From the NCBI RefSeq assembly GCF_964213995.1, contig NC_135822.1:59830001-59894000 (forward strand): a stretch of DNA of 64,000 bases, given 5' to 3'. Origin of the DNA: Mustelus asterias (taxonomy: Eukaryota). The notes below the pieces were generated by a model. That model saw only the letters and a program-made list of their open reading frames with translations, did no database searches and was not told where the DNA came from. The translations under genes were made by a program, and so were the position numbers. Positions 1 to 64,000 of this stretch are shown piece by piece (position 1 is the first letter of the stretch; each line of letters opens with the position of its first letter).

Positions 1-800
1 ATCGAGAGATGAGATGTTATGGCCTTGCCAGGGGGATCGGAGGCCATTGAAGCCCCTAGGTGGCCAGGTGCATGGCTAGGCAGTGCTCATGGGCAGTACC
101 AGCCTGGCTGTGCCTGCCTGGCACCCTGGCAGTGCCCAATGGGCACCCTGGCACTGCCCACCAAGCACATTGGCACTGCCAACCAGGAACCATAACTGTA
201 CCGGGACAGTGCCAAAGTGGCGAGACCTGAGTGGGGGCAGAGCCAGAGTGGAGATAGGGCTATGGTGGGGGGCAAGATGAGCTCTACAGGGGTGGTGATT
301 GGGGAGGGAAAGGAGGAACTCTGCAGGGGTGGCAATCAAGGTTGGAGGGAGGATAGGAGCTCTGCAGGGGTGCTGATCGGGATGGAAGGGAGGGAAGGAA
401 CTCCGCAGGGTGGGCAATCATGATGGGAGAGAGGGAAGGAACTCTGCAGGGGGTGCGATTGGGGTGGGAGGAAGGGAACATTGCAGGGGTGTGATTGGTG
501 GGGGCAAAGAGGGAACTCTGCAGATGGGGACAATCAGTGGGGGGGGGAAACTCTACAGATGGGGATGATCAGCAGGGGCAGTTGTCCCGATGTCTGTTAG
601 GGGGGTGGGGAGGGTGTGACAAGAGACCTCCCAGAACACTGGGAGATTGAGGCGCCTGTGCAATGGGCCCCAACAGCTCAGCAGCCAGCTCACAGCTCAC
701 CCAGAAATGCAACGCGATTCTCCCCATTTTCACGTTCATTCGGCACTTAGAGGGCACAATCTTATCAGATCATCACACCGGTCGATCGGCATGGTGAGCC
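1..800. mobile_element. GC-rich non-autonomous DNA-transposon-like repeat (probably PIF/Harbinger-derived), truncated by the window edge
   Basis: Shares TTGGCACTGCC/GGCAGTGCCA/CCCAATGGGCA blocks with the TIR-bounded element at 16705-17327 and with ~31.9-32.05 kb. Confidence 0.45.
262..570 (+). repeat. Degenerate ~38-40 bp G-rich minisatellite
   Basis: About 7 units related to GAGGGAAGGAACTCTGCAGGGGTG.GATTGGGG are visible. Confidence 0.7.
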
Positions 801-2291
801 GGTAAGATAGGACGAGTGGAGCAGAAGTGAGGGGCCAAATGGCTGCTGCTCCTATCTCATAATGTTCATATAAGCACAAAGCTCCTTCCAGAACCACCTC
901 TTTCTGAGTTCCAGTGCCATGTGATCTGACGTCACTGATGATGTATATTAGCTGCTTGTATAAAAGCTATCAAGGCTTTAAGATACACAGTGCAAAGTAG
1001 AAGCAGGCTGCTCAGACCCCTGCTCTGACTGCTGGGACGCGATTAGGCAGTGCCATCTGGGACCTTCCCTCTGCAACTTGGCAGCGGCAGAGGGGCACAC
1101 ACGCACTGGACGATCTCCTTGACCCACCTCGGGTTCCGACATGCCAGGTTCTCACTGTTCATGACCAGCAGCAAAGCCCACCTGGTATAATTCTTGCGAG
1201 GAGGTGGGTAAATGGCAGGAGGGCATTGAATCGGATTTCAATCCAGATTCCTACCCACTCTGGTTGGGAACCTGATTGGGGCTGGCGAGGTGGGTCGGGT
1301 GAATCGGAAACCCTTTGATGCCCGGTGGCAATCCTGTTTTAGCTCTGGCATCCGATTCAGCAGGCCAGCAGGATTCCCATTAGTGGCGAATGGGGCTGGT
1401 GGATCCCGCCATCACCTCAATAGCCTGTAACAACAACCCAATCATGCTTTTCTTCTCTTCTCTCTGCAATGATGGTCAGTGCAACTGGAAGGTTGTCAGC
1501 TCATTGCATGTTATCTGCTTTTTCTTTGCATTGACAGCTGCTGGTATACAGTATCTATATCTTACTAAACAGAGCTTGGAGAAAACTCTCCATTTCTGTT
1601 CCTGCCACCAGCATTTGTTCTTGTTACTTGAGAGGTGTGAGAAATCAGGTAAAAACCCAGGATTACACATTTCAGTCTCGCCAGTGCCTCTTCAACTGCA
1701 ATTTCCCTGGAGCAGCAAGTGTTAGGAGTTCTGCATTGTATAAATTTGCTGTGTGTCATTCAGAATTTTGAGCAAGTTAATCGCTGATTCCAAGAATGTT
1801 GTTGAAAATTTGTGGTGTCACCAACATCCAAAGTTTGCACTGTACAGACATTGGCTCCAATATTAGGTGGAAGACATGCTGGTAATGGTAGAGTTCATGT
1901 GTGGGAAACATGGAAGCATGCTCAGTGTGTCTGTCAATAACTTTTTAACTAATCATGTCATTATCCTTTTACTCTGAGTTTGCTATCCAAAATTTCGGTT
2001 GCATTAGTGATGAGGACTCAGATTCATGATCTCAACTTCAGTATTTAAAAGGGCAATTCAACAATGTAATTTGGAAGCAATTGGAAACAAAAGAAAAATA
2101 AGTTAAAGAATTGACTCGAGATAGTCCAAAGCTGCATCCCAGTTCACTGCTGCCTCCATTGAGTGAGGAAATGGTGGGTGGGGCTGGTGGCGAAATGAAA
2201 AAACTGGCAACTGACCCATTCTGGCTCCATCCCATCCTGTGATATGATATATGTTTGAGTAGGCAAGGTGAAGGGGGGTGGATAAAAATGT

Positions 2292-3362
2292 ATTTGTTAG
2301 TGTCATAACTAGGCTTACATTAACACTGCAATGAAGTTACTGTGAAAATCCCCTGGTGACCACACTGCGGCGCCTATTCGGGTACACTGAGGGAGAATTT
2401 AGCATGGTCAATGCTGAATCTGGTGAAAAAATGAACTGGTGTGGCGACAATAATCTCTCCCTCAATGTCAACAAAACGAAGGAGATTGTCGTCGACTTCA
2501 GGAAGCGTAAAAGAGAACATGCCCCTGTCTACGGGGATGAAGTAGAAAGGGTCGAGAGCTTCAAGTATTTAGGCGTCCAGATCACCAACAACCTGTCCTG
2601 GTCCCCCCATGCTGACACTATAGTTAAGAAAGCCCACCAATACCTCTACTTTCTCAGAAGACTAAGGAAATTTGGCATGTCAGCTACGACTCTCACCAAC
2701 TTTTACAGATGCGCCATAGAAAGCATTATTTCTGGTTGTATCACAGCTTGGAATGGCTCCTGCTCTGCTCAAGACCGCAAGATACTACAAAAGGCTGTGA
2801 ATGTAGCCCAATCCATCATGCAAACCAGCCTCTCATCCATTGACTCTGTCTACACTTCCCGCTGCCTCGGCAAAGCAGCCAGCATAATTAAGGACCCCAC
2901 GCAGACATTCTCTCTTCCACCTTCTTCCATCGGGAAAAAGATACAAAAGTCTGTGGTCATGTACCAACTGACTCAAGAACGGCTTCTTTCCTGCTGCCAT
3001 CAGACTTTTGAATGGCCCTATCTTGCATCAGGTTGATCTTTCTCTACACCCTAGCTATGAATGCAACACTACATTCTGCACTCTCTCATTTCCTTCTCTA
3101 TGAATGGTATGCTTTGCCTGTATAACGCGCAAGAAACAACACTTTTCACTGCATGCTAATACATGTGACAATAATAAATCAAATCAAATCAAACCTAATC
3201 AGCATGTCTTTCGGACTGTGGGAGGAAATCGAGCACCTGGAGGACACACACAGACAGGGGGAGAACAGGCAGACTACACACAGACAGTGACCCAAGACGG
3301 GAATCAAACCCGGGTCCCTGGTGCTGTGAGGCAGCAGTGCTAACCACTGTGCCACCATGCCT
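2292..3362 (-). mobile_element. tRNA-derived V-SINE (HE1-like, type-B tail), split by a Rex1 LINE
   Basis: Minus-strand head GGTGGCACAGTGGTTAGCACTGCTGCCTCACAG (box A) and V-domain at 3192-3362; tail at 2292-2412. Confidence 0.85.
2413..3191 (+). mobile_element. Rex1/Babar LINE 3' fragment (RT C-terminus)
   Basis: ORF 2356-3036 has TKEIVVDFRK, FKYLGVQITNNLSW, LYFLRRLRKFG and CITAW motifs; (AAATC)n tail. Confidence 0.85.
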
Positions 3363-3465
3363 CCCTATGCAGGATGTAGGTTAATGTGCACCTGCACTCA
3401 CTTTACTGAGTAAGAGTTTTAACAACACCAGGTTAAAGTCCAACAGGTTTATTTGGTAGCAAATG

Positions 3466-3502
3466 CCATTAGCTTTCGGAGCGCTGCTCCTTCGTCAGAT
3501 GA
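3466..3502 (-). ncRNA. Minimal type-I hammerhead ribozyme motif (inverted PLE arm)
   Basis: Minus strand reads TCAT-CTGACGA-A-GGAGC-AGC-GCTCC-GAAA-GCTA-ATGG. Confidence 0.7.
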
Positions 3503-3998
3503 AGTGGATTTCTGCTCTCAAACAGGGCATACAGAGACACAAAATCAAGTTACAGAATACTGATTAGAATGCGAATCTCTACAGCCAACCAGGTCTTAAA
3601 GATACAGACAATGTGAGTGGAGGGAGCATTAAGCACAGGTTAAAGAGATGTGTATTGTCTCCAGACAGGACAGCCAGTGAGATTCTGCAAGTCCAGGAGG
3701 CAAGCTGTGGGGGTTACTGATAGTGTGACATGAACCCAAGATCCCGGTTTAGGCCGTCCTCATGTGTGCGGAACTTGGCTATCAGTTTCTGCTCAGCGGC
3801 TCTGCGCTGTCATGTGTCGTGAAGGCCATCTTGGAGAACGCTTACCCGAAGATCAGAGACTGAATGCCCGTGACCACTGAAGTGTTCCCCCACAGGAAGA
3901 GAACAGTCTTGCCTGGTGATTGTCGAGCGGTGTTCATTCATCCGTTGTCGTAGCATCTGCATGGTTTCCCCAATGTACCATGCCTCGGGACATACCAT

Positions 3999-4274
3999 GC
4001 CGAGGCATGGTACATTGGGGAAACCATGCAGACGCTATGACAACGGATGAATGAACACCGCTCGACAATCACCAGGCAAGACTGTTCTCTTCCTGTGGGG
4101 GAGCACTTCAGCGGTCACGGGCATTCAGCCTCTGATCTTCGGGTAAGCATTCTCCAAGGCGGCCTTCATGACACACGACAGCGCAGAGTCGCTGAGCAGA
4201 AACTGATAGCCAAGTTCCGCACACATGAGGACGGCCTAAACCGGGATGTTGGGTTTATGTCACACTATCAGTAA
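3999..4274 (+). pseudogene. PLE GIY-YIG endonuclease C-terminal fragment (mirror copy at 3810-3998 minus)
   Basis: WYIGET..RQRMNEHR..VGEHF..H...E.KLI..F.T...GLN motifs typical of PLE GIY-YIG domains. Confidence 0.85.
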
Positions 4275-4440
4275 CCCCCACAGCTTGCCTCCTGGACTTG
4301 CAGGCTGTCCTGTCTGGAGACAATACACATCTCTTTAACCTGTGCTTAATGCTCCCTCCACTCACATTGTCTGTATCTTTAAGACCTGGTTGGCTGTAGA
4401 GATTCGCATTCTAATCAGTATTCTGTAACTTGATTTTTTT

Positions 4441-4788
4441 TCATAGAATTCATAGAATCCCCACAGCACAGAAAGAGGCCATTCGGCCCATCGAGTCTGC
4501 ACCGACCACAATCCCACCCAGGCCCCCCCTCCATATCCCTACATATTTTACCAACTAATCCCTCTAACCTACGCATCTCAGGACACTAAGGGACAATTTA
4601 GCATGGCCAATCAACCTAACCTGCACATCTTTGGACTGTGGGAGGAAACCGGAGCACCCGGAGGAAACCCACGCAGACACGAGGAGAATGTGCAAACTCC
4701 ACACAGACAGTGACCCAAGCCGGGAATCGAACTCAGGTTCCTGGAGCTGTGAAGCAGCAGTGCTAACCACTGTGCTACCGTGCTGCCC
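4441..4788 (-). mobile_element. HE1-like V-SINE with CR1-type tail, inserted in the PLE right arm
   Basis: tRNA head with boxes A and B (GAGTTCGATTCC), V-domain, tail GATGGGCCGAATGGCCT...(ATTCTATG)n. Confidence 0.9.
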
Positions 4789-4832
4789 AGCACGGTGTCT
4801 CTGTATGCCCTGTTTGAGAGCAGATATCCACT

Positions 4833-4869
4833 CCATCTGACGAAGGAGCAGCGCTCCGAAAGCTAATGG
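4833..4869 (+). ncRNA. Minimal type-I hammerhead ribozyme motif in the PLE 3' region
   Basis: CCAT-CTGACGA-A-GGAGC-AGC-GCTCC-GAAA-GCTA-ATGG: stem I CCAT/ATGG, core CUGANGA, stem II GGAGC/GCTCC, GAAA, palindromic AGCU in place of stem III, NUH triplet CUA. Confidence 0.8.
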
Positions 4870-6525
4870 CATTTGCTACCAAATAAACCTGTTGGACTTT
4901 AACCTGGTGTTGTTAAAACTCTTACTGTGTTTACCCCAGTCCAACGCCGGCATCTCCACATCCTCACTTTACTGACCCAGTTAGGTCATTAGACTGCTTT
5001 CTGCTCTGTCTATTGGAATATGGCATTAGATTCCTGCTTTTCACTTCTTGGGCAATCTCCAACCAGTCCTTTGTTCCTACCGCAGGTTTTTTCCTCCAGT
5101 TGCTGGGAAATACAGTAGTATACTCCTTCTAGCTCCCAACAAACCCCAATATCATTAACATACTTGAAAAATTCATTGACATACAACACATTCATGAAAT
5201 ACAGATCTCCTGAAACTGTAATTCCAGAAGTATGTGAAGCTTGCTCAATATATTTAATAAATTAGGGTTAACCTGTAAGTATGAAGGTGCCCTCAATTTG
5301 AATCATCCTGAGCTATATTAAAAGTATTTGAGGAAGATCTTTGACAGTGCAATATTCCCTCTGCAATATTACCTCTGCAGTCTTGGTATATTCAGTGTAA
5401 ATAAGTGCAAGTGTTGAGACCATTAACAATGCAAAGATAACCATTATTTTGCACTTGACAACAGTAAGACCACAAGAAGCTACAGTGATAATGGTGAATG
5501 AATGTAGGAATGTCAAGTGGCCTAACAATGTGTGATGATTAAACACTCACAAGAATTCTAATGAGGGTGTATATTTGCATTTATATTGGGGGAGGGGAGG
5601 TGGTGGGGAATTGAGCAAGCAATCCTCAGTGCAAACATTTGTATTGTGTATTGAGCTGATGCATGTTTGATTAGAAAATATGCATCTTTCAGTATGTCTT
5701 TTATTTGCATCAACTGGTAATAGTTGACCAGAGGTGTGAGCATATGTATGAGAGCTAGTCGTCCAAAGAGACTGTTCTTCATGAACATATAAAATAATTA
5801 TGGAGACCTTTGTTTGACAATTTCAGGATATAAGCCATATAAATATCCATTCAACTGTCTTCATTTCTGTCTACATTCTTACATAGAGCAATTTCCAGTG
5901 CAGTTCAGTTCAGCTTTGGCTGAGATTAAACTTTCCACGTCTCTTATACCACAGCCCTTAGCTAGAATTCTGTCACATGGATGTTGAAGAATTGACATCA
6001 CATTATCACACAGCATTTGCTGTTGCCTGGAGACAAACAACATAGATCAAAGAGCAACCCCACAATAGCATTTACAGTGAGTCAACACTGCTGTCGTGTT
6101 GGTATGAAAGCCATAACCTGAAGTAGTGATATTTTGCACCACTAAGATGGGGAAAGATGGTATCATTCAATTTTAAAGGATGTAATTTCGAAAACAAGTA
6201 ACAGGAGACATGCCAGATAGCACAATATCTCAATGTAGATCAATTTTTAATTTTTGGACTGAAATTCACTGCTTTTATTTTTGAAGTCTCACTTCTAACT
6301 CAGCTGAAATTAGAAGTAGAATATGATGAAACATTTCAGTTTGGAGTTGAATCAGTGTTGGATTTATAACAAAAATAACTGCAGTATAAATTAAACTTTT
6401 ATGTTTCTGGTTATATACATCAGAGAATTAGCAGACAATGCTTACAGTTGGATAGCAATCTACCCTCTTGGTTATTAGCTTCAGTAATTCCAATTCACCT
6501 GGCAGTACTGAACTGAATTTATCCC

Positions 6526-7087
6526 ATCTCAGACCCCATTTGGAATATTGTGAGCAGTTTTGGGTCCCATAGCTAAGAAAGGATGTGCTGGCCTTGAAGG
6601 GGGTCCAGAGGAGGTCCACAAGAATGATCCCAAGAATGAAGGATTTGTCATATGAGGAGCGGTTGAGGAGTCTGGGTCTGTACTTGATGGAGCTGAGAAG
6701 GATGAGGCGGGGTGGGGGGGATCTAATTGAAACTTACAGAATACTGAGAGGCCTCGATAGAGTGGATGTGGAGAGGATATTTCCACTCCTGGGAGAGACT
6801 AGAACTCGAAGGCACAACCTCAGAGTGAAGGGACACTCCTTTAAAACTGAGGTGGGGAGTAATTTCTTCAGCTAGGGGATACTGAATCTCTGGAACTCAT
6901 TGCACTCATTGGCTGTGGAGGCCAGGTTATTGAGTGTCTTTAAAACAGAGATAGATTGGTTCTTGATCAATAAGGGGATCAAGGGTATGGCGGGAAGGCA
7001 GGAAAATCGTATCAGCCATGATTGAATGGCGGAGCAGACTTGAAGGGTCGAATGGCCTAATTCTGCTCCGATAACTTATGATCTTAT
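6526..7087 (+). mobile_element. CR1 LINE 3' fragment
   Basis: LxGVQRR.TRMIP..SYEERL..LGLY..R..GDLIETY motifs; CR1 3' UTR ending in (CTTAT)-type repeats. Confidence 0.85.
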
Positions 7088-7839
7088 CTCTTGGTTATTT
7101 AGAGGGAATAAAAGGCAAGTTGACTATCTTTTTTGAGGGCAGAGGAAGGTAAATATTGGTGCAACTATTTGGCTGCAATGCAAAATGATTACAGAATTTC
7201 AGTGGTTGTCAAGAAGCCCACAGCAAAGCCTGTCCTGGATACTACACAGTAATGAGTGACTCCTGCACTCAGTGCATTAATTTATTAGGGGAATGAGGTC
7301 ACATCAGTAAGCAATGATTTAACCTTCTGTATTGTAATCCTGAAGTATTTTTATAAAACTGAACAGATTATAAATAGGCAACTATAGCTCTGTGTACATG
7401 TCTTGAGTCCAACTGCTCAGTTTACCACAGCTGAGACTGATAATCGAATCTCATCAATCAACAGAAAAGTTAACCCTCTTCCCTTTGTTATTCATAAGGA
7501 TTTCTTTGCCTGGAGTGCATGACAAAGAATTAACTGTAGGGGGTCCAAACCCCTGATCTGTGAATAGAAACTTTGGTTAGTCATTAAGGAAACTGATTAC
7601 TCTTTAACTAAGAACTGGTTCATAAACTCCAGAGTAAAGTTGACACTGCTATCTTCCTGAAGTCAGGAATATATAAAGCTTGCGCACAAGTTATTACTGA
7701 AAAAATGTTACTATCCCATTTATATTGCAAGATTCATTCCAGTATTGAACTGTGGTTCAGTTTAGATACTATAGCATCACACAAGTTTCAAAACATTGTT
7801 CCATGGAATGCAAAGACAGGCTCCATGACTTCAAGACAT

Positions 7840-8030
7840 TAAAAAATGATTAAGCAAGTCTTTTTGAATTGTCGTCATTGCTATAATGTAGGAGATGCAG
7901 CATTTAATTTGCAAACAGTAAGCTCCCACAAACAGCAGTGAAATTTGAACCCATAGATTCTGACACGGAGGTGATGGTGCTACCAGCTGAGGCACAGCTG
8001 ACTTATGGATGCAGAGTCAACATGATGTTC
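7840..8030 (-). mobile_element. Degenerate Deu-type SINE
   Basis: AATGTAGGAGATGCAGC..TTTGCAAACAGTAAGCTCCCACAAACAGC block, also present at ~31.4-31.7 kb. Confidence 0.45.
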
Positions 8031-8604
8031 CTTAATCCTAGCCATGTTAGCATGCATGGGAGCCTGGAGGTTTATTTCTACCCAACAAAAAAAGGGGAAT
8101 ACCAAAAAGGAAAATTATCCAAAGTCACTCTTGCCCACTTGTTTAGTTACACACCTGGAATCAGAAAACCTAATTGTCTGCCTCCTAAGTCAGGCATGGC
8201 ATAGTGTCCAAGACAGTCCAGTCTGGAAAAAAATAGCTTATCTAAAAGGAGTAACTTATCTTCTATTAAAGATTTTGCACCATTGAGGTAGGAATCTCCA
8301 CTTACCAACACTTGTGTCCCATAATGCACAATTTAGGAATTGGACTGAGAAGCTAAATGTATCAGTCGAATGACTTAAAAATTAATTTTTTGATTGAATA
8401 AAAACAATGTGCGCCATTGCAACAGTGAAGCCAATTTTCAGGTCAAATATATTGAGAAAATATACCATAATTTCACTGTTGCTTATCATACGTACATTTG
8501 TGTAAAAGGTGTACCAAAGAATTTCTTCCTGAGTCTATACATTTGATGTTCATGCCTTGGATAGATTATGTTAACATGACAGCTGACCCTGGCTGATTCT
8601 ACAG

Positions 8605-8739
8605 AGTAAGAGTTTTAACAACACCAGGTTAAAGTCCAACAGGTTTACTTGGTACCAAATAAACCTGTTGGACTTTAACCTGGCGTTATTAAAACTCTTA
8701 CTGTGTTTACCCCAGTCCAATGCCGGCATCTCCACATCA
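8605..8739 (+). mobile_element. Mini palindromic PLE insertion
   Basis: ~49-bp inverted arms plus the same 3' tail as 3410-4962; TSD TGATTCTACAG at 8594-8604 and 8740-8750. Confidence 0.85.
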
Positions 8740-8934
8740 TGATTCTACAGAACCAGCTTGATTTACATAATGTGAGCTGCCTTCACACCCATGCTGAGCA
8801 TTCAAAGTTTACTGAGAAATAGGAAAGAGTGTGCAGAACATTCAGTTCAAGCAAAGCTGTTTCCAAACAGTGAAAATTAAATTTAAATGTTGGTAGTCTT
8901 TACAAAGACTGCTAATACTTTTTATGTCTATTTC

Positions 8935-9460
8935 AGCATCACTGACAAGACCAGCATTTATTGTCCATCTCTAATTACCCTCAAGAAGGTTGCGGTGAGC
9001 CACCTTCTTGAACAGTTCCAGTCCTTGTGGTGAGGTCAGGTAGGGAGTTCCAGGATTTTAACCCAGCAACAATGAAAGAATGGTGATTTGTTTCCAAGTC
9101 AGGATAGTGTGCGACTTAGGAGGAGAACCTGAAGGTGCTGGTGTTCCTATGCACTCGTAGTCCTTGTTCTTCCAGTTGGTAGAGGTCACCGTTTTTTGAG
9201 ATGCTGTTAAAGAAGTCTTGCTGAGTTTCTGCAATGCATCTTGTAGTGTGACAGTGGTGGATGGAGCGAATGTCTCAGGTGCTATTCAAGCAGGTTGCTT
9301 TGATCTTGATGGCATCTAGCTTTTTGAGTGTTGGAAGAGCTGCACTGATTCAGACGATGGAGAGTATTCCATCATTCTCTTATGTGTCTTGTAGATGATG
9401 GAAAGACTTGGCAAAAGCAGGGGTGAGTCACATGCCACACAACATCCAACCATTGTCCTG
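8935..9460 (-). mobile_element. Old CR1-group LINE 3' fragment (same family as 50.8-51.6 kb)
   Basis: Tail CCAGCATTTATTGTCCATCTCTAATT matches the reverse complement of the 51.5-kb tail. Confidence 0.6.
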
Positions 9461-9469
9461 GATTTGTAG

Positions 9470-11229
9470 CAAAGCAGAGTATATAGGGAGCTAGGAAGCA
9501 ATCCTGAGATCACTACCGCAAAGGTAGTGATCTCAGGATTACGATCTGTGCCACATGCTAATCAGAGCAGAAACAGCAGGATACATAGGATGAATATGTG
9601 ACTGAAAAGATGGTGTGAGGGGGAGGTTTCAAATTCCTAGGGCACCGGTCCTGGGGAGGTGGGACTTGTACAAACTGGACGGGTTACACCTGGGGAGGAT
9701 CGGGACTGATGTCCTTGGGGGGGTTAATTGCTAGATTGGTTGGGGAGGGTTTAAACTAATATGGCAGGGAGATGGGAACCTTTGCAAGGATTCAGAGCAG
9801 GGGGAATTAAGAACAAGAGGAAAGACAGTAAGGAGAATAAGGAAAGTGATAGGCAGAGAAATCAAGGGCCAGAGTCAAATAAGGACTGAGTAAAAAAATA
9901 GTAGGAAAGGGAAAAATAATGTTAAACATGCCCACCTTAAGGTTTTGTACCTGAATGCTCAGAGCATTCGAAACAAAATGGATGAATTAGTTGCGCAGAT
10001 AGATGTAAAGGGGTATGATATAGTTAGCATTACGGATATGTGGCTTCAAGGTGAGCAATGATGGGAATTAGGAAGGACAGACGGAAAGGAAAAGGTGGTG
10101 GAGTTGCATTGTTTATTAAAGATGATATTGATACGATATTGAGGAAAGATATTAGCATAAATGATGTGGAATCTGTATGGGTTGAGTTAAGAAACAACAA
10201 GGGGCAAAAAACATTGGTGGGCATGGTAGACTTGATGGGCTGAGTGGCCTAATTCTATTCTTATGGCCTTATGGTATTATCTCCAAATTTGCAGATAATA
10301 CAAAGTAGGGTGCAAGGGTGAGCTGTGAGGAGGATGCAGAGATGCTTCAGTTTGATTTGGACAGGCTAAGTGTGTGGGCATCTGCATGGCAGATGCAGTA
10401 TAATGTAGATAAATGTGAGGCTATCCACTTTGGTAGCAATAATGGAAAACAGATTATTACTTGGATGGGTGTAAATTGAGAGAGGAGGGTACTCAATGAG
10501 ACCTTGGAGTCCTCATGCATCAGTCGCTGAAAGTAAGCCTGCAGGTACAGCAGGCAGTAAAGAAGCCAAATGGTATGTTGACCTTCATACAGAGAGGACT
10601 TAAGTATAGGGAAAGGGATGTTTTGCTTCAATTGTATACGACGTTGGTGAGGCCACACCTGAAGTATTGTGTGCAGTTTTGGTGTCCTTATGTGAGGAAG
10701 GGTGTTCTGGCTACAGAGGGGAAACAGCAAAGGTTTACCAGGCTGATTCCTGGGTTGGCAGGTCTGTCATATGAGGAGAGACTAAGTCAGTTAGGATTAT
10801 ATTCACTGGAGTTTAGAAGAGTGAGAGGGGATCTCATAGAAACTTATAAAATTCTAACAGGGTTAGACAGGGTAGATTCAGAAAGAATGTTTCCAATGGT
10901 CGGGGGGAGGGGGGAAGAGCCCAGAACTAGAGGTCATAGTTTGAGGATAAGGGGTAAACCTTTTAGAACTGAGGTGAGGAGAAATTTCTTCATCAAGGGG
11001 GTGGTGAATGTGTGGAATTCACTACCACAGAATGTAATTGAGGCCATAACATTGTCTGATTCCAAGAAGAAATTAGATATAGCTCCTGGGGCTAAAGGGA
11101 TCAAGGGATATTGGAGGAAGGGGGGATCAGGATATTGAATTCGATGATCGGCCATGATCAGAATGAATGGCAGAGCAGGCTTGAAGGGCCGAATGACCTA
11201 CTCCTGCTTCTAATTTCTATGTTTCTATG
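9470..11229 (+). mobile_element. Degraded CR1 (third subfamily): ORF1 end, ORF2 start, internal deletion, RT C-terminus and 3' tail
   Basis: VVISGL, DGLHL and GEGLN* (stop 9757-9759); LKVLYLNAQSIR; GGGVALFIK; ISKFADNTK; (TTTCTATG)n tail. Confidence 0.85.
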
Positions 11230-12921
11230 TGGTTGATGAATTTAAGTTTCTGGTCAGAAGTGGTCACAGGATTTTGATTGTGGGGGATTCAGTGATGGTT
11301 TTGCCATTGTTGTATTATTTGCCTGCATGCCATTGTAATATAAAGATGCATGGCAGAGCAAGGATTAACCTGGGACTGGATAACAGCAAAATCCATGGTA
11401 TGATGTATAGAGTCACATGGTAATAGATTGCGAGAACACTATGGAAGCAGTCTGCATCAAACAGTACCATGCAAGACAATATCTGGGATCTGTAAATAGT
11501 TAAAGATTAATAATGAATTGTTCATGTTTAAACATATAAGTTTCAAGCTCCTCATAACTGAGGCACCACAGATGAACCTGTAATGCAACATGATGCTTAG
11601 GAGTGACACCATATTACAACATGGTTGACAGTGGCTGTCGGTGGAGGGGGCATGTCAACCGATGTCCCAGAATATTGCGAGATCGGAGCATGCTCAATGG
11701 CCCCGTGAGCAGTCTTCTGCGGGCCTCTCAAGTGGGATTAGGCCCTGCCGCTCGACCCCCCCCCCCGGGCCCCCATAAATCTTGTGACAGCCTGTGTTGT
11801 ACAGAGTGCTGTAAATTCAATTACACTAAGCTCGGCAAAAAATCAGGCTGGAAAAGGTGAGGTTTTCCCGTCCGTTGGGCATGTCGGATGTTTTGGGGAA
11901 AATCACGCCCATCACATGAGATTCTGGTCCACATCAGGACTAAAACCAGCCAAAACCTGACCACCTGAAAAAAACCTGAAAGTATTTCAGTTGATTCATG
12001 ATCACTGAAATGCCCACTAACATAACAGCTGATCAATATAGCTTGAAAGATTTAAAAACGCTCAGAATCTTGAACAACCTAGCACTTACATGTTATGATA
12101 ACTTTCAACAGAATAATTACAATAAAATCTTTATTATCCAGCAAGCGCAGAGAACAGGTTGTGCTGGTTAACAGAATTTCAGTTATCAATGGAATCCAGG
12201 GCAAAACTTGTACGATGAACTAATATTCAAGTACTCAGGAAGTAAAGAATAGTATCATTCTTACATCTAATCTTCAACAGTACATGAAAATATAAAGTAT
12301 AAAATAATACAGCACACAAGTACAGGCTCTGGACAACATCAGAATTGCTTCTGGTTGGTAAAGTGATGTTTCGTATTAACGAAACATCAGAAATTATGGT
12401 CAGTAGAGAATTCCAGTTACTCATGTGCCGGATAACAGGAAGTTTACTGTATAAAGCGTTGAAATATTTAGAACTGCAGGTCAGGTATATGAGGCAATAG
12501 TACTGTAGCTTCAACAAAAGGTTTCATGTTAAGCTCCAGCCTTATAATGGGATCTATGTTCATTTTAAAAATATTTTCACAACACTATCCTAGCCTGCTA
12601 CCTCATAAGTATTGCTTGAAGTTGAGGGCTCCTTTGATCTTTCCCTGAATTTACTGTGCATTGAAACAGTGTGCTTTGGAAATGGAGGTTTTCAACAGCT
12701 GTGCTCAACATTGTAAACAGGCTGGTGAGTCTGTTAGTAAATCAGCAATTAAGCTCCAACTGATCAAAGTAGATTAGATTGCTGTTTCTGCATTCCTGAG
12801 TGTCTGTGTACACACTTAAAATCATGACACTAAGATCAGAAATACTCCAGTTCACTGACAGAATTAATTTAAAATCTACGACTTCAAGTTGCTTTACCTA
12901 TAATGTTGCCGATCTGAGTTC

Positions 12922-13146
12922 TCTGATATATGCTTTAATGTATTTTGGGATTTGGGGTGTGTACTGCCCCTTTAAAAGGGGTGACCCTGGAGATTAGCTC
13001 CTTCCAGCGCAGGACCCGGTTGTGCAGTCTTAGATCTGACTGTGGAATAGTGCGCACCTGCAATAAATTTGTCCCCAGTGTTCAAGTTACCAAGCCTTCC
13101 TTGTGGTTTTTTAGGGACTATAAAGTCGATTGGTGCATACATAATA
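12922..13146 (+). repeat. 5' LTR of Gypsy element
   Basis: Aligns by eye with 22348-22561 (TGCAGTCTTA.ATCT.ACTGTGGAA, CCCCAGTGTT.AAGTTACCAAGCCT, AATAAA); followed by the PBS. Confidence 0.75.
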
Positions 13147-16100
13147 ACTGGCAATGAGGCTGCCTCACGGCCAATGCATTCTGTTGGCGTTCTGTTCTGA
13201 TGAAGCGGGAGGGAATCGAGCATCGTCCTGGACTTTGTAGGACAGCGCTGGAAAGGAACCGAAGTGTGGCAACTCTACGAAGAATGGGTCGGAGGGTTCC
13301 GACCGCCGTTGCTTCGTTTGAACAGTCCATCGGGGGAGGATCATACTTGCGTGGGAGCCAGCCGAAAACATCGTGGGAAGCAGTCGCCGAGAGGACTTGG
13401 GCAACAGTCGACAGTTGGGAGGGAGTGCTAGTTACGGTCATCGAGGGAGTGGCCATCATGGGGGAGCAGTCTCCGAGGCAACTTGGGCTGTGCGTAGCTG
13501 CTAGTGATGGGGGAGGAGGCTTCGGGCCTAGACATGTGTGACAGGAAAAAAATTACATGGTGGCAAAACAAAATGGTGGCCCTAGCGAGCTGGATACCTT
13601 ATACAGAGCACTTCAGCGCTTATCTGATGGCTAATAAGGTGGGCGATGATATGGTTATACTGGTTTTCTTAAGTACCATGGGGAGTAAGACCTTCGCTGT
13701 TTTAAGAAGTTTGGTACAATCTGAAAAATCGGCTGAAACGATGTACCATGAACTGTGCAATGTATTAAAAGCTCATTTGGCTTCCAAGCAATGATTGCAG
13801 AGCAGTTCAGATTTTATAAGTGTGACCAACTCAAAGGGGAATCCATTGCTTAATTCGTAGCATCTCTGAAGAGACTGGCAGAGCACTGCGAGTTCGGAAA
13901 CATACTCCAGGGTGCCTTACGGGACCAGCTAGTTTGTGCCCTCTGGCATGAAGCCATTCAGCGGAAATTATTAGCTGAAAATAATTTAAAGTTTAAGTCC
14001 ACGTGGAGATTGCAACTTTGATGGAGTTAGCTGCCAGAGAAGCAGCGCAGTTGGTGTCAGCATCCAGGTGTGCAAGGTAGAGGAAGCCCCACAGAGTTCG
14101 ATGCTGCAAGCAGAATGCCGCTGATGTGGCAAGACAGGCCACAGGGAGCCAAATTGCAAGTGCAAGCGAGTTGGTCACATTGCCTGTAATTGCTGGGTGC
14201 AACAAAGCCCAGAGAGAGAGGAAAGGAAGCTTTTAGAAGGGCAAAACAGAAGGTCCGTGTTGCAGCCATGGAGAGGATAGGGAGTCAGTCGGGTCTGCAG
14301 GGGAAGCAGACAGTCCAGAGAAACAGCTCAGGCTGAACATTCCGTCGGTACTATGTGAAGCCCTGGGTTCTCCCTAAACTGGAAGAGAAAAGCTTGAAAA
14401 TGGAAGTTGATACAAGGATGGTGGTGTCCTTGATACCCAAATCAGTATGCAGGGAGAAGTTAAAAGCCCTGCCATCAAAGTCTGCCAAGATCACATTGCG
14501 AACACATACAGAGTAAGTGGCACCCCTTAAGGGGTACAGTTGAGGGATCAGTGGGCAGAATAACCACTTTATGTGGTAAAAGGTGACTACTCTGTAATAT
14601 TTGGACACTCCAGAATTGAAATTGAACTGGGGGCGTGTTTAATAGACTGGCGGACTCAAAAACAAGGTTAAATTTTAGGAAAATTTAAGGATGTCTTTCA
14701 AAGAATGCTTGGAGAGATGAAGGGTGTCAAGGTTAAATTATGGCTCAAGCTGAATGCTTGTCCTAGAAGTTTAAAGGTACATCCATATGCCATTAGGCCT
14801 AAAGTGGAGGCTGAATTGAAACGTTGGTGGATCTGCACGCATTGGAACCAGTGAACACCAGTGAATGAGCCTCCCCAGTTGTTCCGGTCTTGAAATGAGG
14901 TGGATCGGTGAGAATTTGTGGGGATTTTAAAGTGACAGGAAACCCAGCCCTGTGTGTGGACCAATACCTGCTTCCTCTCATCGAGGGCCTTTTCAATGGC
15001 CTGGCATGGGGAAAGAAATTCTCCGAAATGGACCTATTGCAGGCCTATTTGTAGACGGGGGTAGTGAAGAATTCTCAGCCACCGCTAACAATAGTCACAC
15101 ACGGGCATGTTCCGCTATAAGCGGCTTTTTTTTGGCATTATGTCAGCTCTGGCTCTTTTCCAGGGGGCCATGGACCAAATCTTAAGTGAGTTTACAGGGG
15201 TCCAGTGTTACAATATTTTAGTCACGGTTTTGAAAGAAGGAGGAGCATTCAAAGAACCTGGAGGACACCTTAAAGAAGTTGCAGGAGTACAACCTACAAG
15301 TCAAAAGAGAGAAATGCGAGTTCTTTAAGGACCCAATTGAGTACCTAGGCCATGTAATTGATGGCGAGGGTTACACAAGGCATCTAAGAAGATGGAGGCC
15401 AACATGAAGGCCACAGGACCAGAAAATGTGTTCCAATTGAGGTTGTTTGTCGGACTAATTAATTATTACGTCAAGTTTGTTCGGGGTTCTGGTGACAGCT
15501 TTGAAACCAATGCATCAGTTACTGGGAAAAGGGCAGCCATGGAAGTAGACCATAGAATGTGAGGAGGCCTGCTTGATAGTAAAGCAGGCTGTGAAGAGAT
15601 CGGAAGTGCGAGTTGATTTCAACCCATGCAGCTTCCATGGGGCACCTTGTCCTATGGAGTTAGGGCTGTCCTTCCCATATTATGCCAAACGGTGAGGAAA
15701 GACCCATCACATTTGCTTCAAGATCGTTGAAAAAGGCTGAGGAAAAGTATGCTCAGCTGGAAAGAGAAGGCTTGCATCTTTGGCGTCAATAAATTTATCA
15801 CTTCCTATATGGCAGGCATTTTGTACTTTTGATAGACCATCGGCCTTCGACATCCACCTTAGGGCCATACACAGGAATACTGTCCATGGTGGTAGCTCGA
15901 TTGCAAAGATGTGCGTTGATGTTCTTAGCCTACGCATACGAAATCTGGTATTGTCTGTCCGAGAAACACAGCAATGTGGATGCTCTGTCAAGGCTGCCTT
16001 TGCCTGGGGATAAAGATGCTCCCAGCTAGAATCTGAAGATAATGTATTTCACACAAGAAGATAAAGTTCTGGTAATCGCTAACCAGGTGTGGACTGCCAC

Positions 16101-16704
16101 TTGGGATGATCTGATTATGAGCCAGGTAGTGGACCTAGTCCTGCAAGGGAGGTCGAGCCGTAGAAACCACCTGGACTTTAGCTATATATGACCCCAAAAT
16201 GGGAGTTGTCTGTATTGGATGGATGTTTAGTATGAGAGTCATCATTCTCCCATCATTAAGAGGAAAGGTGCTGGAACAGGTGCACCAAGGGCACCCGGGG
16301 TGGTGCAAATGAAAGAAATAGCAAGAAGTTATTTTTGGTGGTCGAATGTTGAAGCAGAAATTGAAGAAGATGCAGAATCATGTGAGTTCTGCGCTTTGGT
16401 ACGGAAGGTGCCACCCTCGTCGCCTCTTCATCTGTGGGAATGGCCCCAGTTGCTGTGGCAGTGAATTCATATTGACTTCGTTGGTTCAGTGGAAGGGCAG
16501 ATGCTCTTAGTGGTAGTGGATGCCCACTCCAAGTGGCCGGCGGACTTGGCTATGAAGTCCATGTCAGCAGAGTCAACGCTGGACAAACTCAATGAAATAT
16601 TTGCCTGGTTGGGTAATCCGGAACAAGTGGTCAGTGACAATGGACCCCACTTTGTAGCACAAGACTTTGTTGAGTACATGGAGCACTATGGAATCAGACA
16701 TATA

Positions 16705-17327
16705 GGAGGCAATTCTCCCAAAAAAGAATCCCCCCCTCCCCCAGCCCGCCCTGATTGCTGGTCTCCCTCCAGTCCTGACCAGATCCCAATGCAGAGTGGC
16801 AGAGGGACCCCTCACCCCGACCGATCACCCCTAAGCCCCTCCCCTTAGGCACTGCCCCCTAGGTCCTGCCCCCTTGGCACTGCCCCGTGCCCAATGGGCA
16901 GTGCCAAGGTGCCTGCTGGGCATGGGCACTTTGCCTCTTGGTCACTGCCAGGGTGCCCATGCCCAGAGGACGCCACCCCCCAGCACCCAACCCCTTGGGG
17001 ATCCTGATTGCCCCCCCTTCACTCCAGCGGGCTCTCCCGCTAGTTCCCCAAAAGCGACTCTAAACCCCGGAGTGAAATTGTACTGGCGGGGTGGGAGATG
17101 CTATTGGGCCCGGAGAATTCAGTGCCGAGCCCGATAATCACATTCAAATATGATTAAAATTAATTACCTGCTGTTACCACCGGTTTCCAGTGTGGTCCCG
17201 ACTGCGCCAAATATCCGTCGCTGGGAGATGCGCGTGCATCGGGAACGCCAGCGCGAATCGGTGCATGCGCAATTTTCCAGCCTAACCCGCCAAAAAATTA
17301 GCGGGTCAGGATGGGAGATTCGCGGCC
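16705..17327. mobile_element. Harbinger-type MITE inserted in the Gypsy integrase
   Basis: Imperfect TIRs GGAGGCAATTCTCCCA / TGGGAGATTCGCGGCC; flanks ATA/ATG; splits GIRHI|SALYHPATNG. Confidence 0.7.
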
Positions 17328-17686
17328 ATGATGTCAGCACTGTATCACCCGGCAACAAATGGTCTGGCAGAACAATTTGTCCAGACCGTGAAAAGCTCCC
17401 CGAAGTCGTCGCAAGGACAGTGGGTAAATACATTTCTGAGTATCTACCGCAACACGCCACACGCGACAACGCAGTGCTCGCCGACTTTGTTGATGTTCAA
17501 CTGGAAATTGAGGACCATGTTTAACCTGCTGCGGCTGGAGGAGACCAGAGAAGTGGTTGAGTGGAACCAAGAGTGGAACCAAGATGGCAGAAGAGGAGGA
17601 AGTGTGAACAAACAAAGAACAAAGAACAGTACAGCACAGGAAACAGGCCCTTCGGCCCTCCAAGCCTGTGCCGCTCCTTGGTCCAA

Positions 17687-20611
17687 CTAGACCAATCGTT
17701 TGTATCCCTCCATTCCCAGGCTGCTCATGTGACTATCCAGGTAAGTCTTAAACGATGTCAGCGTGCCTGCCTCCACCACCCTACTTGGCAGCGCATTCCA
17801 GGCCCCCACCACCCTCTGTGTAAAAAACGTCCCTCTGATGTCTGAGTTATACTTCGCCCCTCTCAGCTTGAGCCCGTGACCCCTCGTGATCGTCACCTCC
17901 GACCTGGGAAAAAGCTTCCCACTGTTCACCCTATCTATACCCTTCATAATCTTGTATACCTCTATTAGATCTCCCCTCATTCTCCGTCTTTCCAAGGAGA
18001 ACAACCCCAGTCTACCCAATCTCTCCTCATAGCTAAGACCCTCCATACCAGGCAACATCCTGGTAAACCTTCTCTGCACTCTCTCCAATGCCTCCACGTC
18101 CTTCTGGTAGTGCGGCGACCAGAACTGGACGCAGTACTCCAAATGTGGCCTAACCAGCGTTCTATACAGCTGCATCATCAGACTCCAGCTTTTATACTCT
18201 ATACCCCGTCCTATAAAGGCAAGCATACCATATGCCTTCTTCACCACCTTCTCCAACTGTGTTGCCACCTTCAAGGATTTGTGGACTTGCACACCTAGGT
18301 CCCTCTGTGTTTCTATACTCCTGATGACTCTGCCATTTATTGTATAACTCCTCCCTACATTATTTCTTCCAAAATGCATCACTTCGCATTTATCCGGATT
18401 AAATTCCATCTGCCACCTCTCTGCCCAATTTTCCAGCCTATCTATATCCTGCTGTATTGCCCGACAATGCTCTTCGCTATCCGCAATTCCAGCCATCTTC
18501 GTGTCATCCGCAAACTTGCTGATTACACCAGTTACACCTTCTTCCAAATCATTTATGTATATCACAAATAGCAGAGGTCCCAGTACAGAGCCCTGCGGAA
18601 CACCACTGGTCACAGACCTCCAGCCGGAAAAAGACCCTTCGACCACTACCCTCTGTCTCCTATGGCCAAGCCAGTTCTCCACCCATCGAGCCACTTCTCC
18701 TTGTATCCCATGAGCCTTAACCTTCTTAACCAACCTGCCATGTGGGACTTTGTCAAATGCCTTACTGAAATCCATATAGACGACATCCACGGCCCTTCCT
18801 TCATCAACCGTTTTTGTCACTTCCTCAAAAAACTCCACCAAATTTGTAAGGCACGACCTCCCTCTTACAAAACCATGCTGTCTGTCACTAATGAGATTGT
18901 TCCGTTCTAAATGCACATACATCCTGTCTCTAAGAATCCTCTCCAACAACTTCCCTACCACGGACGTCAAGCTCACCGGCCTATAATTTCCTGGGTTATC
19001 CCTGCTACTTTTCTTAAACAACGGGACCACATTCGCTATCCTCCAATCCTCAGGGACCTCACCCGTGTCCAAAGAAGCGACAAAGATTTCCGTCAGAGGC
19101 CCAGCAATTTCACCTCTCGTCTCCCTGAGCAGTCGAGGATAGATGCCATCAGGCCCTGGGGCTTTGTCAGTTTTAATGTTCCCTAAAAAACCTAACACTT
19201 CCTCTCTTGTAATGGAGATTTTCTCTAACGGGTCAACACCTCCCTCCGAGACACTCCCGGTTAACACGCCCCTCTCCTTCGTGAATACCGATGCAAAGTA
19301 TTCATTTAGGATCTCCCCTATTCCCTTGGGTTCTAAGCATAATTCCCCTCCTTTGTCCCTGAGAGGTCCGATTTTCTCCCTGACAACTCTTTTGTTCCTA
19401 ACGTATGAATAGAATGCCTTAGGATTCTCCTTAATCCTGTCTGCCAAGAACATCTCGTGACCTCTTTTTGCCCTCCTAACTCCCCGTTTGAGATCTTTCC
19501 TACTCTCTCTGTATTCCTCCAGAGCTCCATCTGTTTTTAGTTGCCTGGACTTAACGTACGCCTCCCTTTTCATTTTAATCAGATCCTCAATTTCCCTGGT
19601 TATCCACGGCTCTCGAATCCTACCTTTCCTATCTTTCCTTTTTACAGGCACATGCCTATCCTGCAGCCTTATCAATAGTTCCTTAAAAGACTCCCACATG
19701 CCAGACGCGGACTTACCCTCGAACATCCTCTCCCAATCAACATCCACCAATTCCTGCCTAATCCGGCTATAGTCAGCCTTCCCCCAATTTAGCACCCTGC
19801 CCGTAGGACAGCACTCATCCTTGTCCATTACTATCCTAAAGTTAACAGAGTTGTGGTCACTATTTGCCACATGTTCCCCTACCGAAACTTTGACGACCTG
19901 GCCGGGCTCATTTCCCAGAACTAGGTCCAGTATAGCCCCCTCTCTAGTCGGGCTATCTACATACTGTTCCAAAGAACCTTCCAGTACGCATTTTACAAAT
20001 TCCTCCCCGTCCGGTCCCCCAGCTCTAAGCACTTTCCAGTCTGTGCCAGGGAAATTAAAGTCCCCCACTACAACAACCCTATGTTTTCTGCACCTATCCA
20101 GAATCTCCTGACATATCCTTTCCTCCACTTCCCGTGGGCTGTTGGGTGGTCTGTAGTACACCCCCAGCATAGTGACTGCACCCTTCCTGTTTCTGAGTTC
20201 CACCCACAGCGACTCAGTACATGACCCCTCTAAGTTGTCTACCCTCTGCACCGCGGTAATATGCTCCTTAACTAATATCGCTACTCCCCCACCTTTTTTA
20301 GCCCCTCCTCTGTCTCGCCTAAAACACTTATACCCCGGAATATTCAGCTGCCAGTCCTGTCCTTCTTTTAACCAAGTTTCCGTCACCGCAACCACATCCA
20401 AATTCCGCACAAGCATTAAGGCCCTAAGTTCGTCTGTTTTATCCGTTACACTCCTCGCATTGAAGCAGATGCACTCCAGACCTCCAGGCCCAGTCAGGTC
20501 CTCCTCCTCCAGAGTGCTCCTCTTCTTAGCTAGCCTTGCCCTGGCCCCCAGCTCGACCCCAGCCTCAGTATTTACTGACCTCCTGTTTTGTTCCCCACCC
20601 CCCCTGCCACA
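17687..20611 (-). CDS. CR1 ORF2: AP-like endonuclease + reverse transcriptase (frame open from 20611; first ATG at 20416)
   Basis: LECICFNARS (upstream of the first ATG), VAVTETWL, GDFN, LDLVL, SDH, KAPGPDGI, NYRPVSLTS, DFSKAFD, GVPQGSVLGP, FADD. Confidence 0.93.
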   Translation of the reverse strand, partial: CGRGGGEQNRRSVNTEAGVELGARARLAKKRSTLEEEDLTGPGGLECICFNARSVTDKTDELRALMLVRNLDVVAVTETWLKEGQDWQLNIPGYKCFRRDRGGAKKGGGVAILVKEHITAVQRVDNLEGSCTESLWVELRNRKGAVTMLGVYYRPPNSPREVEERICQEILDRCRKHRVVVVGDFNFPGTDWKVLRAGGPDGEEFVKCVLEGSLEQYVDSPTREGAILDLVLGNEPGQVVKVSVGEHVANSDHNSVNFRIVMDKDECCPTGRVLNWGKADYSRIRQELVDVDWERMFEGKSASGMWESFKELLIRLQDRHVPVKRKDRKGRIREPWITREIEDLIKMKREAYVKSRQLKTDGALEEYRESRKDLKRGVRRAKRGHEMFLADRIKENPKAFYSYVRNKRVVREKIGPLRDKGGELCLEPKGIGEILNEYFASVFTKERGVLTGSVSEGGVDPLEKISITREEVLGFLGNIKTDKAPGPDGIYPRLLRETRGEIAGPLTEIFVASLDTGEVPEDWRIANVVPLFKKSSRDNPGNYRPVSLTSVVGKLLERILRDRMYVHLERNNLISDRQHGFVRGRSCLTNLVEFFEEVTKTVDEGRAVDVVYMDFSKAFDKVPHGRLVKKVKAHGIQGEVARWVENWLGHRRQRVVVEGSFSGWRSVTSGVPQGSVLGPLLFVIYINDLEEGVTGVISKFADDTKMAGIADSEEHCRAIQQDIDRLENWAERWQMEFNPDKCEVMHFGRNNVGRSYTINGRVIRSIETQRDLGVQVHKSLKVATQLEKVVKKAYGMLAFIGRGIEYKSWSLMMQLYRTLVRPHLEYCVQFWSPHYQKDVEALERVQRRFTRMLPGMEGLSYEERLGRLGLFSLERRRMRGDLIEVYKIMKGIDRVNSGKLFPRSEVTITRGHGLKLRGAKYNSDIRGTFFTQRVVGAWNALPSRVVEAGTLTSFKTYLDSHMSSLGMEGYKRLV

Positions 20612-21640
20612 CTAGTTTAAATCCTGCCGAAACACTCGAGCAAAACTCCCAGCCAGGATATTTGCTCCCTTCCAGTTAAGGTGTAACCCATCCTTTCTGT
20701 ACAGTTGCCATCCTGACTTGAAGATTTCCCAGTTATCTATGAATTTAAAACCCTCCCTCTTGCACCAGTCCTTTAGCCACGCGTTCAACTGTAGAATCTC
20801 CCTGTTCCGAGCCTCACTTGCACTAGGCACCGGGAGCAGTCCAGAGATTGCTACTCTGGAGGTCTTACTTTTTAGCCTAGCACCCAACTCCCTGAATTTC
20901 TCTCGTATGACCCCCCTGCTCTTCCTACCTACATCATTTCCCCCAATGTGTACAATCACATCCGTTTGACTACCTTCCTTTTTAAATATGCTTCCTACCC
21001 TCTCGGAGACATCCAGTACCCCGGCACCAGGGAGGCAGACTACCATCCTGGATTCTCGTTCAGTCCCACAGAAGCGCCTGTCCGTGCCTCTAACTATTGC
21101 GTCCCCCACAACTATCGCTCTCCTAAACCCCTTCTTTCCCTTCCGGACCCCTGAGCCTGTCTCCGTGGAGGCGATCTGGTCCTCGTGGCTTACCCCTGGA
21201 GGGTCATCCCCCTCCACAGAATCCAAAACAATATACCTATTTTGGAGGGGGACAACCACAGGGGATCCCTCCACAGACTGCTCACTCCCTTCCCTTCTCC
21301 CATCTGTTGCCCATCCCTTTCTCTTATGGGAGACTGCCACTGGGGTGCTTTCTGGCACATCACCCTTCTGACTATTACCCCTCCTAACCGTGACCCACGT
21401 GTCTTCCTTCCGAGACCCTGGTGTCACTACCTGACTATAACTTTTATCTATTACTCTCTCATTTTCCCTAACTAAACTGAGTTCATCGAGCCTCAGCTCC
21501 AGCTCCCTTACACGATCCTTCAGGAGATGCAGTTCCACACATCTGGCACAGATATGGACTTCCGGGAGGCAAGTTGTCTCCAGGAACTCCCACATCCCAC
21601 ACCGAATGCAGTATACTGGCCTCCCACTCATACCAGCCAT
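20612..21640 (-). CDS. CR1 ORF1: CxxC..CxxC zinc finger, coiled coil, SGNH-esterase domain
   Basis: CIRC..CARC, LKDRVRELELRLDEL, GDA (block I), CLPGA, HIGGND, DGLH; likely start MAGMSG at 21640. Confidence 0.9.
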   Translation of the reverse strand: MAGMSGRPVYCIRCGMWEFLETTCLPEVHICARCVELHLLKDRVRELELRLDELSLVRENERVIDKSYSQVVTPGSRKEDTWVTVRRGNSQKGDVPESTPVAVSHKRKGWATDGRREGSEQSVEGSPVVVPLQNRYIVLDSVEGDDPPGVSHEDQIASTETGSGVRKGKKGFRRAIVVGDAIVRGTDRRFCGTERESRMVVCLPGAGVLDVSERVGSIFKKEGSQTDVIVHIGGNDVGRKSRGVIREKFRELGARLKSKTSRVAISGLLPVPSASEARNREILQLNAWLKDWCKREGFKFIDNWEIFKSGWQLYRKDGLHLNWKGANILAGSFARVFRQDLN

Positions 21641-22347
21641 GTCCTTTTTAGTTTTGGGGATAAAACAAAAAGGGGGTGTAACCGAAGAAAAACAAACAAA
21701 CAACCTTCCTCGCCTTCGCCGAAGCCCTGTGAGCCAAAGCCCTTATAGCTCTCACTCTGTCCCCTGCTCACTCCAGAAAGGGGAGTTTGTTCTGGCCAGG
21801 AATTGTACTTTTGGGAGAAGTGGATATCGGCTACCATTGTTGCAAAAATAGGACTCTTGTCCTACACAGCATAGACCAGGGATGAGCTGGTTTGGAGCAG
21901 ACATGCTGACCAATTGGTCACAGCACTGCATCAAAGGTGGGAAGCCCCACAAACGAAAGAATCGTCCAGGATGGCCCTATTGGTATTGCCCGAGCCTAGA
22001 ATTTCAGAGTCAGAGTTGGTCACCCCAAGGGAGGACGCAGCATCAGCGGCACCGGCCACCCATAGCCTGCCTGAGAGGATCCCCACGCTGAGCAGCAGGA
22101 TCTTCCCGAATCCCGGAAGAACACTCAGGAAAAGGTTCCTGAAACGAGGAAATAGCCGAGACGAAACTGCCATCCCCCTGATAGACTCATTATGTCCATG
22201 TGAACTGTCTGAAGGGACTTCAGTAGTTTGCAAATCTCTGTAAATATTCTCCATTATATGTATACATGTTTCTCCATTGTATATATATATATATATGTGT
22301 GTTTCAGTGGGGAAGTTTTGGATTAAAGGGCTCCAAAATATAATGGG

Positions 22348-22561
22348 TGTGATATATGTATATAATGTGTGTTGGGGTTTGGGTTGTGTCCTGCCCCTTT
22401 AAGAGTGCGGATCACGTGACACTGGAGGGACTCAATTGTGCAGTCTTAAATCTAACTGTGGAACAGGGCACACCTACAATAAAGAGCACCCCAGTGTTTA
22501 AGTTACCAAGCCTACCTCGTGGTCCTTTAGGCACCATAAGTTGATAGGTGCATGCGTACTA
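22348..22561 (+). repeat. 3' LTR of Gypsy element
   Basis: Starts TGTGATATATG; homologous to 12922-13146. Confidence 0.75.
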
Positions 22562-22836
22562 AATTGCACCAAGCAGGTGTACTGCAGGTTTTGTCTTATG
22601 ACTGCCATCATCCTTTTATTGAAGAAACCAGGCAATTTACAGATTTCAACTCATTCATCAATGGGATGTCCCTTGGGAAAGGCAGAAAATGAACTGACTG
22701 ACTCTCAAAACAACTTTACACCTATAAGAGACATTATATGTGACTTCTATGATAACAAGATACAATAAATCATCAACCTTTCAAAATCTAGATTCTTAAG
22801 AGAACAGCTCCTTTGGGTGGGCTGTTGATACCTATG

Positions 22837-23014
22837 GATGTGGAGATGCCGGCATTGGACTGGGGTAAACACAATAAGAGTTTTAACAACACCAGGTTTA
22901 TTTGGTAGCAAATGCCATTAGCTTTCGGAGCCCTGCTCCTTCTGACGAAGGAGACTCCATCTGATGAAGGAGCAGGGCTCCGAAAGCTAATGGCGTTTGC
23001 TACCAAATAAACCT
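22837..23014 (-). mobile_element. Mini palindromic PLE insertion containing a hammerhead
   Basis: PLE tail on the left (minus strand), ~50-bp inverted arms, TSD GATACCTATG at 22827-22836 and 23015-23024. Confidence 0.85.
22957..22993 (+). ncRNA. Minimal type-I hammerhead ribozyme motif
   Basis: CCAT-CTGATGA-A-GGAGC-AGG-GCTCC-GAAA-GCTA-ATGG. Confidence 0.8.
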
Positions 23015-23358
23015 GATACCTATGAAATCAAAGGTCAGCAAAAATTTTAAAAGTGTATTTCTCCTTTTGATAGAACAGGAATCATTGCCTAAGACTTTTA
23101 AGTCCCTATTCTAAAGAAATCAATAAACGCAGGTAAAAAGTAATGTGTTCATCCTGTGAGTGAAATACATTCCCAGAGCATGTAATCTCCCCTCAAACAT
23201 TTCTCATCACTTGGACCTGAGTACTGAAGTGCCCTTTTAGCCCCTTTTCTGAGATCAGTATCACCTCTTAATTATAGAATAGAATCTATAATTGATGGTG
23301 CATTCGGCCCATCGAGCCTGCACCGACCACAATCCCACCCATGCCTTATCCCCATAAC

Positions 23359-23488
23359 ACAGTAAGAAGTTTAGCAACACCAGGTTAAAGTCCAACAGGT
23401 TTATTAAATAAGCCTGTTGGACTTTAACCTGGTGTTGTTAGACTTCTTACTGTGTTTACCCCAGTCCAACGCCGACATCTCCACATCA
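23359..23488 (+). mobile_element. Mini palindromic PLE insertion
   Basis: ~47-bp inverted arms plus PLE tail; TSD TTATCCCCATAAC at 23346-23358 and 23489-23501. Confidence 0.85.
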
Positions 23489-23766
23489 TTATCCCCATAA
23501 CCCCATGCATTTACCCTAGCTAGTCCCCCAATCACTGAGGAGCAATTTAACATGGCCAATCCACCTAACCCGCACATCTTTGGACTGTGGGAGGAAACTG
23601 GAGCATTCCGAGGAAACCCACGCAGACATGGGGAGAATGTGCAAACTCCAAACAGTGGAGAGTGACAGTTGGTGTCTCACTGAGGGAGTGTTGCTCGGGC
23701 TGCAGTGGAGAGTGACAGTTGGGGAAGTGTGGGGAAGTTTTTTGTTTTCTTTTTTTCTTGCTGGTA

Positions 23767-24696
23767 ATGGCTTCAGGGATGGCAGTTCAGGCAGTATGCT
23801 GCATCTCCTGTGGGATGTATGTGGTGAGGAAATCCAGTAGTGTTTCAGGAGATTTTAGTTGTAAGAAGTGCATTAGATTGCAGCTTCTGGAGGAGCGTGT
23901 AAAGGAGCTGGAGGGGGAGGTAGAGGAACTCCGCATAATTCGGGAGGCGGAGGTGGAAGTTGATAGGAGTTATAGAGAAATAGTAACTCCTAGAAATGAG
24001 GCTTGGGTCAATGCCAGGAGGAGGGGTAAGAAGCAATCGGGAAGACAATCCCCTGGGGCGGTTCCCCTCCATAATAGGTTTTCGGTGCTGGAGGCTACAG
24101 TTGAGGAGGAATCAACTGAGCATAGAGAGCAGATCTCTGGGGGTGAGCCGAGTGAGAAAGCTCAGGTGGTTAGGGGCTGTAAAAGACTGGGCCTTGTGAT
24201 TGGGGACTCCACAATTAAGGAGACAGATAGGAGGGTCGGAACTAAAGGTAGGGACTCAGGGTTGGTGTGTTGCCTACCAGGGGCTGGGGTCCGGGATGTG
24301 TCTGACAGGGTATTCAGGACTCTTAGGGGGGAGGGAGATAAACCACAAGTTATTGTACATGTGGGGACACACGACATAGGGAGGATAGGGGAAGGGGATA
24401 TTAGGCAGGGATTTATGGAGTTGGGGTGGAAACTAAAGGCCAAGACTGACAGAGTGGTTATCTCTGGACTCTTGCCTGTACCACGGGATAGTTTAGAGAG
24501 GAATAGGGAGAGGGAAGGTTTGAATTCATGGCTGAGGGGATGGTGCAGGAGGGAGGGGTTCAGGTACTTAAGCAATTGGGGCTCGTACTGGGGAAGGTGT
24601 GACCTCTATGAGAAGGATGGTCTACACCTTAATCAGAAGGGGACCAATATCCTGGGGGGTAAATTTGCTAAGGCCATGCAGGGAGGTTTAAACTGA
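23767..24696 (+). CDS. CR1 ORF1: zinc finger, coiled coil, SGNH esterase
   Basis: CISC..CKKC, LEERVKELEGEVEEL, GDS, CLPGA, HVGTHD, DGLH; first ATG (MASG) at 23767. Confidence 0.92.
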   Translation: MASGMAVQAVCCISCGMYVVRKSSSVSGDFSCKKCIRLQLLEERVKELEGEVEELRIIREAEVEVDRSYREIVTPRNEAWVNARRRGKKQSGRQSPGAVPLHNRFSVLEATVEEESTEHREQISGGEPSEKAQVVRGCKRLGLVIGDSTIKETDRRVGTKGRDSGLVCCLPGAGVRDVSDRVFRTLRGEGDKPQVIVHVGTHDIGRIGEGDIRQGFMELGWKLKAKTDRVVISGLLPVPRDSLERNREREGLNSWLRGWCRREGFRYLSNWGSYWGRCDLYEKDGLHLNQKGTNILGGKFAKAMQGGLN

Positions 24697-27566
24697 TTCG
24701 GGGGGGGGGAGGGATCCTGAGTAGTGGGGCTGAAAGTGAGGGATGCATGGATGGGGACTGCAATGCACGGCATTGCAGAGGTGGGGTGGAGCAGGGTTTG
24801 AAATGTGTATACTTCAATGCCAGGAGTATTCGCAATAAAGTGGGTGAACTTGCAGCGTGGATCAGTACCTGGGACTTCGATGTTGTGGCTATTTCAGAGA
24901 CATGGATAGAGCAGGGGCAGGAATGGATGCTGCAGGTCCCGGGGTTCAAATGTTTTAGTCGAAGTAGGGAAGGAGGTAGAAGAGGGGGAGGGGTAGCATT
25001 ATTGGTCAGAGATTGTATCACAGTGTCAGAGAGGAGGTTTGATGAGGACTTATCTGTTGAGGTAGTATGGGCGGAGATTAGAAATAGGAGAGGAGAGGTC
25101 ACCCTGTTGGGAGTCTTTTATAGACCTCCTAAAAGTTCTAGAGAGGTTGAGGAAAGGATTGCGGAGTCAATCCTGCTTAGGAGTGAAAGTAATAGGGCAA
25201 TTGTTATGGGGGATTTTAACTTGACTAATATTGACTGGAATTGTTATAGCTCTAGCTCGTTAGAGGGGTCAGTTTTTGTTCAAAGCGTGCAGGAAGGTTT
25301 TTTGACTCAGTATGTAGACAGGCCAACTAGAGGTGAGGCTATATTGGATCTGGTGCTGGGAAATGAGCCAGACCAGGTGCTAGACTTGGAAGTTGGTGTG
25401 CATTTTGGTGATAGTGACCACAATTCGGTTACGTTCACCTTAGTGATGGAAAGGGATAGGCATGAACCTCGGGCCAATGGTTTTAGCTGGGGGAAGGGTA
25501 ATTATGAGGCTATTAGGAGAGAATTAGGAAACATAGGTTGGACTAGGAGATTACAGGGACTGGGAACGTCCGACATGTGGAGTTTTTTCAAGGAGCAGCT
25601 ACTGCGAGTCTGTGATAGGTATGTCCCTGTCAGGCAAGGAGGAATTGGTAGGGCTAGGGAACCGTGGTGCACCAAAAAAGTTTCTTTGTTGGTTAAAAAG
25701 AAAAAGGAGGCTTATGTTCGGATGAGACGTGAGCACTCGGGTAGTGCACTAGAAAGCTTTAGATTGGCTAAGAGGGAGTTGAAGAGCGAGCTTAGAAGGG
25801 CTAAAAGGGGACATGAGAAGACTTTGGCGGATAGGGTTAAAGAGAATCCTAAGGCGTTCTATAGGTATGTCAAGAACAGAAGGTTGGTTAGGGCAAGTTT
25901 AGGGCCAGTTATAGATGGCAGAGGGAAGTTATGTGTGGAACCGGAGGAGATTGGTGAAGCATTGAACCAATATTTCTCTTCGGTGTTCACGCAAGGGGAC
26001 ATGAATATAGCTGAGGAGGACACTGGGTTGCAAGGGAGTAGAATAGACAGTATTACAGTTGATAAGGAGGATGTGCAGGATATTCTGGAGGGTCTGAAAA
26101 TAGATAAATCCCCTGGTCCGGATGGGATTTATCCAAGGATTCTCTGGGAGGCAAGAGAAGTGATTGCAGAGCCTCTGGCTCTGATCTTCAGGTCGTCGTT
26201 GGCCTCTGGTATAGTACCAGAAGATTGGAGGTTAGCGAATGTTGTCCCATTGTTTAAGAAGGGGAACAGAGACTTCCCCGGGAATTATAGACCGGTGAGT
26301 CTCACTTCTGTTGTCGGCAAGATGTTGGAAAAAATTATAAGGGATAGGATTTATAGTTATTTGGAGAGTAATGAATTGATAGGTGATAGTCAGCATGGTT
26401 TTGTGGCAGGTAGGTCGTGCCTTACTAACCTTATTGAGTTTTTTGAGAAAGTGACCAAGGAGGTGGATGGGGGCAAGGCAGTGGACGTGGTATATATGGA
26501 TTTTAGTAAGGCGTTTGATAAGGTTCACCATGGTAGGCTTCTGCAGAAAATGCAGATGTATGGGATTGGGGGTGATCTAGGAAATTGGATCAGGAATTGG
26601 CTAGCGGATAGGAAACAGAGGGTGGTGGTTGATAGTAAATATTCATCATGGAGTGCGGTTACAAGTGGTGTACCTCAGGGATCTGTTTTGGGGCCACTGC
26701 TGTTTGTAATATTTATTAATGATCTGGATGAGGGTATAGTTGGGTGGATTAGCAAATTTGCTGATGACACCAAAGTCGGTGGTGTGGTAGACAGTGAGGA
26801 AGGGTGTCGTAGTTTGCAGGAAGACTTAGACAGGTTGCAAAGTTGGGCCGAGAGGTGGCGGATGGAGTTTAATGCGGAGAAGTGTGAGGTAATTCACTTT
26901 GGTAGGAATAACAGATGTGTTGAGTATAGGGCTAACGGGAGGACTTTGAATAGTGTGGAGGAGCAGAGGGATCTAGGTGTATGTGTGCATAGATCCCTGA
27001 AAGTTGGGAATCAAGTAGATAAGGTTGTTAAGAAGGCATATGGTGTCTTGGCGTTTATTGGTAGGGGGATTGAATTTAGGAGTCGTAGCGTTATGTTGCA
27101 ACTGTACACAACTCTGGTGCGGCCGCACTTGGAGTACTGTGTGCAGTTCTGGTCCCCACATTACAGGAAGGATGTGGAGGCTTTGGAGAGGGTGCAGAGG
27201 AGGTTTACCAGGATGTTGCCTGGTATGGAGGGGAGATCCTATGAGGAGAGGCTGAGGGATTTGGGATTGTTTTCGCTGGAAAGGCGGCGGCTAAGAGGGG
27301 ATCTTATTGAAACATATAAGATGATTAGAGGTTTAGATAGGGTGGATAGTGATAGCCTTTTTCCTCTGATGGAGAAATCCAGCACGAGGGGGCATGGCTT
27401 TAAATTGAGGGGGGGTAGTTATAGAACCGATGTCAGGGGTAGGTTCTTTACCCAGAGGGTGGTGAGGGATTGGAATGCCCTGCCAGCATCAGTAGTAAAT
27501 GCGCCTAGTTTGGGGGCGTTTAAGAGATCCGTAGATAGGTTCATGGACGAAAAGAAATTGGTTTAG
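24693..27566 (+). CDS. CR1 ORF2: endonuclease + RT (open in the -1 frame from the ORF1 end; first ATG at 24747)
   Basis: LKCVYFNARS, ISETW, GDFN, SDH, PGPDGI, YRPVSLTS, DFSKAFD, GVPQGS, FADD; no stop from 24672 to 27563. Confidence 0.93.
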   Translation: MIRGGGGILSSGAESEGCMDGDCNARHCRGGVEQGLKCVYFNARSIRNKVGELAAWISTWDFDVVAISETWIEQGQEWMLQVPGFKCFSRSREGGRRGGGVALLVRDCITVSERRFDEDLSVEVVWAEIRNRRGEVTLLGVFYRPPKSSREVEERIAESILLRSESNRAIVMGDFNLTNIDWNCYSSSSLEGSVFVQSVQEGFLTQYVDRPTRGEAILDLVLGNEPDQVLDLEVGVHFGDSDHNSVTFTLVMERDRHEPRANGFSWGKGNYEAIRRELGNIGWTRRLQGLGTSDMWSFFKEQLLRVCDRYVPVRQGGIGRAREPWCTKKVSLLVKKKKEAYVRMRREHSGSALESFRLAKRELKSELRRAKRGHEKTLADRVKENPKAFYRYVKNRRLVRASLGPVIDGRGKLCVEPEEIGEALNQYFSSVFTQGDMNIAEEDTGLQGSRIDSITVDKEDVQDILEGLKIDKSPGPDGIYPRILWEAREVIAEPLALIFRSSLASGIVPEDWRLANVVPLFKKGNRDFPGNYRPVSLTSVVGKMLEKIIRDRIYSYLESNELIGDSQHGFVAGRSCLTNLIEFFEKVTKEVDGGKAVDVVYMDFSKAFDKVHHGRLLQKMQMYGIGGDLGNWIRNWLADRKQRVVVDSKYSSWSAVTSGVPQGSVLGPLLFVIFINDLDEGIVGWISKFADDTKVGGVVDSEEGCRSLQEDLDRLQSWAERWRMEFNAEKCEVIHFGRNNRCVEYRANGRTLNSVEEQRDLGVCVHRSLKVGNQVDKVVKKAYGVLAFIGRGIEFRSRSVMLQLYTTLVRPHLEYCVQFWSPHYRKDVEALERVQRRFTRMLPGMEGRSYEERLRDLGLFSLERRRLRGDLIETYKMIRGLDRVDSDSLFPLMEKSSTRGHGFKLRGGSYRTDVRGRFFTQRVVRDWNALPASVVNAPSLGAFKRSVDRFMDEKKLV

Positions 27567-27949
27567 GTTGGAGGGTCACAGTTTTTTTTTAACTGGTCGG
27601 TGCAACATCGTGGGCCGAAGGGCCTGTTCTGCGCTGTAATGTTCTATGTTCTATGTTCTATGTTCCACACAGTCACCCAAACTGGGAATCAAATCCAGGC
27701 CCCTGGAGCTGTGAGGGAGCAGTGCTAACCACTGTACCACCGTGCCGCCCCTAATGGTTGTATATGAGCGAGAAGTGCCTTGAACAGTCATAGTAGGGTT
27801 TTGAGTATAATGTCCTGCTCAGGTATCAGCCATGGCAGAAGTCAAAACATGAATTACTGTAGTGGCTGCCTAATTCTTACATTCTACCACATTTACAATC
27901 ATTTGAGCAAGGAGATGCAGAAAATGTGTTTGGTTGTCAAGACCCTCGC

Positions 27950-28600
27950 ATCACCCATAGCCATCCCTGCCATTCTCCTGCTTCAGAGCTTTCCCACAGC
28001 TTGTCCAGAGACAGTCGATTGTTGGAGCCTTGCATTCTGACGTGATTCTGCAACATGATGGGTGAGCCTGGCACTGCAATCTTCCGGCACCTTGTCAGTT
28101 ATTCCGATAGTTGGGAGCTTTGTGTCAAGGTGGAGGATGCAGCAGAGCCTAAGTATGCCGGGGAATCCGGCTTCAGAGTGCTCAGGCACCATTGCGCAGG
28201 GCACTCAGATCTCCTATTGAATCAGGAGACTTCCTCCTCTCCCCCCATCAGTGACATTGTCACTCCTCCCACACCAACACGGGTTGCTGGCATCAGGACT
28301 CTCCCAATGATGCCCCTGATAGAACCCCGACATGCCATCCTTCACGACCCCCTCCTTCGCCCAGCCCTGCGTGCATCCCCCTTGGATGCCCCCCCCCCCC
28401 CCCCCCCCACCCGCACCCCCCCCTGATGAGCGTGGGAGCATCCTCATTTTTATGCTAAAAGGCTTTTCGCCCTTTCTGGATGCAAAGCTGTTCTCACTGG
28501 TAAAGAGGGGCCGGGAAATCGCGAATTGGATTTTTGGCCGCCCACGCAATTTCCCCAGCTTGCCATGCTGACCGACCAGTGCTGTGAGCCAGTAAGATTG
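27950..28600. mobile_element. GC-rich DNA-transposon relic, probably Harbinger
   Basis: Composition, C-runs and terminal GGATTTTTGGCC-like motifs resemble the other Harbinger-type relics here; weak evidence. Confidence 0.35.
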
Positions 28601-29814
28601 CACCTGATGAATCTTGACAAGACAGACATTGTGCTAGATTGGAGCACAGGATATCCAGAGTCCGAGGCTGAGTTTGAATTACAGGAGTTCTGCATGAGCA
28701 TAGAATTTAAGTCAAAATTCTTAATTAATTTCTTGTATGATTTTGAGATGTGCATAATAGTAAATTGGGACTTTTAAAAGTACTTGTGCTCTTGAGATCA
28801 ACAGTTGCAACAGTGAACAGTTGATCATCAAAAATGGCTGTTAAAAAAGGAAATGCATGTCTTGGTTAATGGAGAACAATTGTTGAAGTTTGTCTATCCC
28901 TATTTTGGTAGCATTCCTGTAAAGTTGTTGTGGATGGTTGATGTTTTATTTGTGGGTCAGCAACATAGCCCTAGTTTTATTTTAATATTGGGAATGAATG
29001 CTCCAGAAAACGAATTTGCAGCAATGGCAAAGGAGTTTTGCCTTGGCTACAGCAAACATTCATTGTTGGTGAGAGCAATGTTTGGTTTATTTTTAAATTG
29101 TTCATGGCTCATGGGAAAGTATCTCTGGTCAGTCTGTTTTATTACATGCATCAGATTACCATATTATGGTTTTGTATGGTTAAAAACCATGGTGTTCTCA
29201 AACATGTATTTGTTGTGGAATATCTTTCCAAAAATGTGCTAAATGATATTGAAATATCATGACTGAATATCCAGAAGTGGCTTTTCTTTAGATTAATTCA
29301 GAATATAATTTATTTACTGTAGAAACTCAGGCAAGGTTGTAGATTTCAAACCATTATAATTTATTAGAAAGGAAAATGTCCTTTCCCTTCTATGAATGCT
29401 TGATACAATTCTGCCAATTTCACCAAATACGCGAGGTTAAATTTCACGGAGCAAAGTGAATAAAATGGTTGATATTTGAACAGAAAAGGAAGGTACACAT
29501 TTCCAATAGTGGTACTAGCTATGGTATATGTGATTGTTCATTTGCTGTATTAACTTGACTGCCTTATGTTCACCTTAAAAATAGATGGTTAGTCACATGG
29601 AGTGGATAAGATATCTTACCAACATATTTCCCTATTTTTTTTAATAACCACTTTGGGACTTTGTGCCTTGTTTCTTTCCAATTGAGCTCTACAACCTACC
29701 AATCTGACAGTGGGTGAAATTTGATGCCTAGTTTCCCACTACTCTCATGTGAAAAGAGTTATCTTTAATGGGATCGAATTGATCAGAAATGCTCCATGCA
29801 ATTTTAAAAAATAT

Positions 29815-30205
29815 ATTCTTTTACGGGATGTGGGCTTGCTGCTAAGGCTTTCATTTGTTCCCTATCCCCAACTGTCCTTGAACAGAGGGACTTTCTCAGC
29901 CATTTCAGAGAGCACTTAAGGACCAACCACATTGCTGTGGATCTGGAGTCACATGTAGGCCAGACCAGATAAGGACAGCAGATTTCCTTCCCTAAAGGAC
30001 ATTAGTGAACTAGATGGGTTTTTATGACAATCAATGACAGCTTCATGGTTACCATTCCTGAGACTACCTTTCAATTCCAGACTTTGGTAATTGAATTTAA
30101 ATTCCACCAACTGCCATGGGGGGATTTTAATCCATGTCCCCAGAGGATTAGCCTGGGAATCTGAATTACTAGTCCAGTAACATCATCACGATGCCACCAT
30201 CACCC
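29815..30205 (-). mobile_element. tRNA-derived SINE whose tail matches the 50.8-51.6 kb LINE family
   Basis: Minus-strand head GGTGGCATCGTG..ACTGGACTAGTAA; tail GGGGATAGG..CAAATG..AGCC..CCCACATCCCG. Confidence 0.6.
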
Positions 30206-30339
30206 CAATTGAGTTGAATGTTTGTCTTATTGCAACCATGTAGAACATCAAATGTCATCATATTCCAATTGCTTATTTGCCATAAAGCTTTGTAGTTTGA
30301 AACATTTGATTCAGTTATAAATTCCTAGTAATCAACTTT

Positions 30340-30555
30340 CAAAGAACAAAGAAAATTACAGCACAGGAACAGGCCCTTCGGCCCTCCAAACCTGCACCGA
30401 CCATGCTGCCCGACTTAACTAAAATGCCCTACCCTTCCGGGGACTATATCCCTCTATTCCCATCCTATTCATGTATTTGTCAAGACTCCCCTTAAAAGTC
30501 ACTACCGCATTCTCTTCCACTACCCCGGCAACGAGTTTGAGGCACCCACCACCCT
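30340..30555 (-). mobile_element. CR1 3' end fragment
   Basis: AAAGAACAAAG..TACAGCACAGGAACAGGCCCTTCGGCCCTCC is near-identical to the copy A tail. Confidence 0.8.
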
Positions 30556-30867
30556 TGTAGTCAACTGCCCTAATATCTTCTGATGTGGCTCAGAGATTTT
30601 TCTTTGATCAAATTTTGTTTGATAACATTTCTGTGAAGCACCTTGGCATTTTTTATTATTTGTTAATTGGATGTGGGTGTCACTAGCAAGGTCAGGGCAG
30701 GTTTGACTTGGAAAGGAACCTGCAGGTAATGGTCTTCCTATATGTCTGCTGCCCTATTCCAGGTGGTAAAGGTCCAGCATTTGAAAGGTGCTATCCAAGA
30801 AACCTTTTCCTATATTGAAGTCACTCTCGATATGAAATTTGTTGTATTGGTTCCATGAAAACACCAT

Positions 30868-30994
30868 GGGCGGGATTTTAGGGCCTCGCTTGTCCCGAAA
30901 ACATAAAATCCCACCTGAGGTCAACGGATCTTTCCATGGTCCACCCCTCGCCCGCTCTGGTTCCCGTGGTGGGTGGGGCAGTAAAATTCCGGCT
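30868..30994. mobile_element. Short Harbinger-type MITE
   Basis: TIRs GGGCGGGATTTTA / TAAAATTCCGGCT; flanks CAT/AAT. Confidence 0.6.
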
Positions 30995-31409
30995 AATATC
31001 ACCCTACTAATTCTGGACCCATGCCAGAAATGATCCTGCTTATCAGTGGCAAATTAATCATAGTTTAAATGGTCACCTTCCAAAATCCTCTGTACATTAA
31101 GCAACATAATTCTCATGTTGTACATGTATAGTAACATTAAAAAAGTCTGATGTGGATTTCCTGTCAGAATTCTGAGGTGCTTTTTGATTCATAGTTTTCT
31201 CGCGCTTTCCCATCCCTATGTACTTTGTTATTGTGCAAACATACACAGATTCAAACGTATCAACTGAACCACATAATCATTTGAATAGCCAGCATGGAGG
31301 AGAACAGTAAAAGTTGCAAATGGAAAGATGAATGGTAACACGTTAACAGCTGAAATTAGAACTATTAGCCCTAAATTGGGGAGACTTGATTGTGCAGCAA
31401 ATAATTATC

Positions 31410-31745
31410 AAAAGAAGACTTGCATTTATTTTTCACTTTTCATGATCTAAAGACATTTAAATATAAAATCAAAAATGTACTTCTGAAGGGTCATCGTTGT
31501 TGCAATATTGGAAAAGCAGCAACCAATGTCTGCATAGCAAGGTCCGACAAACAGTTCAGTGATAAGACCAAATAATCTGCCTTTAGGCATTTGTTAAGAA
31601 TGACATTAGTTAAGGTACTCAGGAAAACTCTGAAATAAAATGTTCTAGGATATTTTACATCCATGCAAAAGAGCAAATGGGGTCTCAGTTTAACAGTTGA
31701 TTCCTCATACTGCACTTAAGGGAATTGAACCCATAACTACCAACC
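31410..31745 (-). mobile_element. Degenerate Deu-type SINE
   Basis: ACTTGCATTTAT start, GCAGCAACCAAT..CATAGCAAGG, TTTTACATCCA, GGTCTCAGTTTAAC blocks. Confidence 0.5.
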
Positions 31746-32519
31746 ATGGTTAGATTTCTTACCTTTCTGAACTTGGAATTTCCTACTTCTGCACTTAGAA
31801 CACAATCTTACTGGCCTGCTGCACCGGTTGATTGGCGTGGCAAGCCGAGAAGAGGCCAATAAGCTGGTTTGTGCCAGGCACAAACCGGTTTGACACTGAA
31901 CGCCATCTTCCTGGCCCTGGCAGTGCCCATTGCGCACCATAACTGTGCTATGGCAGTACCAAGGGATGGGGACTGAATGGGGGTGGGGCTATGATGGGGA
32001 AGAAGCAAGGGGGAGGAGCTCTGCGGGGGATATGCAAGGGGGTGATCGACAGACGGGGGTGATTGACAGCAAAAGGGAATGGGATTATGTCCAAAGACAT
32101 TTACACTTTAAAAGTGATTCAAGACCTCTACCTGCACCCTGCCAGAGAGCATGCAGAATGACTGCTATTAAATAACTGATATAATAATTTAAGCTTGGCC
32201 CATACATGTACAAACCGTCATGAACTAGGAAGCTGCAATTAAGTGGATGGAGTGCTTTCAAATGCTATTCATTTGTATCTGCACAGCCCATTCTGTATTA
32301 GTCAATTACTAAAGTATAAATATTTCATTTTAGTATTTTTTCATTCCAGAAAGGGCACAGATAAAGTGTAAAAAATGGAAAAATGGATCTCCAATATAAT
32401 GGATGTCCATTCATTGATGCACATTTCAGGTGGGTTTGAGACAAAAGTTCCATCTGAAACAAGCAGAAGCTGTACACAACATTCTTTGAAAAGAAACAGG
32501 AAGAGGAGTAATTTTGATG

Positions 32520-32885
32520 TGAATAGTAGTTATATTGTTTACAAATGGGCAGACTGAACATGAGAGAGAATACAGAAGAGATTTTGAAGATGTTGCCCTT
32601 AGTAGAGAGGTCAATAATCAGAGAACAAATATGTAATTAACAGCGGAAAACTTTATTCACCCCGAGGTGGTAGGGCCTAGAATTCACCATCTGAAGGGAA
32701 GGTAAAGGCAAAAATGCTCGCAGCATTCAAAAGAGTTTGGATATGCATTTGAAGTGCAAAAACCTACAGGTCTATGGATCAAGATTTGGAGAGTGGGATT
32801 TGGATGGGCTGTTCTTTTACAGCTGCCAAAGAAACAATGGGCTGAATGGCCTCATTATGTTCTGTAACTTTTTTATATTTCTAAG
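32520..32885 (+). mobile_element. Old CR1 3' fragment
   Basis: Degenerate RT end and ATGGGCTGAATGGCCTC tail. Confidence 0.55.
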
Positions 32886-33760
32886 AGTGACATGCTTACA
32901 GTGCTATTGAATTATTCACAAGGTCGTTCATAAAATCACTTAATTTCCCGTATCGCCAGTTGGTCCCTGTTCACAACATGATTACACTTGTTTCTTATTA
33001 GACACATACAACATAATGTGGGGATCCTGCAGATTTTTCCCTCTTTGTGTAAAATCCTTTAAAGGGACATCCTGCTATTTGCAGGATTATTTTAAAATTC
33101 CTTTTGTTTTTGGTTCTTTGCTCTCCTGGCGAGGTCTATTCTGTCTGTTGACAAAAATGACTCTTCTTCCTGCTGCAATAGTGCACTATGGCAAATTTAA
33201 TACTAGCAGATACCTCATTAATATGTGTCAATCATTGAAATTGGACCTAAAGCCAATTTTACCATCCCACTAGCCGAAACAACCATTGTGCTCATTTTGG
33301 TCAGTGTAACCTGCTGAACATCGAGCAATGGTCCCAAACAATAAATAACTTTCCTTTGTGTGGCCAGGAGGAGCAAGCACTGCTAGTTGCTATAAAGCTC
33401 ACAACAACCCTGAACTTTTGTTATCTCTAGCTCATTTCATGTTCCAATAGGGAATAATATAGCCAATCTGCAGTTTGCACGGCTCTCAAGCATATGACTG
33501 ATGAATTGTTTGCCACAACAGCTCCCTTCTCAATTTCCCATGGACAAATGAGAAAAAAGAGGCTCCTTGGTTTTGCCAAGATTGAAAGATTTCTTCAAAT
33601 ACCACTGCTACTCTTTTATGGTGGGAAAAGCTTATACTGGCTTGTCTAGTTTGGCTGTTTTCAATGGTCTCTTGCAATGCCAAGTGAAGAAATGGAACAG
33701 ATATTAGTGCATTCATTGATGTGCTCCATGGTCTGGGACTCAGGGCCACAATCACATATC

Positions 33761-33890
33761 TGGACCGGAATTCTCCGACTGTTCACGCCAGTGGGATTCT
33801 CTGGTCCCGCTGCTGTGAATGGACATTTGGCTGAGCGCCAAATTCTCCATCCTCAATTGTAGTGGCGGTGAGGCGGGAAAGTTCCTGCTC
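33761..33890. mobile_element. Short Harbinger-type MITE
   Basis: GGACCGGAATTCTCC..GGGAAAGTTCCTGC ends; internal sequence matches 45900-46007. Confidence 0.55.
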
Positions 33891-35319
33891 TGGTCTTTCT
33901 TCATCTTAAACTTCTTGAGTAGGTGGCCACATCATTCATGTCCTATGCAGGTTCATTGTCTTCTTGGAAGTTTGATGCCAGGGATGAGGTATTGTTTCTT
34001 TGTGCTGCAGGCATTCCACAATTCCATCCATCTGGATAGTGGATACTAGTTATATGATTTTTGCACAATGGATGGTGTGAGTTTAAGTGCTTACCTGGTG
34101 GGGCATTCAAGTCTTCACGAGTGGGAAAGTCAGTTGTTCAAGTCTTCATGAATGGGAAATTGGTTGTTCATGATCTTTCCATCTCAGGAAGCACAATGCA
34201 TAATTGCGAATGGCTAGTGGGGTGATGTGAAAGCACTTAGTTGAAGTGACTGCATTTAGCTGCACCTCCACGATCTTTCTGTGGCAGCTGCAGGATCATG
34301 AGACAGTGCAGTATTGTACAGCAGAGTAGAATAAGACTACTCTGTTACAGTGTGAACTCTTCCAGCAGTGCTTCCCCATGATATTTCAGTGAGTTTCCGG
34401 ATCAGGTTCATGCTGGCTTTTACTTTTCAGGGTCATATTGGGATCTACATACAGCTTGCATTTAACACCTTTCAGTTTGCCAATACCAGTGAAGTGGTCA
34501 GCATAGAATTCGAGAATGTTGTTGGTAAGAGTAAGAACTGCGTATGTGGCTGCACTCGTGAAGATCTGTTGCTGTGTGGAAACTGTTAAGTGCATCACAT
34601 TCTCCAAAAATGATACAGAACACAGCCGTTGTTCTGCTGCTCCCTATCACACAACACCAACAGATACCATTTCATTTACAAAAGCAGACAAAGAAAGAAC
34701 TTCAGCATCCATTGGCCATGACATTATTTAGGAAGTTGGAGATGAGCAAGTTGTCAGCAAGCCCATGAATGAGAACAACATTAGAATTGACGTTGATATG
34801 CAGTCACCAAACCAAGCCTACAACAAAAAAGAGATATTGACCCTGAGAATCGATTCCATCATAAAGTACATGGTGTTAAACTTAAAATTAATGTCAATGC
34901 AGGCTACCATCAAATCAAGCTTGCAGAAGAATGAAGGTATCTTAGAGCATTTTCCACTCATCGGAGTTTTTTTGATCCAAGAGATTCAACTTTGGAGTCA
35001 GTTCAGCAGTTGACATATTTCAGCACATGATTCAGTCTGCATTTAAAGGTCTTGAAAGGTCTTGAAGTCACCCTGAATATCAGCGATGACATTCTCAAAT
35101 ATGGTCACACTGAAAGTGAACTCAAGATGTGCCTGCATGAATGCCCGCAGGTTCTTAGATAATGTTATCTCACTTTGAATAAAGACAAGTTCTCGTTCAA
35201 GAAAAACATCAAGCTCTTTGGTTGTGTTTCAGTGGTGAAGGAGTATCATCTGCTCCATGGAAAGATGAAGCCATTGCAAATGCTGTATATTCTATAAACA
35301 TGCAGGAAGTCCAGCGTCT

Positions 35320-36960
35320 GTGAGTATTCCATCAAACACATCGTCCCCTGATTTCCACTGTCAGCTTTCCACCAGGACCATTCTCTCCCAGACACCCTCG
35401 TCCATTCTTCTATCACATCCAATGCCTCACCCACCACCCACAGCACTTTCCCATGCAATCGTAGAAGGTGCAACACCTGATTCTTTACCTTCTCCCTGCT
35501 CACCATCCCAAATAGTCTTTGCAAGTCAAGTTTTTAGATGTCCAGATCATCAACAACCTATCCTGGTCCCCCCATGCCGACACTATAGTTAAGAAAGCCC
35601 ACCAACGCCTCTACTTTCTCAGAAGACTAAGGAAATTTGGCGTGTCAGCTGCGACTCTCACCAACTTTTACAGATGCACTATAGAAAGCAATCTTTCTGG
35701 TTGTATCACAGCTTGGTATGGCTCCTGCTCTTCCCAAGACCGCAAGAAACTACAAAAGGCCGTGAATGTAGCCCAATCCATCATGCAAACCAGCCCCCCC
35801 ATCCACTGACTCTGTCTACACTTCCCACTGCTTCGGCAAAACGGCCAGCATAATTAAGGACCCCATGCACCCCAGACATTCTTTCTTCCACCTTCTTCCG
35901 TCGGGAAAAAGATACAAACGTCTGAGGTCACGCACCAACCAACTCAAGAACAGCTTCTTCCCTGCTGCCGTCAGACTTTTGAATGCATTGAGTTGATCTT
36001 TCTCTGCACCCTAGCTACATTCTGCACTCTCTCGTTTCCTCCTCTATGAACGGTATGCTTTGTCTGTGTAACACGCAAGAAATAATACTTTTCACTGTAT
36101 GCTAATACATGTGACAATAATAAATCAAATCAAATCAAATCAAGTGAAGCAAAGCTTCAAAGCAACCAAACGCAGACTGGATGGCTGCTCTGCAGAACAC
36201 ATTTGGTTCGTCTGCAAGCAGGACCCAGGCCTTCCTGTCACTTGCCATTTTGACACATCATCCTGCTTTCTTGTCCACATGTCCGTCCTTGGCCTGTTGC
36301 AATGTTCCAGTGAACCCAGCGCAAACTGGAAGAACAGACCAGATCTTCCAATTAGGCACTTTACAACTTTCCCGACTGAATATTGAGTTCAACAACTTTA
36401 GAGCATGAACTCTCTCCTTCACCTCCACTCCAGTTCCATTTGTTTTTATTTTGTTTCATTTTGTTTATATTATAAATCCATTTGATTACTTTATATTCTT
36501 ATATATTTTAAATTTTAATTTCTTCCATCGTTCCATTTGTCCACTTCTAATTCTCGCTTTCCTCCATGACTGCCCCCCTCCCCCCTGCCCTCCACCCACC
36601 TCTCTTGGGTCATCTGCCACATTCCTCAGGTGACCTTTGAAAATGCATTCTTGTTCTGCCATTTACACATTCCAATCTCTTAATGGACGCTGTTGGTATC
36701 CTTCTCAGCCTTTATCACCACCATTTACATTCCCTTTGGCTTTCAGTCTATGACATCATAGTCAATTACACGATCTTCCCCTCACCTTTACAATATAAAT
36801 CTTGTCCTATTTTCATTGTCTTTAGATCTGACGAATGCTCATCCAGACTCGTAACGCTGGCTCTAATCTCTCTCCACGTATGCTCGAAGACCTGCTGAGA
36901 TTTTCCAGCATGTTCTGTTTTTGCTTCAGATTCCAGCATCTGCAGTATTTTGCTCTTATT
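35320..36960 (+). mobile_element. Older Penelope-like element (second family), split by Rex1
   Basis: TFPCNRRRCNT, TKRRL....AEH and LPV..HF GIY-YIG remnants; decayed hammerhead CTGACGA..GACTC-GTAAC at ~36824-36865; PLE-type 3' end GACCTGCTGAG.TTTTCCAGCA..CCAGCATCTGCAGTATTTTG. Confidence 0.7.
35522..36140 (+). mobile_element. Rex1/Babar LINE 3' fragment
   Basis: Closely matches 2560-3191; LYFLRRLRKFG; (AAATC)n tail. Confidence 0.85.
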
Positions 36961-38409
36961 TGCAGGTATTGTAGTTCATTCCTGATCCTGCTATGCTGGC
37001 TGCTTGAATAGAGCGTTGGATACTCTAAAACTAAAAGAGTACAGGTTCCATATTGAATATCAACCAGCCAACCTCAACCCAGCGGACTAGTCATTTTAAG
37101 TATGTAATCCTAAATGCAGTGCCCAAGTCACTAAAATTGGCTGACATCAAAGCAAAAAGACAAAATGAGGCGTTGCAACTCTATTGTATGGCTATAGAAT
37201 CAGAAAATTGGAGAGATATGATTGAGAGAGCATCTACAAATGAAATCACTCACTTCCTGCAAGGCATTCACAATGTTTAAAATAAACTCACAATCACGTC
37301 TGATCTTGTGTTGTACAACTATATTGTCATTCTGCAATCATTGAGGGAATGTGATGCCGATATAGCATGTGGAGGTCACCAGGAAATTGTCAAAACTGAA
37401 CAATTACTGTTGGAAAATATTTGGTTCCCAGGAATTGATTGCATGGTAAAACACAAAATCAATCAGTCTTCGCCATTGTCAAATCTTTGTGATCCTTTCA
37501 AGGTGTCTTACCTCCAGGACTATGGATTGAGGTTGACATTGATTTTGTAGATTTGACTGGTGACCACCTTTTTATTGTCACTGACAACTACAGCAGATTC
37601 TCAGTTGTGTAATAGTAATGTCAGCTTCAGTGAAAGCAGTCATACCAAAGCTTGACCAGATCTTTGTCTTCCTTGGAGTCCTTCAAATGGTGAGAAATGA
37701 CGAGTCAACAGCACTGAGTTCAGTAAATTTCCCAACTAACTAGTTTTCACTCATTGAAAAATCACACTTGGTTGTCCAGATGCTAATGGAGGAGCTGAGA
37801 GGTTTATTCTTACCTTGAAGAAAATAATATATAAGGCAATTAGGGATGAGCAACAAATGCTTGCCTTGCCAGGGATACTCATACTTTGAAAGACTAAAGA
37901 AGCGAAAAAGCTGCAGCCGAGAGCAAGACATGGAACCAAGACTTGCATCATTTTCTTCTAAATTACAGAGCGACTGCTCACTCAACTACTGGAAAGCTTC
38001 GGACTACACTTATATTTGTACATCTTATATGCACATGTCATCCTGAGATATCCCATGGAGATAATGATCAACATATATAAAAAGTTGATCGAGAACAGAA
38101 GGATCCAGTAGAGTAAATGCAGAGTGAAGCATGAAATTTCGAGTTACATCACTAAAGCCAGGAGACAAAATGCTTGTGAATTGTGATGGTCCTGTTGGAA
38201 AGCAAACAATATCCAAGCATTTGTTGTGACCAACACAAAAGCACGATTCATAAATCCTCATTTGAATCACGTCATTCTTCAAAGAACTGTAAACACCATT
38301 TATGAATCCAATTTTGAAATTAACACATCAGGTGAAGAACATGAGTTAAATAGGACTATACCTAATGTTAGACAGTGGCCAGGATTTTCCGGCCGTTCAC
38401 ACGGGAATG

Positions 38410-39661
38410 GTCTCAAAACCTTTGACACTTACTTCAGCCTGCAGCGAAACATAGTTACAGAATTAACTCATTTTAACCCAAGGTCTTAATAACCAGGGGA
38501 ATTGATTGAAATATTTCTAACTGACCTATATCACTGAGCTAGTTCTTGCAATTGATATTGAAAGATTGAGCTAATCTATGATTGCATAGGTGTGAGCGTC
38601 TGGGATGAAAAACTCTGACTTTCTGCAGACCAGAGTTCCTAGAGGAAATTGCTAGTCTTAGTCCAGACTATTGTTCAGTTACAGTGCAAATTCAAGACTT
38701 CAATATCACCTTTAAATTTGATACTCGAGCTACTGTTAACATCCTAGCAGATGATCTCAACTGGCTTCAGCCAATACCCCTTCATCCATCAGACATCAAA
38801 TTACAAGGTCCATGTGGCACAGACCTTCCAATTAAAGGCAGGATTATTGCTTCTCTTTGCTACAAGAGATGACAGATTGTTGATGAAGTAGTTCTAGCGA
38901 GGAATTATGTAGCATGGAGGACGTGGGTTCCAGCAGTAATACTAGCCAAGACTGCTGTCCTACACTGTGGAGACACAAGATGAGCTGTGGCGAAAGCATA
39001 CAGACCAATTGCTGGTGGCACCCTATCAAGGAGTGGGAGCATCAGCTGGGGAGATGTAGACGGTTCAGCGAGAACCGGCAGAGGTTCCTGAGGAATAGAA
39101 ACCCTACAGTGCAGGAAGAGGCCATTTGGCTCATAGAAGGGAGCAGGGAACCCATAGCTGCACCTTTGGATGATGAGCTGGGAACACCGGTAGTGGCGAA
39201 TGATAATATGTGTATGGAAGAATCACCGGAGCCACGATCGCTGGAAAGGGACCGAAGGCCGGTTCCAGCTCCCAGGAAACAACTTCCATCGAATTATCGG
39301 CCTTTGGCCCAATTAATCATGTCTATATAACATAAGCATTTGGGTGGGAGGCTAAATGAATATTATTATTGTCTGTCGTGTATAAAGTTATGACCATGTA
39401 TGTCAATAGTTCATTGTTATTTCTGGATGAGGATTGATATTTAGAAGGGAGGAGTGTTTTGTATGTGGGGCAGAGCCCCTCTAAGAGGACAGGTCAGGTG
39501 ACCTGGGGCATGGGGGGACCTGCCCAGGAAATCTGCCCCGACAGCAGTCTAGGGCTGGAGTGTGAGGATTAAAGTTCTTCAGTAAACCCTATTGTTCCCC
39601 TGGCTTGCCTTTCCATGTGACTTCTTTGGAGCTACCTCCCCCAGTAGACTGAGATTTAACA
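38410..39661 (+). mobile_element. Gypsy relics: gag/protease remnant and a 3' end with PPT and LTR (39455-39661)
   Basis: FKFDTRATVNIL (DTGA-like); PPT AGAAGGGAGGAG followed by a TG...CA segment. Confidence 0.55.
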
Positions 39662-39664
39662 CAA

Positions 39665-41930
39665 GCCAGGAGGTTGGCAGCAAAGAGAGCAGTTCCACGC
39701 TTCATGGAGGGAAATCTCGGAGGGTTTCTGGACACAATGGAGGAGAAGCTGGCCACCCTGTATCACTGAGACGCAGTGCAGTGAAGCAAATGTGGCCTGG
39801 GATGTGATGGCTTTGACCAGGTGTCACTGGCATCACCCGCACCTTTCATCAGTGCAGAGACACACATTTTGGTGGGTGGAATTAGCAGGCATACTTCAGG
39901 GTGAGCACCACACAGCTGCTGATGCACACCAGGTGGAGGCGGGAATGTCCAAAGGATTGGGCAGAGGTCTGCTGGATCCCAAGAGACAGCTGGCCTGCAG
40001 CCAGATGCCAAGCCACTGGAAACAGTTCTCCCAAAGCTGCTGGAGATGCAGAGGCAGAGCCTGGAACTGCATGAGGGCGTGACAGCAACATTCCGACAAC
40101 TGCAAGTTTGGAGGACTCCCACAGCTTTCAGGCACAGGAGATGGTGCCGACATTATGTGGCACCCAGGCCAACACTGCAAAGGTGACAACCGCAGTGGAA
40201 AGCCTGGGGAAGGAATTTGTAGCCATGGGTGACAGGGTCCAAGGCATGGCTGAGTCGCTGAGGACCAGACAGAGAGGTCCATGACTGTGGGCTTCAAGAG
40301 CATGACTGAGTTACAGAGTGCAATTGCAGAGGTGCTCCAGAGCTTAGTCCAGATGCAGATGTTCATTGCTGATGGCTCTTGCACCATGGTGCAGACAAAG
40401 TTGGACCTCAATGACTGCCAGTTGATGCAGAGGCATCTGAAGCTCACTCCGGCTACCCCTCCATCCCTGTGTCCCAGGGGGCCATGAGCACCCTGAGGAA
40501 GGAGGAAGCACTGGAGGTCATTCCAGGGCTTCCACCCCAGAGACCCCTGCCCCTTTGAATCCCACCCTCCATTCCCCCGCTTCCTGACACCAGTGCATCT
40601 CAAAAGGCTGAACAGGATGGCATGGCTACCTGTGACCTGTGACACCCACAAGTTGGCTGGGGCCCTCCAGGTTCTGGCCCTCCAGAAGAGGCCTGCCAAG
40701 GGCATCACAGGCCACAGGGTGCAGAAGACAGCAGGCCACCTCCACCTCCGATGTGCATCCTGAGAGTCACCTAGATATAGCACAAGTAGGCTTACATTAA
40801 CACTGCAATGAAGTTGCTGTGAAAATCTCCTAGTTGTCACACTCCGGCACTTGTTTGGGTACACTGAGGGAGAATTGAGCATGTCCAATGCACCTAAATG
40901 GCACGTCTTTTGTACTGTGGGAGGAAACCGGAGCATCCGGAGAAAACAGACGCAGACACGGGGAGAACGTGTAGACTCTACACAGACAGTGACCCAAGCC
41001 AGGAATCGAACCCAGGTGCTTGGCACTGTGAGGCAGTTGTACTAACCATTATGCCACCGTGCCACCCTTGGAAGGGTGGGCAGGGGTCTTGGCAGGGTAA
41101 GCATGGATCAAGGGTCTTGAAAGAGAGAGGCTTCTTGGGGGGGTGGGGGGGGGGGGAAAATGGGGTGTTGGTGGAGGTGCTGGAGCATCTGGCGGCAATG
41201 GGGGCCTCCCTGGTCCTCATGTCATGCTGCATCCTTGCCGCTGGCTGTCCTCCATCCTCTGGGTCCTACTTGGACACTTCCTCCACATTCAGCTCCTCCC
41301 CAGGGGAATACGCATGGTCCTCCTCCTTCAGAATGTCACCCCGCTGCTGTGCAACATTCTGGAGGGTACAGCAAACTATCACGATGCGAGAGACACTCTG
41401 GGGGCTGCATTGAAGAGCAGAGCCAGTGTGGTCCAGCAAGCGGAACCATATCTTAAGCATGTCAATGCACTGCTCAGCGACAGATTGGGTGGCAGTGTGG
41501 GCCTCATAGTAGCAGGTCTCCGCCTCGGTTTCAGGCCTTCGCGCCGTGACCTCAGCAGGTAGCCCTTGTATCCAACATTCCAGTAGCCTGGGATGGTCTT
41601 CAAAGACCCCAGGGATATTCGAGTGCCCCAGGATGAACCTGTCATGCTATTATACTCAATGCAACCTGGCCAGTCAGTGCATGAACTGTGACTTGCAGCC
41701 CGACAGGGAGTCAGATGTTAGCTAGCTCCCCCGCCCTCAGGATTTCTGTCCTGCCTTCTCTCTCTGCTCCTTGAGCTGGCACATTTCAGTCTTCCACCCA
41801 GATATGGACCGCTGGCAATCCTAGCCATTGGCAGCAGCTTTTGGCAGATTGGACTGAGCTCTGTGACGCTCATGTAACGAATAAGGGTGGCTATGAGCAG
41901 GCCCTCATTGAGGAACACTTGCAGTATAAT
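39665..41930. mobile_element. PIF/Harbinger transposon relic (transposase on minus, second ORF on plus)
   Basis: Minus-strand remnants GYKGYLL (GDKGYPL-like), LKIWFRLLDHTGSALQCSP.SVSRIVIVCCTLQN, which are HARBI1/DDE_Tnp_4-like; convergent decayed ORF on plus. Confidence 0.7.
40780..41068 (-). mobile_element. V-SINE (type-B tail)
   Basis: tRNA head with GGGTTCGATTCC, V-domain, tail matching 63720-63785. Confidence 0.85.
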
Positions 41931-42869
41931 TTCTACGTGTACCCACCTGGACGTGCAAACTCACCTCCATGAATAGTATGCAGTTCAGAAAGAACTAAGA
42001 ACCCTCCTAACTTCCATGTGATTAGACATTATGGTGTTCATTGTAGGAAACACTTTAGGATTTATGCAGTGTGAAGAGCTGTGTTAATATCTGACAAGCT
42101 CCCTTGATTGAGGCTACAGCTGCCAGACCTGGTGCTTGTAACTGTTATCCTGGGATGGAATGTCAAAAATAAACCACAGAGCCTTTTAAGCAGATGGAGA
42201 GCAGTGTAACCAGAGCGACATTAGTCGGCTTTACAATTGGCATCAAAGGCAATCCCTCAAGGGCTTCTCAGCGGCCAGTGAGAATACTCACTACACAAGC
42301 CCCAACTGAGAGGTGGGCGCCAACCTGCTGACCTCCAACCCCCCCCAAACATCCTTGAAGGCCCCCACCCTGCACCATGGCAACCGCGGACTTGTCCTTT
42401 GCATCCTGGAAGTTAGTGCTAAGTGGTACTCACCTCCTCACTCACCCTCACAACCCATAGTGACTGGGCCAAAGTGACAAGTAGTGATTTGTATCTGTGT
42501 GACTTCCCGCTTGGGAAGAGCAGAGGCAAGGCTGACCATTATGAGGACCTCATGGGGCAGAGGGGGACATGGGAGATGGAGAGGCCGGCAATGTTCTGGA
42601 GGGGGGAAAGGGGGTGGGTGCTGGCATTGACTGTTTGGAAAAGGGGTCTGATGCCAGCGAAGTCCAGGGGGAAGGGGGTGCTGTTGGCATTAACTTTTTG
42701 TGGGGGGGAGGGGGAGGGGGGGAATGCCAGCTCTGATTACAGAGTGTTGGGGGGGGGGGAGATGGATACCAGCGATGACTGTTTTGGGAGAGGGTGACCT
42801 CCATGGTGGGGTGAGCGATCTGGAGAGAAAACCAGCCTGTTTCCCTGGACACCGGTTTTCAGTCAGAAC

Positions 42870-43515
42870 CTGACAATTTGCCAATTTCTGGTTATTTACT
42901 TTGTTGATAAGAATAGAAAAATGGAACCTTTTTAAAAGGCATGGAACTTTCAAATGTTGATGCTCAGAGGAACTGGATACACTCATATGAGGAATAGAGA
43001 AAGTTGGCATATGGGTATGGCAAGCAATTAGGAAGATAGGTTGCATGATGGCCTTTAGTTCAAGGGAATTGGAAGACAAGAAGATGGAAGTCTTGCTTTA
43101 ATTGTACAGAGCTTTGGCGAGATGACACCTGAAGAACAGCGCAGTTTTTGTCTCTATATTTAAGGAAGGATAGATTGTATTGGATGCGATACAACAAATG
43201 TTGACTAGATTGCTTCGTGGGATGAGAGTTTTGTCATATGATAGGCTAAATAAATTGTGCTTATGCTCTGTGGAGTTTAGAGGAATGACAGGTAATCTCA
43301 TTGAAACATACAGGTTACTGAGGGACCTGACAGGGTAGAGGCCGTTCCTCCTGACTGGGCAAAAGAGCTCAGGGCCACAGTCTCAGGATAAGGGGTTGAT
43401 CATTTAAGACTGCAATGCAGAGAAACTTCTTGACTAAAAGGGTTGTGAATCTTTGGAATTCTCTCCCTTAGAGGGCTGTAAAAGCTACATTGTTATATCT
43501 ATTTAAAGCTGAAAT
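42870..43515 (+). mobile_element. Old CR1 RT C-terminal fragment (its 3' UTR resumes at ~45790-45897)
   Basis: LLYRALAR.HL, SYDRL..L.L.SVEFR, GNLIET and VVNLWNSLP remnants. Confidence 0.65.
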
Positions 43516-44280
43516 ACTTCACTTGTCTTAAGAAACCTTTAAGGTTCATTCATTTATCCTGCGACCAGGTCAAAAGATATATCACAGCTCTCTGGAGTTC
43601 ATTCTGATTTCTCTTCCATGTTCCAGCTCTTCCTCAAGGTACAAGATTTAATGGGGTCCTTTCATTAGCTTTTGGCTAAGTGACCATTCAATTTCTTTAC
43701 ACACCTCACAACTCTGGATTCTTCAGCTCAAGCACAGGCCTCCATGCGACTACTGAGCAGTGGCTTAAAATTTCTTTGATTTTCAACAGCTGGCTGCTAT
43801 GTTTCAAATGGCAACCAAGTTGGTTACTTCCAGAACTCTGAATGCAAACAGGTTAACTGCCTCTTATTGAGAGAATTAGTGTACATTTCTTCCTTTGGCT
43901 TAAATAAACCTGTGAGTCATTTTTCCCCCTTTCTAACCAACTCCCAAATACAGGTGATGTCAGGACCACAGATCTAGCATTACTATACGTTTGGTGTTGG
44001 TATGGGTTTATCTCTCAGCTTTCAGAGCTACAAGCTAGATAATACCAAAAGATGACACAGTCTCTTAGCTGCTCCTCTCTAGCCATCTTGCCTACTGAAT
44101 TCACAGAGATAATTCTAAGCAAAGAATTTCACTAAGCTCCACCCATCTCTATGACAATATGGCACATGACCCAGTCCTAAGCAGAAATGCAAATTAACTG
44201 CATTATAATTCAAAAACTTTCCTTAATTCTGGGAAACTACATGCATAACCTATCATTTACTGCAATAATGCATAAGTCAT

Positions 44281-45547
44281 GGGTGGATTTCTAAGTGCAG
44301 TGGCGGACAGCTCTGGCAATGCCTTTCCCCCCAGCCAGAATGGCGAGATCCTGGACCAGATTTAATGCTTGGGACCTCATTAATTATGCACAACACGTTC
44401 TCCTTTGAGTGACTTGGCTAGCTGGCAGCTGATTCAACCATGAACCGTCAGCTGCTGTGTTCGAAGTTCCCGGCATCATATTTAAATAACAGACCAGTGC
44501 ACTCATATCACTTTCTCCAGCCCACATGTCTTCACCAGACCATGCCACTGTCAGCAACCCAGAGGGAAAAGGTTCGCAGCCTCAAGAAGAAGATTGTTCC
44601 GCAATTCAATCATCCTCCTCTGTGCGCTAAGAGGCACCCATGTCCCACTTGGAACTTTACCCACTGCATCTGAAGTCTTCATTCATCCACTTCCAATAAA
44701 TAATATGATGTCCTTTTGACTCCCTTGTTTGTGAGCTTTTCCTGTAGACTTGTCAGAGTCCAGCTTCCCTGTACTTGGTCTTCCCTCTGCCTTCTGTTGT
44801 TTGTCTTCTTCACCTAACTCCCTGTAATCTCTGCTTGCCATTGAGTCTCACCCCTCCCTGCTCCTTGCACAGCCCTCCTTCAACATTGCCTCTCCTTGTC
44901 TTCGTCAGCCTTTCCCCAGCCTCACCTCACACTCCACACCTGGTTGAACTTTTTACCTTTGCTGCAGTGGCTGCATGAGTTCTCCAGCACAGTCTTATCC
45001 AGATACCGTGTAGGGAAGGTGACTTCTATACTCCCCAAACCCAGGCACAGTACCGAATCGGTGACACAGGAGAGTCTATGGGTCCAGCTGCACATTGCTG
45101 TCCATGAAGACCAACTCAGCATGGAGATGGAGGGCAGGAACCGGTCTGCTCCAGCAGAGTGGTGAACAGCGCATCAGGAGCTGTGCAGCATTGTGGCATT
45201 GTTGCACTTACTCTGTCACTTGGGAACTGAGGACTATCTTGTGCACACCACTCTTTAGCAATCAGGTTTTAGACCACTGTAATTTCAAGCTTGTGTGACA
45301 TAAGATTGAAGGGCCTGATGGGATGCCACTGGACAGCTGTTTTAATGGGCATTCAATGAGATGCAAATGAATGCAAATGGAATTCATGTCACCAGCCAGC
45401 AGGAAGGCTGATCTGTCATTAATCTGCGATTGAGAAAATTGTTATGTGATCTTATGTTGGTGGGTTTCTTACTTTTTGGCTCCTGCTAGATTCTCTGCTT
45501 CTGCTCACACCCAAATCCGCCGCAGGTGTGATGGGAAAATTCCACCC
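44281..45547. mobile_element. Non-autonomous Harbinger-type element
   Basis: TIRs GGGTGGATTT / AATTCCACCC with 3-bp TSD CAT at 44278-44280 and 45548-45550. Confidence 0.65.
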
Positions 45548-45899
45548 CATATTTCTCGTTCTTTAGCCAAGTAAGCTCACTTACCATTTTATGATCTTAC
45601 CTTTGTCAATGTTAACCTCTTAAATCAACATGGCCTTATTATTTTAAGCATAATAAACTCCAAGCTTGTTTGAATTTCATTTACTTCAGGATTATTGACA
45701 GTTTCTCAACCAGACATCCTGATGTTCTACAGTTAAAACTTTAATTCTTAAAACTAAAAATTATATTATAAAATAGAATTATAAACTAGATAATCACAAT
45801 AGTGGGTAAATAGAGTTGAGACTGAAGATCAACCATGGTTGTGTTTAATGGCAGTGAAGGTTCGAAGAGCAGTGATTTCTACTCCTGCTCCTATTCCTT

Positions 45900-46007
45900 G
45901 GCTGGGATTCTCTGACCTCGTCCCGCTGCTGTGAATGGAAATTTGGCTGAGTGCAAAATTCTCCATTCTTGATGGCAGCAATGGTATGACATTGGAGAAT
46001 TCTAGCC
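45900..46007. mobile_element. Short Harbinger-type MITE
   Basis: TIRs GGCTGGGATTCTC / GAGAATTCTAGCC; TSD CTT. Confidence 0.65.
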
Positions 46008-46051
46008 CTTATGTTTTGTTAAGAAAGCATTACAATTTGAGAGATGGCAAT

Positions 46052-46350
46052 GGGTGGCATGGTGGCACAGTGGTTAGCACTGCTGCCTCAAAGCGCCAGG
46101 GATCTGGGTTCAAATCTGGCCTTGGGTTACTGTCTGTGTGGAGTTTGCACGTTCTCCCTGAATCTGCGTGGGTTTCCTCTGGGTGCTCCGGTTTCCTCCC
46201 ACACTCCAAAGATGTGAAGGTTAGGTTGATTGGCCATGGTAAACTGTCCCTTAATGTCAGGGGGACTAGCAGGATAAATACCTGGGGTTACGGGGATAGA
46301 CTCGCTGGGCCAAATGGCCTCCTTCTGCACTATAGGGATTCTATAATTCT
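46052..46350 (+). mobile_element. HE1-like V-SINE with CR1-type tail
   Basis: Boxes A and B, V-domain, GGGCCAAATGGCCTCCTTCTGCAC tail. Confidence 0.85.
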
Positions 46351-47279
46351 TTGAATTGAACCTTAAAAGAAAGTAATGGAAGCAGATACAGCAATCATCA
46401 ACTGAGGAAAGTGGCAACCAGAAGGGAGAACAATGGAGACAGGAGAAAATAATCTAAGACTAGGAATAGGAACTGGAAACAGGGAAAAGTAGCAAAATGC
46501 TGGAGTGAGCAACAGAAGCCAGGAGAAAGTGATGGGAGCCGGAGCAGTGATAAAAGTCAAAAGAAAAGCAACTGATGTAAGGTGAGAGTTCTGGGAGCTA
46601 AAAGAAAGCAACAGAAGCCAAAAAGACAGCAGGAGCAGTTACAGATGGTAGAAAAAAGGCAGAAGATACCAACAGAAGTTTAGAGAGTAGCTGCAGTCGG
46701 GACACAGCAGTAAGGGAAGGAATATCAGGAACTGGTTGAAAGCAATTGGAGCAGCAGGAACAAGGTTTAGTAGGAATTTAAAGAGAACAGGAAAAGGCTA
46801 ATATAAAGAAGCATGGCAAGAACTGCCGCAGCCAGGAAAGAGGCTGAAATTATGGAAGTGTTATGCTTCAAATACAAAATGCTATGTCTGACAATTCTAG
46901 CTTACAGATAAAAAAAATGCTCAGTCTCATGGGAACCATGTTTCTACGTAGGGCTTTATTTTTTTGTTGTTGCTATAGCAGAAATGGACTGAACAATGTA
47001 CTGCATGCAATAACTTACTATTATTGTTGCAAACTTTGACCTTTGATCCAGGATGTGAGGCTATATATAACACGCACAAAGCTGTTTTAGATGCAGTTTC
47101 CTATTCTAACACAGAAAGTGAAAATTAAATATGCACTTTTAAAATAGAATACTCATTGAAATTTTTGGCATCAAAAATTAACAGTTAACAGCAAAACCTT
47201 TTTAAGAACAATTCAGAATGATGCCAAGTTTCAATATAGCCATATTACGCACCCTTCCCCCAAATACATCTGAAGTTAC

Positions 47280-47630
47280 TGGTTTTACACGTGACCCATA
47301 AATGGGTCTTAGTTCAGCTGTGTGCAGCTGGTATTGAGCCAGCACTTCCGTCTGCTAGTCCACTCCACAGTTTACTACTGATTTCATGCTGATAGCTTGC
47401 ATAGATACCACATAGGGGTGGTATTGTTTAGGAAGGTTGAATGAGGAAGACAGTTGACAAGTAACTAACATAACCGGCCCATCCTCCACTCTCTTTCTCC
47501 GGGTATTTGCCGATTGGTTGCTCCAGAGGAGTCTGAGTAGGCAGTGGGCATGCTTGTCACGTTTTAAGTCTCTACTGGTGGGGAGGGGGTGGGGTGCTGG
47601 GAAGGTTTAGAGAGAGAGAGAGCTCAGCAG
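47280..47630 (+). promoter_or_regulatory. Candidate Pol II promoter
   Basis: E-box CACGTGAC (47288), ETS CACTTCCG (47343), inverted CCAAT box (47513), GGGGTGGGG KLF/SP box (~47586), local CpG rise in a repeat-free island. Confidence 0.55.
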
Positions 47631-47797
47631 TACGATAATGATGCTAGAGTCAGGATTTAAAAAAAACTATGTACCACGGTGCCCGTAACATAGCTCAAGG
47701 AGAAGGAGGCAAGATGGCTGCCTGATAGGGTCTGCCTCTGATGGAGGAAGCAGAGACTGTTTCAGAGGAGTGTTGCAAGATAGAGGGTGTAGTGTAG
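47600..47797 (+). other. Candidate first (5' UTR) exon with short upstream ORFs
   Basis: YY1-type AAGATGGC at 47711; donor TAG|GTATAT at 47797/47798; start coordinate approximate. Confidence 0.45.
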
Positions 47798-48086
47798 GTA
47801 TATTTCTAAAGAAGCTTTTGAAAGCTATTTTAAAAAGAAGGTTCTGCTAGATTTGTCTGATAGGTTATGTTTTATTATATTATTAATGAACTGCAAATTA
47901 TTCACTATATACAAATTTTATAAACAGGTATTTGTTGCCCTTTCATGCAAAATGTATCTCTTAGCTCAGTAACCATTAGTCAATCTCAATTTTATTGGCA
48001 TTTTCAGTGTAATGTCTCGTTTGGGTTAGATTTCTCTGTCTCATTCCTTAATTGATTTTTTTGTGTTTGATTCTTTTTCCCTGCAG

Positions 48087-48143
48087 GTGGGGAACAAGGA
48101 CAATACAAAAGCTCAGAGAAAGAAGCAAACACTGGCTGAAAAG
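48087..48143 (+). other. Candidate 57-bp internal exon of an unidentified host gene
   Basis: Strong acceptor TTCTTTTTCCCTGCAG| and donor AAG|GTAAAT; purine-rich body. Confidence 0.6.
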
Positions 48144-49769
48144 GTAAATACATGGCATTATGAAAGCCTTACTTTTACACGGACAATTTGTTTATTTGAG
48201 AAAGATCAGAGCTCTGATTCTAATAGCGAGTGTGAAAACCAACAGGGAAACATTTTCTTCATGCAGCTTTAAATAAATATTTGTTGTGTTCAGAACCAAA
48301 TTGCATTTTATCTTTTTAATGTGAAGGAGTTGAAGTACATTCCATAATGTGGCCAACAAAAAACCTTCATTATCAGACAGCAGGAAAATGTAGATTATGT
48401 ACTGGAAGACAATAATTTTGTACGACGGCATATGTAGCCAAAGCTAATGGTGCATAAACAAAGGAAGCACTGAGCCACATATGCTATAAAATATCAAAAC
48501 ATACATAAGTCTCCATGAAAATACTGGAGCAGATTCTGTAAAAAAGAGACTCGGCTTACGCGGCAAAGTTTCAAATCTATGTACCAGACTGAATTTAGAT
48601 TCGCTAATTAATAACCTCTGTACAAAGTTAGTGTTATAATACATTTCAGTTACTTTTTCAATAATGCCATGGTGCTTTTTTGTTCCTTTAAGGTCTAGTA
48701 GATGTTTTTGTTCAGCATGGGGAGATGTGCCAAGGTTATGCTTTAACAGGCTGTTAACCTTATAAATGCTGAACTTCCTTTGCACCTTGCAGCCATAGGT
48801 TGATGTTCCTCTTAAATGAGAACACGACAAAGCTTTCATTGTTTTCAAAATTTAACAAATAAAATATGCAAAGAATTGTATCTGAGCTGAAATGTCATCC
48901 ATTGGGATTTTGTTTTACTGTTTGATGGAACTGAAAATTCCACCTGTACTTAAAGAGTTAACAGATGCATTTTTTTTTAGGTAATGTAATTATAGAAAGG
49001 GGCTGTCTGGAGGGGCACTCTGTTGCAGTGTGCTTGATTTCTTAAGCAATTCCCCTGTGAAGTACTGTTCTGTTGTTACCCCTACTCTTTTTAAATAAGA
49101 ATTTCAAATTTATACAATAACAGAAAAACAGTCTGTATTTAAACTTTTTGAATTAATAGCTGGAGTGTTTTATAATGTACATCATACATTCTTTAATGCT
49201 TAAATTAACAAGGCATTTAATTTGTTCATGAGTCAGTTGTTAGTTGTGCATTATATGATGCATTTGCTCAAAGGTTGGTTGTCCCAAAAATAATCTCGCG
49301 ATAATTTTCAAGGGTCGGGTTTGTCTTGGTCTATTATTTTAAAAGGAAGTAACTGACAGACAAAGTTACTGAATCAATCATTAATATATTTCGAGATTTG
49401 CATGTATACATTGCTCAATAATCTGCCAGCAATTGCCTTTATTTGGTTATCTTTCTTTGATGATAAAGTGCTGTATTTTCTATTTAGTTGTCTGAAATCA
49501 ATAAATATTTGTGAAATGCTGAAGCCTTAGGCTGGCAGGCAACTTGGATCTCATTGTAGAGGTATACAAACAATATTGATGACAATTGCATCACACACTA
49601 AAACAATTTAAGTTTCTATTTATAAATTAAATATGAATATTGTGCATTTTGCAAAATTTTGAAGTCGAAGAACAACTTACGAATGAGATTAAATTGGAGA
49701 AGCAAGTGGTAGCTCCACACAAATAATTCCTGGCTTTTACTGCTGGTACTGAAATTCTGTTTAGCTCTG

Positions 49770-49960
49770 ACACTCACGTGGTTAAGAGGCCCTGTGGAAA
49801 GGTTAGAGAGATGGCATGCTTGCTGTTTGGCAGGCAGTCTTGGCAAGTCATGCTGGTTGCACGCACATGGGTTTGAGGTTTACAAACAGTATTTCTGCAC
49901 ACGTCATCCGTGAGTCATCATATCAGGGAATGTAGCTCAAGGACCGTACAGGAGGCGCAC
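49770..49960. promoter_or_regulatory. Candidate intronic enhancer
   Basis: Cluster of CACGTG, TGAGTCA (AP-1), ACGTCA (CRE half-site), GGAATG (TEAD) and GTTTAC (forkhead) in AT-rich unique DNA. Confidence 0.35.
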
Positions 49961-50779
49961 TAATAATAGATAGTTTATTTTAATCAAATGAAAAAAAAAT
50001 CATACTACTCCGAGAGTGGATTTTTCTCTAAAAGAGAAGCACCTTCATTTTGCAACTGGAAACTTCCATTTGAATTCCATTTTTTTTAAAGAAATATTTG
50101 TCAGATAGAGCCTCTGGCACCCTATTTCAACAGGTGTTCTTCTGTTGCTTGTCAATGAATAATCGAGTCATGTTATTCTTTTCCATTAAGTCTGAGGTGA
50201 GAGATAAGTTTCTAAAAAAACTCTTTCAATTGCGCTGAAATGAACATAGTGGAAGTTCACTTTGTGTCTCTAATTTAAAGTACAGTTGATCAAATCATAA
50301 TTTCGAACGAGGCTTAAATATTGTAACATACTTCCCGGTAGTCACAGGGAGAATGAAAATAATTCAACAAAGTGAAAAACATGGATAACCCGTAAACTTC
50401 AGTCCTTTTTATGCATTCACAAAAAGGGCAAAGGATCAATGCACTGATCTGTGTTTGAACCTGGTTTCATTTTTAGTTATATATCATTATTTTATTAATC
50501 TACAAAAGACAAAATTTTTCTGTATCAAATACCCCTGTATGTTACAAAAATAAAATTATTTTAAATAATTTTCTGTTCAGATTCTGCCCTGTATTTTTAA
50601 GCAATTGCTATAGATTCCTTTCTGCTGAAGAGCTTGCAGATTGAAATAGTTTCATCATCTGCAGTTCTAAAATGATAACTTGATTATAAGAAACATGTGG
50701 ACCCACAAAGAAGTTAATACCCACTATATCTGCTGAGGGTTATGCCTTAAGAAGGCTTTATTGAACAAAGCTGATGATT

Positions 50780-51570
50780 GTTCACTGAAAATTGCACAAT
50801 GTTCAGCACCATTCGCAACTCCTCAGATACTGAAGCGGCCGGTGCCCATAGGAAGTTGAGAGATGGACAACATTCAGGTATGGGCTGATAAGTGGCAAGT
50901 AAAATTCATGCCTCACAAGTGTCAGGCAATGACCATCTCCAACAAGAGAATCCAACTATCTCCCCTTGACATTCAAGGTATTAGCTTTCCTGAATCCCCC
51001 ACTTTCAACATTCTGGGACCATTATCAAGAAACTGAACTGGACCAGCTATATAAACACTGTGGCTACAAGAGCATGTCAGAGGCTGGAAACTCTGCGGCA
51101 AGTTGCTTTGATGAATGCAGCTCCAACACTCAAGACGTTCAACACTACCCAGGACAAGATAGCCTGCTTGATTGGCAGCCCCTCCACAAACATTCACTCC
51201 CTCCACCACTGACTCACAGTGGCAGCAGTGTGTACCATATACAAGATGCACTGCAGCAACTCATCAAGGCTCCTTGGATAGCATCTTCCAAATTGCAACC
51301 TCAACCACTTTGAAGGAAAAGGCAGCAGATGCACGGGAAGACCATCACCTGCAAGTTCCACTGCAAGCCACACACCATCCTGGCTTATATCCATATTGCT
51401 GTTCCTTCACCGTCAGTGGGTCAAAATCCTGGAACTCCCTTTCTAACAATACTGTGGGTGTACCTAAACCACATGGACTGACTCACCTGCTCCTTCTCAA
51501 GGGAAATTAGGGAAGAGCAATAAATTCTGGCCCAGCCAGCAATGCCCACATTCCTGAAAGAATGAAAAAA
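50780..51570 (+). mobile_element. Old CR1-group LINE 3' fragment
   Basis: DNIQVWADKWQVKF.P.KCQAMTISNKR; tail AATTAGGG..GCAATAAA..CTGGCC.AGCCAGC..TGCCCACAT. Confidence 0.7.
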
Positions 51571-52159
51571 ACTACTGATTTTCAATGAAAATAACAATTG
51601 CACAGTCCTTCTATCTCAACTTATTAGCTTTCACATTTACTTGTATTATAAATAAAGTTATGACAGATCACTCAGTGTTCACAATTATTCCTTGGATGCA
51701 GCACTCTGGTGTATCTACATCACATAAACTGCAGCAATTCAAGATGGTTCACCACCACTTTTTTATCAAGGATAATTAGGGATGGGCAATAAATGCTGGC
51801 CTTGCCAGCGATGCTCACTTTGAAAGAATGAATAAGAATACATTACTGTGAAGAGACAGGAATCAGGAGTCATTCTGCCAGTTTTGCCATGAGTTGTAAT
51901 GATAAAGGTAACCTGTAATTACATGTCAATAGTAGATCTTGTTGAATAATGGAAAGATTGTCCTCAAAATACAAAACATTAGCAAAACAAAGGTTATTGC
52001 AGCATATCAAACAAAAGTAACGTTTGTAATTAAATTGTATAATATTTAATTTTTTGCCTTTATCATTACTCAACTAGAGCTTCATTGTCTTCCACATTAC
52101 TGGGGACTTGAAGACAGTGTTGAACTCATTGTCAATGTTTACTCTTTAATTGACTTAAT

Positions 52160-52600
52160 ATTGGCCTTGGAGGGGCTGCAGCACAGATTCACCAGAGTGA
52201 CGCTGGTTCTAAAGGAGTTAAATAATGAGGACAGGTTATACAGAATAGGCGAGTGTTCCCTTGAGTATAGAAGATAAGGGTAATCTGATAGAGGTGTTGA
52301 AGATGATCAAAGGATTTGATAAGATATTCTCTTTTGGGAGAGTGCTAAACAATGGCACATAACCTTAAAATTAGAGGTAGGGAGTTCAACGGTGATGTCA
52401 GGAAGCACTTTTTCCACACACGGTTTGTGGAAATCTGAGCTTTCTCTCCCAACAAGCTGTATTTTTGTTGGGCAAGTTGGGAAGCAATGCAGATAGATGG
52501 CGTTAAAATCCAAATCAGCCATGCTTCAACAGAATGGTGGAACTGGCTCAAGGGAGTGAATGGCCTCCTCCTTGGCGTGTGTTCCTATTTGTTCTATATG
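52160..52600 (+). mobile_element. Old CR1 3' fragment
   Basis: LEGLQHRFTRV, GNLIEV remnants; GAATGGCCTCCTCCT tail. Confidence 0.65.
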
Positions 52601-53308
52601 GCAGCTGGGACATGGTTTGCAGGTTGAGAATGCCATTTCCTATGAAAACCTCCATGAAGTTTGCACTCAACAATTTTTTTTTCTCTTTAATTACATTTGC
52701 TCAAATATATCAAAATAGTCTTCCATTTCCAATTAAAACATGCCAATTAGCTGTGAATGAACTATTTGTAGAGATGTCTATGACAATCCTACCTTGTATT
52801 TCTCCTTAAAACAAATTGGATTTCAGGATTTTCAAAAGTCAAATCTACTAAATTACCCCATTATCTGAAATTTCTCAATATCATTGATAACATGTGAAGA
52901 GGCTAAAAATAAACAGGTTCAATCACCTGTAACATTTTCCAAAAGAAAGTTCTCCTGTGTACAATTGTTAAGTTAGCCATAGGGTCCACTTTCCTTCACC
53001 AAGGATCCCACACCCTACCTACCAGCGCTCATCCACCTAATGTTATCTTTGCTCAGTTAAATTTGCATTTTTCAATGACATAGTAACCAATTTTGTGAGC
53101 CAAGATCACCAAATAAAATACAGTAAGATTTGGTCCATAAAATACCACTTTATTATTGGTCAGTAGTTTATACAGAACATGTGTCCACCTGTCCAATGGT
53201 TTACATATGCTACTTTCTGATTCTAATAACCTAGACCACATGAACTACAGCAGTTCAAAAAGGTGGCTCATCTCCACTTTCCCAGCTAAATTAGGGATGA
53301 ATGGCCAA

Positions 53309-54157
53309 TGTTATAATTCAAGTCAAAAACTCCAAAGTGGTTTATGAAGTCCTCCTGGATCATAAGTTTTGCAATTTGAATTTGGCTGGGGTAAGCATGA
53401 GATGTTTCACTTCAGAATGATTCAAATGACCCACTAGGAAGCTTTTATCAAAAGTTTATTACAGAATACAGTTAATATGTATAGAAAGAGAATTAGCAAT
53501 AACTTTTACCAATTACAAACAAGAAAAAAACCAACCATGATATTGTGTAAACCTTAACAGCTAAATACCGTTCCAATCAAACAAATCCCATGAACAAAAC
53601 TTCTGCCACAGGTTTAGCACAGAAAATATGAATGCTCACATGATGCTGGAACTTAGTCCCGTGGTTGGATACTGCAGTTCTCTTGATACACACACAAACT
53701 TGAAGTCAGAACAGCTTCACAAAACCAGGCAGAGAGAGAGAAAGTGAGAGAGGCTCTAGTTACTAGCTAGCAAACCACCAACAACAGAATTTTCACTCCA
53801 GGAAGGCCAGGTGACCCGCTTCCAGCTAGCCAGCAGAATTTACAATCCCATGGAGAGAGAAGCACTGCTTTACAGCCTGATGTCCAAACACCTTCTAACT
53901 AAGGAGCAGTCAGCAGCTAAACTGAAAATGAAACCTTCAATTAATGATGAAAAAAAACTGTCCAGAACACATGATCTGCCACCCCAGTCACAAATTCCAA
54001 GTCAGTGCATGAGGCCCAGATTAAAAAAATAAAACCTACTTAAACCATTGAAGCAACAATAAAAAGCACTTCTAGCAGACAGCTCGGCAACAATATAAAA
54101 AAACTGCTTACAAACTGCAGAGAACATGATTTAAAAAAAAACATTTCCAGCATCACA
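53309..54157. mobile_element. Probable solo LTR
   Basis: TG...CA ends, flanks CCAA/CCTA; interrupts a LINE/SINE tail (AATTAGGGATG | AAATGCTGGCC). Confidence 0.45.
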
Positions 54158-55199
54158 CCTATACATCAAATGCTGGCCTAACCAGTGACACCCACATCCC
54201 ATGAAAGAAAAAAATACCATTACGTTGCTCATCTCTACCCCTAACTCTACCCCTTTAATGCTGAAATCATAATTTTTGCATTTGTCACTTTTAACCTTGA
54301 TGATTGGAATGTTCTTCTACCTGGTCTGTCATTCGCCATCCTCTATGAACTTGTTTGATTTCAAACTCTGCTCCCCATATCCAATTCTGCACAGGCCTCA
54401 TATCAGATCTCAGTTGCCCAATGCCCCTGTCCTTAGTAACCCATACTGGCTTCTGGATCGCCCAGTGAATAAAATTTACATCCTCATATTTACTTGCCTA
54501 TATGGCCTCACCTCTCCCTATCTCTTTACCCACCTTCACCCCTATAATTGCCAAACACCCTTTCCCTCCAATACTGGCATTTTCTGCTCCTCTCAATATC
54601 ACCACTCTGCAACTTACACACAGACATTCTACACACTTTGTGAAATTCCCTCTCTATAACCCTCAACCTTTCCACCTGTCCCCATTTAAACCATCCCCCC
54701 CCCCACTCCCCCGCCGCCCCAGCCAACCCACTTTTTAATATATACTTTATGGCCTGGATTTTTAGGATTTTGGGGTTTCCCTTCCTACCATCCAAAAAGA
54801 TAGTGATGAATATACTCCCATTGATACCGGCTGCCCCGTCAGTTCAATATTCAGAGAGATGTTACGTTAAATACACATATTCCATTGCGCCTATTTTGAC
54901 ACATGACTTGTACATGAATTTCTCTGGTAAAAATTAATTGTTCAAATCTGAAGTTCCCTGTGCACAGAAAAATAAAGGATTCATGAATTAACTTGAACAA
55001 TATTAGATGCTGATTAAACTGTTACTACAGATTATCACATAAAACACTTATTTGGGAGTGGAACATTTAGATCTTGATTCTCCAATTGTGCCAAAAGTTT
55101 TCCGTCACTCCCACCTACCCAGAACCCTGACAGAGATGGCTCATTCTGGGTTATGGTCCTATAGTTTTTATTCATTTACCATCATCGTCATGTGTGTTC

Positions 55200-55500
55200 T
55201 TCCTAAAGGCAGATCCTTGACTCAAGGGAGGTTTTCCATATCTTCCTATTCTATTCATTTGCCAAAAAATTCCTTCAGTTTTCAAGCCATCTTTTTCTTC
55301 TTCTTCATCTTCTAGAAATCTTCCCTTCATAACCTCTTTTATCCGCCCATTTCCTCTTATGTTGTGCCCTATCCAGTCTCTCTGTTTTTTCCGAATTATG
55401 TTCAACAAATGTCTTTGTTCACTCTCCTCATCATTTTCTACTTTTACTGTTCAGCAGGTCCTTTGCATTCTCCTCCAAACCCGCATTTTAAAGCTATTCA
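55200..55500 (-). mobile_element. RTE-clade LINE relic
   Basis: MRVWRRM....LLNIIRKKQRDWIGH.IR resembles the RTE RT C-terminus. Confidence 0.55.
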
Positions 55501-55767
55501 TACATTCAGGCTGCAGGCTTAAATAGCGACTATTGCCACAATATTTGTAAATGAGGTTGAGCCTAGTCCTATTTATACCCAATACATATCACTATATAAT
55601 GATCAGAAGTGCAACCCTGTCAGATTTTCTACCACTTTTCTGAACCATGGTCATTTAGCCCACCTTATCATAAGCCACAGAGTAAACTTTGGATCTCATT
55701 GTTTTGTACACTTGACTGGTGCATTTATCCTCAAAGCCATTCGGGCAACCTGGTGGCAGCAGTGCCA

Positions 55768-56100
55768 GGGTGGCACGGTGGCACAGTGGTTAGCACTGCT
55801 ACATCACAGCACCAGAGACATGGCCTTTGCTGACTGTGTAGAGTTTGCATGTTTTCCCTTTGTCTACATGTGTTTCCTCCTACTGTCCAAAGATGTGCGG
55901 GTTAGTTAGATTGGCCATGACAAATTGCCCCTTACTGTCCAAAGATATATAGGTTACGTGGATTAGACATGGTAAATGCGCAGAGTTACATGGATAGGGC
56001 GGGAGAGGGGGCCTGGATAAGCTACTCTGTCAGAAAGTCAGTGCAGACTCGATGGGCCAAATGGCCTCGTCTGCACTGTTGACATTCTATGGATTCTATG
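55768..56100 (+). mobile_element. HE1-like V-SINE with CR1-type tail
   Basis: Box A head, partial V-domain, GATGGGCCAAATGGCCTC..(ATTCTATGG)n. Confidence 0.8.
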
Positions 56101-58383
56101 GAACCCTTAAAATGTGTTGTTTTGTTTCCTAAATAGCTGACAAAACTGTGTTAGGTAATTTAGCATCACTGTCCTGACCTAATTTACCTCCATATGTCTA
56201 AAATAGCTCAACTATTTGAACATGTAAATGTGAGAGAGGTATAAGCATTTGAGTGGATAGATTTATCTGACAAGTGTCACCATATGGGATATGATCTGTT
56301 TTGAATCAGGACTTCTCAGCTTCTGTAACAAATGTCTATCTTTGCACTGCACTCATACATTGGTTTGTATAATGTTCTAAGTATCTATCAATTATCCTGC
56401 AAGCTATATTCAACATGTGCACCAGATGATTTGTGTTCTTCACACCGGAATGCACTGAGACTTTGTGAACTGATTTAATCAGTTCCTTATGTAATGGCTT
56501 ATAGAGCAATACACATAGAACCCCTAGACATGAGCAGTAATATTGGAGAAATGTCTGGAAGCAAAAGACATGACATGACCATGACCACTGGAGCTGGATA
56601 TTATTCAAACTTTTGCTTCATCAGATGTTTTCAATACGTGGTGCAAAATACACTACCTGAACTATGTTAGATTTATCTAAATTATGAAAAGATAATTTAA
56701 CATAATACACACAAGTTCATTGAGTCTGATGTAGAAACAAATAGTTACAATTGTTTCACCTGTTCTACCAACACATTTCAAACATATAAAAGAATATCAC
56801 AAGGAAAACTCATACATAGCGCAGGTATGAATGTGACGACCAGTAACTGTAGGTCCCTTCGGAAAATGAAGTGGAAACGTACCAGTATTTAAACTTGTTT
56901 TTTTTGATTACCTAGATACCACACCACTCACCACCAGTGATTTTCAGAGAATTCCAAAAATTTACCTCAGAATGATGCATACTAATGTATTAAGAAATCG
57001 TGCTTCTAATGTGGAGCTTGACCTGATTTAGTAACTTGGGCAAATGCTCCCACTATTATTTGTTCATTAGTTTCATGAGTTTCAGATATTCACTCCCAGT
57101 GATGATGCTCTGAATTTGGGAGTACAATTTTGTAAGATTCCGCTAAATTTCCTACTTGGTTACAGCACTGAGCCCAGCACAGAACCAAAATCATTTTACC
57201 ATCTATTCCCCTCTTAAGAAACCATATTAAAAATTCAGGGGAAATGCGTTTTGGAAGGGCAGTACAAAGCAATTAGATAATAGTTGATAATGTCATCAAT
57301 AAGGGAAGATTGCAGTGATCTTAATGGTCCTAATTCATGGGACAGCCCTGGTAAATAAAAAAATAGAATAATAGGTTATTTTTAATTTGTTTTGCTGTGT
57401 AGCTATTAGTTACTGGTGAAGGCTATCATAAATTATGTAAGCTTTTACTGCTTTTTATTGATGAGTATTGGCAAACATGAGCCTATGTTCAAGCAAGATA
57501 TACCAACTGCAGACAAGTCACACTGAAGAAATTCCTCCTCATCTGAGTCCTAAATAGTCTGCCCCTTATTCTGCGACAGTATCCACTACTTCTATCCTTA
57601 CCAGCCAGAGGAAACGTGGGGTGAGATTCTCTGGCCTCCCCTCAGCGTTTTTCTTGGCGGCAGGAGGCGGTGACGACGGGATCTTCTGATTCTGCCACTG
57701 TCAATGGGAATTCCCATTGAAGCTGAAATAACTCCCATGAGGCTGGTGTCCTTTCATTAAATTCAGATTTATTTACAATAGTTAGTAATACTTAGACAGG
57801 TACTTTCCAGTACAGAGTATATGCTCTGAGTGCCGGTGAGCCGGACATTTCACATTATATACTGCCACAGAGCTTCTGGATTGGACAGCATTAACTACCT
57901 CAATCAGGGAGCTCATATTCTAACTTGGAACTCGTTAAAGTCATTACATCCCTCCCCATCAAGGTCTGAGGATCCTCGGCAAGTTGTTTGCCTATGAGCC
58001 TCTTGCAGCATTTCAATGCTGGTTCCGGTTCCTCCAGCTCTGCAATGGAAGCAGACGGGGTGTAGCAGACCAGAGCTCACCTCTTTCGTCTCGAGCTTCA
58101 AGGCATGGGTTCATCCTCTTCATTGGGTGAGAAGGGAGTTGATGAGGCTAAGTCTGCCGTGTCCATTTTGGACTTCGAGGTTCCCATGACCAGAGACAGA
58201 GAATGTTTTTCCTAGGCTTCCGATATGCTCGATATGGATTGTTCCGGCATGGCCCGGGGCTTAAAGGCTTTTAAACAGTTGAGGTGTTTTCATAGGATGG
58301 TATCTCCCACTCGGACTTTGTAGGAATCCAGTCCTGTCCTCGAGTCGCGGGGCCATTCCCATTATTCTTTAATAACACCCTGT

Positions 58384-59121
58384 CATAAGAACATAAGAAC
58401 ATAAGAAATAGGAGCAGGAGTAGGCCATCTAGCCCCTCGAGCCTGCCCCGCCATTCAATAAGATCATGGCTGATCTGACGTGGATCAGTACCACTTACCC
58501 GCCTGATCCCCATAACCCTTAATTCCCTTACCGATCAGGAATCCATCCATCCGCGCTTTAAACATATTCAGCGAGGTAGCCTCCACCACCTCAGTGGGCA
58601 GAGAATTCCAGAGATTCACCACCCTCTGGGAGAAGAAGTTCCTCCTCAACTCTGTCTTAAACCGACCCCCCTTTATTTTGAGGCTGTGTCCTCTAGTTTT
58701 AACTTCGTTACTAAGTGGAAAGAATCTCTCCGCCTCCACCCTATCCAGCCCCCGCATTATCTTATAAGTCTCCATAAGATCCCTCCTCATCCTTCTAAAC
58801 TCCAACGAGTACAAACCCAATCTCCTCAGCCTCTCCTCATAATCCAAACCCCTCATCTCCGGTATCAACCTGGTGAACCTTCTCTGCACTCCCTCCAATG
58901 CCAATATATCCTTCCTCATATAAGGGGACCAATACTGCACACAGTATTCCAGCTGCGGCCTCACCAATGCCCTGTACAGGTGCATCAAGACATCCCTGCT
59001 TTTATATTCTATCCCCCTCGCAATATAGGCCAACATCCCATTTGCCTTCTTGATCACCTGTTGTACCTGCAGACTGGGCTTTTGCGTCTCATGCACAAGG
59101 ACCCCCAGGTCCCTTTGCACG
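58384..59121 (-). mobile_element. Young 5'-truncated CR1 inside the Gypsy element
   Basis: Open 211-aa RT C-terminus (58485-59120); (GTTCTTAT)n tail. Confidence 0.9.
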
Positions 59122-61489
59122 GTCGCCTGCTTTTAGGTATTTCTCCCAGATGGTGTTGTTGTAAGCCTTTCCTCCCTCCCTCGGGAAGATCCGGCTCAGC
59201 CTGTTTATGGTGTCATCTGCGCATGAGCAACTCTGCTGGGGCTATTCCGGTAGTTGCATGGGGGTGGTCGTCCTGAAATTAAAGAGGAATCTGGACAGTT
59301 TGGTGTCCAAGGAGGCTGCGGGCTTTTAAAGTCTGGATCGCTCTTTCTGCCAGGCCGTTAGATGATAGGTGATATGTTGAATTCCATTCGACTTCATAAA
59401 ATAAGCAAATTCCTGGCTGGTAAAGGATGGTCCACTGTCAGAAACCAGCACCTCTGGGATCCCATGTGTCACAAAAGAGTTGTGAACTTTCTCCACTGTC
59501 ATTCTTATGTTTGATGAATTCGCCCTGTGTACGCTCATCCATTTTGAGTGAACATCTACCATTACAAGGAACGTTGAACTCATGAACGGACTGGCAGTTG
59601 ATGTGTAGCAAAGTTCACAGCCTTCCCAGCCATTCCCAAGGGCACAGAGGAGCTGCTGATGATAGCTTCTGCCCTTGTTGACACTTATCCACGAGCGAGG
59701 CTATGTCCGTAACCATTCCTGGCCATCAGACATAGCATCTTGCAAGCATTTTCATTTTTGTCACTCCTGGGTAGCCATAGTGAAGTTCGGCCAGGAATGG
59801 ACAGCGACCCTGGCTCGCGATGACAACTCTGGAGCCCATAGGCATATGCCATCTTCCATGGTCAGCTACTCTCTCCAGCTCCAGTATGGATGAAATGCGG
59901 GTTGTAATAACCTGTTTCCCCTGTCAATGGTAACTGTTTCAATTTCGTGAGGACTGGGTCTTTTTGCATCCACAGCTGAATATTATTTGCTGCCACTAGG
60001 AGAGTTTCCTAAAAGTTCATTGTCATCGCTGTCTCTTTCATTGGGGGTACCACTGTTGAGGTGTCTGCTAACAGTAGCCAACTCAAGGCACCTGCATTGG
60101 CTACTTGGCCTCCTGCACAGTGTTCCAATCAATAATTGTAGGTGGCCGGTAATAAAGCCCACTGGTGGATTTTTGCCTATGCTACTGGCGGCACCGGCTT
60201 GTCCTTCTTTAGCAGTCCGAGGCTTGTAGTCCATGATAATGACGAATTTTCACCTATTCAGGAATTTCTTAATATCACCGTCAACCTTTTTTTTTCAATG
60301 TGGGTGTATTTGCATTCCACAATAGCCAAGGTCTTAGAAGAATACGCAATTGGGCGTTCATTTCCATTTGGCCACCTGTGTGCCAATACCACTCCGATTC
60401 CATACGGGGACGCATCGCAGGTCAGTTGTACTTCTTTCTGAGATCGTAATGTGCCACAACATTTGTCAAGGAAAGTTATTGCTTTACTTTACTGAAAGCC
60501 AAGGATTGACTAGAAACCCACTCCCAAAGCTGAAGCTTTTTCAGTAGTTGGTGTAATGGGGCCAGGATGAAGGCAGGGTTGGGTATAAATTTCCCCTAAT
60601 AGGTTACCAATGCCAGAAATTATTTTAGTTCCAGGATGGATGTGGGAGCCTTTGATCGCCTGCACCTTGTCTTCCAAAGGGTGTAGACCAGATTTGTCAA
60701 CTCTGTTGTCAGATATGTCACTTGGGGGACCTGGGATACACATTTCTCCTTTCTTAGGCATATGCATGCCTTGGAAAGTCGACTTAGGACTTCTTCAACG
60801 TTCACTAGGTGTTCCAAATTTGTTTTTCCTGTTATGAGGACATCATCCAGGTAAATAGCAACCTGAGGTAGATCTTGTAAGATGTTCTCCATTGTTCACT
60901 AGAAAATTGCACAGGCTGACGATACTCCAAATGACAGTCTAGTGTATTGGTATATGCCTTTATGAGTATGAATGGTTGAATATCTCTGGGAGTTCTTGTC
61001 TAGCTGTAATTGTAAGTATGCGAGACTCATATCAAGTTTCGAAAAGGAGCATCCTCCTGCCAAATTCACATATAAGTCCTTGATCCAAGGGATCGGGTAT
61101 TTACCCAGCTGCGAGAAATGGTTTACTGTTGTTAATCCCTGGAAAGGCGGACTGAGACCAGTATGACCAGTGCTGCCCATTCCGCCAGTTGGACTGCTTT
61201 GATGGTCCCTTCCAGATTCCAGTTTTCCGTAAGGCAAATGATACTGGGTGGGCTTTGCAAAATCGCAGAATCGCTTCCTGGTCAACATGTAAAGTCGCCT
61301 TCGCTCCTTCGATAGTTGCTAGGCCTTCCTGGAAAACATCAGTGTATTTAAGCAGGACTTTTCAAAGGTGGCCATTCTCTACCTGAAAAATATTGAGCCA
61401 ATCGAGGTGGATCTTTCACAACCATTAAGCGTGGGCCTGAGTCTTCCACTACAATAATTGGTAACCGAACCCGTTGCCTTTCATAGAAA

Positions 61490-61562
61490 CCCTACAGTGC
61501 AGAAGGAGGCCATTCGGCCCATCGAGTCTGCACCGACCACAATCCCACCCAGGCCCTACCCC
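61490..61562 (-). mobile_element. SINE/CR1 tail-only insertion
   Basis: CATTCGGCCCATCGAGTCTGCACCGACCACAATCCCACCCAGGCCC matches ~4480-4525. Confidence 0.7.
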
Positions 61563-62644
61563 CTTTCATAGGAGACAGGGACAGCAGTTGTACCCACAAT
61601 TTGCAAAGGTTGCCTGTATAGTTTCTCAGCCTTGCTGAGGTCTTGGTTAACATTAAGGGTTGGCATCCAGGGCAAATTTTACAGAATACTGATTCTCCGA
61701 CCACCAATACTGCCGCACCCGTATTGATCTCCGTGAGTACCGGATGTCCATTTAACCATACATGTATCTTGATTGAGTCTGATTTGGACTTTGCTATCCA
61801 ATTTAATTACTCTAAATCAGATGTAGGTTGACCTTCCGGGCTGTGAACTCTCCTGGATACCAGCCTACATGTTGTTTTTCTAAATCTAGGTCGCGTAGGG
61901 CTCCTTTGCTGTTTTGATTCTGCATACTGGCAACCATTACAAAGCACAACCTGGTGGGATTCTGAAGGACTTGTGATTGTTTGGTTGCATTTTGGCTTTG
62001 CATTGGGGTTGAGCTGCAAGCAGACTTGGAATTACGTGTATCTGGATGTTTCCTGAGTGAGGCTATGTAATTGCCTGAGTTCAAGTGGTGGTCACCAAGC
62101 TCAGTTGAACTGGCATGGCTATCCACTTCCATTGGGATACCTTGCAATTCATATGCTCCACTTGCAGTGCATTCCAATGATACAGCCAGCTGTAATGCCT
62201 GTTTGAAGTCCAGTTGAGTTTCAGCTAATAGGCGTTTTTGAATAGTTACTTTATTAATCTCGCATACCAGATGGTCTCTAAGCATCTCATTAAGAGTTAA
62301 ATCAAATTCACATGCTTTTGCCAGTCGTCTTAACCTAGTTAAGAAATTCGTAACTGATTCTCCTGGCTCTCTGGCTGCCGAGTAAAGCCAACAATGTCTC
62401 AGAATCAGAGGAGGCTTGGGGTTGTAGTATTCTCTAACTAATCAATTCCTGAAAGGTTTTAGTATCCGATGCCTCAGGGAAAATTAAACTCTGAATGACA
62501 GCAAATGCTGAAGCCCAATAGGCAGTCAGGAGAATTTTCGTCTGCTATATTTTTGCCTGAAAAAGTAATGCAAGTGTCCCACATATTGGGCCAGTCCTCA
62601 ATGTCAGGGTCGACCAACTGTACCCTCCCAAATAAAGGCATGAT

Positions 62645-63037
62645 CATAAGACCATAAGACATAGGAGCGGAAGTAAGGCCATTCGGCCCATCGAGTCCAC
62701 TCCACCATTCAATCATGGTTGATTTCAAATTCCTCGAGAAATCAAGAATTTATCAATTTCTGTCTTGTAGACGCTCAACGTCTCAGCCTCCACAGCCCTC
62801 TGTGGCAATGAATTCCACAGACCTACCACTCTCTGGCTGAAGAAATTTCTCCTCATCTCTGTTCTAAAGTGACTCCCTTTTATTCTAAGGCTGTGCCCCC
62901 GCGTCCTAGTCTCCCCTGCTAATGGAAACAACTTCCCTACGTCCATCCTATCTAAGCCGTTCATTATCTTGTAAGTTTCTATTAGATCTCCCCTCAACCT
63001 CCTAAACTCCAATGAATATAATCCCACGATCCTCAGA
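62645..63037 (-). mobile_element. 5'-truncated CR1 inserted at the Gypsy gag start
   Basis: LYSLEFRRLRGDLIETYK; TSD CATGAT at 62639-62644 and 63038-63043. Confidence 0.85.
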
Positions 63038-63469
63038 CATGATGTAAAAGAATGGCTTACCACACTTAGGCTAATTGTTGCGAGAGAGTTCCTTCAGAAT
63101 CGTGCTTTACCTCATCGCCACTGAAATAACACCCATGAGGCCGATGTCCCTTCACCAAATCCAGATTTATTTACAATACTTCGTAAAACACAGACAGGTA
63201 CTTCCCGGTTTAGAATATACATCCTGAGTGCTGGCAACCCCAACACACTACATAATATATATCTCTGCAGGGCTCCCGGATTGGACAGCCTTAACTGCCT
63301 CAATCAGGGAGTTATTTTTCTATCAGGTCTTGTGGACCTCATTAAAGTCCTTATAGAAGCCACCCCACACTGCCAGGAAACCCACGGCAGGGGGGTGCGC
63401 CTGGACCAGAGAATCCTGCTGGAGAATGGCCGGAGAATTAAGCCATCCTGTCCACATCCACTCTGTCAG

Positions 63470-63785
63470 CAGCATGGTGGCAGAGTGGTTAGCACTGCTG
63501 CCTCACGTTACCAGGGACCGGGGTTTGATTCCTGGTTTGGGTCACTGTCTGTGCGGAGTCTGCACATTCTCCCTGTGTCTCCATGGGTTTCCTCTGGGTG
63601 CTCTGGTTTCCTCCCTCAGTCCAAAAGGTGTGCTAATTAGGTGCAATGGCCATGCTAAATTCTCCCTCAGCGTACCTAAACAGGTGCCGGAGTGTGGTGA
63701 CTAGGGAACCTTCACAGCCTTCATTGTAGTGTTAATGTAAGCCTACTTGTGACACGAATAAAATAAACTTCAAACTAAACTAAAA
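63470..63785 (+). mobile_element. V-SINE (type-B tail)
   Basis: Boxes A and B, V-domain, tail ..TGTGACACGAATAAATAAACTT(CAAACT/AAACT). Confidence 0.85.
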
Positions 63786-63789
63786 TGGC

Positions 63790-64000
63790 ATGCCCTGTAA
63801 GAATTTTATAAGTTTCAATTAGATCACCTCTCATTCTTGAAATCGAAAGAATACAGGCCTATTTTTCTCAATCTCTCTTCATAAGAAAACCCCACCATCC
63901 CAGGGATTAGTCTGGTGCACTTCTGTTGCACTCCCTCAATGTTAAGTATATCATTCCTTAGATAAAGTGACCAAAATTGTACAAAATACTCACGGTGTAG
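63790..64000 (-). mobile_element. Old CR1 fragment (probably continuous with 57530-57615 before the MITE, Gypsy and SINE insertions)
   Basis: Reverse complement gives VQFWS..L, EGVQQK.TRL.PG and RGDLIETYKIL. Confidence 0.65.

Follow-up and report, generated by a model that had tools for sequence, protein, structure and literature searches.

Results

The window analysed here (the whole 64-kb stretch of DNA) contains a full-length, intact CR1 LINE, copy B, on the forward strand at 23658–27665. Its 5′ edge is approximate, sister copies with 98.3–99.9% identity beginning to align at about 23658. ORF1 (23767–24696) encodes 309 amino acids with the C-terminus GGLN and carries an N-terminal CxxC...CxxC zinc finger and a leucine-zipper-like stretch, both read from the sequence, together with an SGNH/GDSL esterase at residues 170–292 (Pfam Lipase_GDSL_2, E value 1.9e-7). 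The score of this esterase (32.2 bits) is just below the cut-off of 32.9, while that of copy A, a second CR1 element in the window, is above it (46.4 bits). The ORF2 frame (24672–27566) lies in −1 relative to ORF1, is unbroken for 964 codons and encodes an endonuclease (Exo_endo_phos, ∼24810–25421) and a reverse transcriptase (RT; RVT_1, ∼26259–26912); it shares 45% identity across 916 amino acids with the full-length bird-type element L106. The 3′ end (27598–27665) consists of a CR1 stem-loop and short terminal repeats without poly(A). Copy B combines the esterase ORF1, the APE endonuclease plus RT ORF2 and the 3′ end of a canonical vertebrate CR1.

At the junction of the two ORFs, the last codons of ORF1 (GGT TTA AAC) place a U_UUA_AAC slippery heptamer (24687–24693) in ORF1 phase, adjoining the TGA stop (24694–24696), which is TAG or TAA in other lineages. 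The −1 frame begins five codons 5′ of the heptamer, bounded upstream by a stop at 24669–24671, and runs open to 27566. This arrangement of heptamer, stop and ORF2 is as the first-pass annotation had described it. A G-rich motif, GGGGG-RN-GGG, occupies positions +11 to +20 past the heptamer (24704–24713), overlaps a run of ten Gs (24700–24709) and is a candidate stimulator. The sole ATG between heptamer and endonuclease (24747–24749, 19 codons on) is a feature of family B, to which this copy belongs, and has no conserved counterpart elsewhere.

Heptamer plus stop was found only three times on both strands of the window, each time at the end of a CR1 ORF1 (expectation under a first-order Markov model, 0.62 anywhere in the window and 5e-6 per given site). 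The other two matches, also claimed previously, are those of copy A on the minus strand (20612–20621; heptamer 20621–20615, TAG closing the ORF1 at 21640–20612) and of a decayed copy C on the forward strand (9750–9776), in which the heptamer (9750–9756) is followed by TAA, the G motif and an endonuclease remnant in −1 phase. The implication that the ORF2 of copy A is likewise in −1 did not hold. Its −1 frame is shut after 18 codons and ORF2 (20611–17687) lies in frame 0 beyond the stop, because copy A has seven Gs (20598–20604, minus strand) where most siblings have six; in its cluster, 8 of the 11 copies with a locatable endonuclease keep the −1 phase.

The occurrence of the site across the genome was analysed with an ORF1 motif that excludes the heptamer, which gave 13,090 genome matches against 167 for a control pattern. 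Among the first 100 matches listed (contig C1), 86 have the exact heptamer, 7 have one mismatch and 7 are without the site; in 73 the heptamer is exact, in phase and followed by a stop. For bird-type CR1, 36 of 72 loci reach the site (22 exact, 9 with one mismatch, 5 worse). At the protein level, ORF1p ends in LN in 27/29 shark/ray-type and 74/85 bird-type proteins reaching the C-terminus, as it does in named snake, lizard, turtle, eel, sturgeon and chimaera ORF1 proteins, and in stingray, bird and turtle gene models the other frame has FKL. No CR1 ORF1 was detected in viral contigs. The heptamer observation is confirmed, and is more widespread than first claimed.

Codon usage at the site was analysed in the 14 of 44 clusters with open last 62 codons; these clusters share ancestry, so that the lineages cannot be counted as independent. 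The Leu–Asn codons lacked the free synonymous variation that the first-pass annotation had named as evidence against its reading. The Leu codon is TTA in 14/14 lineages with 0 parsimony steps, whereas of 94 other Leu codons in the stretch 7 are TTA, and the Asn codon is AAC in 13/14. The codon before this Leu encodes six different amino acids through seven amino-acid changes, and its third base is T in 14/14. Sixteen conserved control columns show 2–7 changes each, with an equally fixed third base only in the two Trp columns. Nucleotide conservation at the heptamer thus exceeds the peptide constraint.

The phase of ORF2 is not random either. Among the 81 copies with a locatable endonuclease in the first 100 matches listed, this domain lies in −1 in 61, in frame 0 in 12 and in +1 in 8, the exceptions being recurrent G-run indels or decayed copies. 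From heptamer to endonuclease, 56 of the 61 are open, and 33 of those 56 are without Met. By cluster (n=29), −1 leads in 20, +1 in 5 and frame 0 in 4 (one of them a 2:2 tie), most of the exceptions being lone decayed copies. The linker to the endonuclease is open over 35–93 codons, with the −1 phase kept despite the length differences, and the other two frames contain 2–9 stops each in 11/11 representative open linkers of multi-copy clusters. Upstream of the heptamer, the −1 frame is open for ∼2 codons in most bird clusters and 5 in most shark clusters. No start codon before the endonuclease is conserved across diverged lineages.

Young family-B copies have left the −1 phase by a change in G-run length in 8 of 30 cases, as has copy A, and 6 of the 30 carry ORF2 in frame 0 past the stop. 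These indels, recurrent across haplotypes, resemble homopolymer slips, either biological or due to assembly error. A separate active lineage of copies with eleven Gs was considered and rejected, these copies being spread over different SNP haplotypes and forming no clade.

The G motif stands exactly 10 nt behind the heptamer (+11 to +20) in 30 of 44 cluster medoids, compared with 16/44 at a shift of +1, no more than 5 at each remaining shift and a background of 0.17%. In 22 hand-picked representatives, its Gly codons are GGG in 18/20 and 20/21, versus 63/195 downstream. This motif at a fixed 10-nt spacer is new here. The G4Hunter rank of the site was in the top 6% or better in 20/21. No conserved hairpin or pseudoknot was found downstream (z-scores for folding near 0 across 21 representatives), nor a canonical stimulatory stem-loop or pseudoknot at 5–9 nt. 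Long-range pairing of the motif was rejected, the best partners lying at inconsistent places; pairing with a proline-codon motif ∼630 nt upstream showed no family specificity (P=0.18 for self against cross pairs, 13 clusters), and pairing with the 3′ terminus was unsupported (P=0.93, 11 elements; bird L106 rank top 26%).

Discussion

Taken together, the conserved heptamer and stop and the −1 phase of ORF2 support the interpretation of the first-pass annotation, and we consider it very probable that vertebrate CR1s with an esterase ORF1 make an ORF1–ORF2 fusion by programmed −1 frameshifting. A majority of ribosomes would terminate at the ORF1 stop and release ORF1p, whereas a minority would pause with tRNA-Leu and tRNA-Asn on UUA-AAC and re-pair on UUU-AAA. 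Shifted ribosomes would then continue through GGLN-LIRGG into a zinc finger–esterase–endonuclease–RT fusion, computed from copy B as 309+957=1,266 amino acids. The F–K junction proposed earlier has to be replaced, as the standard model of tandem slippage predicts N–L. The pause would probably come from the adjacent stop plus the G motif, which might act as the binding site of a protein or as a two-tier G-quadruplex, not a pseudoknot; this is the weakest step. The frameshift rate would set the ORF1p:ORF2p ratio, as for Gag and Gag-Pol in retroviruses.

U_UUA_AAC is among the heptamers most prone to shift on mammalian ribosomes (PMC5009743). The CR1 site shares its heptamer with the coronavirus IBV and, like IBV and retroviral gag-pol, has it in the right phase, with a structural ORF followed by a polymerase ORF in −1 (PMC5009743). 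It differs from coronaviral and retroviral sites in that no downstream pseudoknot or stem-loop was found; moreover, CR1 is a non-LTR retrotransposon without protease, and the fusion would likely remain uncut. Another likeness is to the arterivirus (PRRSV) nsp2 −2/−1 site, stimulated by nsp1beta and PCBP, where an equally unstructured, short conserved motif lies 10 nt behind the slip site and functions at that spacer, 9–11 nt being tolerated (PMC4937337). By sequence the CR1 site shares this layout, a conserved motif without structured RNA some 10 nt downstream, to which a protein may bind. By contrast with PRRSV, the CR1 motif is G-rich instead of C-rich, the heptamer is another one and only the −1 frame is open. 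Among APE-type non-LTR elements, a review states that ORF2 of Dictyostelium TRE5-A and TRE3-A needs a −1 frameshift (PMC5911963); these non-vertebrate elements belong to a different clade with a different ORF1.

Canonical vertebrate CR1, abundant in sharks and rays, is described with the same parts as copy B: a zinc finger/leucine zipper and esterase ORF1, an APE-RT ORF2 and a 3′ end with stem-loop and short repeats (PMC13343379; PMC4120745, subgroup CR1_7; PMC3905857). These accounts make no mention of frameshifting and consider the products of the two ORFs to be distinct proteins (PMC13343379, PMC4120745, PMC3905857). We found no description of a frameshift route for CR1 in the literature surveyed, the CR1 papers of 1997–2003 lying outside this survey.

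Termination–reinitiation, with a restart at ATG 24747 or a non-AUG codon yielding a separate ORF2p, is an improbable alternative, although it is established for SART1 (PMC10275272) and for L1, where the AUG can be replaced by other sense codons (PMC1965478). Both are, like CR1, bicistronic LINE RNAs with a problem of access to ORF2; they differ in reinitiating past the stop, producing a separate ORF2p and having no slippery heptamer (PMC1965478, PMC10275272). Because L1 ORF2 accepts any sense codon in place of its AUG (PMC1965478), absence of an AUG alone proves nothing, and besides the in-frame ATG 19 codons on in family B, most copies carry a Met in 8 of 17 open-linker clusters (family B and seven others). 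However, these Met positions are scattered (linker codons 3, 4, 17, 20, 22, 25 and 45), no open copy in clusters 34, 33, 26 or 3 has a Met, and reinitiation leaves unexplained the frozen silent positions 5′ of the stop, the fixed −1 phase and the stop-free linker from the heptamer.

Slightly less credible still is that the conserved bases reflect another RNA or DNA signal (protein-binding, packaging or splicing) or a double peptide constraint, ORF2 being translated from a spliced RNA or from one with its own start. LN and stop in frame 0 together with FKL in frame −1 would alone fix identical bases, and the G motif also encodes G-x-G. Yet the −1 frame opens 2–5 codons upstream of the heptamer, and therefore F–K is unreachable from a conserved upstream start: only a start within those codons would serve, and none is conserved there. 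GGG in the G-x-G codons also far exceeds background. A splice signal is at odds with the variable stop (TAG, TAA or TGA), which leaves no constant AG acceptor, and with a G-rich tract, the opposite of a polypyrimidine tract; a non-translational signal of any kind would require neither the ORF1 phase nor a constant spacing from the stop.

Typical polymerase slippage needs runs longer than U3–A3. We regard it as most unlikely that the ORFs are joined by slippage (an extra base in the U/A or G run) or by stop readthrough in frame-0 copies: such copies exist (6/30 in family B, plus copy A) and G-quadruplexes can promote readthrough too (PMC3919603), but the copies with eleven Gs are scattered over SNP haplotypes instead of making up one clade, both the stop codon and the sequence 3′ of it vary, and the long G run is limited to family B.

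A broader extension of the frameshift reading is tentative and, on balance, doubtful: CR1, which dominates the retrotransposons of most vertebrates, may have used a structure-free, protein-triggered −1 frameshift since before the shark–tetrapod split, with a host G-tract binder or ORF1p on the motif setting the fusion level, and crustacean relatives with a QGN or SKN C-terminus may use the related heptamers G_GGA_AAC and A_AAA_AAC. DNA for these crustacean-type relatives was not found in viral contigs or bacterial genomes; the bacterial search matched 13 bacterial esterases only.

CR1-group elements make up 22–34% of shark and ray genomes (PMC13343379), and CR1 makes up 11.8% of the chicken genome (PMC11835228); how ORF2p is produced is left unaddressed in the CR1 surveys consulted. 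If −1 frameshifting is correct, the active CR1 enzyme would be the ORF1–ORF2 fusion, reporter constructs would require the native junction and host frameshift inhibitors could target CR1 LINEs. Intactness would also have to be scored across the junction, copy A looking intact in each ORF with the phase lost. A single −1 site would then be available in thousands of naturally varying copies, together with a candidate stimulator that is not a pseudoknot.

A probable slip site at the end of CR1 ORF1

The window contains three CR1-type LINE copies with an ORF1–ORF2 junction (A, B and C). Copy B is intact and lies on the plus strand (about 23658–27665), where ORF1 (23767–24696, 309 aa) encodes an SGNH esterase and the ORF2 frame (24672–27566) an endonuclease and a reverse transcriptase (RT). 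The final ORF1 codons, GGT TTA AAC TGA, place the heptamer U_UUA_AAC (24687–24693) in the ORF1 phase directly before the stop, and the −1 frame holding ORF2 opens five codons ahead of it, as the first-pass annotation had described. Copy A (minus strand) and the decayed copy C were also correctly said to end ORF1 with this heptamer and stop; the window holds only these three matches, with 0.62 expected anywhere. The −1 phase implied for ORF2 of copy A was not borne out: there a stop closes that frame 18 codons on, and ORF2 follows the ORF1 stop in frame 0, since the G run has seven Gs and not six. With this one correction, the arrangement of heptamer and stop at CR1 ORF1 ends is confirmed.

Copy B is inserted within sequence that we take to be SINE-like, and a near-repeat of about 9 bases flanks both sides. 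Copy C (9482–11078) has lost much of the interior of its ORF2 (about aa 141–684), and 5′-truncated CR1 ORF2 fragments lie at 6510–6974, 43000–43516, 52164–52429, 58536–59180 and 62743–63997. At 2335–3036 (plus strand) lies the C-terminal portion of a further LINE RT, which has a Pfam ALKBH8_N match and resembles Rex1/L2-type elements; a 209-codon frame at 61812–62441 (minus strand) had no Pfam hit and resembles a decayed LTR-retrotransposon gag.

A sample of CR1 copies from the genome

Judging by named relatives of ORF1, the host is a cartilaginous fish. A pattern search of the 3.68-Gb genome, using a 30-base anchor upstream of the slip site, returned 2,498 exact copies of family B, to which copy B belongs. 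This large family is very young, since its copies are 98.3–99.9% identical. The heptamer is followed by TGA in all 30 copies fetched, and ORF2 is in the −1 phase in 22, in frame 0 in 6 and in +1 in 2, all 8 off-phase copies having been knocked out of phase by length changes of a G10 run. Copies with G11 are scattered over different SNP haplotypes; the length change therefore recurs and marks no lineage, and a single G11 lineage was rejected.

A degenerate pattern built on the active-site end of the esterase, and excluding the slip site, gave 13,090 genome matches (control, 167). We sampled the first 100 listed, all from one contig, and took family-B members from the anchor search. Among these first 100, the heptamer was exact in 86, had one mismatch in 7 and was absent in 7; 73 combined an exact heptamer with the right phase and a following stop. 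The endonuclease start was locatable in 81 of the 100, in the −1 phase in 61, in frame 0 in 12 and in +1 in 8. The pairs L194/L195 (which also share the 3′ flank) and L017/L018, 78 kb and 7 kb apart, have a deletion or SNP in common and are local duplications rather than separate insertions.

Selection on the candidate slip site and ORF2 phase

The 125 copies with the site form 44 clusters at 80% identity, 14 of which have their last 62 ORF1 codons open. In these 14, the Leu codon of the heptamer is always TTA, against 7 of 94 Leu codons elsewhere, and the Asn codon is AAC in 13 and AAT in one. The third base of the preceding codon is T in 14/14, though the residue is G, D, S, T, A or C. On the same tree, 16 conserved control columns took 2–7 synonymous steps; the Leu-Asn codons thus lack the free synonymous variation that the first-pass annotation had named as refuting. 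A double peptide constraint, with frame 0 coding LN* and the −1 frame FKL, could fix the same bases; however, upstream of the site the −1 frame stays open for no more than about 2 codons in birds or 5 in sharks and holds no conserved start there, and FK therefore has no translation route. The constraint is best read as that expected of a slip site.

The linker, the −1-frame codons between heptamer and endonuclease, ranges from 35 to 93 codons, and the phase is nonetheless kept. The expectation of a consistently −1 rather than random phase mostly held: −1 is the commonest phase in 20 of the 29 clusters whose endonuclease could be placed. Among the 13 multi-copy clusters it leads in 10, the rest being one tie and two with a single decayed +1 copy.

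These comparative tests support a −1 frameshift interpretation. Very probably, tRNA-Leu and tRNA-Asn would slip in tandem from UUA-AAC to UUU-AAA, giving the junction ...GGLN-LIRGG... and a 1,266-aa fusion (309+957) beside abundant ORF1p. Reinitiation, as described for L1 (PMC1965478) and SART1 (PMC10275272), is an improbable route to ORF2: linker Met codons are scattered or none, and among the first 100 matches listed 56 of the 61 −1 copies are open throughout to the endonuclease, 33 of these 56 without Met. Another RNA signal, or splicing, is slightly less probable still, and polymerase slippage or readthrough is the least credible.

Conserved hairpins or pseudoknots behind the heptamer were not found in 21 hand-picked representatives (z about 0 at 40, 70 and 100 nt). 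The sequence there carries a G motif, GGGGG-RN-GGG, with G at +11 to +15 and +18 to +20; at least 7 of these 8 positions match in 30/44 medoids (21/29 shark, 9/15 bird) and 102/125 copies. The background elsewhere is 0.17–0.4%, with a steep drop when the motif is shifted to other positions. Gly codons inside it are GGG in 18/20 and 20/21 cases, versus 63/195 downstream. The layout is shared with PRRSV nsp2 frameshifting, in which an unstructured motif lies at a fixed 10-nt spacer and which requires nsp1beta and PCBP (PMC4937337). G-quadruplexes can also stimulate −1 shifts (PMC3919603), but the CR1 motif has room for two tiers only. Tests of whether this motif pairs over long range with the 3′ end, or with a proline-codon motif lying upstream, gave no support.

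A 1997 turtle CR1 paper reportedly described overlapping ORFs, and frameshifting may already have been suggested there or in Repbase notes. Among the full texts covered by a literature search, none was found to describe a slip site in CR1. In the portions of text available, PMC5009743 mentions HeT-A and TART as its only non-LTR elements, PMC11835228 mentions frameshifting for retroviruses only, PMC13343379, PMC3905857 and PMC4120745 lack the word 'frameshift', and PMC5911963 has a −1 frameshift 'required' by TRE5-A and TRE3-A.

CR1 in other vertebrates and distant relatives

Sharks and birds separated about 450 million years ago. Among ORF1 protein matches reaching the C-terminus, 27/29 of shark/ray type and 74/85 of bird type end in LN, as do 58 of 100 cluster representatives that reach it, including proteins named from snake, lizards, turtles, eel, sturgeon and chimaera. 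Bird-type DNA was taken from metagenome contigs; of its 72 loci, 36 extend to the site (22 exact, nine with one mismatch, five worse), and their −1 frame runs through FKL.xKGEG. to the endonuclease. Stingray, bird and turtle gene models likewise carry FKL in the second frame. One stingray gene model (P0031) joins esterase and FKL...endonuclease in a single frame. The P0010/P0027 matches comprise a protein named from Pseudomonas aeruginosa (58% identity to ORF1p), likely host contamination, and a sawfish '40S ribosomal protein S24 isoform X2' matching ORF1p over 97% of its length.

Remoter esterase ORF1s, near snow-crab proteins, often end in QGN or SKN (P0236, P0242, P0248, P0287, P0325, P0327, P0263 and relatives), and many others of this group end differently (FFR, CRG, GFR). 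Viral contigs and bacterial genomes yielded no DNA for the QGN- and SKN-ending relatives. As a lead only, G_GGA_AAC and A_AAA_AAC would encode the residue pairs at these ends and are possible crustacean-type sister heptamers.
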